A stretch of 63,904 nucleotides of DNA, the filler included, from Octopus bimaculoides (taxonomy: Eukaryota): assembly GCF_001194135.2 (NCBI RefSeq). It is 9 parts of 7 records of this genome, joined end to end, with 100 filler letters (N's around TTAATTAATTAA, not from the genome) between each part and the next. Parts side by side here need not be neighbours in the genome. Positions count along the whole stretch, not along the records: positions 1 to 25,624 come from NC_069001.1; 8 more parts are not named here. One strand, given 5' to 3'. Both the position numbers and the translations under genes were made by a program. Below the pieces are notes generated by a model, which had not been told where the DNA came from, made no database searches, and saw nothing but the letters and a program-made list of their open reading frames with translations. Positions 1 through 63,904 of this stretch are shown here, in pieces; positions within the stretch are counted from its first letter, which is position 1; every line of letters begins with the position of its first letter.

Positions 1-99
1 GTGTATATATATATATATACATATAGAGATATATATAGATATATACATATAGAAATATATATAGATATATAGGTAGATAGATATATAAATCTTAAAATT

Positions 100-1090
100 T
101 ACCCTAAAAATTTGGGGTCATCTTATACCACCATTCTAAAAATCAAACTTTGAATTTTAAGTGATTTTATAAGTAAGCTAGCTTCGACCTTGGTGCAATA
201 ACCACAAACATTTATGAAAAGATTAACAAAATATTTTTTTTAAATATAATATAGGTAATAAAAACATTTTTACTTTATATATTATTGGCATATCTTCATA
301 ATAAATAGCCTATTCAAGAGATAATTCTATATCGTTGAAATCAACTTTTATCTATGCGAGCTCAGCCGAGAAAATATAAGCATCGAGATATGGTTGCACT
401 CACAGTAACCTTTATCTTTAACTAACCTTTGAAAACTTCTAATGGTGATATATAACTGTAGTAATAAAATATTTATATTTTTTATAAAATATCTATTATC
501 ATTTGGTGGTAAATAACACAATTTGGATCACACATAACCTTTCTTTTTCAATAAAATTATTTGGCAGTAGTTGCATTTAAAGCACAAGACATTATAATTT
601 TTTTTATTTCCTATCAAGATAAATAATATTAATAAAACATCAAACCTGCCACATGCATTTATCTAAAAGCCATCAAATTCTTCACAATCATCAGTATCTG
701 TTTCTAAAAGTTCCTCATACATATCACAAGATTCATCACATATACCATCATTGTCAAGATTCTAGTCTGGTTCTGGTGAATCGACTTCATCGTTGCTATT
801 GTACAGAATATCATCTTCAGCACCATCCATGGCATTAGAGATACTGCATTTTTTAAATGATTTTATCACATTTTCTACTTTAACTTTGTCCAATACCTTT
901 GTAACAAAGTTACAAAGAACATCAAGTAAGACAACACGCATAGCTAGCTAGCAAAAGCTAGCCTGTCCACAGATGGTTTTGTAATTTAGCTGTCGACTTA
1001 TACAGCAGATACGAGATAAATTCATGAAATTTTTTACAAATTTTAACCCAGTCTTATCTAAAGGTTGTTTTATCCATGGAAATATACACT
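100..1090 (-). mobile_element. pogo/Tigger-like DNA transposon relic (internally deleted; transposase C-terminus retained)
   Basis: Minus strand 917-762 reads LCNFVTKVLDKVKVENVIKSFKKCSISNAMDGAEDDILY..., matching the pogo C-terminal motif KSFKKCGISNxxDGxEDD. Pogo-type subterminal (g)tc(g/a)(t/a)cttatac motifs lie near 118 and 993. Ends approximate. Confidence 0.65.
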
Positions 1091-1277
1091 ATCTATATTT
1101 TCATCTCTTCCTATATGTGTGTGTATGTACACAGACATGCAGCAAGTAAATAGACACCTTTAATATTCAAAATTTCTGATCTCTGCGTCTTAATATATTT
1201 TCAGCAGTAGAATTTACAATGTAATTATTCTTTTTCGTTCCAGATCCCATTATATTAAACATTTGTGAAGAGTAACC

Positions 1278-1460
1278 ATGCCACGCACAAAAAATTGAGC
1301 AGAACCGTCAGATTTTCAAAGAGGTCGTATTGTTGGGCAATCTGAGGCTGGTCTTAGCCAGCGAAAAATTGCCGAAAATCTTCAAATTCCTGTTGCTATT
1401 GTTAAGAGAATTATAGTGCAATTTAAAAGCCAAGGAAAAGAATCAACAGATTCTCATCCC
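1278..1460 (+). mobile_element. Tc1-family transposase N-terminal HTH fragment (fossil)
   Basis: Reads [53 protein letters not shown], a typical Tc1 paired-like HTH start with an in-frame stop at codon 7. Cut off by the antisense RTE fragment. Confidence 0.7.
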
Positions 1461-1815
1461 AGCTGGAGCAAGGACACAGCCTTGCTTTACCCTGTTTTTT
1501 ATTTGGAAGGCGGCTGATGTCGAACCATTGTGCTGTATGATTCCTTGCATATCATCATGGAAAGATTTGATGATCTTCAGCAGCTTTGGTGGACATCCGA
1601 TTTTTTGGAGCAGGATGAAGAGGCCTTTTCTACTTACCAAGTCAAAGGCCATATATAATGGCATTTTCTGCTCTCTGGACTTCTCCTGAAGTTGGCGTAT
1701 GGAGAATATTATGTCAATAGTTAATCTGCTTCTTCTAAAGCCACACTGCGATTCTGGATAAATTCAAGAAGCAAGCAGTTGTAGCCTGTACAGGATAACG
1801 CAAGCAAAGGTCTTT
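1461..1815 (-). mobile_element. RTE-clade (BovB-like) LINE reverse-transcriptase fragment
   Basis: Minus strand encodes IYPESQCGFR...IDIIFSIRQLQEKSREQKMPLY..AFDLVSRKGL...VKQGCVLAP (RT motifs, with frameshifts). Confidence 0.85.
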
Positions 1816-2951
1816 CCATTACTATTTTCTGAAACAAAGATTATACAGAGCTGGCAAAAAAGGCAGCAATGACCCAAAAAAGGTATGTCCTCAAATACCT
1901 TACACACCTGTATATATATATATATATTACTTTAAGATTAAAGTTGGCTAGGAGATACTCAGCCACCTATCGTATAAGGCAAAGTGCTGGTCGTCAGCTA
2001 TGTTAATGGAGAAGTTCCCCATGGCGAAATAGCCGGTTTTCAGTTTTAACCAATTTATGGTCAAAGGGAAGCAACTCTGCATTGCAGCTGCATCAATAAT
2101 AATAATAATAAATTATTATTAATTATAAATTATAATTAATTATAAATTATTAATAAGCATCTGGCAAAAATAACTGCTTTAAAAAGTTACATTGTGGCCA
2201 TTATCGTTGATGTTGTGTCAGTAAGCCAAGTCTTCTACTAATCATCACAGGTTGACCAATAACAAGGGAAACTGTGTAGAGGGCTATTAAACACCTGTAT
2301 AATACAGTCCAGGGCCAAGTATTCAACAAGCTTGAAACCAAAAGAATCCCAACATTCTGGACTTAGCAATTGTCTGGAGACAGCCCTAGGTATGTACTTA
2401 ATTATGAAATAAAATTTGAAAAGTAAAGAACTTAACAAATTCAGATAAATATATTTCTAAAGTATTGCCATTTTGGTACTAATCCACTTAATATATGCCA
2501 TACTATACAATGTATACGATATAATGATTATAGGATGAAAATTAAACAAAGAAAAATGAAGAATATAGTTTTATTTAACAGATGCAGATACAAATTTATA
2601 CATTTCTAATGCAGAATATGTTTAATCTGTATTCATTCACTCAATATTCCTAAAATAACGCATATATCGTACAGTATCATGTATACAGCATAATATTTAC
2701 GATTCTGAAGCAGAGTGTGTTTAATCTTTATCTGTCCATTTAAGAAAGTTAAGGACAAAACTATTTTTAACACGCTATGCGCAAATTCACCAACTTCAAA
2801 AACAAGGTCTCTTTATTCAATACAAGGGAAAATATACTGCATGATTTTGCACAATAATCCACAGTACTCCCATACTTCTGAAAATCCAGATAAGAGGTCA
2901 GCTACCAAATATGTATGCATGCATGTGTGTATATATATATATATATATATA

Positions 2952-3449
2952 GGTGCAGGAGTAGCTGTGTGGTAAGTAGTTTGCTTACCAACCACATGGT
3001 CCCAAGTTCAGTCCCACTGTGTGGCACCTTGGGCAAGTGTCTTCTACTATAGCCTCGGGCCAAGCAAAGCCTTTTGACTGGATTTGGTTAACGGAAAATG
3101 AAAGAAGCCTATCGGGGTGTGTGTACAAGGTTGACCAAAAGTCACCTGACAGTAAATCTAAACCATTTAATTCTAAGATTTATTTATGTTTAACAAGTGA
3201 ATGAATTTAATAAAAGCATCTAAATATGAAACATCATGAAAATTGTTTAAACTGAAATCCTTCTTGAGCAACACATTTTTCCATGTTGGTGTGTTTATGT
3301 CTCAATAACTTAGCAGTTCAGCAAAAGAGACTGATAGAATAAGTACTAGGCTTACAAAGAATAAGTCCTGCGGCCGATTTGTTTGACACCAGAGGTGATG
3401 CTCCAGCACAGCTGCAGTCAAATGACTGAAACAAGTAAAAGAATAAAAG
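2952..3449 (+). mobile_element. tRNA-derived SINE, family A (central part replaced by about 160 bp of other sequence)
   Basis: Head ggtgcaggagtagctgtgtggtaag...gttcagtcccact and tail cagtcaaatgactgaaacaagtaaaaga match the full copy at 40981-41373. Confidence 0.85.
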
Positions 3450-3469
3450 ACAATGTATAATGGTAGCCT

Positions 3470-3754
3470 CTTGTAGTTCGAGACAGACAGTTCTGAAATT
3501 TCTTGCTGAACAACCTGTGCAAATAGTTTATAGTGATCAGATGTATCCGTCTTACATTAGGTCACTCCCTCCACCAAGTTGATGTTGCCCAAACAGGCAC
3601 ACAGTGTGCCACATGTCGGGTGTCATAATAATTGCAGAACAATGTGTAACGAAATGTTTTGCTCAAGAACACTACGCCCCACCTGGCTCAGGAATTGAAA
3701 TCACAATCTCATGATTGTTAGTACAACCCCCTAACCACTAGACCATGCGCCCTC
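3470..3754 (-). mobile_element. tRNA-derived SINE (diverged, head resembles family C)
   Basis: Minus-strand head ggcgcatggtctagtggttaggg...gatttcaattcc has A-box and B-box-like motifs. 3' boundary uncertain. Confidence 0.55.
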
Positions 3755-4039
3755 GGTATACATATATTCTAACTCTACTCTGGTGATTGTTTTATGTATA
3801 TTGATTCTTTCCTAATATTTCTAATATAAATGAATGACTCATTCATGAACAAGCAATCTTTCGCATCTCTTCCAGTTTGGCTTTGATCCCACTGGTTGGG
3901 TGTAGGCGTTGCGTCTATTTGTTTATTTGTCGTCGGTTTGTTTCTGTATGTTGGAACATCACAGCTCTGATATTTTTTATATCATATCAATTTTATGACA
4001 TATTTATTTGTTTAACAGTCTAATCACATCTCTTTTATT

Positions 4040-4318
4040 TATACATGCTTCAGTCGTTATACGGTGGCCATGCTGGGACACAGCTTTGCAAGGTTTTATT
4101 CAAACATATCGACTCCAGCAATAATTTATTTTTCAAAGATCAAGTGTTTACTTTATTGATTTCTTTTGTCAGATCGCTAATGTCACAGGGATGTAAATAA
4201 ACCAACATCAGTTGCCAAGCGATGGGAGGTGGGAGGCAAACACAAAGACACACATACATACATATACATATATATGAAAAAATTCTTTTAGTTTCTGTCT
4301 CCCAAATGCACTCATGAT
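4040..4318 (-). mobile_element. SINE family A, diverged 3' part
   Basis: Reverse-complement similarity to the 3' two-thirds of 40981-41373. Confidence 0.7.
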
Positions 4319-4328
4319 ATAAATTATT

Positions 4329-4745
4329 TTATTCTTTTATTCTTTTATTCTTTTATTCTTTTATTCTTTTATTCTTTTACTTGTTTCAGTCATTTGACTG
4401 TGGCCAGCATCACTTTGGAGGGTTTTTTTTTTAGTTGACAAAATCAACCCCAGGGCTTAATTTTTTAAAGCCTAGTACTGATTCTATTGGTCTCTTTTGC
4501 TGAACTGCTATATTACAGGGATGCAAACACACCAACACTGGTTGTCAAGCAGTGATGGGGGTGGGAGTGACAGACATAAAGACACACACACATCGATGTA
4601 TACATATATATATGAAGGGCTTCTTTCAGTTTCTGTCTACTAAATCCACTCACAAGGCTTTGGTTGGCCCAGTGTAGAAGACACTTGTCTAAGGTGCCAC
4701 GTAGTGAGACTGAACCCAGAACCATGTGGTTGAGAAGCAACACAT
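4329..4745 (-). mobile_element. SINE family A with expanded 8-mer tail
   Basis: Reverse complement of family A. The tail is about 6 tandem copies of ttctttta at 4329-4380. Confidence 0.85.
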
Positions 4746-4884
4746 GTGCCTATATATATATATACACAAACACACAATCATGCCTGTACATATATATATA
4801 TATATATATATACTGGGTAATGCCAGGTGTATCAGCAAAATTGTCCAAATTTTAGATTTAGTTTCATAGCTTTATATCTCAGGA

Positions 4885-5400
4885 TTGCTAGTTCATGTTC
4901 ATAACCTGCGTGACCTGGTCCACAGTTTCTTCCCTATTCCTGTCTCCTAGCCTGGCTCTTTCCCCTGCTCTCTCTATCCTTTCCTGTACATTGGTCAAAC
5001 GAGACGCCACTTGGTTGACTGGTTCGCAAAGCACCTCCGAGACATTAAACTCAGCAATGACACTCCAGTCTTGCTCTACCGGTCATTCACTACATCTGTC
5101 TGTGTTCGGACTGTCTCTGCACTAGGGTCACCCAGACTTCTGCCTTCGCTGTGAACAGGAATTAATCTTGACTCTTTGTTCCTTTGTGCCATATGGGCTC
5201 AACTCACTACCTCTCTACATGACACCGACCCCACACAGATTCCCACATGCCTCCTACACCTACACACCTGCATACCGCCTATACACCAGGATACCGCCTA
5301 CCTCGGTACCCTCACTACACACACACCACTATACAAACACCCATACACACTGTTCAACTCATTACTCACTTCACACATGTCCTCTGTTGACTCAAATCTT
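4885..5400 (+). mobile_element. Penelope-like element, GIY-YIG endonuclease end plus 3' region (decayed)
   Basis: From 4984 reads LYIGQTRRHLVDWFAKHLRDIKLSNDTPV; after a frameshift, HLSVFGLSLH*GHPDFCLRCEQELILTLCSFVPYGLNS. This is the YIG motif and C-terminal ExxLIxxLxxxxPxGLN signature of PLE endonucleases. Confidence 0.75.
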
Positions 5401-5404
5401 TTGC

Positions 5405-6067
5405 CTTTGAGTGTTTTTTTTTTTGAGCTTTGGGAATAGCCAAAAGTCACACAGAGCCATGTCTGGGGAGAAGGGAGCCTGATGAACAGCTGGTGTGTTT
5501 TGCTTGATGAGGAATACTTAGATGACGTGGGCAGAATGAGCAGGTATGTTGTCATGGTGGAGTTGCCAGTTCTTTGTTGCCCACAGGTCGGGTCATTTTT
5601 GTCGCACAGCTTTACAAAGGTGACGAAGAACCCCCAGGTGGTATTCTTTGTTAATTGTCTGATTTTGTGGTGCATTTTCATGGCTCACTGTCCACTGAGA
5701 TGTGGCCATCTTTGAACCGGTTGTACCACTGCCACTCCTTTATTTGTATTTTTTTCCATAGCATCATCTCCAAAGGCCTTCTGAATCTTCTGGGCTTGCG
5801 TATCGCCAAGTTTTTAGCAGAATCTGATACAGTATCTTTGCTCAATGCACTCGGTCACCTTGACTCAAAAAGCAAAATCACACAGCACACTCTTCCCATC
5901 TGTACTCAATGCATTACTGCGAGCGAATGGCACAACCTACAGACATGAAAATTTTTGCACATGCTCAGGAAGGATGCAGCCACCTAATACCCAGGCAGAT
6001 TTTGCTCACACATTATTATTTTGTGCGAAAAGAATCAAGGTCAGATACTTTATGATGACGCCTCGTA
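5405..6067 (-). mobile_element. mariner-family transposon, internally deleted fossil
   Basis: Minus strand encodes EQRYCIRFC*KLGDTQAQKIQKAFGDDAM, WYNRFKDGHISVD and SPDMALCDFWLFP (YSPDLAP-type motif). Mariner-like TIR end ...cagatactttatgatgacgcctcg followed by TA at 6066-6067. Confidence 0.8.
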
Positions 6068-6099
6068 TATGTATGCATGTATGTCCTTGTTCAGTTTTA

Positions 6100-6210
6100 T
6101 TTCAAGATTTCTTGCCAATAGAGAAAGAGCCGGTTTCTAACCTAGATTCAATGCTCCTTCATTGGAATTTTAATATCAGCAACAGGGTATTTTTGTTTGT
6201 ATGTATGTAC
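6100..6210 (+). repeat. short dispersed repeat (about 110 bp), second copy inverted at about 27600-27705
   Basis: caagatttcttgccaatagagaaagagccggtttctaacctagat...attggaattttaatatcagcaacag matches the reverse complement of 27600-27705. Both copies are flanked by (TATG)n. Confidence 0.7.
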
Positions 6211-6539
6211 AGAGAGAAAGCGAGAGAAGTGAGACATACGTGCAAAAGTGTGCCACCCACATCTTCTGATTTTATTACTTAAAAACTTTCAAACAAATGA
6301 GTATATTTTAATGAAATTTTCTATAATTGGAGTAGACTAAAACTATATCAGAAATACATGAGGGAAAAAATAAATAAAAGGTAACCAAACAGAAAACATC
6401 CATATTTTCTTTTATCCAAAACCAGGAACTCTCCAGCACCCGTATACACTATGCACCATACATACACATATACTCGAGCGCATGTGTAAATGCACAAGTG
6501 CATATTCCTCATTAGTCACAAAAGCCGCAAGCTTTCACT

Positions 6540-6742
6540 GACTTTTCGGACTGCGCATGTGCAACAGGAATCGATTCACGCCTCCGCCTTCAACTGGAAA
6601 TGGAATTACTTTTCAAAACAATCAGTTTCATTTCGAAAGAGATCATAATTTACTGACGGAAAAGCACCTATATTTATCCAGTGGTAACCATATATATGAC
6701 TACCATCTCTGACTCCTTAATAATCACTGTAATTCATACGAG
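6540..6742 (+). promoter_or_regulatory. putative promoter and non-coding exon 1 of ZNF-A (donor acgag|gtattt at 6742/6743)
   Basis: Blocks tgcgcatgtgcaac, atcataatttactgacgga and atacgag|gtattttt are conserved in inverted form at 18961-19165 upstream of ZNF-B. tgcgcatgtgca (6552-6563) resembles the NRF1/Ewg palindrome. TSS not locatable from sequence. Confidence 0.55.
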
Positions 6743-7929
6743 GTATTTTTCTTAGTGTTTTTTTTTTCATTCGATCCGTTTTTGTTTTGTTTTCTTTTCA
6801 GTTTCATTAATATAACTTTCGGTGAATATGACGAATTAAGGTGTAATTTCGAAGATCTGAGAAATGTGTAGAAACATGATGTTTTTACTTGACATAGTGA
6901 AATGAAATCGAAACATTGTTTACTACAGTCGTGATATTGAAGTGATGACAAACAAAGGAACTCCATAATTTTAATGATTCTCATACAATTAATGCTTTTT
7001 TTTTTTTTCTAATGTCGGTATTTAATCAATTGCTTCTGTGTTACCCGAATGGGGGTTTTTCCCCCTTTCCTTGATCCTTGTTTTGTTAACTCTTAAACGT
7101 TGTGTTCCTGATTTTGTTTCGAAATGGAAACGAAATATTATTTACTTACGGAGAGAAAATATTTTCATTTCAAAAGCACATGTATTACGAGAATAGAAAA
7201 ATACAGTACAGTACCTTACATGTGTTTAATTATAAACAACGTTAAAGAAAAGAAATGAAGATGGAATAACGTGTAATATTTAGGAGAAATGATAGATCTT
7301 GTATGTCTGCAACGACGTTCTTCTCTGTCTGAATTGACCTGGGGTTAAACAGTATTCAACCGACAGACAATGGAATACCTTCCTGGACAGAAAGCCCCAA
7401 TGTACACAATTCTATAGTTTAACAAATAATCTGATTGTGTTACTGTTATCTCTGAAGTATAGAGCTCGCATGAGATTGTCTGATTTAATTTTAAATACAA
7501 ATTTAAAGTTCAAATGTTGATGCAAATGTTTATATTTAAAGTTTTATCAATACAGAATTATAGTAAATTTTCCATCGTTGAAATCAACTTATGAGTATCT
7601 CCTATATCTTATACTGTTTCTCTTATTTCAGAAATATCAGATGACATTGGCATAAAGATATATCATGTTTTACAAAGTTTAGGAAATTGTTACACAAAAT
7701 GGATATAATTTGTGATAGAATTGGTGTGACTTGAGACCATTAGCAAAATTTCTTTGCTTCACTGCCTGGAATATCCTCAAGAGTTGGTTGCATTCCATTT
7801 AAACTTGGACATATTTACAAAAGAGGCTGCAGTATCTTTAAACATCAACAAAGATCACGTTTTATGGAAATGTAGAAATACTTCAAACGCCACAAGACCA
7901 AGAGACGAAGTTGACAGAGAAGAAGAATA

Positions 7930-9381
7930 ATGGAAAATGAATTCTGTGAGAAACCAATTGAAATCAAAACAGAATCAGACAGCGCTGGTTTTCCAGATGA
8001 GATGCAGAATGAGACAGAAGAAATGTCATATTCCTGTGATGTCTATAAAAAGTCGATCTCTCAAAAACATCACCTAACTCATCACAAACGTATTCATACA
8101 GGAGAAAAACCATACCACTGTGATGTCTGTGGTAAATCGTTTCCGAGAAGAGATTATTTAAAGGTACACAAAAATATACACACTGGAGAGAAACCATACC
8201 ACTGTGATATCTGTGGAAAATCATTTTCCAACAGTGGTGACTTAAATACTCACAAACGTATTCATACAGGAGAGAAGCCATATCACTGTGATGTCTGTGG
8301 TAAATCATTCTCTCAAAATGGTAACTTTAATGCTCACAAGCGCATTCATACAGGAGAGAAACCATATCACTGTAACGTCTGTGGTAAATCGTTTTGTAAA
8401 GGTAGTAACTTAAATAATCACAAGCGTATTCATTCAGGAGAGAAACCATATCGGTGTGATATCTGTGGTAAGTCATTCTCTATGAGTTGTACTTTAAATA
8501 AACACAAACGTATTCATACAGGAGAAAAACCATACCACTGTGATATTTGTGGTAAATCATTCTCTAGAAGTGGTAACTTCAATTCTCACAAACGTATTCA
8601 TTCAGGAGAGAGACCATATTATTGTGATAGCTGTGGTAAATCTTTCTCTCGAATTGGTAACTTAAATGCTCACAAACGTATTCATACAGGTGACAGAGCA
8701 TATGAATGTAGTATCTGTGGTAAATCATTCACTGAAAGTGGTAATTTAAATGCCCACGTACGTACCCATACAGGAGAGAAACCATTCCATTGTGATATCT
8801 GTGGTAAATCATTCTCTGAAAGTGGTAGTGTAAACACCCACAAACGTACACATACAGGAGAGAAACCACATCACTGCGATATCTGTGGTAAATCATTCTC
8901 TGAAAGTGGTAACTTAAATACCCACAAACGTACTCATACAGGAGAGAAACCATATCACTGTGATGTTTGTGGTAAATCATTCTCTCAAATTACTAGCGTT
9001 AATACTCACAAATGTATTTGTACGCGAGATAAACCATACCACTGTGATATCTGTGATAAATCCTTTTTTACGAGTGGTAACTTGAATTCTCACAAACATA
9101 CACATACAGAAGAGAAACGATATCACTGTGATATCTGTGGTAAATCTTACTCTCACAGTAGTAAAGTAAATATACACAAGCGTACTCATACAGGAGAGAA
9201 ACCTTACAAGTGTGATATCTGTGGTAAATCATTTGCTCAAAGTGGTAACTTTAATGCTCACAAACGTATTCATACAGGAGAAAAACCATATCACTGTGAT
9301 AGCTGTGGTAAACCATTCTCTAAAAAGAGTTACCTAACTACACACCAGCATATTTGTACAAGAAAGACATCATTTCACTGA
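7930..9381 (+). CDS. C2H2 zinc-finger protein ZNF-A (483 aa; 13 C2H2 + 2 C2HC fingers, 1 degenerate N-terminal finger, no KRAB/BTB/SCAN)
   Basis: Uninterrupted ORF of 28-aa repeats YxCxxCGKSFxxxxxLxxHxRxH-TGEKP. Acceptor ttatttcag at 7631 is conserved in the paralogs, so the CDS lies in one exon. Confidence 0.95.
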
Positions 9382-10130
9382 GATATCTGTGGTAAAGTAT
9401 TTTTTAAAAGTGGTACCTTGAATACTCATGAATACTTTCTCACAGGACATAAGTAATACTATTGGGATATCTGTGGTATGCCATTTCCTACAAAGGATAA
9501 CTCAGATTCTCACAAATGTATTCATTCAGGACAGAAAGTGTATGAGTGTGGCATCTATAATAAACCATTTTCTAAAAGGGTTACCTTAAATACTTGTGAA
9601 CATATTCATACAGGAAAGAAACCATACGACTGTGATTTGTGGTAAATCATTTTTCAGTTCCAAGTAAGCTAGGGGCACACATATTCATACAGGAGAAAAG
9701 CCATATGGGTCTATAGCTGTGGCAAATCATTCAACATGTTCACTTCAAGAAGCAATTACAGATTCATATAAGAGAAAAACCATATCATTGCAATATCCAT
9801 GGTAAATCTTGCTCTCAAAGTAGTGAATTAATTAAATATGAATATGTTGATATAGAAGGAAAACCATTTCACAGTGATATCTGTGACAAATCCTATTCTG
9901 AAAGAAGTCATTTAATACTCATAAATGATTTGATACAGGAGAGACACTATTTCACTGTAATATCTGTGGCAAATTGTTTTCTAGAGGTGGTACCTAAACT
10001 AAGCATAAACATATTTATACAGGTGAGAAGCCATTTCAATGTGAAATTTTTGGGAGCTCATTCTCTCATTTAAGTGCTTTTAACAATCACAGATATGCTT
10101 GTGGAGCAGAGAGACTGTTTCTCTTCAATA
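9373..10130 (+). pseudogene. about 9 fossil zinc-finger repeats downstream of the ZNF-A stop
   Basis: The stop TGA (9379-9381) replaces the first Cys codon of the next finger (FH*DICGK). The 84-bp repeat continues with stops and frameshifts at about 9457, 9541, 9625, 9704, 9783, 9867, 9952 and 10034. Confidence 0.9.
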
Positions 10131-10625
10131 TCATCATTACATCATCTTGTCAACAATATTTTATTGTGTTGATTTGAATATAATTCATACTCTCATTTGT
10201 TTATCACATTAACAATAGATTCTGAAATGAAGGAACTGTTGGTGGTGTGTTTGTGAGGGAGAGAAAGAAAGATGGTTGGTAGCAGGAAGTAAGATATACA
10301 AAGCTAGTCAAAAGAATAAACTACTACTTGATTTTGATCTGCTGGTATATTTCTGTGCATTTGACAAGGACATACTTCTGTATACTTCTAAAACTGTACC
10401 TATATTGTTTATTATAACATTTATTTCTTTTTAAGTTTATATAATTTTCTGTTATGCTCAGTCACTTTTTAATCCCTAAGTGTACTGTTATTTTAGAAAG
10501 CAGTTACCCAATCAATGTTAAATGTTCATTTGATGAGTTGGTAATCAAAAATTCTTAGAAACGATTGCTTTATTGTGGATACTCATGACTGTCTAACAAA
10601 CAGTTACGTGTAACTCTGAATAACA

Positions 10626-10959
10626 GTACTAGGACAAAATCCCCCAGCAGTCAATTTCCCCTGGGATATTAGTGGTATTTCATCTGTCTTTAAGTTCTGA
10701 GTTCAAATTCCACCGAGGTTGACTTTGCCTTTCATTCTTTCGGAGTTGATAAATTAAGTACCAGTTGCATACTGGAGTTGATTTAATCGACTGGCCCCCT
10801 CCCCCAAAATTTTGGGCTTTGTGTCTCGAGTAGAAAAGATTATTCTTTCTTTACAATAAAAATATTTTAGGAAAGTGAAATTTTATTTTAAAAAATTTTA
10901 AATATTTATTACTTGATATTTTTGTTTAAAATTTGTCCGGTGGGATTTTGTCCTGATAC
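10626..10959. mobile_element. MITE-like element with 13-bp terminal inverted repeats, containing a SINE-B insertion (about 10680-10845, +)
   Basis: aggacaaaatccc (10631-10643) and gggattttgtcct (10942-10954) are perfect inverted copies. The interior matches SINE family B (gagttcaaattccaccgaggttgactttgcc). Confidence 0.55.
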
Positions 10960-11289
10960 CCCAAATAACAGCTTGTGAAATTTTTCTGCTTCAATAAAAC
11001 AGTATTACACTCTACCTTTGGTATTCAAATAGTTTTTTCTCCACCATGTTTTGCATTTATGTGCCCACATCAGGAAATGTTTGTTTCCAATTTGTTTAAT
11101 TTTCACCAGCAAACTGACCAAGAGTATATATTTACATACATCGTTAAAGTGGCTATATACTTCAGGCCAGCATCAGTGTTGAGTTGTGTGTACTTACCTG
11201 TGCAATAATTGGTGCTAAACCAATTGTAACTTACTGTGGAAAATGAATGTGAGAAGGAGAGTCTTTCAAATATTGAACCGACTGAGGAA

Positions 11290-13020
11290 CCATCAGATAA
11301 GACAATTAAGGCTATGAAAAGACAGGGAAAGCTGCTGGACCATCAGGATTCACTGCCAAGATAATTAAAATAGTTGTGTAGGATACAGCCTAGTCACCAG
11401 TATAGCGAATTAGGTTATTCTGGAAGGTGCCATCCCTAATGACTGGTGTAGTAGTATTATAGTTAGCAGCTACAAGGGTAAAGGTGATACCTTAGATAGA
11501 AACAACTATAGAGGTATCAAATTGCTGGATCGGGTCATGAAAGTTACAGAGAACTATAGCTCAATTGATGAGGAATAGAATTAAACTAGATGAGATGCAG
11601 TTTGCTTTTGTACCTGGGAAGAGCACCACAAATGCCATCTTCCTAGTGAGACAGCTGCTGGAAAAGTATTTGGCCAAAAGTAAGCCATTGTGCTTAGCTT
11701 TTGTCAACCTGGAGAAAGCTTTTGACAGAGTCCCTCACTCTGTTATCTGGTGGATTCTAAAGGAGTTAGTAGGAGTGGTTTGTTAGAGCTGTACAAGCCA
11801 TGTGCAGTGGTGCTGTCAGTAAGGTGAGAGTCAGCCATGAATACAGTGATGAATTTAGCATGCAAGTAGGGGTTCACCAAGGTTCAGTTCTCAGCCCACT
11901 CTTATTCATAACAGACCTTTAGGTGATTGAATTCAAAACTGGATGCCTGTGGGAATTACTTTACGCTGATAACCTTGCCTGTCATTGCAGAACTTGTAGC
12001 AAAATTGGAGAAATTCTAGGTATGGAAGCAAAACATGGAATCAAAGGGCCTTAAAATTAACCTAACAAAGACCAAAGTTGTTGCTAGCAAGAATGTAGAG
12101 AAGACTCTCTTTCCATCAGGTAAATGGCCCTGCTCAGTAAGTAGGAAAGGAGTTGAGAGTAATTCCATTTGCNNNNNNNNNNNNNNNNNNNNNNNNNNNN
12201 NNNNNNNNNNNNNNNNNNNNNNNNNNNNNNNNNNNNNNNNNNNNNNNNNNNNNNNNNNNNNNNNNNNNNNNNNNNNNNNNNNNNNNNNNNNNNNNNNNNN
12301 NNNNNNNNNNNNNNNNNNNNNNNNNNNNNNNNNNGTAAATGGCCCTGCTCAGTAAGTAGGAAAGGAGTTGAGAGTAATTCCATTTGCTGCACCCAGTGTA
12401 AGCTATGGGCACATAAGAAGTGCAGTGGAATCACAGGTAGATTAACAGATAAAGTTGTCTTTATATATAGATATGCAGGAACAATAAGCTCTAAGGGCAT
12501 GCAGGACTTAGACTCTCTTGAGGTTGTAGATATTTTCTGTTACCTAGATGACAAAATTAGCCGTGGTGGAGGATGCTCTGAAAGTATTGTTTCTATAACA
12601 ATAATAGGATGGAGGTTCAGAGAGCTGTTACCTCTGTTGGTAACAAAACGATTCTCTCTCAGAGTGAAAGGTAGACTGTATGATGCTTGCGTACAAACGG
12701 CTTTATTCCATAGTAGTGAGACATGGGCTCTGAATGCAGAAGACATGCATAGACCAGAGAGAAATGAAGGTGATATGCTCCGTTGGATGTGCAATATCAG
12801 TTGCATGTACAACAACGTGCAAATGTGTTGAGAGAAAAGTTGGGCACAAGAGGAATCAAATGCAGTATGCAAGAGAGAAAGCTACGTTGGTTTGGACATG
12901 TGATGTGTATGAATGAAAACAGCTGGAGGAAGACATGGGATCAAGTGAGGACTGATCTCAGGATGTTGGGCCTCACAGAGGAAATGACAATGGACTCAGA
13001 TGTCTGGTGATATGAGGTTT
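11290..13020 (+). mobile_element. RTE-clade LINE, 5'-truncated and decayed (RT to 3' end)
   Basis: Encodes QFAFVPGKSTTNAIFLVRQLLEKYLAKSKPLCLAFVNLEKAFDRVP, GVHQGSVLSPLLF, ELLYADN, KGLKINLTKTKV, KGRLYDACV, ERKLRWFGHV. Multiple frameshifts; one assembly gap. Confidence 0.92.
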
Positions 13021-13849
13021 TTGAGAAGACCTGCCCATATCAGCAAAAGTTCTAGAAGTGCTGAGTTCTACCCACATGAACAATTCTGCCAGCTCACCAT
13101 CCCAATATTGTTATTAATATTGTAACTATCACTTTTATAGCTCTGGCATAAATCATTTCTTGCCTCTCTGTCCAAATAATCTGTATGGCAATATTGCTGA
13201 AACAGTTGCTTCCTTTTGGCAGTAACACAATAACCATCATTATATTTGTGTAATATTTCTCTATGAATACTAATTAAAGGCTTTCAACATGGAGATAATA
13301 AAAACAAAAGTATTAGTTTTGATATCAACAACAGAAATGAAATTAAAGAAAAAAACAAATAATGTGATTTTTTTGGTTTGATTTATTTGTGGAAGATGCC
13401 TGGAAAAGTCTGACGTTTTGAGTCTATGCTCTTCAATACAAAGGATTAAAAGGANNNNNNNNNNNNNNNNNNNNNNNNNNNNNNNNNNNNNNNNNNNNNN
13501 NNNNNNNNNNNNNNNNNNNNNNNNNNNNNNNNNNNNNNNNNNNNNNNNNNNNNNNNNNNNNNNNNNNNNNNNNNNNNNNNNNNNNNNNNNNNNNNNNNNN
13601 NNNNNNNNNNNNNNNNNNNNNNNNNNNNNNNNNNNNNNNNNNNNNNNGTCTATGTTTCTTAACATGCTTTGATGTGTTGCATCATCATTGTAAACAAAAG
13701 GCTCATCCATAGTGTCATTTGTTTCAGTTTCTCCATGACAGGCCCGAGTCAAAATGAGTCCTTAAAACAAGAGTCAGTAAATATACACAGCTACATGTCT
13801 TGAATACTTTTCTACCATTTTAACACTCAAATATGTGTTTGTGTGTATA

Positions 13850-14085
13850 TCATAATTATCATTTTAATGTCTACTTTTCTATGCCTGCATGGGTCAAACA
13901 ATTCAGTGATGCAAATTTCCTACAGTCATATACCTTTCGTGTCACCAATCCTCACCAGTTTTGAAGCAAGGTAACACATCGCTGTGGCCAACCAAGTTCT
14001 TCATGGAAGATTTGAAACAAATGGCACTGGTTGCATGACAGGGACACCTCACTTCTAACTATTACATAACGTCAACACAAGGACA
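13850..14085. repeat. dispersed repeat family D (starts with (CAT)n), diverged copy
   Basis: Similar to 38600-38880, 40635-40780, 41600-41800 and 42852-43057 (catcatcatcgtttaacgtccgctttccatgc...). Confidence 0.55.
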
Positions 14086-14384
14086 CATACACACACACAC
14101 ACACACAAAGGAGCTGGATTGCACTAGTTAGAGACTAGGAAGAGAAATACCCATCATATGGGCAAAAGTTATGCATGGATACACTAGCTACAGAATTCCA
14201 GCAACATTGACAGGAAGAATAGCCTCTCCTGGACATGCAATATATACATCACATCTCATCTAGAAGGTTAACCTTTTACTCTCCATGAACAGGATTGAGG
14301 AACTAAATACTCAATTAATGAAACACATACATCTGATTCAAAATGCCCACACTGTAATACAAAACATTGATTATGCCATGCTAG

Positions 14385-14649
14385 TGCTGAAGATATCACA
14401 CATAACATCAGTTGTAGTTATATATAAAATATATTGTTAGAACACCATTATAACATTGTGATAGCTTCTTTCTTGTGTCTACAGATATCAGTGATATGGC
14501 TTCTCTTTCATTTTAATATGTTCGTGTCTTGCTTAGCCATCACCAACAGAAATTTATTTACGAAATATCAAGTTGATATGTATTCTATACTGTATAAACA
14601 AGTGTGAGGTATGTTCCAGAGGAATAGCCAAAAAATATCTGTGATATGG
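14385..14649 (-). pseudogene. fossil zinc-finger remnants downstream of the ZNF-B stop
   Basis: Minus strand has ccatatcacagatatt, gaaagagaagccatatcactgatatctgt and tgtgatatc, which are decayed EKPYHCDIC coding motifs. Confidence 0.6.
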
Positions 14650-16674
14650 TCACGCCTGTATATGAAGACGTTTGTGTCTAGTTAATTCAAACTTTCTAGA
14701 GAATGATTTGCCACAAATGTCACAGAGGTACAGTTTTTCTGCTCTGTGGATGTATTTGTGATTAGACAAAGTACTTATCTGAGAGAATGATCTGCCACAA
14801 ATGTCACAGTGATGTGGTTTCTCACCTGTATGAGTGCGTTTGTGCAGAGTTAAGTGAACATTTTGAGAGAAAGATTTCCCACAAATAACACAGAGATATG
14901 GCTTCTCACCAGTATGTGTGCGTTTGTGTATAGTTAAATATTGTTGAGAAAATGATTTACCACAGATATCACACTGATATGCCTCCTCAGCTGCAGGATT
15001 GGGTTTGTGTATAATTGAAACCTCACCAGAAGAGAATGATTCACTAAAATCATCATGGGCGTCTGGTCCCTCTCCTGCATGGACATATTTATGTTTAATT
15101 AAGTATCTATTGGTAGAAAATGCTTTCTCACAGACGTCACACTGATATGGCTTGTCACCTGTATGAGTGCGTTTGTGTCTGTATAAGTCGTTACTTTGAG
15201 AGAATGATTTCCCACAGATAGCACAATGATATGGCCGTTCGCCTGTATGAGTGCGTTTGTGTTTGGCTAAATCATTACTTTGAGAGAATGATTTTCCACA
15301 AATAACACAGTGATATGTTTTCTCATCAATATGAGTGTGTTTGTGTTTAGTTAAATATCCATTTCTGGAGAATGACTGACCACAGATGTCACACTGGAAT
15401 GGTTTTGCTCCTGTATGGATACGTTTATGCTTAGTTAAGGCATGACTTTTAGAAAATGATTTACCACAGATATCACAGTGATATGGTTTTTCTCCTGTAT
15501 GAATATTTTTGTGCTTAATTAAGGTACTACCGTCAGAAAACGATTTACCACAAACATCACAGTGATATGGTGTCTCTCCTGTATGAATACGCCTATGTTT
15601 ATGTAAAGCACTGCCTTCAGAGAAAGACTTCCCACAGATATCACAATGATATGGCTTTTCTCCTGTATGAACACGCTTATGTTTAATCAAGTCACTGCTT
15701 GTAGAGCAAGATTTACCACAAATATCACAGTGATATGGTTTTTCTCCTGTATGGATCCGTATGTGCTTATTCAAGTCAACATTTTGACTGAATGATTTTC
15801 CACAGATATTACAGGAATAGGGTTTTTCTCCTGTATGAACATATATGTGTCTCCTTAATTTACTTTTATCTGGGAATGATTTACCACAAATCTCACACTG
15901 GTATGGTCTCTCTCCTGTGTGGATACTTCTGTGTTTAGTTAGGGACGATGTGTGAGAGAAAGATTTACCACAGATATCACACTCGTATGGTTTGTATCCT
16001 GCATGAATAGATTTGTGAGTATTCAAGGTATCACTTCTAGAAAATGATTTACCACAGATATCACAATAATACGGCTTGTCTCCTGTATGAATACGTGTGT
16101 GGGTATTTAAGGCACCAATGTTAAAAAATGATTTACCACAGATATCACAGTGATGTGGTTTCTCTCTTGTATGAATATGTTTGTGAGTATTCAAGGTACC
16201 TCTTTCAGAGAATGATTTACCACAGACACCACAGGGGTATGGTTTCTCTCCTGTATGAATACGTTTGTGACTATTTAAGGTACCTCTTTCAGAAAAGGAT
16301 TTTCCACAGATATCACAGTGATGTGGTTTCTCTCCTGTATGAATACGTTTGTGACTATTTAAATTACCACTTGTAGAGAATGATTTACCACAGATATCAC
16401 AATGATATGGCTTCTCTCCTGTGTGAATACGTTTGTGAGTATTTAAGTTACTATTTTTAGAAAATGATTTGCCACAGATATCACAATTGTATGGTTTCTC
16501 TCTGGTATGAATATATTTGTGATCAGTTGGATGACTTTTTTGAGAGAACGACTTTTCACACATATCATAGGAACATGATCTTTCTTTTATCTCTTTCAGC
16601 ATCTCATCAGGAAAATCGATGCTTTCAGTCTCTGTTTTAATTTCAATTGGCTTCTCACAGAATTCCTTTTCCAT
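14650..16674 (-). CDS. C2H2 zinc-finger protein ZNF-B (674 aa from ATG at 16674; 21 fingers, one internal dead-finger spacer, degenerate N-terminal finger)
   Basis: Uninterrupted finger array. The ATG aligns with the ZNF-A ATG ([15 protein letters not shown] vs [15 protein letters not shown]). The track start at 16713 is a TTG. Acceptor AG at 17019-17020. Confidence 0.95.
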
Positions 16675-17144
16675 AATTATTCCTCTTCGTTTCTTCTTGT
16701 GTTTTCTTAACAATTATTTCTACTGCTATGATTCCATAGAACGTGATCTTTGTTGGTGTCTGAAGACACTGCAATCTCTTGTGAAAATTTCGCTATGTTT
16801 CATAACAAAACAACCAACTCGCAAACATATTCCTGGCTGGGATGTAGAAGAATTTTGCTAATGGTCTCAGGTCACAATAACAATATTTCACACCAATTCC
16901 ATCACAGATTTATAGAAACAGGATTATATCCATCCTATGTAACAACTTCCTTTAAAAGATGATAAATATTGATGATACATCTGAGGAAATGCTTTTATAC
17001 CAATGTCATCTGATATTTCTGAAATAATAGAGAAACAGTATAAGATAAAGGGGATATCTAAAAGTAGATTCAATGATGGAAAATTTACTACATTTCAATA
17101 TTGATAAACTGTAAATATAATTTTTTTTTTAATGGGATCGGATG

Positions 17145-17462
17145 GGTAAGGCATACCCTACACGCACACAACGATAAAATAAAATTTTATTTAAATATAG
17201 TCTCAGCCGAATTCATATTTCAACAAAATTACATCAAGAGTTATTTCCCCTGCTTATCGTTTATACATATGTAACGAAGAATAAATTATTTTGATTCACT
17301 CGTCCGCCAGTTTTGAAGATAATCAAAGCAAAATCATGAGTTCGAAGCACTCACCCAATGAGTATTTCTGACAAATTAGGTGAAAATCCATTCAGCCGTT
17401 TTCTAGTAATTTTGCAAACACACAGATGAGTGACTACAATACCCTGCTTTCGCAGAGTAAAC
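17145..17462 (+). mobile_element. possible Helentron-associated (HINE/DINE-like) non-autonomous element in the ZNF-B intron
   Basis: Absent from the homologous ZNF-A intron. Ends in tacaataccctgctttcgcagagtaaa with an accctgc/gcagagt hairpin, the architecture of HINE 3' ends. Confidence 0.4.
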
Positions 17463-17485
17463 ATTGACGTCCGCATTTCAGCTCT

Positions 17486-17675
17486 AAATTTGGATGGAAT
17501 TCTGGTTTAAGAACCCCTCCTAATCTTTTTATATTTTGGAATCTTCAGAAAATTTTGCTAATTTGTGTTCTACACATGTTTTGAAAAATTCCCAAATGTT
17601 TTGAAAATTTCCAATAATAAAAAGTTATGTAGGATGACATGGGGTGCTTTAACCAGAATTCCGCCGCCTAAATTT
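17486..17675. mobile_element. MITE-like element with about 30-bp imperfect TIRs
   Basis: ggaattctggtttaagaacccc (ending 17517) matches the reverse complement of ggggtgctttaaccagaattcc (from 17641) at 20/22. Confidence 0.6.
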
Positions 17676-18976
17676 GTTAAGATTACATTAAAGAATAACA
17701 TGTGAGGTTTATATATCACTGGCTGCAGCAACACGATCAGATTATTTATATTAAATTATAGAGTAGGGGTCGTGGGGCTTTCTGGCTAAGAAGATCATTC
17801 ACCGTAGGTCGATTAAAGTTTAACCCCAGGTCAATTCTGACTGAGCAAAACATCATTGCAGACATACAAGATCCACCATTTCTCCTAAATATTACAAGTG
17901 ATTCCCTCTTCATTCCTTTTCTTTGAGAAATGAAAATATTTTCTCCCTGGAGTAAACAAAAATAGAGTTTCCGTTTCAAAACTACATCAGGAACTAGATT
18001 TTACGATGTAAGAATGTTTGAGAATTAATTTAAGATTGAAATCGTAAAAGAATGTGTATTGCGGGAGAGAAAACAAACAAAAACAATTGGTATTCAATTG
18101 TTTTGAGTCTCAGACTTGTCAAGATTCGTTCATTAGTTTCTGTGTGCGTGACAGCACATGTTGTCAACTGTAAACACAAGAAATATTGGCACTATCATGC
18201 TATTAGCTGTCAGAAGTGAAAGTGCTCACTGCTAGTGAAGTATCTGTCTGTCTGCCTGCCTGTTGCTGGCCTGTCGATTCTTTGGCTACTGACAGCTAAT
18301 ACCATGACTGGCCGGAGCGAGCTATACGTCTGTCTGTCTGTCTATCTATCTATCTACTACTCGAAAGTTCGCGCGTCCGCGCTAGCTAGTCGTGAGTGGT
18401 CATAAATAATACGGCTTTTTCGACGCACATACATGCTATACATACTTCTTTTTCTGTACATATGTGTGTGTGTGGTACGTAGATAACAAAAACAACATCG
18501 CATTTTAAACTTGAGAAAAGCGTTGCATATTTATAATGCGCAAGTCATACATGTATGTATGCATTTTTGTGCATGTATGCATGTGCGGCTAGGGTTCGAT
18601 CTTACAACCCGATAGTACCGGGAATGCAGTCCACGTCTTTCACCTCCGCCCTTCATTTGTGTATGTAGTAAATTTTCAAGAAGAAAACGAGATCGACATC
18701 GAAAAATCCTCTTTCTAAATAGTACAAATATTGCTAGCCGCATACGAATGCATGCACAAAAATGCACCAGAAATTACGGACTTCTTATGGTTGTAACCAC
18801 CGCAATATCATGTCGGTAGCAAACAACGGTTCGACTCCATTTCACTATGTCAAGTAAACAATCATGTTTTTATACATTCCTCATATCTTCGAAATTATGC
18901 CGGAATTCTTCACATTTCCCAAAGTTATAATATGAAAGAAAACGATTGAATGAAGATAACATTAAGAAAAAAATAC

Positions 18977-19165
18977 CTCGTATAAGTCACATTATATTAT
19001 TAAGTCACTGATGGTGGTATATATTGTTAGTAATACAATGCACTGTATAAATATGAGTCTTGTCCGTCAGTAAATTATGATTTCTGCTAAAATAAAAATA
19101 ATAGTTTAGCAATGACATTCAATGCCAATATTGTTTTAGGCATCCGGTTGCACATGCGCATTAGC
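18977..19165 (-). promoter_or_regulatory. putative promoter and non-coding exon 1 of ZNF-B (donor at 18977/18976)
   Basis: Inverted homolog of 6540-6742. tgcacatgcgca at 19149-19160; donor acgag|gtattt conserved. Confidence 0.55.
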
Positions 19166-19739
19166 AATGTCAGTGGAAGCTGTCGTGTTCACATGTGAAT
19201 GTGGCTTATTAGTATGTGTGTATTATGATAGACGACACATGTTAAAGTGGCGATAAACATTACTTCTCAGTATAAATACTTCTTGCCTCTCTAATAGAGA
19301 TTTTCTTAACGAGGGATCCGTCCGTAGAAACCAAGCCAAAATTGGACTGGAGCCTCGTACAGCACGCAGCCCCTGTTTATGTCAAACCAATGTCTCACCA
19401 TCAAGAAGGGATGCTAAAGGATGATGACACACATACACATACATACATAGCACACCTTGTATATACAAATAGATGAACGACCACTACTCTTCAGTTTATC
19501 AAAGACTTAAATAAAGAAGATTAAAAGACAGAAAATAGAAAGCTTTAGGCAATGCGTTAAGTTTAATAAATTCTTTATATTTCAGTAGCAGAAGTCCATC
19601 TTCAGAAGAAAACAACAGCCTAAGAAAAGTCCAGCTATGTAGGTTCTGTTAAGCCATTCAAATTCCCTAGCGTTTATGTAACAGCAGCAGTCGCTCTCCA
19701 AACGTAGGTGGAATCGACGTTCCACGCATTCAGGTAAAC

Positions 19740-19980
19740 CAGTGGTTCAGATCCATATGGCCCCCTGAGGGTCCACACCAGATTTTTGGGGAATCCCACA
19801 CAATAAAAAAGTAAATTGGGGATCCACAATAGTATTTTAAGGGCCTCTGAAAAATTTTTTGCTTTAGACGTAGATATTGGTGAAACGGCGTAGTAGTAGT
19901 AGTAGTCCGAGGGTTGGTGTAAACAAATCTCAGCTACGAAACGGCCGTCACCCTGTGGATATCAACTGGTGAAATATATT
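19740..19980 (+). mobile_element. non-autonomous hAT-like element fragment
   Basis: Starts cagtggtt...ccatatggccccctgagggtccac, resembling CAGTGGTTCCCAAC-type hAT termini. A similar terminus occurs at 63881. Confidence 0.4.
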
Positions 19981-20049
19981 CATCTCCTGACCTTTTTTAT
20001 ATGATGTAATATTTTACTTGTTTCATTCATGCCGGTGTTTTTTGGAAAG

Positions 20050-20674
20050 GGGGGGGGGGCTGTAGACGAGCTATTGATGGATAATAGTGCAGGTTTTCGC
20101 TCAGAGCAGCTGAGAGAGATGCTTGGAAGATGGAGCACAAGGCGCTTCTTCAGAGCTGCATACCGGCCCGGTGAAAACGAGATTGTGGAACGGCACCACC
20201 GTACGATTAAAGCCAAGGCTGAGAAGGCACGAATCTCCCCTACGGAGGCAGTCTTCTGGTACAGTATGCCACCCAGGGTAGGGCAAACCGAAGAGTCGGT
20301 CCCGCACAGGGCCATATTCCGCTACAAATGGAGACACCCGAGCGTGGTGCCACAACAGCAAGTGGTAGAATGGGTTACATCTGTGCAGGTTGGAGATGAA
20401 GTGTGGGCGAAGCCCCCGAACGCTCGGTGCACAACGCAATGGGAAAAAAGGGAAAGTGAGCGGAATCAGTACCCCGAATAATGTATCAGTGGATGGAATG
20501 CCGCGTCACGTCCTGGATATTCGAAAGGTGATCAGCTTTTCCATGACGAAGGGGTGCGGGAAGGCGGCCCCAAGGCCCTATAGAGATCTCTCTAAGGGAA
20601 CGTTGCTTCCATCCAGGTGGATGGACGATTACGAGAAAGAACAAGGGAGCAGTGATCTTTAGATCAGGGGTGAG
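20050..20674 (+). mobile_element. Gypsy/Ty3 LTR retrotransposon integrase C-terminal fragment and polypurine tract
   Basis: LLMDNSAGFRSEQLREMLGRW...AAYRPGENEIVERHHRTIK is the integrase core with its 2nd D and E; VGDEVWAK...NNVSVDGMPRHVLDIR follows. Purine-rich aggggtgag precedes the LTR. Confidence 0.85.
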
Positions 20675-20902
20675 TGTGGTGGAAGAAGGATTGGAAGCGA
20701 CGAGAAATGACGTCACGTCAGCAAGTGAGAAGAAAAGTTTTTCCTTGCGTTTTGGTTTTCCTGGAGACGCTAAAAGTGACAGACGCCAGTCGCAGACATA
20801 GAGAAATTGTGAAAACACGGGTGAAGAATTGATTAATCTGCCGGCGGTACCCGATTGCAGGTCGAGGTAAGAGCAATTTTATTTACGTGCCTTCAAACTA
20901 CA
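20675..20902 (+). mobile_element. 3' LTR of the Gypsy element (228 bp)
   Basis: Begins TGTGGT directly after the PPT and ends ACTACA (TG...CA, imperfect terminal inverted repeat). Confidence 0.65.
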
Positions 20903-21923
20903 ATTTCAAAGCAAGAAATTCTTCTCGAATGTTGAATTTTGCAATTAATCTACGTATAAATATTGCCATCTGAGCAGTATTAGACAGCTCACTTGTCTCA
21001 TAAATACCTAATAAATGCAATACGAATTCTGTTGAATCATATTTTAGAGAATTTTAAATATCATCAGCTATATTTTTAATACGATTAGAAACAGTTCTTC
21101 TTGATAAGCTAATATTTAAAAACAAAGTTTTTCTGGGCCTATATTCTCAACAGCAGTAAGAATACATTCTTTCACAAATACACCATCGCTATGTGGTTTT
21201 GGGTTTTTTTAGCAATATTTTCGCATACCGCAAAACTAGCTCAAGTTACTGATTCACTTTCAAGAATTGATCTTTTAAAAAAAAAGCTTGTCTTTTGGTC
21301 AGGTTCTTTCAGATTTTCATAGGTCTTATGCTTACTCACAAATTACCTCTTAATATTCTATTTCTTTATGAACAGCTACTTGTTTATTGCAAATAAGACA
21401 AATGCATTTGCTATCTATTTTAATAAAAAAAATAAAGCTCAGTCCATTTTTCATCAAAGCACGTTCACCAGCGCTTCTTTTCCTTTTTAGGATTTTTATA
21501 ACCACTTACCATATTGATGAGGGTATCGAAAAACTGTGTTAACAAAGTTATAAACCGGTTAAATTTATAGTATTATCACTTTCGGAATTTTTGTTATTAC
21601 CACTGCCTTGGAAAAACAAAATCCAACTAGCTCGTTGTCGTAATGCATGCGTTCAGTGTTGTAAAAATAGTAAAAAAAATCAAGATATTGTTTGATTCTG
21701 CAGGGTTTAACTTGCTTTTTTTCTCTATCCTTTGCCCACACGGGCGTTGACAAGCGAGTGAGTAGGGAAGTATAACTGACAAATAGATGGCAGATGAACG
21801 TAATTCCTCGATTTTTTTTTATTGCCCACGCGGGGATAAATATAGAGGTTATACATTACAAAGACAATACAAATATATAACCTCTAGATTTAGTCTCGCT
21901 TGTCAGTAGGGAAGGGAGATAAC

Positions 21924-22013
21924 TTTGGTTTTCCTGGAGACGCTAATAGTGATAGACGCCAGTCGTAGACATAGAGAAGTTGTGAAAAACACGTGAAAAA
22001 TTGATCAATCTGC
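21924..22013 (+). repeat. second partial copy of the LTR interior (20751-20841)
   Basis: tttggttttcctggagacgctaa..gtga.agacgccagtcg.agacatagagaa.ttgtgaaaa is shared, with several substitutions. Confidence 0.85.
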
Positions 22014-23085
22014 GGTAATTCTGTTGACCCTCTTGACACCGACTGATGCAAAGTAACACATCGCTGTGGCCAATCAAGTTCTTCATGGAAGATTTGAAAC
22101 AAATGGCATTGCTTGTATAGCAGGGACACCTCACTTCCAACCATCACAATGTCAAAACAAGGACATATACACATACACAAGGGAGCTGGATTGAACTACT
22201 TGGAGACTTGGAAGAAAAATACCCATCATATGGGCAGAAAGTTATGCATGGATACACTAGCTAGAGAATGCCAGCAACATTGGTAGGAATAATAGCTTCT
22301 CCTGGACATGCAAAATATGTCATATCTCATCTAGAAGGCTAAGCATTTGCTCTCCAACAACAGTGACAACTAAATACCTGATTAATGAAACATATACATT
22401 TGATTCTAAACTCCCAGGCTGTAGTAGAAAATGATGATTATGATTATGCCATGCTAGTGTTGAAGATATCACCCATGATATGGTTTCTCTTTGGTATGAA
22501 TATATTTGTGATCAGTTAGGTGACTTTTTACACATATCACAGGTATATGATGTTTCTGCTATCTCTTTCTGCATCTCATCAGGAAAATCAATGCTTTCAG
22601 TCTGTTTTAATTTGAACTGACTTCTCACAGAATTCATTTTTCATAACCTCTTGTGAAAATTTCTCTGTTTTTAACAATCAACTTGCAAGCATATTCCTGA
22701 CAGGAATGTAGGAGAATTTTCCTAATGGTCTCAGGCAGGGGTTGTAAATAATTGATTTCCAATCAATCAATTTTAATTAGGATACAATCAATTTTTGCAA
22801 TAAATTGTCAATTAGTTTGGCCAGCATAAAAACATATTTTGTAGTGTTAGCTTCGATTTAGATAAGAGCCAAAATTACAGGAAAATAAGGGCACATCTTA
22901 TAGTTTTTGAAACCTTTATTATCAGAAAACATTCAAAGTTCAATTTTCTTGATTTGAAATAGGGAACAAACAACATGTATACTCTACATTGTACTGTGGT
23001 TGCAAAACAAATAAATTGAAGGTCTTTAATTGAAAGAGTTTCTCAAACGAGTAGCACAATTAAAATTTACTAATATAGCAAAACG

Positions 23086-24618
23086 TCATGAACGATTGCA
23101 GATCTCTGAAACTAGGTCTTCATCCCAGAAAGCGCGATTAACTTTTAGAAATAGTTGCATTTCTAAATTCATTGGTGTTAAGTATTGCCAAAAATCATTA
23201 AAAGCATAACCTTCTGAGCTGAAGAAACGTTCCAAGATGTTGGATGTTGGTAACAAAAATCTACAGTTCAGATACTGCTGAGGTGAAATCTTATTTTTTT
23301 TCTGTTTTTTCAAACAAATTGTAGCAAAATCATCATCTTCTACAGGTAAATCAGACTGTTGTGACATGTCTGTCACCACTTTCAGCTGATGTAGAGCAGC
23401 CACTTCATCTGCAGTTAGCTCTGCTTCTGCATGTTGTAAAATTTTCACAGCTCCACTTTCAAAATTTGGGCTGTGCACAATGGCTGCCAATGGAAGCAAA
23501 TATTTTTTAAACTCCTCATAAGGATACAATGCAAGAATTTCGTCAAAAAGAATTCGAGCATCTCCCAAATCTATTTCTGTTCTTTGCAAGGCAACTGTTA
23601 CTGAGCGTAACTTTCCTAAATTGTCTTTCAGAGTCTGCAGATCATTATGATCGAGTTGAGTCAATAGATAATTAACCAGCTTTGGATCGCCTTGAAAAGA
23701 GTCTAAAAACGGCTTGAGTTGGATGTACCTTTCAATCATGTCATAAGTACTGGACCAACGGGTTTTATTTCTTTGTATAGGTTGCAAAGGCGTTTTTTCC
23801 TGAAGTTTACCTGCCAGTTTTAATGACTTTAGCTTGCCCATCAACGTATTAATTTTATTAAGCAGAACTTCCTGCTTATCAAGATAAGCAGAAACAGCTA
23901 GATTGAATTTATGAAAGGCACATCCAATCAATGGTATTCTACACAAATTTGCTATAGATTTATTCACTTCAGTATTGTCACCAGTAATAGCAACAACATT
24001 TTCTAAATTTTTGTTATAGACACTTAACACATACTCTATAAATTCAACATAATCAGAAGCAGTGAATGATGTTTCACTTACCATTGGTGAAAATGCCAGC
24101 AAAACAGTACAATAGTCATTTTGATAATTACACGAATACGATGCAAAAAGTCCAATGAAATGTGTCGAACCCTTAGTCCAACCGTCAATTACCAACAAAA
24201 ATTTACTTGGAAGTTCATCAGATATTTTCTTTTCCACTTCTTGAGTAAGTTTCTCCATGTATTTCTTTAAGGTTACATTTGTCATACTTCCCAAGTTCGT
24301 GTACTTATGAGTCAGTGGGTCTTCAGTAAAGGAAAATGGTTTTAAACCAACACATACCCACTCAATCCAACCATAAACATTTAAAGCTGAGCGACTGACC
24401 AAACTATTTCTTGGTGAAAGAAAACTTGATGAAGATGGTTGTCCAGTTGCTTGTGTTGTAGAATACTCTGGGTGCTGATTTTTTATATGATTCATAAGGT
24501 TTGTCCACCCAGTTCCTTTTTTCTGGGTCAACTTTTTTCCACACTTGCATTTCCATACATGTTCACTATCTGTTTGGTTAAAATATTTTCTGACAATTTG
24601 CTCATTTTCACGCGGCAT
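23086..24618 (-). CDS. hAT-family transposase (510 aa)
   Basis: BED-type finger (WKCKC...NLMNHIKNQH), catalytic IDGWT and TGDN, CxxH (CAFH), RW motif (TRWSSTYDM), and PTSNILERFFS with the catalytic E in the dimerisation domain. No stops or frameshifts. Confidence 0.92.
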   Translation of the reverse strand: MPRENEQIVRKYFNQTDSEHVWKCKCGKKLTQKKGTGWTNLMNHIKNQHPEYSTTQATGQPSSSSFLSPRNSLVSRSALNVYGWIEWVCVGLKPFSFTEDPLTHKYTNLGSMTNVTLKKYMEKLTQEVEKKISDELPSKFLLVIDGWTKGSTHFIGLFASYSCNYQNDYCTVLLAFSPMVSETSFTASDYVEFIEYVLSVYNKNLENVVAITGDNTEVNKSIANLCRIPLIGCAFHKFNLAVSAYLDKQEVLLNKINTLMGKLKSLKLAGKLQEKTPLQPIQRNKTRWSSTYDMIERYIQLKPFLDSFQGDPKLVNYLLTQLDHNDLQTLKDNLGKLRSVTVALQRTEIDLGDARILFDEILALYPYEEFKKYLLPLAAIVHSPNFESGAVKILQHAEAELTADEVAALHQLKVVTDMSQQSDLPVEDDDFATICLKKQKKNKISPQQYLNCRFLLPTSNILERFFSSEGYAFNDFWQYLTPMNLEMQLFLKVNRAFWDEDLVSEICNRS

Positions 24619-24772
24619 GGGTTAGTTTAAAATAAAAGATATTTCACTACAGTTTAAAATAGAAGATATTTCACCACACTACTGATGAAAAAGTCTAATT
24701 CAGTTAATATATTGGAGCGAAATTCAAGATACAACTGCGTTGCAGGCGAAGTTACGATTTAATGACTTGAAG

Positions 24773-25010
24773 ACAGAATGTGTGAATCATTCTTGGCAGA
24801 ACCAAGAATCACTCGACAGCGATTATTTGACAACATACACAATAGCCAATTCCCAAACATCACAGAATGTGTGAATCATTCTCGGAAGTCCTAACCAAGC
24901 GTCAACACTTGGCAGCGGTTATTTGACAACACACACAATAGCCAATTCTTAAGCACGACAGAATGTGTGAACTATTCTCAGCAGTCAGAACAAAACGTCA
25001 ACACAATACT
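24773..25010. repeat. about 2.5-copy tandem repeat (89-96 bp unit) inside the hAT, upstream of the transposase ATG
   Basis: acagaatgtgtgaa recurs at 24773, 24862 and 24958; ttatttgacaaca.acacaatagccaattc recurs twice. Confidence 0.9.
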
Positions 25011-25418
25011 TCCAATAATAATTAAACGTCGAATGGAGTATGAGCCATTTGAAAATTTTCCGCTGACAATGTTGCAATTAATTGATATGATAGCAACCAA
25101 TTATTTAATTGGCAATATGACTCCAATCAATTAATTGAACCAATATAGTGCAATTAATTTTTCATCAATTAATTTTTTTACAACTCCTGGTCTCAGGTCA
25201 CAACAGCAACATTTCACACCAATTCCATCACAAATTTATAGAAGCAGGATTACATCCATCCTATGTAACAACTTCCTTTAAAAGATGATAAATATTGATG
25301 ATACATCTGAAGAAATACTTTTATACCAATGTCATCTGATATTTCTGAAATAATAGAGAAACAGTATAAGATAAAGGGGATATCTAAAAGTAGATTCAAT
25401 GATGGAAAATTTACTACA

Positions 25419-25624
25419 TTTCAACAGTTGCAAGAGAAATACCTAGCCAAGGATAAACCTCTGTACCTGGCTTTCGTTGACATGGAGAAAGCCTTTGACA
25501 GGGTCCCCCGATCCCTTATCTGGTGGTCAATGAGGAAACTTGGGATAGAAGAATGGCTAGTGAGAGCTGTGCGAGCCATGTACAGAGATGCGGCCAGTAA
25601 GGTGAGGGTTGGAAATGAGTACAG
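25419..25624 (+). mobile_element. RTE-clade LINE RT fragment (5'-truncated, runs into a gap)
   Basis: Reads QLQEKYLAKDKPLYLAFVDMEKAFDRVPRSLIWWSMRKLGIEEWLVRAVRAMYRDAASKVRVGNEY with no lesions. Abuts the ZNF-C intron. Confidence 0.9.
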
Positions 25625-25724
25625 NNNNNNNNNNNNNNNNNNNNNNNNNNNNNNNNNNNNNNNNNNNNTTAATTAATTAANNNNNNNNNNNNNNNNNNNN
25701 NNNNNNNNNNNNNNNNNNNNNNNN

Positions 25725-26545
25725 GGACGAACGGCAATTTTGACCTCGGTGGAATTTCAACACAGAAAATAAAGGATCATTTCTAAATATCACTCTGAAA
25801 ATTCTTTAAGTTTACCGCCAGAATGTGTGTGTGTGTTGTGCGCATGCGCTATAACAATCGACTCCATTTTTAAATTTTTTTATTTTACAGGGTGCTTTTA
25901 TCGGACTCGAAAGGATGAAAAGCAAAATCATATTTCCGGGTATTTCAAACCCCGTAATAATAAAGGTTTCAAGTTTGAATTCAAGTCTAGTAATTACAAG
26001 GGAAAGGGTAGAGTCGATTACATCGATACTTGAATGGTACTTAATAAAGTTCTTGACTCTGCAAGGCTGAAAGATGGGTTCTGAACTCAGAACGTAAAGA
26101 ATCAGAAGAAATGCCACTGGACACGTTTACGATTATATCAGTTTGCCGCCTTACACTCTGTATGATTTCAAATTTTGGTACAAGGCCAGCAATTTCGAGG
26201 GTGGGGTATAAGTCGATTACATCGATCCCAGTGTTCAACTGGTACTTATTTTAACGACCCCGAAGGGATGAAAGGTAAAGTCGACTCCGGCGAAATTTGA
26301 ACTCAGAACGTAGCGACGGACGAAAATGCCTCGAAGCATTTTCGTGAGCATGCTAACGATTCTGCCTGTTCACCGCTTTTAAACCCTGTATTAATAGTAA
26401 TAACAGCTGTTTCAAAGTTAGGCACATGGCAAGAAATTAGGTGTTACAAGTTGGGGCAACAGTTAATTGTATCGACTCCATCACCTTTCCGATACTTTAT
26501 TTATCGACCATGGGAGAATGAGAAGTAAATTTTCCCTAGGCGAGA
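25725..26545 (-). mobile_element. cluster of 4-5 decayed SINE family B copies
   Basis: Repeated aagtcgattacatcga, actggtactta, gaactcagaacgta and aaagtcgac motifs, all reverse complement of 37014-37245. Confidence 0.7.
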
Positions 26546-26681
26546 TTTAAATACAGAAAGTAAAGGACTATAAATATCTGATGAGTTTTGTTCGACTCCT
26601 TAAACCAGCGTTCTTCATATTTTTTTGCCATTCCTACTTCGAAGTTCCGAGAAAAGAAAATGTGTGCTCTATCATGAACGG

Positions 26682-26723
<42 letters not shown>

Positions 26724-27061
26724 NNNNNNNNNNNNNNNNNNNNNNNNNNNNNNNNNNNNNNNNNNNNNNNNNNNNNNNNNNNNNNNNNNNNNNNNNNNNN
26801 NNNNNNNNNNNNNNNNNNNNNNNNNNNNNNNNNNNNNNNNNNNNNNNNNNNNNNNNNNNNNNNNNNNNNNNNNNNNNNNNNNNNNNNNNNNNNNNNNNNN
26901 NNNNNNNNNNNNNNNNNNNNNNNNNNNNNNNNNNNNNNNNNNNNNNNNNNNNNNNNNNNNNNNNNNNNNNNNNNNNNNNNNNNNNNNNNNNNNNNNNNNN
27001 NNNNNNNNNNNNNNNNNNNNNNNNNNNNNNNNNNNNNNNNNNNNNNNNNNNNNNNNNNNNN

Positions 27062-27510
27062 AACCACTCATAATAAAAAGGAATACTGGTGGAATGTCCC
27101 AGTGAAGACTTCAATAAGATGTAAGCACAAGAGACCTGATATAATGATTTGGGATAGAGAAGAGAGAAAGTGTGCACAGGCAAGCGCAGCGTGGACGGAA
27201 ACCACACGTCGAGCAAAAGGGCAATTAGCTGCCCAGCAGATGTTAACATAAAGCTGAAGATCAGTGAAAAAGAGAACACCTATACTGAACTATGGAGAAA
27301 CCTGTGATTACTCTATTCAGATAACAAGTTCAGGTTTATACCTGCAATTTTTGGTTTCCTGGGATATGTAACATGCTGCCTAAATACGAATCTTGAGAAA
27401 TTAGGCTTCTCAAAACCAGAGAGGAGAAAGCTAATTCGAAGACTATAGATCTAATCCATCACTGGAACTGTAAAAATCTGTAAAACTTTCCAGAAGTTTA
27501 TCATTTAAAT
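27062..27510 (+). mobile_element. R4/Dong-type (RLE) non-LTR retrotransposon 3' end
   Basis: Encodes WWNVPVKTSIRCKHKRPDIMIWDREE (PD-D endonuclease), SCPADVNIKLKISEKENTY, FRFIPAIFGFLGYV and SITGTVKICKTF, with stops. Confidence 0.8.
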
Positions 27511-27844
27511 ATATATGAGCATGTCTAGATATGCAACTATATGCATGAGAATACATACATAAAACAAACAAATCTGCACATACATACATACATACATACA
27601 TGCATACAAGCAAAAATACACTGTTGCTGATAATGAAATTCCAATGAATGAGCCTTGGATCTAGGTTAGAAACTGGTTCTTTCTCTATTGGCAAGTAATC
27701 TTGATATATACATACATATGTGTATGTATGTATATATATATATATATATGTAACATTTATCAATGAGGGTAGAAATTGATATTAATCAATTAAAACCAGT
27801 GGTCTAGCATATTAAAAAAATCCGAAGATTAAAATTATATTACA

Positions 27845-28278
27845 TACAAAATAAGAGGAATGACCAGCAAAAGCGGACTCCTGTATGCTAGAAATAGATG
27901 CCCAATCATCTAACCACGAAAGCGCGCCAGATTGAGGACATTTGAAAGGATACACTGAATGTAATTTGTAGAACTCTACACGTGCTCCCTTTCGGGTGGA
28001 CGTCTTGTGTCTAGTTCGGGAAATTATATTTTAAATCGACAGACTACGCTGATGATCCTGCAGATATTTACTTATGTAAATTTTAACAGGTGAAACCATG
28101 GTACGTAGGTTAATCGTTTTTTTTTATTTAGTATTTTTTCATTTGTTTTGCCCTTTTACAGTCTGTTGCGTCGCTAAATTTTTACCGAGGACATATTTTT
28201 TTCGTGGTTAGATGATTTGGCATCTATTTCTAGCATATAGGAGTCCACTTTTGCTGGCCATTCCTCTTATTTTTGTAT
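27845..28278. mobile_element. MITE with about 76-bp TIRs, TA-flanked (Tc1/mariner-type)
   Basis: 27845-27920 (tacaaaataagaggaatgaccagcaaaagcggactcc...ccacgaa) matches the reverse complement of 28201-28278 with few mismatches. Confidence 0.85.
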
Positions 28279-28404
28279 ATATATATATGTATATATATAT
28301 ATATNNNNNNNNNNNNNNNNNNNNNNNNNNNNNNNNNNNNNNNNNNNNTTAATTAATTAANNNNNNNNNNNNNNNNNNNNNNNNNNNNNNNNNNNNNNNN
28401 NNNN

Positions 28405-28811
28405 TATTGAGCGGTGTTCCGCAAGGAACTGTCCTGGGGCCACTACTGTTCATATTGGCCCTTCTGGACATACACACGGTCACTCGGAGAGCCACTCACT
28501 AGCTACGCTGATGACACAAAACTATCTCAGGCAATAAAGAATCCTGATGATATTGTAAGCCTACAGAATGACCTAAATGCAATATATGAGTGGGCAGAGC
28601 AAAATAATATGCAGTTCAATGCGGAAAAATTTCAAGTACTGCGCTACAAGGCTACAAGTGCCTCCCAACTGGCATACACAGGACCTGGAGGTACTGCAAT
28701 CCCAGAACCACAAGCAGTAAGAGACCTGGGCATCAACATGTGTAGTGATGCATCATTTCACATGCACATTGTCAAGTTGACAGCAAAGTGCAGACAACTG
28801 GCAGGGTGGAT
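28405..28811 (+). mobile_element. CR1/L2-group LINE RT fragment (isolated between gaps)
   Basis: Encodes SGVPQGTVLGPLLF, SYADDTKL and LQNDLNAIYEWAEQNNMQFNAEKFQVLRY. Same family as 47740-49385. Confidence 0.9.
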
Positions 28812-29644
28812 NNNNNNNNNNNNNNNNNNNNNNNNNNNNNNNNNNNNNNNNNNNNNNNNNNNNNNNNNNNNNNNNNNNNNNNNNNNNNNNNNNNNNNNNN
28901 NNNNNNNNNNNNNNNNNNNNNNNNNNNNNNNNNNNNNNNNNNNNNNNNNNNNNNNNNNNNNNNNNNNNNNNNNNNNNNNNNNNNNNNNNNNNNNNNNNNN
29001 NNNNNNNNNNNNNNNNNNNNNNNNNNNNNNNNNNNNNNNNNNNNNNNNNNNNNNNNNNNNNNNNNNNNNNNNNNNNNNNNNNNNNNNNNNNNNNNNNNNN
29101 NNNNNNNNNNNNNNNNNNNNNNNNNNNNNNNNNNNNNNNNNNNNNNNNNNNNNNNNNNNNNNNNNNNNNNNNNNNNNNNNNNNNNNNNNNNNNNNNNNNN
29201 NNNNNNNNNNNNNNNNNNNNNNNNNNNNNNNNNNNNNNNNNNNNNNNNNNNNNNNNNNNNNNNNNNNNNNNNNNNNNNNNNNNNNNNNNNNNNNNNNNNN
29301 NNNNNNNNNNNNNNNNNNNNNNNNNNNNNNNNNNNNNNNNNNNNNNNNNNNNNNNNNNNNNNNNNNNNNNNNNNNNNNNNNNNNNNNNNNNNNNNNNNNN
29401 NNNNNNNNNNNNNNNNNNNNNNNNNNNNNNNNNNNNNNNNNNNNNNNNNNNNNNNNNNNNNNNNNNNNNNNNNNNNNNNNNNNNNNNNNNNNNNNNNNNN
29501 NNNNNNNNNNNNNNNNNNNNNNNNNNNNNNNNNNNNNNNNNNNNNNNNNNNNNNNNNNNNNNNNNNNNNNNNNNNNNNNNNNNNNNNNNNNNNNNNNNNN
29601 NNNNNNNNNNNNNNNNNNNNNNNNNNNNNNNNNNNNNATATATA

Positions 29645-29752
29645 TATATATATACGACGGGCTTCTTTCAATTTTCTGTCTACCAAATCCACTGACGAGG
29701 CTTTGGTCGGCCGGAGGCTATAGTGGAAGACACTTGCCCAAGCTCTGGCGTC
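29645..29752 (-). mobile_element. SINE family A fragment
   Basis: cgacgggcttc...ccaaatccact..aggctttggtcggcc...gaagacacttgcccaag is reverse complement of the family A 5' half. Confidence 0.8.
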
Positions 29753-29754
29753 CT

Positions 29755-30000
29755 TTCGATCCCATGTTCGGCGGACAATCCGACATTTATGCTTCCGTAT
29801 CGCCATCAGCGAAACAAGATTCTCCAACCTGCCGGCCCTCGAGCCCAGGTTCGCCGGACAATTCGACATCTATGCCCCTCCGTGTCTGCCGAGAATGGGC
29901 GATGGTGATAATGCGGTTGTTTTTTTTCGAAAGGGTCAGGATCTCAAAGTAAGGGCAGTATTCCCAGACCCGGAGAGCAGGTTTGGTCGTCTTGGATGTC
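29755..30000 (+). mobile_element. probable L1/Tx1-type APE endonuclease fragment
   Basis: One frame reads IAISETRFSN...AVVFFRKGQDLKVRAVFPDPESR, then after +1 VVLDV, resembling APE motifs (xQET; GVAILxxK; DxxGRxxxxxx). It contains an internal 83-bp-spaced duplication. Confidence 0.5.
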
Positions 30001-30309
30001 GATGATGATGATGATTGCAATGATGATGATGATGATGATAATGATGGTAATGGTTGATGATTATGATGATGAGGACAATGATTATGTTGCTGCTGCTGCT
30101 GCTACTGACGATGATGATGATAGCAACGGTGTTGATGACGATGTTGTTGTTACTGTTGGTGCTGTTTCTGCCCCTGATGATACTAAGGTTGTTGATGATG
30201 ATGAGGATGAGGATGCTGATGCTGATGATGATGATGAGGATGCTGATGATAATTGTGATGATGATGACGACGACGACAACGATGGTGATGGTGGTGGTGG
30301 TGGTGGTGG

Positions 30310-30356
<47 letters not shown>

Positions 30357-30436
30357 ATGATGGCGACAGCAAATGAATCTTTTGATCGTATTAAGAGAAA
30401 ATGCTTGACAGGACAGGAAAGGCTGAGAGAGAGAGA

Positions 30437-30497
<61 letters not shown>

Positions 30498-30987
30498 AGA
30501 GAGAGAGGGATGAAAAAGCAAAGATGGTGGAAGTGATGGAGAAGTGAATGCATTGAAGGGAAACACCTTTGAGGAAGAACAAGAAGAACAACAATAACGA
30601 CGACTTCGACGACTCCACCACCACCAACAACAACACCAGCAATGGGGCAGGAAAACTGATGATGATAACAATAACAACAACAACAACAACAATAATAATA
30701 ACAATAATAATAATAATAATAATGATAATAATAAAACTTGGTTGAAAAGGAAAAAAAACGCACAACTATCATCATCGCCATGACCACCACTACCGTTACC
30801 GCCAACGCCATTGCTACCATGAACTGTACCACCACCACCACCACCATCACCACCTTCACTACCATTGCCATCACCATCGACCTCAGCACCAACGTCGTCA
30901 CTATCATCATCATCATCATTGTCATAGTTATCGCCACCAACACCAACGCCAACGCCATCATCATCATCATCATCCTCATCATCACAA
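30000..30987. repeat. compound microsatellite: (GAT/GGT/GTT)n - (AG)n - (AAC/AAT)n - (ACC/ATC)n
   Basis: Directly visible. Source of the poly-M/D/I/H ORFs in the track. Confidence 0.95.
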
Positions 30988-31963
30988 NNNNNNNNNNNNN
31001 NNNNNNNNNNNNNNNNNNNNNNNNNNNNNNNNNNNNNNNNNNNNNNNNNNNNNNNNNNNNNNNNNNNNNNNNNNNNNNNNNNNNNNNNNNNNNNNNNNNN
31101 NNNNNNNNNNNNNNNNNNNNNNNNNNNNNNNNNNNNNNNNNNNNNNNNNNNNNNNNNNNNNNNNNNNNNNNNNNNNNNNNNNNNNNNNNNNNNNNNNNNN
31201 NNNNNNNNNNNNNNNNNNNNNNNNNNNNNNNNNNNNNNNNNNNNNNNNNNNNNNNNNNNNNNNNNNNNNNNNNNNNNNNNNNNNNNNNNNNNNNNNNNNN
31301 NNNNNNNNNNNNNNNNNNNNNNNNNNNNNNNNNNNNNNNNNNNNNNNNNNNNNNNNNNNNNNNNNNNNNNNNNNNNNNNNNNNNNNNNNNNNNNNNNNNN
31401 NNNNNNNNNNNNNNNNNNNNNNNNNNNNNNNNNNNNNNNNNNNNNNNNNNNNNNNNNNNNNNNNNNNNNNNNNNNNNNNNNNNNNNNNNNNNNNNNNNNN
31501 NNNNNNNNNNNNNNNNNNNNNNNNNNNNNNNNNNNNNNNNNNNNNNNNNNNNNNNNNNNNNNNNNNNNNNNNNNNNNNNNNNNNNNNNNNNNNNNNNNNN
31601 NNNNNNNNNNNNNNNNNNNNNNNNNTAATTATAATTATAATTATAATTATAATTATAATTATAATTATAATTATAAATTTATATATATACACAAACACAC
31701 AGACATGACAGGACTAAATAGACACCCCATAAAACATCGTTTTATGTTTATTCTAACTTATAAAGGTTTATATTTTTTTTTAATTAATTAACAGTTTTAT
31801 GTTTCGGGTTCTGTATGTGACTGTTTAATCATGCAATGTACAAAAGAAGCCTTGGAACTGTCTNNNNNNNNNNNNNNNNNNNNNNNNNNNNNNNNNNNNN
31901 NNNNNNNTTAATTAATTAANNNNNNNNNNNNNNNNNNNNNNNNNNNNNNNNNNNNNNNNNNNN

Positions 31964-32016
<53 letters not shown>

Positions 32017-33129
32017 CATATATATATATACATATATATGAATATATGTATGTATATATAGTGACGCATATATTGGTGTATACCATATGCATATATTGGT
32101 ACACATCATATGCATATATATATATTATATATATCACATGCATATCATATATATATATATATATTTATCATTTTAATAATTATAAAGTTCATGTAATAGA
32201 AAAGCAAATATGTGTGCTAAGCTCTTACCCATCATCATTATTAAATTACATTTGTTATATTCCTCATTATGAGTTCAAATCCTGGCAAGCATGACTTTGT
32301 TTTTCATCTCTCCAGGTTTAATCAAATAAATCCTAGATATATTCTCTGATCAATCCAAGTGATTACATCATTCTCTAGAAATTCCAGACCTTATGCCAAT
32401 GTTATCAATCAATATCTACAAAGTGTTTTACTAAAGAATGCTTGCATATAAACATGAGATTACAATGTGATTTTCTCTTTTTTTTTTCTGTGTAAAACTT
32501 AAAATATTCACTGAAGAGCTAATCAGACATGAAGATAATAGGGATTTGACTAAATCTCTCCCCATAGAAAATTCCAAGCCATCTTAACATATATTTAACA
32601 TGTCTTACAAGACTTTAACTCAACTAATAACCAATCTTTATAAAACAATAATTTTTACTATATTTCTTGTTATTCTTTTGTTTCTTTGTTACTTTTCTTT
32701 TTGGTTAAGATACTATTTAGAGCAAAGTAATATGGCTTTCTTTGATGGAATTATTTCCAATCCTTTTCAAACAGACTGGACTCAACATATAAAAAAAAAA
32801 AGATCAACAGAAAACATAATTTTTTAGGTTAAGCTGACACTTGGAACTCAAAAAATGGACAAAAACAAAATAAAACAATTGTTTCATGTACTGCCTAAGA
32901 TTTCAGACATTAAAATGGTATTCAAGAAGAAAATAAACAAACAATCGAAAATAAACAAGAGTGGAGGTAAGAGGTATTCAAAATAGAGAGGGGGAGAGAA
33001 AATATATGAAAGAAAACCAAATAAACAGAAATAGTAACCAAACATGTTGCTGTTGCTATTAGTTGTATTAATAAAAGACAACAAAAGTGGTAGTAATAAT
33101 AATAATAATTCTGTTTAATTTTTGGAACA

Positions 33130-33325
33130 AGACCAGCAATTTTGAAGGGAGGGAGCAAGTTGAGTACTAAGGATCCCAGTACTTGACTGGTACTTTATTT
33201 TATCAACCTTGAATGGGTGAAAGGTGAAGCTGACCTTGGCAGGATTTCAATTCAAAACAGAAGTCGCAAGTAATGCTGCTAAGCTTTTTGCCTGACACAC
33301 TAACAATTCTGTCAGCTTGCCACCT
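33130..33325 (-). mobile_element. SINE family B (diverged)
   Basis: cccagtacttgactggtactttattttatc...gaaaggtgaagctgaccttggcaggatttcaattc matches the reverse complement of family B. Confidence 0.7.
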
Positions 33326-33354
33326 TAATAATAATAGTAATAATAACAATATTG

Positions 33355-33510
33355 TTATAAAGTTATAAGTGCTGCTTTAGTAGGGATTGTTGTCTTGAGG
33401 TTGAGTGAAAATAAATCTCCAATCTCAAGAATCTTTCTTAGAATTCTTGCAGAATACAGGATGACACTTTTCAGCAAATACATGTCTCAATTCCAATATC
33501 TCCCAGTCTC
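33355..33510 (-). mobile_element. R4/Dong-type LINE extreme 3' fragment
   Basis: Minus strand reads approximately RLGDIGIETCI..KSVILYSARILRKILEI, the typical RLE C-terminus, followed by an AAT-type tail. Confidence 0.5.
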
Positions 33511-33676
33511 TATTTTTATTATTATTACACCAAACTCAACTTTGCCTAACATCTTTTTGGGATCAATGAAATAAGTACCAGTTGAACACTAGGGTCGATA
33601 TAATTGACTAGCCCTTTCGCCACAAATTTCAGGCCTTATACCTCAAGTAAAAAGAATCATCATCATCATCATTATA

Positions 33677-33729
<53 letters not shown>

Positions 33730-34905
33730 CATTATCATAAGGGTAGTTGTTAAATTTCAGCAAGGATTAGTTTTATCTTCCACCTTTCTGAAGTCAATAA
33801 AATATCAGTAATATACAAGGAACCAATCAGCTCATTGTGATTTTCCTTTACAAATTTGGAACCTTGTGTCATCCATCATGGAAAACCATTATTAACCCTT
33901 TTGATACCAGCCTGCTTGAGATGATTCTTGGATCTATGATACCAACTTGTTTTAAAGTGAACTAAATTAAGATTTTCCATCAAAATTTTATAATCATTTA
34001 TATTCCAAACACCAGCTTAATAATGACAGTTATTTTCACTACATCCTTTCTTACTTTCAAAATTAATTGAAATAAGGACAGTGTATTTCAACAGAAATAC
34101 AGTAACACTAAGGCTAATAAGATGGGAGATTAGGTCAAACTAGCATTCTGGACTGTGTTTTATGGCTAAAGCTTAACAGCATGACAAATGTGACCAGGGA
34201 TTCACCCTAGCAACCTTGGAGTGGAGCATGCTCTGAATGCTCATGCCAAGGATCAAATACTATGGAAGCAACTATCTCATGTTGGTGTACATTCTGCCAC
34301 AGGCAAAGATAGGAAGAAATGATGACATAGGTTATTCCTGTATTTATATATCTATTTGTCTATTTAATGTGTTGCTTTTTATTAGAAAACCTTTTGAGAG
34401 ATTTTCTCTCCACAATGATACTATAACATTATATAGTTTAGAGGCTATGTTTGACTTTAGTTGTTGAAATCAAAAGATTAACTTTTGTTGCTGTTGTTAA
34501 TGTTGATGATCATGTTGATAATGATGCTTTTGTTTTTTTTATGAGTTACTGGAAAATAAACATTTTTCAAGTGATAAGCCCTTTTCATAAAAAAAAAAAA
34601 TGAAAGAGACACTCATTGAAAAAGCTTTCATGTATGAATTTTTCTTTTCTTTTATTTACTTTAGGTATATTTTTATTTATCTTGTCTGTTTTATTGATAT
34701 TTGAAAATATAATAAACTTTAAACAAGATATAAATTAACTGAGTTGAATACAACTGCTTTTGTTGTAGCTCTCAGCATGTGGGTTGGGCTCATATTAAAT
34801 TTCCAAAGTATGTTGAGTCACTTTATGGACTCAGCATGGAGTAAGAAGAGAAATATTTTTGTTGTCTGTCAGTCTATCAATGTATCTAACTATTTACCTA
34901 ACAAA

Positions 34906-34953
<48 letters not shown>

Positions 34954-35744
34954 NNNNNNNNNNNNNNNNNNNNNNNNNNNNNNNNNNNNNNNNNNNNNNN
35001 NNNNNNNNNNNNNNNNNNNNNNNNNNNNNNNNNNNNNNNNNNNNNNNNNNNNNNNNNNNNNNNNNNNNNNNNNNNNNNNNNNNNNNNNNNNNNNNNNNNN
35101 NNNNNNNNNNNNNNNNNNNNNNNNNNNNNNNNNNNNNNNNNNNNNNNNNNNNNNNNNNNNNNNNNNNNNNNNNNNNNNNNNNNNNNNNNNNNNNNNNNNN
35201 NNNNNNNNNNNNNNNNNNNNNNNNNNNNNNNNNNNNNNNNNNNNNNNNNNNNNNNNNNNNNNNNNNNNNNNNNNNNNNNNNNNNNNNNNNNNNNNNNNNN
35301 NNNNNNNNNNNNNNNNNNNNNNNNNNNNNNNNNNNNNNNNNNNNNNNNNNNNNNNNNNNNNNNNNNNNNNNNNNNNNNNNNNNNNNNNNNNNNNNNNNNN
35401 NNNNNNNNNNNNNNNNNNNNNNNNNNNNNNNNNNNNNNNNNNNNNNNNNNNNNNNNNNNNNNNNNNNNNNNNNNNNNNNNNNNNNNNNNNNNNNNNNNNN
35501 NNNNNNNNNNNNNNNNNNNNNNNNNNNNNNNNNNNNNNNNNNNNNNNNNNNNNNNNNNNNNNNNNNNNNNNNNNNNNNNNNNNNNNNNNNNNNNNNNNNN
35601 NNNNNNNNNNNNNNNNNNNNNNNNNNNNNNNNNNNNNNNNNNNNNNNNNNNNNNNNNNNNNNNNNNNNNNNNNNNNNNNNNNNNNNNNNNNNNNNNNNNN
35701 NNNNNNNNNNNNNNNNTAGATAGATAGATAGATAGATAGATAGA

Positions 35745-36110
35745 TTGCTGTCTTGTTTGTTGTTGGCACTCTGTCGCTTACGACATCGAGGGTTCCAGTT
35801 GATCTGATCAACGAAACAGCCTGCTCATGAAATTAACGTGCAAGTGGCTGAGCACTCCACAGACACGTGTACCCTTAATGTAGTTCTCGGGGATATTTAG
35901 CCTGACACAGTGTGACAAGGCTGACCCTTTGAATTACAGGCACAACAGAAACAAGAAGTAAGAGTGAGAGAAAGGTGTGGTGAAAGAGTACAGCAGGGTT
36001 CGCCACCATCCCCTGCCGGAGCCTCGTGGAGCTAACAGCCGGTCTGGGAATCGAAACCGTGATCCTATGACCGTGAGTCCGCTGCCCTAACCACTGGGCC
36101 ATTGCACCTC
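35745..36110 (-). mobile_element. tRNA-derived SINE family C
   Basis: Minus-strand head GGAGGTGCAATGGCCCAGTGGTTAGGGCAGCGGACTCACGGTCATAGGATCACGGTTTCGATTCCC has clear A and B boxes. The body is shared with 61855-62172. Confidence 0.8.
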
Positions 36111-36527
36111 CACACACACACATATATATATAGATACATACATGCATACATACCAACAAGCAGACAGGCAGACAACTAGATAGATAGATATAGATATAGT
36201 TATATATAGAGATACATACATGCATACCAACAGACAGACAGACAGACAGACAGATAAACAGACAGACAGACAGACAGATAGATAGATAGATAGAATTCAA
36301 CAGTCTGATACTATAGGTTTTGTGTAAATGTATTTGTAGTCATTTAATCTAATTTGGATAAGATGACAACTCCACCATTTTTAACCATCATCCATTGTTC
36401 AAACTCTGATTGAATAACTGCAAATATGTTTGCATGAAATCTATGGAATCAGACAATTGATTTCTATTAAAAAATATCATTTGTAAATCCATGGATTTCT
36501 GAGAATTGTTCAAGCAGTTTGTCACTA

Positions 36528-36583
<56 letters not shown>

Positions 36584-37013
36584 ATTTGATAAGAAATGAT
36601 CAAGAGAAGTATTTACTAAAAACAGAGACCAACAGTTTTTCACTAATCCAGTGGCCTGTTATCCTGGAGATTTTGTGATGTGAATATATAATGAATTTAA
36701 GCTTAAGTGATTTAATTGTGGGGAGTGGCTGATGTTTGAAGATATATAATTAATTGGTAATGCACATATAACATGCAAGCCTTTTCATGTCATACTTATA
36801 TATACATATATATATTCACATACACATATATACACACACAAATACATGTGCATATATATATATACTTGTGTACATAATTAACACGCATATACTTCCATCA
36901 AGAACCCATTTTATGCAAGTATTCATATATAAACACTAAAATTCATATGAGTGTATTTTCACTCATAACTCTCATACAGGCTAACATACTACAGCATACA
37001 CACACATATGCAA

Positions 37014-37245
37014 GGCAGCGAGCTGGCAGAAACGTTAGCAAACTGGGCGAAATGCTTAGCGGTGTTTCGTCTGCCATCATGTTCTGAGTTCAAATCACGC
37101 CGAGGTCGACTTTCCCTTTCATCCTTTCGTGGTCGATAAATTAAGTACCAGTTACGCACTGGGGTCGATGTAATCGACTTAATCCCTTTGTCTGTCTTTG
37201 TTTGTCCCCTCTACGTTTAGCCCCCTGTGGGCAATAAATAAATAA
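37014..37245 (+). mobile_element. tRNA-derived SINE family B, full length
   Basis: Head ggcagcgagctggcagaaacgttagc, B-box gagttcaaatc, tail ccccctgtgggcaataaataaataa. Many copies in the window. Confidence 0.9.
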
Positions 37246-40200
37246 CACAGCATACACACACATTTATATATGCATGTGTTTGTGTATGGTATGGTATAGT
37301 ATTGTGTGAGGTGGTATGGCAGTATGGCATAGAATACATTAATGTAGTTTGGGTGCAATACAGCATGTCACATTGTAGTTTGCTGTTGTTGTCATTATTT
37401 ATCTCTGGTCTTTTTTCATCAAGCAGACCCATGATCAAAGGTATTTCATCCATAGCCATTAGGTCTTTATTTATTTGGCTGTTATTCCTAGCAGGTTGAG
37501 TAACCACACAGAGTATGATAAAGTGTGATTTTGTCCTGCAAGGTATAGTACATTGTGAAGTAGCAGGTTATAGAATGTGGAAAATAAAAGATAATGTGTT
37601 AGTCTGAGTAACAGTGAGAGCATCTAGCTATAGAGAAAACTGTCTTAACAAGTTTCATCTGATGCATACCTGCATGAAAAAACAGGTGCAAAACTGAATG
37701 AATGACTGACTCTAATTTTGGGCACAAGGCCAGCAAGTTTGTTGATTGTATCAACCCCAGTACCCAACTGGTATTTATTCTATCAACATGAAAGCAATGT
37801 TGGCCTTGGCTGAATTTGAAGTCAGAACACAATGAACCAGAAAAAGAAATGCTGCTAAATATTTTGTTCAAAGTGTTAACAATTTAGCCAGCCTCTGCCT
37901 TTGAATTATTTTTTTTTAATGTAGTGGAGAGTGAATTTTATCTTTGACAGTGAGATGACAACCATAGACATATTTCAGTCTTATCAGATCTTGTCAGTAA
38001 ACTATATGTATAGTCTAACCTTTACTGTCAGGTCTGAGATGATGAGAGAAGTATAAAAGATTTTAGTGAAAGTTCACAGAATGGTGTGATGACTGAGAAG
38101 TATAACAAGGGAATACAGTTCTGCTGCTTCTTACAATTGTACAGATTGATGGCAACTGTTTGCTGTCTAGTAGACTGATAGGGCTAGAGTACTAGTGTTG
38201 GAATAAGAACTGTCAATCTCTTGATTAGTAGTCCAGCACCTATTGTTCAACTACCAATGAGTCTCCAGTTATTAATAAAGCAAGGAAGCAATTATGTGTG
38301 CAATGCCAGTCATTCCATAAAAGAACAAAGAACAGAAGAATTTATATTGGTTAACATTAAAACAAAATCTAAACAGTAAAGCTAAAAGGATTGGTGCAAC
38401 ACTCATATATTATTTTGTCTAACTACTGCATGGTGATTTCTTTATAGCTATTTGGACTAAGCTCTCATGTATTAAGTGCTTTGTTTAGTGAGGCAATGAT
38501 GTAGTTCAATACTTGTTAGAGAATATCAACCACAAAGACTGCATCTCTTCTATGTAAAGAGAATGCAAAAAAAAAAACTTGGAAACAGCAACATAAATTT
38601 CATCATTTTATTCATGCTCATCATCATCCTTTTCACATTTACTTTTCTATACTTCAATGGATCGGATGAAATTCAGTGAGATAGGTTTTCTATGGCCAGA
38701 AGCCATTTCTGTTGCCAACCCTTTCCTGTTTCCAAACAAGGTAATATTTCCCTATACTTTCACAGAAGGTTGGAAACAAATGACACTGCTTGTATGACAA
38801 CGACACTCATTTACGACCATCATGTGATGCCACAACAAGGAAACACAAAAACATCTTATGATATATATATCATCATCATTTAATGTTCCTTTTCTATACT
38901 GTCATAGGTAGGACAGTTTAATAGGGTCCTATGAGCTGCAGGGCTACATTGAGCAACAATGTCTATTTGATATGGTTTCTATGGCTCAATGTCTTTCCTG
39001 ATGCCAAACATTTTATAGAGTGTACTGGAAGCTTTTTCCATACCACTGGCACTAGTGAGGTTACTAAGTAACTTTCAAAACACACTAACTGGTGTATATA
39101 TATTAATATATTAACACACACACACACACACAAAATGGACTTTTTTCAGTTCCTAACCACTAAATCCATTGACAAGGCTTTGGTTGGCTCGGGGATACAC
39201 AGTGGGATTGAACCAGAAACCATTGGTTGTGAAGCAAACTTCATAATCACACACTCATGCTTGCACCTATATACATAGTTATAATCAGTTTGAGGATTAA
39301 CAAAGGACCAGGAGTGTAACCAATAAATGATAAACTAAAGAAATATGAGCTTGAGTTCTAACTAGTGCTCACTTTGTCTTTTTTTCTATTTATATCTCTA
39401 AGTCCACATTAAAGCATTTAAAAAATTTCCAGCTTAAATTATAAATAAATGTATTTCTTTAAAAGCAAAAGGTTAAGTTTGAGACTTTAGGAAGGCAGAA
39501 TGAAGCAGTAGGAATCAGTAATGTGAATTCTACAAAATATTTTAAATTGCCTTAGGAGAATGTATCTAACAGATGTTGCATATATACACAAGCTACAAGA
39601 GAAGAGGAGAGAAGCTAAGTGGGCCAGGTGTCTTGGGACCTATGATTCTGAGAGTACTCTACTCCCTCTGTAAGAGGCAAATGAAGGGATCTTTGGAAAA
39701 GAATTACCATTTTTATAAATTGTTTTAGTTGTTTTATTCTATTCTGTTACTTATAAGCACATCATGTACTGTAATATTACAAGTAACCTATATATACATC
39801 ATATGCATTTAGCATTGATTACAGAAAGTAATTAATGAAAAGTTTGAAACAGAACCTCTGATTCACATCTAGTTTGGACTTACGACCAGCTGTTCACAAG
39901 CCTGTGTATACATAATCATTAGTTTTGTACATGTGTCAAGGACTATTATGAATTGAAAATAAGTTACCTTCAGATTGTTTTATAGAAATGTATTCAAATT
40001 GACTCAAAGAAAATGACTGATCAGAAACCCATTTAAATTATTAAGTATAAGTAGTGGTTTCCTACAAAGTGTTCATATAACAACATATTGATTTCATCCA
40101 ATAACTTAAGGCAACACAAACTAGATAATAACAGTGGAAGAGTTTGTACCACAGCTAAAGCAGCCTTGAATTGTCAGTCAAGGATTCATGATACATGTCT

Positions 40201-40980
40201 AAAAAAAAATCAATGAAATGAAACCCTATATAATGATTTTCAGTAAAAGAAAACTTGCCTGATATACTAGAAATAATCCTTAACTTTCGTGTCCAAATTA
40301 GGTCAAACATGCATAGTAATCGAAGGGTTCTGTAAAGTTACATAGGTAGTCAAAGAAAGGTGCATTACATTGTACCTCACTTGTCACAGAAAAGTACATC
40401 TCACTGATATACTGTGTATTAACATCTTTTCACATTGCTTGCATGCATATTGATAGGCATTATCAAGTATTTTTAGTATGGCCAGGCATCTGTCATTCAA
40501 ATTTCTATTTGAGACAGCTCAAAAGAACAAACCACTCCACTACTACATTGATAATGTTTTCATCATCATCATTATCAGTTATTGTTATTGCCTTCACCAT
40601 CACCACCATAGTCATAATAATAATAATAATAATAACAATCTTTCAACATCCATCTTCCCTGCTGACATGGGTTGGATAGTTTGACTGAATCTGAGAGCAC
40701 TGAGGACTGCATTGTGCTCTAAACTCTGCTTTGGTATGGTTTCTACAGCTTGATGTCCTTCCTAGTTCCAACCACTTTAGGGTTTGTAAGCTCAGCTTGG
40801 ACCAATTAGTTTGCTTCTTTCTTCTATAAAATTAAGAAATCTGGCAATTAAAGACTAGCTAAGAAAGAAATTTACCTGCTAGTCATCCCGAGCTGACATG
40901 CTAGTGACCTCAAATATATCTGAAAGACTTTTAGAAAAACAAAGAAATCTGAAAGAGATTTCAACAAGTCATAATAAATA

Positions 40981-41373
40981 GGTGCAGGAGTGGCTGTGTG
41001 GTAAGTAGCTTGCTTAGCAACCACATGGTTCTGGGTTCAGTCCCACTGCGTGGCACCTTGGGCAAGTGTCTTCCACTATAGCCTCGGGACGACCAAAGCC
41101 TTGTGAGTGGATTTGGTAGACGGAAACTGAAAGAAGCCTGTCGTATATATGTATATATATATATATATATGTATGTGTGTTTGTGTTTGTCCCCCCACCA
41201 TCACTTGATAACCGATGCTGGTGTGTTTACGTCTCCGTAACTTAGTGGTTTGGCAAAAGAGACCGATAGAATAAGTACTAGGCTTACAAAGAATAAGTCC
41301 TAGGGTCGATTTGCTCGACTAAAGGCGGTGCTCCAGCATGGTCGCAGTCAAATGACTGAAACAAGTAAAAGAG
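40981..41373 (+). mobile_element. tRNA-derived SINE family A, full length
   Basis: A box tggctgtgtgg, B box gggttcagtcc, internal (TA)n(TG)n, tail gactgaaacaagtaaaagag. Confidence 0.92.
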
Positions 41374-42851
41374 TTCTTCACTGAAATTAACCTCAACCAA
41401 ACTTGGTACCTAAGTTATTTATCTGGGTCTAAAAGGTTAAAGATTGATATAATAACTATCAAGTTATTTCTATTTGGTAAGTTGTCAAAGAAAGCCCTTT
41501 AAAAGTTTTATATATTTCATAGCACAGAAGCAATTATGCTTTGATTCTATGAAAGTCTATAACCAAAAACTGCACATTTATTTGTGTAGAAATTTAAATC
41601 ATCATCATCTTTTTATGTCCATATTCCATGTTGGCACAGGTAAAACAGTTGACAGGATCTGACGAGTTCAAGGACTGCACTGTCTGCTTTGTCAGGGTTT
41701 TTATAACTGGATGTGCTTCTTAAAACTCCAACAACCACATAACAGAAGGTACTAGATGAGTTTATGTGGTACTACCACTAGTGAAGCCACTATGCAACCA
41801 GCAAGACTAAGATCTCCTTTGACTGAGTGGGGCTACAATTGAGAGAGAAGTGGCTTTATGCAAGGAGGTGAGGGGTTAATGTATGAGAGAAGGAACCAGA
41901 ATAAGTTTCTTGCTGTAGAGGAGCTACATGGCTACTCATATTATGGAAGAGTGTGTGGAAGCAATTGGGGTGGAGGTGGAAAGCAATAAAATAGTGGTAA
42001 TGAGACATGCAGGATGGGTTCTCAAGGTATGAAGAGAATAGAAGTGAGTGAGAATGGAGAGAACAGAGAGTGTGAGTGGGTCCAGGTTACAAAAGTGTAC
42101 AGGAGAGTGAGGGATGGTTAATGAAGAGGAGTAGGGTTAGGGTGAATATATTGATGAACAAGTATTGAGGGATGATAAGTAGGGAGGATAGGGAAGATTA
42201 CATGACAACTGTAGAAATTGGGTAGATGTAATGAATGGTGGATAAAGGGTTGAAGGTGACTAATGATTCATATAAGTTGGAGGAGGTGGAGTGTAGGAAA
42301 TGATTGACAGCATAGAAAAAGGAGTGAAGAGAAGCAAAATCATAATAGCGGTGATAGTAGATAAGGGAAAGGTGAGAGAAGACAAGAGAGAGAGAGTGGG
42401 GTGAGAATGAAGAATGGCTAACATGTGAAATGGTTCCAGGTAGTCTTTCCCTAATACTACTTTTAACCTTCTTACTTCCCAGAATCATTTCAAATAGAAC
42501 ATTATGGGGTAAAAAAAAATTTTTTTTTTTTAAACTATAAGAAAAATTTTGGAAGAGAACTTTAATAGAAGCTAGTAGTTATGCCAAATAGTTTGGTGCA
42601 GGTATGTAAGGAAATCTTAATGAGAAATTTGAATAATCTAATTTCATTGGTAAATGAAGGAACACGAGATGGAAAGAATGTGTAAACAGTGAAAGAAGTA
42701 GGTAGAACAGGAAACTAATAAGTTTAACAGTAAAAATGAAGGAAGAAAATCAAGATCTTTCTTTGTGTGTGCGTGTGTGTGTGTAATTTCATTTCCATAT
42801 TATTTCTTGCGGAAGGTAAACTTATTATCTTCTACTATGCAATATATATCA

Positions 42852-43057
42852 TCATCATCATCATCGTTTAACGTCCGCTTTCCATGCTAGCATGGGTTGG
42901 ACGATTTGACTGAGGACTGGTGAAACCGGATGGCAACACCAGGCTCCAGTCTGATTTGGCAGAGTTTCTACAGCTGGATGCCCTTCCTAACGCCAACCAC
43001 TCAGAGAGTGTAGTGGGTGCTTTTATGTGTCACCCGCACGAAAACGGCCACGCTCGA
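42852..43057. repeat. repeat family D, least-diverged copy (probably a LINE-related 3' end with (ATG)n tail, reversed)
   Basis: catcatcatcatcgtttaacgtccgctttccatgctagcatgggttggacg...ctggatgcccttcctaacgccaacc. Runs into a gap. Confidence 0.7.
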
Positions 43058-43280
43058 NNNNNNNNNNNNNNNNNNNNNNNNNNNNNNNNNNNNNNNNNNN
43101 NTTAATTAATTAANNNNNNNNNNNNNNNNNNNNNNNNNNNNNNNNNNNNNNNNNNNNCTTCTTCTTCTTCTTCTTCTTCTTCTTCTTCTTCTTCTTCTTC
43201 TTCTTCTTCTTCTTCTTCTTCTTCTTCTCTCTCCTTATGATGCCCCCCATCTCATCGTTTATATCCCTGTGCCTAATAAG

Positions 43281-43440
<160 letters not shown>

Positions 43441-43639
43441 CGAGGCCTGCTTCTGAGCATGCTTTTCCAAGTAGGAGGAAAGTAACTGGAAGAGGACATT
43501 TCCGATGCCTTGGAGACGCTTGACTAATCTGGGACATTTTTCTGAGGGTTTTCCCAAATTATCCTAGGTGGATTACCCCACTTTTGGTGATTTCAATTAT
43601 TGATTAATTAAAAAATTTCATATTTATATCCTCTTTTAT

Positions 43640-44034
43640 ATTTCAAGTGGTACTAGCTTCATCCTTTTGGATTCTGACACAAAGGGATGAAACCCAGGTC
43701 TCATCTCCTGTGACTATTCTCTCCCCACCTCTACCCGCCAAAGCGCTGCGCCTTCATAGTTGTAAGAGTCGATAGCTCTCCACAAGAATGCGCTTATGCA
43801 CTTCGGTAAGCGTCACGAAAGCCACGTCACAAAAGCGAAAATTGTCGTGGATGATTTCATATGTAGAACCAGAATAAATTCGCAGAGAGTAAGCAATCCC
43901 ATCGATGGTCACTTGTCGGTTCGCCCGAACCATCTCTCGTGCTTATTGAATCTTCACACGAGCGCTGAAGGCAGTGCGGCCAACCTAAGAATGATTTGGT
44001 CGAAAGTTCGGATAATTATTGGCTTCCCCTCGTG
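43640..44034 (-). mobile_element. mariner transposon deletion derivative
   Basis: Minus strand encodes MVRANRQVTIDGIAYSL...STYEIIHD and RIVTGDETWV (first catalytic D). TIR-like cacgaggggaagccaataattatcc ends at 44034. Confidence 0.8.
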
Positions 44035-44720
44035 TGTTTGTGCGTTTTGTTAGTTTGCTTGTTTATGTGTGTAACTGTGAATGCATACATACGTGCACAC
44101 ACACACACACACATAATACACACACAGGCACACACACATAATACACACACACACACAACACACACACACACATATATATATATTTATACATTCACACACA
44201 CATACGGACATACTCTCATATGCATGTATGCAGGTATATACATCTAAATGTTTGTATTTATCTCCCAACATGGCAACCGGTGTTGGTTTGCTCACGTCCC
44301 TGTTACATAGCGGTTCGGCAAAAGTCTCTGAAAGAATGAGCACAATACTTGAAAGAACCTGAGTCAATTTGTTCGGTTAACTCTGCAAAGTAATGCCCCA
44401 ACATTGCACCAGTCAAATGAATAAAATTAGCAATAAAGATATGAAATATAACATTCCATAACATAATTTATTCATATAAATTTTGAATTTACATAATGAA
44501 TACATAATTTATACAGAAACCTAATTTATTCATTTCAAATAAGATATATAATGAATATTCATAAAAGCGGAGGCATCTGCTCTTTTGTAAGTATTCGGAC
44601 AATGAATTCGGGTCGAGGATACTTTTCTCCCATCATTCTTCCCACGTTCTCAGAGGTCTTGATATAGATGCTGTTTTATATTCTGACTAATGGATAAAAA
44701 GATGTATATATACTCTTTTA

Positions 44721-45115
44721 ATCTTTTACTTGTTTCAGTATTTTGACTGTGGCCATGCTGGAGCACCGCCTTTAATCGAGCAATTCGACCCCAGGACTCA
44801 CTCTCTGGAAGCCCAGCACCTATTCCATCGGTCTCTTTTGCCGAACCGCCAAGTTACGGGGACATAAACACACCAGCATCGATTGTCAAGCGATGCTGGG
44901 GGGACAAACACAGACACACAAACACATACACACATACATATATATATATATACATATATACGACGGGCTTCTTTTAGTTTCCGTCCACCAAATCCACTCA
45001 CAAGGCTTTGGTCGGCCCGAGGCTATAGTAGAAGACACTTGCCCAGGATGCCACGCAGTGGGACCGAACCCGGGATCATGTGGTCGGCAAGCAAGCCACT
45101 CACCACACAGCCACA
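44721..45115 (-). mobile_element. SINE family A, full length
   Basis: Reverse complement of 40981-41373 over its whole length. Confidence 0.9.
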
Positions 45116-45404
45116 TTTTTTTCAGGATTAATAAAAAGATAACAAACGGAAAATATGACATGCCTGTATATCTTTATATATATGTATAATTCAAAGATCG
45201 TGTAGTAAATAAACATACGAACATATACTAAATACACAGACGAACAGCAAAGACAGAAGGTCCCCAACTCCTCTTCTTAACTCTCTGACAGATAACTGAA
45301 GAGAAGTTGGTGAACCTTTGTGTGTGTTTTCTGTTCATCTCTGTATTTAGTATATGTTCGCATGTTTATTTACTACACGATGTCTGAATTATATATATAT
45401 ATCT

Positions 45405-45459
<55 letters not shown>

Positions 45460-45767
45460 TANNNNNNNNNNNNNNNNNNNNNNNNNNNNNNNNNNNNNNN
45501 NNNNNNNNNNNNNNNNNNNNNNNNNNNNNNNNNNNNNNNNNNNNNNNNNNNNNNNNNNNNNNNNNNNNNNNNNNNNNNNNNNNNNNNNNNNNNNNNNNNN
45601 NNNNNNNNNNNNNNNNNNNNNNNNNNNNNNNNNNNNNNNNNNNNNNNNNNNNNNNNNNNNNNNNNNNNNNNNNNNNNNNNNNNNNNNNNATGTCATATTT
45701 TCCGTTTGTTGTCTTTTTATTTAATCCTGAAAATATTATATATAGAATGTATGCTCATTAATTTTTG

Positions 45768-45817
<50 letters not shown>

Positions 45818-46361
45818 GACATGTGTATGTGTGTGTATGTGTATGTGTGTGTATGTGTATGTGTGTATATGTATATATATATATACATGTGTGTGCATTA
45901 TTTATCTAATATATGCTCTCATTAATTTTTTACGCACATATATATATGTACATATATATATGTACATATATACATGTGTGTGTGTGCGTCTGTGTGTGTC
46001 TGTGTGTGTCTGTGTGTCTGTGTGTGTCTGTGTGTATTCAATAGATGAGATTCGGAGATTCTCAGTATAGAAAATCACTTAACAGCGCTCAAATGATTCG
46101 AACTTAGACTCCGATTCCTTTACGAGGGACCAAGTCTGCGGGGTAATAAGGAGTGATTATAAGAGGAATCAAGGTGACCAGATATGGAGAGAATTACGCG
46201 GATAAACAAATCAAATATACACATATTTTATTTGTTTATCCGTATAGTTACTTATACACACNNNNNNNNNNNNNNNNNNNNNNNNNNNNNNNNNNNNNNN
46301 NNNNNTTAATTAATTAANNNNNNNNNNNNNNNNNNNNNNNNNNNNNNNNNNNNNNNNNNNN

Positions 46362-46394
<33 letters not shown>

Positions 46395-46914
46395 ATCTAT
46401 GTTTATGTATGTATGTATATATGTGTGTGTGTGTGCAGGAGTGGCTGTGTCATAAGCAGCTTGGTTAACAATCACATTGTTTCGTGTTCAGTTGCACTGC
46501 GTGGCACCTTGGGCTAATGTTTTCTACTATAGCCTTGTGGATGAATATATATATATTGTACGACTCTATTTCTGTCTCTCAACCCCTTCACACGTATTCG
46601 TTCATTCTACTGTTCGTTCTTTAGTTCTCCCCTTCTCAAACCACGTCCAAATTTATATGATGTATTGCATACGATGCATGCTTATCATCAATATATACAT
46701 TGATAAGTATGCATGTGTTTGGCTGTGTATGCTTTTTTGTATGCATGATAAGTAAATAATATATAAAGGAATTCATTTCCAACTTGTTTATTTTAATGTA
46801 CACCTAAGATTAAAATAAATTATAAGTTTATATAACTTTGTATTTTCGCGTACTATAAAACAATAACATGTATGTTTTTCAATGTGAAATTATATCTGTA
46901 AATTCGGAATAGTT

Positions 46915-46947
<33 letters not shown>

Positions 46948-47739
46948 NNNNNNNNNNNNNNNNNNNNNNNNNNNNNNNNNNNNNNNNNNNNNNNNNNNNN
47001 NNNNNNNNNNNNNNNNNNNNNNNNNNNNNNNNNNNNNNNNNNNNNNNNNNNNNNNNNNNNNNNNNNNNNNNNNNNNNNNNNNNNNNNNNNNNNNNNNNNN
47101 NNNNNNNNNNNNNNNNNNNNNNNNNNNNNNNNNNNNNNNNNNNNNNNNNNNNNNNNNNNNNNNNNNNNNNNNNNNNNNNNNNNNNNNNNNNNNNNNNNNN
47201 NNNNNNNNNNNNNNNNNNNNNNNNNNNNNNNNNNNNNNNNNNNNNNNNNNNNNNNNNNNNNNNNNNNNNNNNNNNNNNNNNNNNNNNNNNNNNNNNNNNN
47301 NNNNNNNNNNNNNNNNNNNNNNNNNNNNNNNNNNNNNNNNNNNNNNNNNNNNNNNNNNNNNNNNNNNNNNNNNNNNNNNNNNNNNNNNNNNNNNNNNNNN
47401 NNNNNNNNNNNNNNNNNNNNNNNNNNNNNNNNNNNNNNNNNNNNNNNNNNNNNNNNNNNNNNNNNNNNNNNNNNNNNNNNNNNNNNNNNNNNNNNNNNNN
47501 NNNNNNNNNNNNNNNNNNNNNNNNNNNNNNNNNNNNNNNNNNNNNNNNNNNNNNNNNNNNNNNNNNNNNNNNNNNNNNNNNNNNNNNNNNNNNNNNNNNN
47601 NNNNNNNNNNNNNNNNNNNNNNNNNNNNNNNNNNNNNNNNNNNNNNNNNNNNNNNNNNNNNNNNNNNNNNNNGTATTTTTTAAATTTATTTATTTATTCA
47701 TGGGTTTCAGCGAAGTGGCTGTGGTCATGCTGGAGCACC

Positions 47740-49385
47740 ACCGTGATTTTATTTCTTTATGCTTTGCTCTCTTCACGTTCCTTGGATGACTCTTCTTCTG
47801 CACCTGATATAGTCCAATCAAGAGTGTTGATGGCACATCTGGTGTATAAGAGAATTTGACATCGCGGCCCGAAAATGCGTCTCATTTCGAGCCTTTGGTT
47901 CGTCTGGTATCGTGGAGAGGAAAGCGTCGAGTTTTGTCTTGAAGACCTCCACATCTGTGTCTTGCAGGTCTCTCAAATGTTTTGGCAGGGCATTGAAGGC
48001 CTGATGTCCTCTGAAACCGAGGCTGCTGCAGTATCTTGTTCTTATGTGAGATGCAGTGGACGGCATCTTTGGCACCATGCAGCGGCGACCAGTCCTTCCA
48101 GTATTTTCCATATGTAAATTAATACTTATCTCTCCCGCCTGCGTTCCAAGGAGTAGAGACCTAGTGCCTTCAGTCGCTCCCTGTAGTTCATCTGCTGGAC
48201 TGTGGCGATCTTTTTTGTATAGTGCCTCTGAATTGCCTCGAGTTCTGCTGTCCGTTTGACCACAACTGAGAGCAATAGTCTAGGCGGCTCAGGACAAATG
48301 TCTTCCATAGAGTCAGCATGAATTTTTGATCCTTTGTACGGAATGTCCTCAGTATCCACCCAGCCAGCTGTCTGCACTTTGCTGTCAACTTGACAATGTG
48401 CACGTGAAATGATGCATCACTACACATGTTGATGCCCAGGTCTCTCACGGCTTGTGGTTTTGGGATTGCAGTACTTCCAGGTCCTGTGTATGCCAGTTGG
48501 NNNNNNNNNNGAAGCCATGCAGCCATTCTCCTAATTTACCAGTTATGCCAAGGTTTAGCAGCTTGTGACATATCAAGCCATGATCAACTTTGTCAAAGAC
48601 TTTTGCAAAGTCAAGATATATCACATCAACATTTGAATGGTCAAGTAGCTGCTTCAGGACCCAGTTATAATGCTGCAGGAGCTGTGTGAGGCAGCTTCTT
48701 CCTGGCCGGAAACCATGCTGGGTCTCATTCAGCAAGTCATTTTCTTCTAGGAACGCAATCAATCTCTTTCTGACAATTCGTTCCATGACTTTGTTAGTAT
48801 GTGAAGTCAGAGAGATGGGCCTGTAGTTCCCAGCCTCTGCTCTGCTTCTGCCTTTATGGATAGGACATATAATGCCTTCCTTCAGCTCTTTGGGAAGTTT
48901 ACCATTTGCAAGGAAACTCTGGAAGATTATCCGGAGTAGTCCTGCTAATTCTTGTTTGCACGACTTTAAGAGGACAGCCGGGAAACCATCGGGGTCAGTT
49001 GCCGAATTTAAGCTCATTTCATTTATGGCAGCTATTACATCTTCCTCTTCAATGTCAATGTAGGTAATGGATGCAGTCTTTTTCTGCTGAGTGCTATTGT
49101 CAAAGAAATCAGCTGGGTTCTTTATCTGCATGTGACTCAGAGGAGAGGTGAAGACTCTCTTGAATTGTGCATGGAGCACTTCACTTATCCATGTGGGATC
49201 CGCAGTCAGTGAGCCATTAGGTAGGAATAGGGGTCCTATCTTATACTGTACCGTAGTAGACTCTTTTGCAAATCTATAGAAAGCCTTGGGATTTGGTTTT
49301 ATGCTTTCTACTGCTCTCTTCTCCTTCTCTGCTCTTTCCTTTTCATGGGAGAGTTTAATCTTGTTTTCTATTTCTAACAATTTCT
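47740..49385 (-). mobile_element. CR1/L2-group LINE ORF2 (RT through 3' end), internal gap
   Basis: Encodes NPKAFYRFAK, GPD-like DPDGFPAVLLK, NYRPISLTS, QHGFRPGRSCLTQL, VDVIYLDFAKVFDKVDH, LSRLDYCSQLW, LEAIQRHYTK, LGLYSLERRRER, LFNA-like AFNALPKHLR. Confidence 0.92.
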
Positions 49386-49431
49386 AACAGTGTTAGTTTT
49401 AATTTATGTATATATATATATGTATATATGA

Positions 49432-49464
<33 letters not shown>

Positions 49465-49790
49465 NNNNNNNNNNNNNNNNNNNNNNNNNNNNNNNNNNNN
49501 NNNNNNNNNNNNNNNNNNNNNNNNNNNNNNNNNNNNNNNNNNNNNNNNNNNNNNNNNNNNNNNNNNNNNNNNNNNNNNNNNNNNNNNNNNNNNNNNNNNN
49601 NNNNNNNNNNNNNNNNNNNNNNNNNNNNNNNNNNNNNNNNNNNNNNNNNNNNNNNNNNNNNNNNNNNNNNNNNNNNNNNNNNNNNNNNNNNNNNNNNNNN
49701 NNNNNNNNNNNNNNNNNNNNNNNNNNNNNNNNNNNNNNNNNNNNNNNNNNNNNNNNNNNNNNNNNNNNNNNNNNNNNNNNNNNNNNNNNN

Positions 49791-51322
49791 CGAACACCCG
49801 CATCGTCTGTGATTTTCGCTTGGTCAACAACTCCGCCTCAAGTATCACCGTCTTAAGCCTTGCCCGACAAAATGGATCCACCAACTCGAGACTCCGCCTA
49901 GAATACAGTTACATATTTACACTGCATAACCAAACCCTTTTCCGACTAAACACAACTCCTCCTCTCAGAAATTGTACCTACGACCTTACAAAAAAATTTA
50001 AGATATTTTATTTTTTAAATATGTTTTATTTATTTTTTTTATTTGATTATTTTTATCATTTATTCTTTTATTCGGTTACTTCTTATTGGTTTAATCCAAT
50101 TTTTGAAGATTGTTTTATTTTATTTCTGTTACTATTTAATTCATTTGTTTTGACTTTTTTTAAATTTTTTTATTTGCATTTTCAAATTGTATTTATTTAG
50201 TTTTATTATTTCTGTTTTTATTTTACCAATTTTTATTTATTGTTTGTCATTAATCACATGTACTTTTTATTTTCATTATTAATTGCATTAATTCTTTATA
50301 TTTTATATTCCCATACAACACAACGCACACACGACAAACAGACCACTCACATCTCACACATACACATGCACTCACACGCGCGCGCACATACGACACACAC
50401 ACATACACACACACGCACGCACACACGCACACATGCACGCTCACACACATGCACACGCAAACGCACACACACTCGCGCACACGAACGCACTATACCTCCA
50501 CAAAAACAATCCTCCACACACACTACCCGCCACACACGCAACCTTCCACACACACTTGCACACACATGTACACAAAACACATACAACACAGCATCCACAA
50601 CCCATACACACGCACACGTATACATGCACGAACACACTTGCACACGTACACACAAACACCCTCAAACACGCAAACACATATATATGGAGGGACAGAGTGA
50701 CATACAGAGATAGGTACGCACACATTTATACAGAGAGAGCGAAAGAATTAGGCACTGAGATACACACATCCACACACACCCGAACACACTGATACACACA
50801 TTCACTCTCATTTCAGGTACACTCACACACACACACACACACACAAACACACATACAATAAACACACACATACACACATCCACCAATTCACACACCTTTC
50901 AGACTGCCCAATCTCACCATTGACCATTCCATCTACACACATTTGCTAAAACACACATACACTGCTACACCCACCAAAAACACCTGTCAATATAGCTGTT
51001 GATCTCTGACCACGACTTTAAAATCACAATTACCATCTTACACACACATGATACCACGCGCACACACACACATGTCACCGCAGTCACACGTGTGCACACA
51101 CACACACACACACATACACATATAAATCATCTATTCTTCACTCTCTCCTTTGTCCTCCTACTTCAAGTCATTCCAAAAACATAAACTACATGTGGTCTGT
51201 TGGCGTCTTCTTTTCCCTCCTTCCACATTTCTCTTTGGACTGTCATGTGTTTCCTGTTTCCAAAAGAAGAGCTATGCTCGAAACGTAAAACAGCAACATT
51301 TTTACCTTCTTTGAACCGTCTT

Positions 51323-51325
<3 letters not shown>
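49791..51325 (+). mobile_element. Penelope-like element 3' end, bloated by AT-rich and (CA)n tracts
   Basis: 49791-49975 reads SITVLSLARQNGSTNSRLRLEYSYIFTLHNQTLFRLN, homologous to the GIY-YIG C-terminus at 5090-5210. It ends with a gaagagctatgctcgaaacgt motif. Continuity between the two ends is inferred. Confidence 0.55.
51254..51293 (+). ncRNA. minimal hammerhead-ribozyme-like motif (degenerate core)
   Basis: CTGTTT-CCAAAAGA-A-GAGC-TAT-GCTC-GAAA-CGTA-AAACAG: helix I and helix II pair and GAAA-CGUH is present, but the CUGANGA core is damaged. Confidence 0.45.
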
Positions 51326-51363
<38 letters not shown>

Positions 51364-52865
51364 NNNNNNNNNNNNNNNNNNNNNNNNNNNNNNNNNNNNN
51401 NNNNNNNTTAATTAATTAANNNNNNNNNNNNNNNNNNNNNNNNNNNNNNNNNNNNNNNNNNNNCTGTCTCACTAGGTACTTGCTGGCCCTGTTACTGCAG
51501 ATGCCACTTAAAATGCATTCAGTCCACACTGTAAAGTGGTTAGTGTTTGGAATGGATGAAAGCAAAGCTGACANNNNNNNNNNNNNNNNNNNNNNNNNNN
51601 NNNNNNNNNNNNNNNNNNNNNNNNNNNNNNNNNNNNNNNNNTTTTCTGGTGCAGTAACAATTCTGCCAACTGACAACCTCAAATTCATAATGATAATAAT
51701 CCTTTCCACTAAAGGCACAAGGCCTGAAATTTGGTGGGCGGGGGGTAATAAATCACATCAATCTCAGTACTCGACTGGTACTCAATTTATCAACCCTGAA
51801 AGGTTGAAAGGCAAAGTCAACCTTCACAGATTTTGAACTCAGAACATGAAACCACACGAATTGCCATTAAGCATTTTGCCTGGATGCTAAACATTCTGCT
51901 AGTTCAACACCGTAATAATATAGTTCTATAGTCCACCATAGAAAGTCTGATTCAATACATTCTATATGACCCANNNNNNNNNNTCTATAGTCCACCATAG
52001 AAAGTCTGATTCAATACATTCTATATGACCCATGCCAAATCAGACAGTTGGAGCCTGGTGCAGCTCCCCCCTTTGGTAGCTCTGGTCAAATCCAACCAAA
52101 CCATTCCTGTATGAAAAACAGATGTTAAATGATGATGATGATGATATTGTAACAAAAATAATAATCAAAAATGTGAAATCTGAAAATACTTTTGTTTTCA
52201 ACTTGAATAGGTTGGCGNNNNNNNNNNNNNNNNNNNNNNNNNNNNNNNNNNNNNNNNNNNNNNNNNNNNNNNNNNNNNNNNNNNNNNNNNNNNNNNNNNN
52301 NNNNNNNNNNNNNNNNNNNNNNNNNNNNNNNNNNNNNNNNNNNNNNNNNNNNNNNNNNNNNNNNNNNNNNNNNNNNNNNNNNNNNNNNNNNNNNNNNNNN
52401 NNNNNNNNNNNNNNNNNNNNNNNNNNNNNNNNNNNNNNNNNNNNNNNNNNNNNNNNNNNNNNNNNNNNNNNNNNNNNNNNNNNNNNNNNNNNNNNNNNNN
52501 NNNNNNNNNNNNNNNNNNNNNNNNNNNNNNNNNNNNNNNNNNNNNNNNNNNNNNNNNNNNNNNNNNNNNNNNNNNNNNNNNNNNNNNNNNNNNNNNNNNN
52601 NNNNNNNNNNNNNNNNNNNNNNNNNNNNNNNNNNNNNNNNNNNNNNNNNNNNNNNNNNNNNNNNNNNNNNNNNNNNNNNNNNNNNNNNNNNNNNNNNNNN
52701 NNNNNNNNNNNNNNNNNNNNNNNNNNNNNNNNNNNNTGGGTAAGTGGAGTAACAAACCTTTTTCTCATCTTAAACTATGGAAAAGCAGGTGATGATGAAA
52801 ATTCGATACTGAAACCTTTCATATGGGAAACCAGTCAATAATAGTGATTCATATATTTATTGCAG

Positions 52866-53117
52866 GAAAAGTTGTGCTCGGAACAAGTATCACGCTTCTT
52901 GTTGACAAGATGCCCTATATAGAAAGGCCTGTTGTCTGGAGAAATCGGGTCCGTAATGTTGAGTGCAATATCTCATACTGTGAGTATGACAAATATGTAG
53001 TTAGGCAGAGTGAGAGGACTTCTACTCTCTACATCGTGAATATAACCAGAGAAGATTTGTTTTGGAGATTTCATGACAACAGTTCCTGTAATGCAACTGG
53101 TACTTTGGTGACAGAAG
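52866..53117 (+). CDS. internal coding exon (252 bp, phase 1-1) encoding an atypical Ig-like extracellular domain
   Basis: Acceptor tttattgcag|G and donor GAAG|gtaagg; open frame. Peptide has VVWR (C-strand Trp), STLYIVNITRED (Ig E-strand/D motif) and four N-glycosylation sequons (NIS, NIT, NSS, NAT). Other exons not found. Confidence 0.7.
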
Positions 53118-53657
53118 GTAAGGAAATGACTTCTGTTATTAATAATAATAATAATTCTTTATAATTCATGCACAAAGTCATCGGTTTCAGGTGGAGGAGG
53201 TTCCTTGATTATGTCAATTTGAGTCTATTTGGCTGGTACTTTGTATCATGAGCCTCAAAAGGATTAAAGGCAAAGCTGACATTGGGATGCATTTGAATTC
53301 AGGAGTTGAATTGTCAGAAGAAACACCATTGAATATATTTTCTGGTGCTGTAACAATTCTGCCAGCTCACAACCTCAAATTCATAATAATAATGATTATA
53401 ATTATTTTTATTTCAAATTTTTCCACAAGGGCAGCTTGGGGGAAGTAGGGATGAGTCAATTACATCAACCCCAGTGTTCAACTGGTACTTATTTNNNNNN
53501 NNNNNNNNNNNNNNNNNNNNNNNNNNNNNNNNNNNNNNNNNNNNNNNNNNNNNNNNNNNNNNNNNNNNNNNNNNNNNNNNNNNNNAGCACCTTGTCCAGC
53601 GTGCTAACAATTCTACTAGCCCACCACCTTAATAATAATAATAACAATAATAATAAT

Positions 53658-53786
53658 GATATGTGGAAATTATTGACTGGAATACTCGCAGAGTCAATGT
53701 ACAAACATCTAGGGAAAAAAATGGAGTCCTGCCATGTGAGCAGAAGGGTTGCAAGCGTAAGTGCAGAAGTACCAAGGATCAACTCC
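53658..53786 (+). mobile_element. R4/Dong-type LINE RT fragment
   Basis: Encodes MWKLLTGILAESMYKHL and, after a frameshift, VLPCEQKGCKRKCRSTKDQL. Confidence 0.75.
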
Positions 53787-53966
53787 NNNNNNNNNNNNNN
53801 NNNNNNNNNNNNNNNNNNNNNNNNNNNNNNTTAATTAATTAANNNNNNNNNNNNNNNNNNNNNNNNNNNNNNNNNNNNNNNNNNNNTGTGTCTGGAAATA
53901 TATACAGCTGAAAGCAGTTGGTCGGTGATACAAAAACGCAAAAATGTACGCGCGTGCGCGCACACA

Positions 53967-53998
<32 letters not shown>

Positions 53999-54009
53999 TA
54001 GATTCGATA

Positions 54010-54150
54010 TCTTGGCTCTCCTCCGCTTTGCTGAAATCAGTCCTCGCTCTCAAATATTTCTCTTTTTCCAGGGTATTCCACTTGCAAATAACTGGAGTAG
54101 CCATTGGCAACAGAATGGATCCTAACTGCACCAACTTTTTATTGGTTATT
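54010..54150 (+). mobile_element. Penelope-like RT fragment
   Basis: LLRFAE / VLALKYFSFSRVFHLQITGVAIGNRMDPNCTN resembles the PLE RT motif VLxxNxFxFxxxxYxQxxGxAMGxxxxPxxAN. Confidence 0.6.
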
Positions 54151-54779
54151 TTCAAACCTTGATCTTCGTCGATTTAACTAGATCCACCTCCACCCCAGGG
54201 ATGTAAACTCTATCTTTCTGTCTTTGTTTTTTGGGGTGTTCTTTTGTTTTATTGTTCTTTCTTCTTTCTTTCCTTCTTACTTTTCCCCATCTTTACTTCT
54301 TCATGACCTCAGCATATGACAAAATGTAGTGGCGCCACCTTGATACAGGGAGTGTTTCAGGACATTCTAAATCAGGCGGAGCCCATCTCTCTCTAGTTTT
54401 GAACATAGTTGTTTTCTCCAAATGAGAGACAGACAGCTAGAAACAGAGGCTGACAGGCACACAGAGAGAGAGACAGGCAGACACAGACAGAGAAATAGGG
54501 AGACAGACAAATTGAAAGACAAACAGATGGAGAGGAATCGATCCCAGGTCATCTGGTCTAAAAATATGTTCTTCATCAAATGCCAACTCTGTACTTTGGT
54601 TTATTATATAGAGAGAAATAAGTCGGAGGCCTGCGAATTGTTAAGCCATTGTGTTACCGTATTTCTGTCGAAATACCCTACCTTTGATTCAATTAATTTT
54701 CAAAATAATGAAAAACTTAGTAAAATAATTTTCTCTTTTCTTTCTTTTTTTTTTTTTGCCATTATTAAGTTTATGTATA

Positions 54780-55250
54780 AGGCGGCGAGCTGGCAGAACC
54801 ATTAGCATGCTGGGCAAAATGTTTAGCGGCATTTCGTACGTCTTTACGTTCTGAATTCAAATTCCGCTGAGGTCGATCTTGCCTCTCGTCCTTTCGGGGT
54901 CGATGAAATAAGTACCAGTTACGCACTGGGGACGATGTAATCGACTTATCACATCTCCCGAAACTGCTGGCCTAGTGCCAAAATTTAAAATCATCATCAT
55001 CATCATTAATATTATTATTATCATTCGTATTATGAAGATGAGCTGGCAGAATTGTATCCACACCAGGCAAAATGCTTTATGGCATTTCGTCCGTCATTAG
55101 GTTCCGAGTTCAAATTCTGCCGAGGTCAACTTTGCCTTTCATCCTTTCGGGGGAGGTCGATAAAATGAGTACCAGTTGAACACTGGGGTCGATGTAATCA
55201 ACTCATTCCCATTCCCTGAAACTGCTTGGCCATGCGGCAAAATTTGAAAT
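54780..55250 (+). mobile_element. two tandem SINE family B copies (about 54780-54990 and 55040-55250)
   Basis: Both have the gagctggcagaa head and aagtaccagtt..actgggg.cgatgtaatc body. Confidence 0.85.
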
Positions 55251-56382
55251 CCTTATTAATTTGTTGTTTGGAACATAAATTAACATGGAATTTTAATGGA
55301 AGATTTTAATTTAGATTGCTTTAAAACAAAAAGTTTGTATCAGAGAAACAGAAGTATTTTCAGGTGGATTTGTATCAAAAGGGTAAACACACATCATTTA
55401 TCTCCCCTTTCCATTACATGCCCTTATCATNNNNNNNNNNNNNNNNNNNNNNNNNNNNNNNNNNNNNNNNNNNNNNNNNNNNNNNNNNNNNNNNNNNNNN
55501 NNNNNNNNNNNNNNNNNNNNNNNNNNNNNNNNNNNNNNNNNNNNNNNNNNNNNNNNNNNNNNNNNNNNNNNNNNNNNNNNNNNNNNNNNNNNNNNNNNNN
55601 NNNNNNNNNNNNNNNNNNNNNNNNNNNNNNNNNNNNNNNNNNNNNNNNNNNNNNNNNNNNNNNNNNNNNNNNNNNNNNNNNNNNNNNNNNNNNNNNNNNN
55701 NNNNNNNNNNNNNNNNNNNNNNNNNNNNNNNNNNNNNNNNNNNNNNNNNNNNNNNNNNNNNNNNNNNNNNNNNNNNNNNNNNNNNNNNNNNNNNNNNNNN
55801 NNNNNNNNNNNNNNNNNNNNNNNNNNNNNNNNNNNNNNNNNNNNNNNNNNNNNNNNNNNNNNNNNNNNNNNNNNNNNNNNNNNNNNNNNNNNNNNNNNNN
55901 NNNNNNNNNNNNNNNNNNNNNNNNNNNNNNNNNNNNNNNNNNNNNNNNNNNNNNNNNNNNNNNNNNNNNNNNNNNNNNNNNNNNNNNNNNNNNNNNNNNN
56001 NNNNNNNNNNNNNNNNNNNNNNNNNNNNNNNNNNNNNNNNNNNNNNNNNNNNNNNNNNNNNNNNNNNNNNNNNNNNNNNNNNNNNNNNNNNNNNNNNNNN
56101 NNNNNNNNNNNNNNNNNNNNNNNNNNNNNNNNNNNNNNNNNNNNNNNNNNNNNNNNNNNNNNNNNNNNNNNNNNNNNNNNNNNNNNNNNNNNNNNNNNNN
56201 NNNNNNNNNNNNNNNNNNNNNNNNNNNNNNNNNNNNNNNNNNNNNNNNNNNNNNNNNNNNNNNNNNNNNNNNNNNNNNNNNNNNNNNNNNNNNNNNNNNN
56301 NNNNNNNNNNNNNNNNNNNNNNNNNNNNNNNNNNNNNNNNNNNNNNNNNNNNNNNNNNNNNNNNNNNNNNNNNNNNNCTTCT

Positions 56383-56426
<44 letters not shown>

Positions 56427-56487
56427 TGTGTATGTGTGTGTGTGTAGATAGATAGATAGATACATACATACATACATACATACACAC

Positions 56488-56535
<48 letters not shown>

Positions 56536-56623
56536 GAGAATATACAAAAAATAACAACAGACGAGGACAGGTGGTGTAAATAACAAAAGTAATTATTAGT
56601 ATGACGCTCGGGAATACGGAAAG

Positions 56624-56660
56624 TCTTTGACGTTTCGAGCTACGCTCTTCAACAGAAAGA
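56624..56660 (-). ncRNA. minimal hammerhead-ribozyme-like motif in a Penelope-type terminus
   Basis: Minus strand TCTTT-CTGTTGA-A-GAGC-GTA-GCTC-GAAA-CGTC-AAAGA. One core substitution (CUGUUGA); helices I and II intact; GUC cleavage triplet. Confidence 0.55.
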
Positions 56661-57157
56661 ATACGGAGACAAGGAGAAAAACACGGAGAAAAAAAATTGA
56701 ATAGTGTTCAGTCAACGGTCAAAGTCACACAAGCATATACACAGACATAAACACAGACACACACACACATAGATATATACATATTTATATGTTAGCCCTA
56801 GGTCTTATAAGGCCAGTTACCGGTCTCCGTGGCAGTTAAGTGACCGAGATCACCAGAACGTTCTTCCCTGAACAGGACAGCGGTCTGATGCAGAGTAAAT
56901 AACCGAGTTTCATTCCTTTAATCACCTAACATACCCTCCCTCCCTACAGACACACCCAACTACTCAGCTCACAGCGTTCCTTCCACGCCCACCCTTCTCG
57001 TCCATGCCTAAGTATATGATGCTTCGTTCAAAACGCCCATACATTGCTGCGCCTTATTCACGCCTACAATTTATACATTAGAGCTTTCTCGTTATGACGA
57101 TCACATATACATAAAGATATACACTCTCATACACACACGTACATACACATACACTTT

Positions 57158-57188
<31 letters not shown>

Positions 57189-57405
57189 GTATACACACAC
57201 ACACAAATACGTATACACACACACACACACACGCAAATACGTATACACACACACATATATATACATATATTTTCAAACTCTTCACGAGACTATTTACACA
57301 TCCACGATCTCTCTCACACATACACATACACACATGTACACGTGCGTTCTCACACACGCCTATACATGCACATACATTATCCCCCACCCACGATATCTCT
57401 TTGTC

Positions 57406-57472
<67 letters not shown>

Positions 57473-57570
57473 TCCTCACACACATATACCTGCACGCGTA
57501 CACATACACATACACATACATTCTTATACACTTCTATACTGAACACACACGCAATCTAAACACACGCACT

Positions 57571-57613
<43 letters not shown>

Positions 57614-57809
57614 CTCTAAACAAATACACACCTGTATTCTCTCTCACACACATTCACCCTCACACTTCACTTCCACTAGTGCACATCCGCAATTTCACAC
57701 CCGCACAACACATACATACATACATACATACACACATACATACTCGCACACACTTCATAATACTATAACACAGACGCAATCTTTCTCTTCCTCCCCCTTT
57801 CCCTCTCTT

Positions 57810-57859
<50 letters not shown>

Positions 57860-58019
57860 TCACACACTTCAATATATTTCACCCACGCAAGCTTCCTTCG
57901 GGGATTCTCACTGACTCTCCTCACTTCCTGTCCGCCATTGTTCAACAGGTTTTGTCTTTGATAATTGCACATTGCTGTTTTCCTTCTTAATCTCTTTTTC
58001 ATTGTTATCATCATCATCA

Positions 58020-58051
<32 letters not shown>

Positions 58052-58656
58052 GCCTTTCTTCTCTTCACATCTATCTTGACAAAGGAACAACTCCCTCACA
58101 CAACCATTTCACTTCCTTTCACTCACAGCGTAGTATGTTGACTTTGTAAGCTTCTCCGATGTCTTTTTTTTATTATTTCTTTTTAATATTGATATGTGTG
58201 TGTGTGTTTTATCTTATTTGTGCTGGTGACTCAAGAACGGAATTGTTAGCGCCTTGTAGGCATGGCACTAAGTATCTCTTAGACAAATACCAGCCTCCTT
58301 GAATTTCGTCCGGCTTCGGAAAAAAAAACATTTGTTTCGAGATGTTTAATTAATATACGTCTAATTAATATATGCGCATTTATATATGCGTGTATGTATG
58401 TGTACGTTAGCATGTGTGTGTGTGAGCACGCGCGTGCGTTTTCGTGCGTGTATGTGTTTGTATATGTGTATGTATGTATATGTGCATATAATATATGTGT
58501 ATGCGTGCGCGAGTGAATGTATGCATATGTATGAACACACACGCACACATACACACGCACTCATATACATATGTTTATATATATATATATATATATATAC
58601 ATGTGTATGTGCGTGCTCTTGTGTGCGTGTATGCGTATGTATATATATGCATAATG

Positions 58657-58715
<59 letters not shown>

Positions 58716-60052
58716 ATATTGATATATGTGTATACGTGTACATGTGTCGGCAAATGCATATATACAGGCGCATGCAAAACGCACGCGCGTACATACACGC
58801 ACAAATGCACACACACACATCTTTTGTTTTAAAACGATGACAGTAAAATATTATGTTGTATCTCGGGATGTATCTTATTACGCCAATAATAAACACACGC
58901 ACTGGTTTGAATTTCACTTCCTTGTTATTTGTCAATTTGGTTAATAGATCAATATTACTGAAGCAACCAGCACGATTTCACGAGGAAAATTATTATGAAT
59001 ATCTCGTTTGTATGAAATTTAAGGTGTTTAGAATATTTCAAGAGAGTCAGAAATTAAATGAAAAACGTTAGTTTGAAGCAGCCATTTTTGAAGGTTACCT
59101 GCAGGGCTTTGTTCTTTTTCCTTTTAAAGAGAACATACAGATAAGCATTTTCTTCATAACATTCAAATAATATTTCGAAAATATATTCAAAAAGTAAATC
59201 TTTCAAAAGATATACGTATATATGTATTGTTTGCTTATACATATCTATATATGAACACAAACACACACATACGCATACATACATACATACATTCATGCTT
59301 CCATGCATATATAATTTATTTAAGGTAAGGAACGTAGCAGAGTACAAAATAGAGCTCGTTCATCCTGAGAATGATCAAATAGCCGGTAGTATTACGGTAT
59401 CCTTCCTAGTTTAGGTTTAGGCATTCTTCGCGTGTGAAAATAACATAAGTGATTATTAAATAACAGTCTAACCGTACTCCTCCTTGTTGACTGTTATCTT
59501 ATTCAATTTTACACACATACATACATTCATGTATGTATGTATATATGAATGTATGTATGTATACACACACAGGCACACAACGTATTTGATGGCATACAAG
59601 ATGCAGTTTTTAAAACAAAAATGTGTTATAAAAATGATCCTGAGTTCGATATGCGAATTTGCTTTAAATATTGGTTTCAAATTTTGGCACAAAGGTCAGC
59701 AATTGCAAGTGGGGCAGTAAGTTGAACTTACTTCATCGTCCCCGAAGAGATGAAAATCAAAAGCGAACATCAGCGAAATTCGAACTCAGAACAAAGACAG
59801 ACGAAACGTTACTACGAATTTCGCCCGGCCCGCTAGCGATTCTACCATATCATCGTCTTAATTTGCTTTAAACATTAGCATGCTTTAATACTCTGAAAGC
59901 TATTCTTTCTGACTCTGTGCTGCTGCACCTAGTGTGCATTAAATGTACCTGTTTACTATAAACGTAAACAAACAAACGAAGTTTGCTTTGAGAAGCGTTG
60001 AGCTGTCTTAGAAAGTTACAGAAGTGATTTAAAATTCTCAATCGCAGAATAA

Positions 60053-60184
60053 TGCTAATAATATAGCCTGAACAGGATAAGCTACCCCTATTTTGCAGAA
60101 AAAAGTGTAGGTGCGTAACTATGCACCTACACTTTTTTCTGCAAAATAGGGGTAGTTTATCCTGTTCAGGCTATATTATTAGCA
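60053..60184. repeat. near-perfect palindrome (about 65-bp arms, 2-nt loop)
   Basis: 60053-60117 is the reverse complement of 60120-60184 except at two positions. Confidence 0.95.
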
Positions 60185-60354
60185 ATGCCTGTGTATGTTT
60201 TTCTTTTTGCTATCAAATACGGAATATACTTTTTTTTCTCCTTCAAGCTAGGACACTGCGATGGTAAATTATCTACTAACTCGCACTCCACTGAGAGAGG
60301 ATCGTTAGGAGGTTAGACACGAGCTGTTAAATATTGTTTAAATTAAAATTATCT

Positions 60355-60701
60355 TTTTCTTGTTTCATTCATCAGACTGCGGCCATGCTGGGGCACTGCC
60401 TCGAAGAACTTTTAGTCGAGTGAATCGGCCCCAGGACTTAATATTTTTTAAAACCTGGTACTTGTTTTGTCGAACCGCTAAGTTTCGTAAACTAAACACA
60501 TCAACACCGGTTGCCAAGCGGTGGTGGTTGGCAAACACTGACACAATCATACATACACATACACACACATATACATACATATTTATATATGACGGGCTTC
60601 TTTCAGTTTCCGTCTGCCAAATCCACTCACAAAGCTTTGGTCGACCCGAGGCTATAGTAGAATACACTAGCTCAAGGAGCCTCGCAGTTCACAGTTGAGG
60701 A

Positions 60702-60764
<63 letters not shown>

Positions 60765-60925
60765 CACGACGGGTTTCTTTCAGTTTCCGTCTACCAAATC
60801 TACTCACGAGACTTTGGTCGGCCCGTGGCTTTAGTAGAAGACACTCGCCCAAGGTTCCACACAGTGAAACTGAACCCGTAACCCTGTGATCGGGGAGCAA
60901 ACTTCTTACCACACAGCCACACCTA
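60355..60925 (-). mobile_element. two SINE family A pieces (about 60355-60680 and 60745-60925)
   Basis: Reverse-complement matches to the family A tail/body and to body/head. Confidence 0.85.
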
Positions 60926-61166
60926 TGCCTATATTATTTACTGTTAGGTGTAACTAGAAATTGTTTCCGCTTCCGTTTTCATGGAGTGTTACCAGTGAAT
61001 CACCAAAATGTGTGCCTTGAAGGCCTGGGAGCGAAAAAGTAATTAATTATAGTGAGAGGAAGTAAATTTAAGTACCCACACGTAATTATGTCCGGATTTA
61101 AAGAGGCACCGGATTATCAGTTGCCGGAAAATCAGTAGTAAGTGCACCCGTATATAAAAACTAGTT

Positions 61167-61373
61167 CTTCTACTACTACTACTACTACTACTACTGCTAC
61201 TACTACCACCACCACCACTACTACTACTACTGCTGCTGCTACAACTACTACTACTACTACCACTACTACTACTACTGCTACTATTACTACCACTACTACT
61301 ACTACTATTACTACTACTAGTACTGCTACTACTACTAGTACTGCTACTACTACTACTACTACTACTAGTACTG

Positions 61374-61413
<40 letters not shown>

Positions 61414-61845
61414 CACCACTGCTGCTGCTGTTTGACTACTACTACTGCTACTACTACTACTACTACACCAACCACCTACACTACCATCATTACTATTACT
61501 ATCACCACCACCACCACCACCACAACTACTACTACTACTACTACCAACAAAACCATTACCACCACCACTACCACCACCATTACTACTATAATGACAAAAG
61601 AATAGCAGGAGTAGTAACAACAACAACAACAACAACGACAAGAACATGAACAACATCAAAAAGTGTAACAACAACAACAACGGCGACGACGATGACAACA
61701 GCAGCAGCAGCTGCAGCAGCAATAACAACAACAACGCTAATACCAGGAGCAGCAATAACAACAGCAGCAACAACGACAACAGCAGCAGCAGCACCGAAAA
61801 CAACAGCAATAACTACAAGAACAACCACATCAACAACAACAAATA
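61167..61845. repeat. compound trinucleotide microsatellite (ACT/ACC/GCT)n then (AAC/AGC/GAC)n
   Basis: Directly visible. Source of the poly-T/L/V/N ORFs. Confidence 0.95.
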
Positions 61846-61854
61846 GATTTCGGC

Positions 61855-62172
61855 CAGAACTTCCGACCATGGGCCCTCCGTTGTTCGATCAACTAAAATA
61901 CGGGGTCCATTGAATTAATATTCAATGGACTGAGTGCACCACAGACACAAAGATTCACACGGAAATCAGGGTGATACAATGCGTGACATGGCTGCATCTT
62001 TCAAATTACAGATGCAATCCACGTCACAGGTTTCCAAACACTTTGGGATATCAGTCGATCCTAAACTATGGAAGAAAAAAAAATCATATTTGCTTAGCGC
62101 GCCACACTGCCGAATCGAAACCGCGATGGCATCAATGCGAAAGCGGACTTCATACCCATTCGGCCATACTAC
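61855..62172 (-). mobile_element. old SINE, family C-related body
   Basis: Minus-strand head tggccgaatgg...cggtttcgattc. Body cagccatgtcac...gtgtctgtggtgcactcag...gttgatcgaacaac aligns with the family C body at 35790-35940. Confidence 0.6.
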
Positions 62173-62420
62173 AAAATAGGTAACAACACTAATAATAACA
62201 AAAGCATCGATATCATCAAAGTGTAGCAACAGATACTAAAATACACTGTCTAGAACTGCACCTGTTCACTCTACTTAGCTTCTGCTCTCTGTTGAGGCAA
62301 ACACGCAGTCAAGATCATGTGATTGGAGATCTCTCCCTTTCTAACTATCGATCTATTTATCTGTCTGTCTGTCTGTCTGTCTAACTATCTATCTATACAT
62401 ACATGCATACATAATACCTG

Positions 62421-62481
<61 letters not shown>

Positions 62482-62581
62482 NNNNNNNNNNNNNNNNNNN
62501 NNNNNNNNNNNNNNNNNNNNNNNNNTTAATTAATTAANNNNNNNNNNNNNNNNNNNNNNNNNNNNNNNNNNNNNNNNNNNN

Positions 62582-62624
<43 letters not shown>

Positions 62625-63129
62625 TCTATAACGATACTGTAGACAAAGCGGCCTCCATCAATTAAACGAGCTAAAATTGTTGCAAATTGATTCATATTAT
62701 GACAGAGACAGTTTGTCTCGTTAAGTCTCGCTCCTAGGCATGTCGTCTGCATAAAACAACCGATATATGCCGCTTTGGTTGAAAAGTGTAATATTAAATT
62801 TGCGGCCCAGTACATTAAAAATTTATCGTCTTTCCAAAAGTAAATTCGAACACAAATTTTATCTTCCTAAGCAGCGGAGTCGATAAATTTCTAGCTTTCA
62901 AGGCCACTTTGTAATACTTTTTTTCTCCAAGTCGGTTGTCTTCCGTCAAATGTCATTTTTCTTTTAAGAGGAAAGGTAGTGTCCATGATCTAGGGTCTCC
63001 GATACTGGTAGAGAGGAAAGAAGAAAGAGGAAAACGGTATCTTCGAATCGGAAACCTGATCTAAATATTTGCAAGAGCGCGGAGTCTGCTTAAGCCACCG
63101 AATATAGCAGGTAGAGGTGTTAAATGGAG

Positions 63130-63570
63130 AAATGGGTTAACGCTACCACCCAGGTAGGCCTTGGTGGGATTTGAACTCAGAACGTGAACAGCCGTAACAA
63201 ATACCACAACACAGCCATCCCGGCAATTCTTCTAATCAGCTTCTTACAATTCTTTCAATCTATTACTTTGCGTTGGTACTTTTTAATTGACCCTGAAACG
63301 AAAACAAGCTAAAGTCGACCTCGGTGAGATTTGAAAACAGAACGCATAGAGCCGGAATAAATACTTCAAGGCATCAGGCTGGACAATTTCTCCGATTTGC
63401 TTCGTATTATTCCTCAAATCTATTGCCTTGGACCGGAACTTTTTTATCGATCCCGAAAGAATAAAAGGCAAAGTTGAACTCAGCGAAATTTGAACTCGGA
63501 ACTTAAAGAGCTGGAACCAATGTCGTGAGATATTGTCCGACGCTCTGACGATTCTACCAATTCATCGTGA
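63130..63570 (-). mobile_element. cluster of about 3 SINE family B fragments
   Basis: Repeated atttgaactc(a/g)gaac and aaagt(c/t)ga(c/a)ctc.gcga motifs. Confidence 0.7.
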
Positions 63571-63880
63571 AATCAAGCTGCAGGATGCTAGTTCCTAGAA
63601 TAGGATTCTTGAAATGTCATCATAATTAATCACCAGTATGAAAAAAGGTAAAATAACACGCAATATAAATTAAAAACAAACCCAACAAAAAAGAAACAAT
63701 TAATTATAGCCTCCTCTTTCACATTCCACTTTACTCTTCTTTCTTTTTCTGCTTTATTTAATATTAAGTTTCATATTGATGTAAGACCAAACAAAAATTG
63801 CAGGAGAGAAGAAACAACGTTGTTATTCCTTCATATCGATTCGATTTTGATGTAGCTGAGATAGAACTGATTGCCTATAC

Positions 63881-63904
63881 CAGTAGTTCCCAACCTAGGG
63901 TCTG
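63881..63904 (+). mobile_element. start of a hAT-type non-autonomous element (runs off the window)
   Basis: cagtagttcccaacctaggg resembles CAGTGGTTCCCAACC hAT termini. Confidence 0.4.

Follow-up and report, generated by a model that had tools for sequence, protein, structure and literature searches.

The ZNF cluster at about 32.257-32.283 Mb of chromosome CM046621.1 in Octopus bimaculoides, the California two-spot octopus (assembly GCA_001194135.2), probably represents local birth-and-death turnover among Krueppel-type C2H2 poly-zinc-finger genes of a family specific to Octopus. As read from its bases, the locus consists of two intact genes, ZNF-A and ZNF-B, and one wrecked copy, ZNF-C. A preliminary description of this DNA had seen the birth, truncation and death of genes side by side at one locus, and this stands: A and B are intact but shortened, and C is destroyed. 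Positions are counted along the window, which is the whole stretch of DNA analysed (63,904 nucleotides, filler included); its position 1 is 32,257,266 of CM046621.1. The C2H2 expansion of coleoid cephalopods is among the largest outside the vertebrates. Octopus C2H2 zinc-finger expansions were reportedly described by Albertin et al. in 2015.

The ancestral gene carried conserved upstream DNA, perhaps a promoter and a non-coding first exon, followed by one large exon with a 5' UTR, an acidic leader of 33 amino acids and about 25 finger units. It was copied as genomic DNA, first as an inverted copy (A versus the B/C lineage) and then as a tandem copy with an offset of 8.08 kb (B versus C). The arrays of A and B were later shortened and remodelled, A losing about nine units through a TGT>TGA change and B at least three through a frameshift in a linker. 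The death of C came through a unit-to-unit deletion between two TGTGATATCT repeats, which took 2,073 bp and the whole array, together with small frameshifting deletions in the leader and the landing of a hAT element and a 5'-truncated LINE in its 5' region. The locus offers a fully dissected example of inverted and tandem segmental duplication, nonsense and frameshift shortening of arrays, recombination between units with the power to remove an entire array, probable gene conversion and TE insertion into a dead copy.

Shared DNA and Duplication History

ZNF-A and ZNF-B share inverted, collinear DNA well beyond their coding regions. A blastn self-comparison pairs 6600-6971 with 19123-18771 (73%), 7104-7171 with 17994-17927, 7244-7505 with 17924-17669 (76.5%, taking in the pair 7255-7350 and 17811-17915), and 7530-9411 with 17120-15193. 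The upstream block of A (6488-6990, plus strand), a putative promoter and first non-coding exon, is homologous to that of B (18768-19242, minus strand). Both blocks hold TGCGCATGTGCAAC (6552-6565 in A, 19147-19160 in B) and a donor-like site, which in A reads TACGAG/GTATTTTT (6737-6750) and in B lies at 18969-18982. The intron-side blocks of A (7104-7505, plus strand) match B 17994-17669 at 79.7% and 76.5% (blastn). An acceptor-like string of 28 nt, TTATTTCAG/AAATATCAGATGACATTGG, is identical in A (7623-7650, plus strand), B (17000-17027, minus strand) and C (25326-25353, minus strand), and shuffled sequence gave 0 matches. Promoter, exon 1, acceptor and 5' UTR exon serve here as putative names for stretches of conserved sequence. 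With this reading of the labels, the 5' UTR exon, acceptor and leader said to be common to the three copies are so at the level of sequence, and the promoter-side, exon 1 and intron blocks said to unite A and B are confirmed as collinear inverted homology. The duplication took place at the DNA level, as had been proposed, with promoter-side, intronic and flanking non-coding DNA copied. It included the proposed inversion, a single one separating A from B and C, in addition to the tandem copy that separates B from C.

The copies B and C are arranged in tandem with an offset of 8,082 bp. In three regions B and C agree against A at 27, 20 and 15 sites, compared with 2-11 for the alternatives, and this three-way comparison favours a tree of the form (A,(B,C)). 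The C upstream block (25190-25424, minus strand), which holds the 28-mer, is 96-97% identical to B 16862-17098, while its flanks are 80-87% identical. An island of this kind makes a plain model of duplication followed by divergence incomplete, and we assume that gene conversion is the probable cause. Additionally, B carries an insertion of about 550 bp (17120-17669, minus strand) inside the putative intron; it ends in A10 and looks like a retroposon.

Structure of ZNF-A and ZNF-B

Both genes are annotated in the genome record with one coding range apiece. They are built of 28-aa CX2CX12HX3H units joined by TGEKPY-type linkers, as expected of Krueppel-type C2H2 poly-zinc-finger proteins, with a repeat period of 84 nt and 15 regular units in A and 20 in B. 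Pfam recognises zf-C2H2 and zf-H2C2_2 in both (E from 1e-80 to 1e-162). C2H2 domains are all that Pfam finds in A and B, with no KRAB, SCAN, BTB or ZAD, and neither is a KRAB-ZNF. In-frame stops lie 6 to 20 codons upstream of the ATGs (6 in A, about 17 in B), which excludes a hidden upstream coding exon for both genes. The cluster was rightly called KRAB-less, as A and B show no match to the KRAB domain PF01352, which usually sits on upstream exons of its own, and no coding exon upstream.

The ZNF-A reading frame (7930-9381, plus strand) encodes 483 aa in a single-exon coding region: the acidic leader, a degenerate unit 0 and 15 fingers, of which 13 are C2H2 and two C2HC. Its stop codon, TGA at 9379-9381, takes the place of the consensus TGT that would encode the first Cys of finger unit 16. 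The nonsense truncation proposed for this gene is borne out, since the stop is followed by a decayed array tail (9382-10145, plus strand) of about nine former finger units with at least seven indels and several stops.

The ZNF-B reading frame (14650-16674, minus strand) encodes 674 aa, also in a single-exon coding region. The leader is followed by an atypical N-terminal CX4C unit 0, 17 fingers, a dead in-frame unit, a CX2CX11H finger and three more fingers. Its TGA stop arose within a linker, through a local insertion of 2 nt and a deletion of 2 nt. Beyond the stop lie at least three relic units (14394-14649, minus strand), which align with a score of 94 where shuffled sequence reaches 40 at most. 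B had been credited with keeping 21 fingers; the count is fair (20 CX2CX12HX3H fingers and one CX2CX11HX3H), but the relic units after the stop show that the array was not left untouched.

Remodelling of the Arrays and Rates at Contact and Scaffold Residues

When A and B are laid in register, their contact residues are identical at 4 of 60 positions and their scaffold residues at 236 of 315. The matrix of unit identities has no diagonal, so a finger-by-finger register between A and B is rejected. Units 2-14 of A and 1-6 of B form one homogeneous class (79-82%), while units 7-20 of B are diverse (69%). The fingers lack one-to-one correspondence because A is made of this one class, and such homogeneity among the retained fingers of A points to unit duplication or conversion within the array. 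The recognition helices had been said to differ almost everywhere, and they do; yet, given the non-corresponding fingers, the difference owes no less to remodelling of the arrays than to point substitutions.

The scaffold of A and B remains under purifying selection, with a pN/pS of 0.26 (p = 5e-24). The contact residues give 1.19 (Fisher p = 0.46 against 1), a value taken from 15 in-register but non-orthologous A/B unit pairs with pS of about 0.47, near saturation, and ranging from 0.85 to 1.78 across subsets. The contact value would be compatible with relaxed constraint as well as with diversifying selection. Compared with the scaffold, the rate of change at contact positions is about 4-5 times higher (pN 0.56 vs 0.13, p = 5e-27).

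The Acidic Leader

The acidic 33-aa leader stands directly ahead of the first finger in A and B and is recognisable in the C remnant, with 65% (B) and 62% (C) amino acid identity to A. Its pattern, which is used here to delimit an Octopus subfamily of leader-bearing ZNFs and is carried by all three copies, is ME(N/D/S)E(L/F)CE...(D/E)F(P/S)D(E/G)(M/I)...K.SY.CDIC. Omega between A and B is about 0.27 over 33 codons (Fisher p = 0.07), which weakly supports selection on the leader. D or E makes up 11 of 35 residues, alongside hydrophobic residues, and an acidic and hydrophobic composition is typical of acidic activation motifs. Pfam gives no match to the leader, and leader-only searches of a word-indexed protein database returned none. 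An exhaustive profile search placed the leader at residues 1-45 in 8 of the best 150 cluster representatives, all eight being proteins of O. sinensis or O. bimaculoides; the remaining matches were mostly half-finger matches. Among these best 150 representatives there was no close relative of A or B, the top one reaching 55% identity over a partial alignment. A search with the full-length ZNF-B protein was dominated by long vertebrate ZNFs and gave no Octopus match. The leader is singled out as a candidate for effector function, the part of A and B that may recruit an effector.

Family Placement and Related Systems

The closest known system is that of the Octopus-specific C2H2 expansions of Holzinger et al. 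2025 (PMC12513265), from which this locus shows no essential difference: the species is the same, the genes are KRAB-less poly-C2H2 genes in clustered local copies, and the leader is common to other O. bimaculoides and O. sinensis ZNFs. The base-level anatomy given here, with its inverted and tandem copies, decayed tails, array deletion and TE insertions, goes beyond the family-scale octopus papers.

Vertebrate KRAB-ZNF clusters (human chr19 and 8q24.3; PMC2865497) are alike in their tandem and inverted segmental duplications, gain and loss of finger units, pseudogenes beside live genes, fast contacts on a conserved scaffold, and TGEKPY linkers. In contrast to them, octopus A and B lack KRAB and hold their entire coding sequence in one exon. 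The FiNZ-ZNFs of cyprinid fish (Wells et al. 2023, PMC10547256) likewise place a lineage-restricted N-terminal stretch of about 30 aa before a long C2H2 array. The FiNZ sequence itself is 28 aa long, Glu-rich and restricted to cyprinid fish (PMC10547256), and the likeness is one of type only, with no similarity of sequence expected: both are short, Glu-rich stretches at the N-terminus that match no known domain, in families that are large and lineage-specific. Unlike octopus A and B, the FiNZ genes are backed by experiments on TE derepression (PMC10547256).

Possible Functions of the Intact Copies

We infer that A and B encode sequence-specific DNA-binding regulators whose conserved acidic leader recruits an effector, either a repressor or an activator, and whose specificity was altered mainly by array remodelling and free change at contact residues. 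Published genome-wide predictions make it plausible that A and B target TEs.

One tentative explanation is an arms race proper, in which A and B repress particular transposon families and their contacts are under positive selection, as in KRAB-ZNFs and FiNZ-ZNFs. The faster change of contacts than of scaffold, the pN/pS of 1.4-1.8 in some subsets, the TE-dense locus, the genome-wide in silico prediction that octopus ZNF motifs are enriched on TE consensus sequences (PMC10547256), and the resemblance of the short acidic leader to the Glu-rich FiNZ domain all speak for it. However, contact pN/pS is not significantly above 1, the A/B comparison is confounded because the fingers are not one-to-one orthologues, and published expression data link the expanded cephalopod C2H2 genes to nervous tissue (PMC12513265). 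The preliminary description had proposed a fast, arms-race-like turnover; the birth-and-death part of this holds, but the contact residues are indistinguishable from neutral.

It is also possible, at a similarly low level of confidence, that A and B are ordinary transcription factors kept for regulation in nervous tissue, with the TE content incidental and the leader perhaps an activation motif. This agrees with the expression of the expanded octopus C2H2 genes mainly in nervous tissue and across different co-expression modules (Holzinger et al. 2025, PMC12513265), and with the strongly acidic leader and its hydrophobic residues. Against it stands the homogeneous finger class of A, where 8 of 15 fingers carry Asn at +3; this would suggest a periodic, low-complexity target over a unique promoter site. 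The choice between an arms race and neural diversification for cephalopod C2H2 genes has been called an open question (PMC12513265), and this locus does not settle it. A more speculative and rather doubtful proposal joins two parts: that the leader is an effector motif restricted to Octopus and not described before, which recruits a chromatin co-factor and corresponds in cephalopods to KRAB or FiNZ, and that the homogeneous array of A, with its many Asn residues at +3, arose through recent duplication of units as a reader of some periodic A-rich repeat or TE. Were both true, the cephalopod ZNF-TE question could be approached tractably from this locus.

That all three copies are dead or dying, the reading frames of A and B being merely not yet disrupted, is very unlikely. 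ZNF-A is eroded in places: the second Cys of unit 0 is gone, a Cys replaces the final His in two fingers, and the linkers are degenerate near the stop at the 3' end, features which could represent early decay. Both arrays have decayed tails, and neither A nor B has an exact match in a collection of 15 billion proteins. However, the scaffold is constrained, both genes are annotated, and the three codon positions show identities of 0.87/0.90/0.83 to the unit consensus in the A reading frame and of 0.77/0.70/0.74 in its tail, the codon-position pattern being kept in the former and lost in the latter. There are 0 indels in the 1,452 nt of the A frame and 0 in the 2,025 nt of the B frame, against at least seven in about 770 nt of the A tail, a rate at which some 13 indels would be expected in the A frame.

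The ZNF-C Remnant and Its Insertions

ZNF-C lies at about 22464-22646 (minus strand). Its remnant, delimited as 22464-22735, retains a piece of 5' UTR, the leader and unit 0. A 2-bp deletion turns the leader into MKNEFCEKSVQIKTD followed by a stop, unit 0 has a 16-bp deletion, and the DNA upstream of the ATG is short of 96 nt. C had been described as having lost its array, and it has: the leader and first unit are joined straight to a homologue of the B 3' flank (22044-22476, minus strand; paired with B 13962-14403, 83%). The junction, at 22476-22464 with 10-nt repeat homology, marks the loss of 2,073 bp between a pair of TGTGATATCT repeats, one arm of which is seen in the B relic tail at 14403-14394.

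The conserved upstream block of C is bordered by a hAT element on one side and a LINE on the other. The hAT-like transposon (22736-25189, minus strand; 2,454 bp) has 23-nt terminal inverted repeats, CAGGGGTTGTAAA... and ...ACAACTCCTG, with arms 78% complementary. A perfect 8-bp target-site duplication, CCTGAGAC, stands at 22728-22735 and 25190-25197, and the same motif is present once at the corresponding empty site in B. An 8-bp duplication with terminal inverted repeats is what defines a hAT insertion, and the repeats begin with CAGG, as in the superfamily. Further likenesses are the presence of subterminal repeats, the one ORF, whose N-terminus bears a BED zinc finger, and, by eye, a C-terminal ...ERFFS..G......L......LFLKVN motif. 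A hAT transposase is expected to combine a BED finger with an RNase-H-like catalytic core and a hAT dimerisation domain at the C-terminus. The ORF (23086-24618) is intact but, unlike autonomous hAT transposases, short (510 aa). Pfam finds in it the BED finger only (E = 3e-5, above cut-off), with no hAT dimerisation domain; a PDB sequence search gave no match, and a single-sequence AlphaFold model (pLDDT 35) was too poor for use.

The LINE in C (reverse transcriptase; 25424-25624, plus strand) reaches the assembly gap at the end of the piece. Since A and B carry shared non-LINE sequence past the breakpoint, it is a C-specific, 5'-truncated insertion; an antisense LINE as the source of the conserved block upstream of the coding exon is ruled out by A and B. 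In C, one ORF runs from this conserved block into the reverse transcriptase.

Assembly and Neighbouring Sequence

The genome record holds N runs beyond both ends of the piece, and the putative promoter and exon 1 of C would fall there. Gap 1 (12173-12334) lies inside a LINE (reverse-transcriptase) fragment between A and B (11541-13007, plus strand). Identical 53-mers flank it (12120-12172 and 12335-12387; blastn self-comparison), so this gap most probably stands for two overlapping contigs that were left unmerged. The other gap, gap 2 (13455-13647), lies in non-coding DNA about 1 kb past the ZNF-B stop. An origin of the copies in mis-joined haplotypes or collapsed or expanded repeats, which the two internal gaps, the large N runs, the 53-bp duplicate and the 96-97% B/C island might suggest, is highly improbable, as the A/B and B/C non-coding differences of 17-27% are far above allelic divergence, every copy carries cleanly bounded TE insertions of its own (the hAT with its target-site duplication), and both gaps lie outside every ZNF unit, frame and homology block.

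Rfam and tRNA scans gave no matches at the locus, and an ORF at 20005-20478, considered as integrase-like, has no support from Pfam. The locus is rich in TEs.

Organization and Duplication History of the Locus

At the sequence level, the preliminary description of three related copies of an octopus C2H2 zinc-finger gene is borne out. ZNF-A (7930-9381, plus strand) and ZNF-B (14650-16674, minus strand) are convergent, and the remnant of ZNF-C lies on the minus strand around 22464-22735. Exact-protein look-ups placed the ZNF-A and ZNF-B reading frames in GCA_001194135.2, on chromosome CM046621.1 of Octopus bimaculoides, where the record annotates them as called genes, each with one coding range, of 483 residues for ZNF-A and 674 for ZNF-B; record position 32,257,266 corresponds to position 1 of the window. 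Long runs of N are present in the genome record itself at either end of this piece, and two assembly gaps lie between ZNF-A and ZNF-B, neither of which overlaps the zinc-finger reading frames or the homology blocks. Because identical 53-mers flank gap 1 (12173-12334) at 12120-12172 and 12335-12387, this gap, which falls within a reverse-transcriptase-bearing LINE, is probably an unmerged contig overlap rather than missing sequence. The LINE reading frame there (12120-12387) gives the same peptide, KWPCSVSRKGVESNSIC, on either side. Gap 2 (13455-13647) is non-coding, lies about 1 kb past the ZNF-B stop, and falls short of position 13962, where the B/C homology begins.

A blastn self-comparison aligned ZNF-A with ZNF-B in four collinear inverted blocks reaching well past the coding sequence (6600-6971 with 19123-18771, 7104-7171 with 17994-17927, 7244-7505 with 17924-17669, and 7530-9411 with 17120-15193). 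ZNF-B and ZNF-C are joined by direct blocks covering the 3' flank (13962-14403 with 22044-22476, 83%), the leader and first unit (16476-16676 with 22464-22646, 81%), part of the 5' UTR (16773-16871 with 22645-22735, 80%) and an upstream segment (16862-17098 with 25188-25424, 96.6%), and the 3' flank puts the two tandem copies 8,082 bp apart. Three-way informative sites in three regions group B with C against A at 27, 20 and 15 sites, other patterns accounting for 2-11, and these counts favour the tree (A,(B,C)). Together, the shared blocks and the three-way sites indicate that the duplications were genomic, one inverted and one tandem, which upholds the earlier proposal of DNA-level duplication including an inversion. 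Just past the B/C duplication boundary, an unclassified repeat of about 90 bp occurs in two copies, 90% identical and 1,173 bp apart (20751-20841 and 21924-22013).

Shortened Finger Arrays of ZNF-A and ZNF-B

ZNF-A encodes a degenerate unit 0, the atypical first repeat, with Tyr for the second Cys, followed by 15 regularly spaced fingers, two of which carry a terminal Cys in place of His. The reading frame closes at the first Cys codon of unit 16, which is TGA here and TGT in the unit consensus. About nine further units, interrupted by several stops and no fewer than seven indels, are traceable to ~10145; truncation by a nonsense change, as first proposed, is thereby confirmed. Identity to the unit consensus by codon position is 0.87/0.90/0.83 in the reading frame, a coding pattern that is lost in the tail (0.77/0.70/0.74). 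The 1,452-nt reading frame holds no indels against about 13 expected at the tail density, from which we infer that selection has retained the shortened gene.

ZNF-B is ordered as a CX4C unit 0, 17 canonical fingers, a dead in-frame unit whose Cys and His ligands are gone, a CX2CX11HX3H finger and three canonical fingers. The count of 21 fingers is correct, being 20 canonical and one near-canonical, but the copy is not intact as had been supposed. Its TGA lies within a linker altered by a 2-nt insertion and a 2-nt deletion, and at least three relic units follow the stop at 14481-14649 (alignment score 94, shuffle maximum 40). The decayed tails of both genes indicate that each lineage began with about 25-26 units. 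Read in this way, both live genes, ZNF-A and ZNF-B, are shortened forms of an array that once had about 25 units.

The matrix of unit identities between ZNF-A and ZNF-B has no diagonal, and nearly all A units are nearest to B unit 1 or 2. One homogeneous finger class, 79% identical across the two genes, takes in units 2-14 of ZNF-A (mean 79%) together with units 1-6 of ZNF-B (82%); units 7-20 of ZNF-B are a diverse set (69%). The ZNF-A helices are monotonous, being variants of xSGNLNx, with Asn at +3 in 8 of the 15.

Selection on Contact and Scaffold Positions

Nei-Gojobori counts were taken over 15 in-register A/B unit pairs, although the units lack one-to-one correspondence. The two genes are identical at 4/60 contact residues (helix positions -1/2/3/6) and at 236/315 scaffold residues. 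The observation that the helices differ almost everywhere therefore stands, but much of the difference comes from array remodelling and not from substitution in orthologous fingers. Scaffold pN/pS is 0.26 (p = 5e-24) and contact pN/pS is 1.19, indistinguishable from 1 (p = 0.46) and ranging from 0.85 to 1.78 across subsets; pN at the contact positions is far above that of the scaffold (p = 5e-27). This shows that the fold is under purifying selection and that the contact positions change freely or faster, with positive selection not demonstrated. The fast-turnover interpretation is partly supported: birth-and-death turnover holds, a TE arms race is a hypothesis, and the argument from the helices is weakened by the remodelling and by this contact ratio. 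Between ZNF-A and ZNF-B, omega is about 0.27 (p = 0.07) for the leader (codons 1-33) and about 0.86 for unit 0.

Loss of the Array in ZNF-C

The ZNF-C leader reads MKNEFCEKSVQIKTD*, the stop resulting from a 2-bp deletion; unit 0 carries a 16-bp deletion, and 96 nt are absent 5' of the ATG. At the junction (22476-22464), the CDIC codons of finger 1 are joined to the homologue of the ZNF-B 3' flank, so that leader and unit 0 are fused to 3' flank with 2,073 bp gone, in agreement with the claim that this copy lost its array. The string TGTGATATCT is present at both matching ZNF-B sites (16485-16476 and 14403-14394), the downstream one lying one unit period past the last traced relic unit. By this repetition and spacing, the loss came about through in-register recombination or slippage among array units.

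A B/C island of 237 bp (25190-25424 with 16862-17098) is 96-97% identical, against 80-87% in the neighbouring homologous segments, and holds a 28-nt element common to all three copies. Because in ZNF-C the island ends exactly at a hAT and a LINE insertion, the simplest explanation it suggests is a gene conversion tract limited by the flanking heterologies.

Conserved Non-Coding Landmarks

Two upstream strings are confined to ZNF-A and ZNF-B, namely TGCGCATGTGCAAC at 6552 and 19160(-), and the donor-like TACGAG|GTATTTTT at 6737 and 18982(-). ZNF-A (7623), ZNF-B (17027(-)) and ZNF-C (25353(-)) all carry, without a single difference, the 28-nt acceptor-like string TTATTTCAG|AAATATCAGATGACATTGG, within a non-coding background of 73-83% identity; windowed identity upstream is patchy. 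These landmarks are compatible with a putative promoter and non-coding first exon, separated by an intron from a large second exon whose 5' UTR would be about 300 nt. In-frame stops lie 6 codons (ZNF-A) and about 17 codons (ZNF-B) 5' of the ATG, so an upstream coding exon cannot provide an effector domain. Pfam finds C2H2-type domains only in both proteins.

The Leader and Relation to Known Systems

The leader, the N-terminal stretch before the first finger, has no Pfam match and is strongly acidic in ZNF-A (D or E at 11 of 35 residues). In a search of 1.84 billion cluster representatives with a profile built from the ZNF-A and ZNF-B leaders, the majority of matches came through the half-finger portion. 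Among the best 150 matches listed, 8 align positions 1-45 at their own N-terminus, all of them zinc-finger proteins of O. sinensis or O. bimaculoides, with the alignment ME.ELCE...(D/E)FPDEM..K.SY.CDIC. This motif is the one lead to pursue from the locus, and our literature search found no paper describing it.

Albertin and colleagues reportedly described octopus-specific C2H2 expansions in 2015. Such expansions, local duplication and a possible link with repeats are already in print, including Holzinger et al. 2025 (PMC12513265), for whom an arms race is an open question, and Wells et al. 2023 (PMC10547256), where octopus ZNF motifs are predicted in silico to be enriched on TEs. The present locus is a well-resolved case of this pattern. 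Its turnover is like that of KRAB-ZNF clusters, although the octopus genes fall outside that class on its defining KRAB test; the leader is alike in kind to the 28-aa, Glu-rich FiNZ of cyprinid ZNFs (PMC10547256).

Transposons and Other Repeats

A hAT-like element of 2,454 bp (22736-25189) is inserted in the ZNF-C 5' region. Its terminal inverted repeats measure 23 nt, and its 8-bp target-site duplication, CCTGAGAC, is perfect and present as a single copy in ZNF-B. The element holds an intact 510-aa reading frame with a BED finger (23086-24618, minus strand) and 96-bp subterminal tandem repeats (24810-25004). It is apparently young, and O. bimaculoides may yet harbour it in active form.

Pfam RVT_1 identifies LINE sequence at 1446-1763 (minus strand), at 11541-13007 between ZNF-A and ZNF-B (plus strand), and in ZNF-C at 25424-25624 (plus strand), a 5'-truncated copy that starts at 25424 and reaches into the terminal gap. 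The last two share about 71% DNA identity, and the fragment between ZNF-A and ZNF-B has a weak PHD-like Cys-rich segment under the Pfam cut-off. An insertion of about 550 bp specific to ZNF-B (17120-17669) has A10 at its end, lies 22 bp from the LINE entry position in ZNF-C, and contains a 167-bp imperfect palindrome (17496-17662). The putative intron site of these two insertions may be an AT-rich retroposition hotspot.

Between 20000 and 21000, G+C content rises to 49%, from about 35% elsewhere, and reading frames overlap on both strands. One of these, 20005-20478, includes YRPGENEIVERHHRTIK, which by eye resembles an integrase-core motif; Pfam gave no match to this frame. Microsatellites, (TA)n-rich and ATTCTTTT, lie 5' of the cluster at 1-87, 4323-4379 and 4738-4820.
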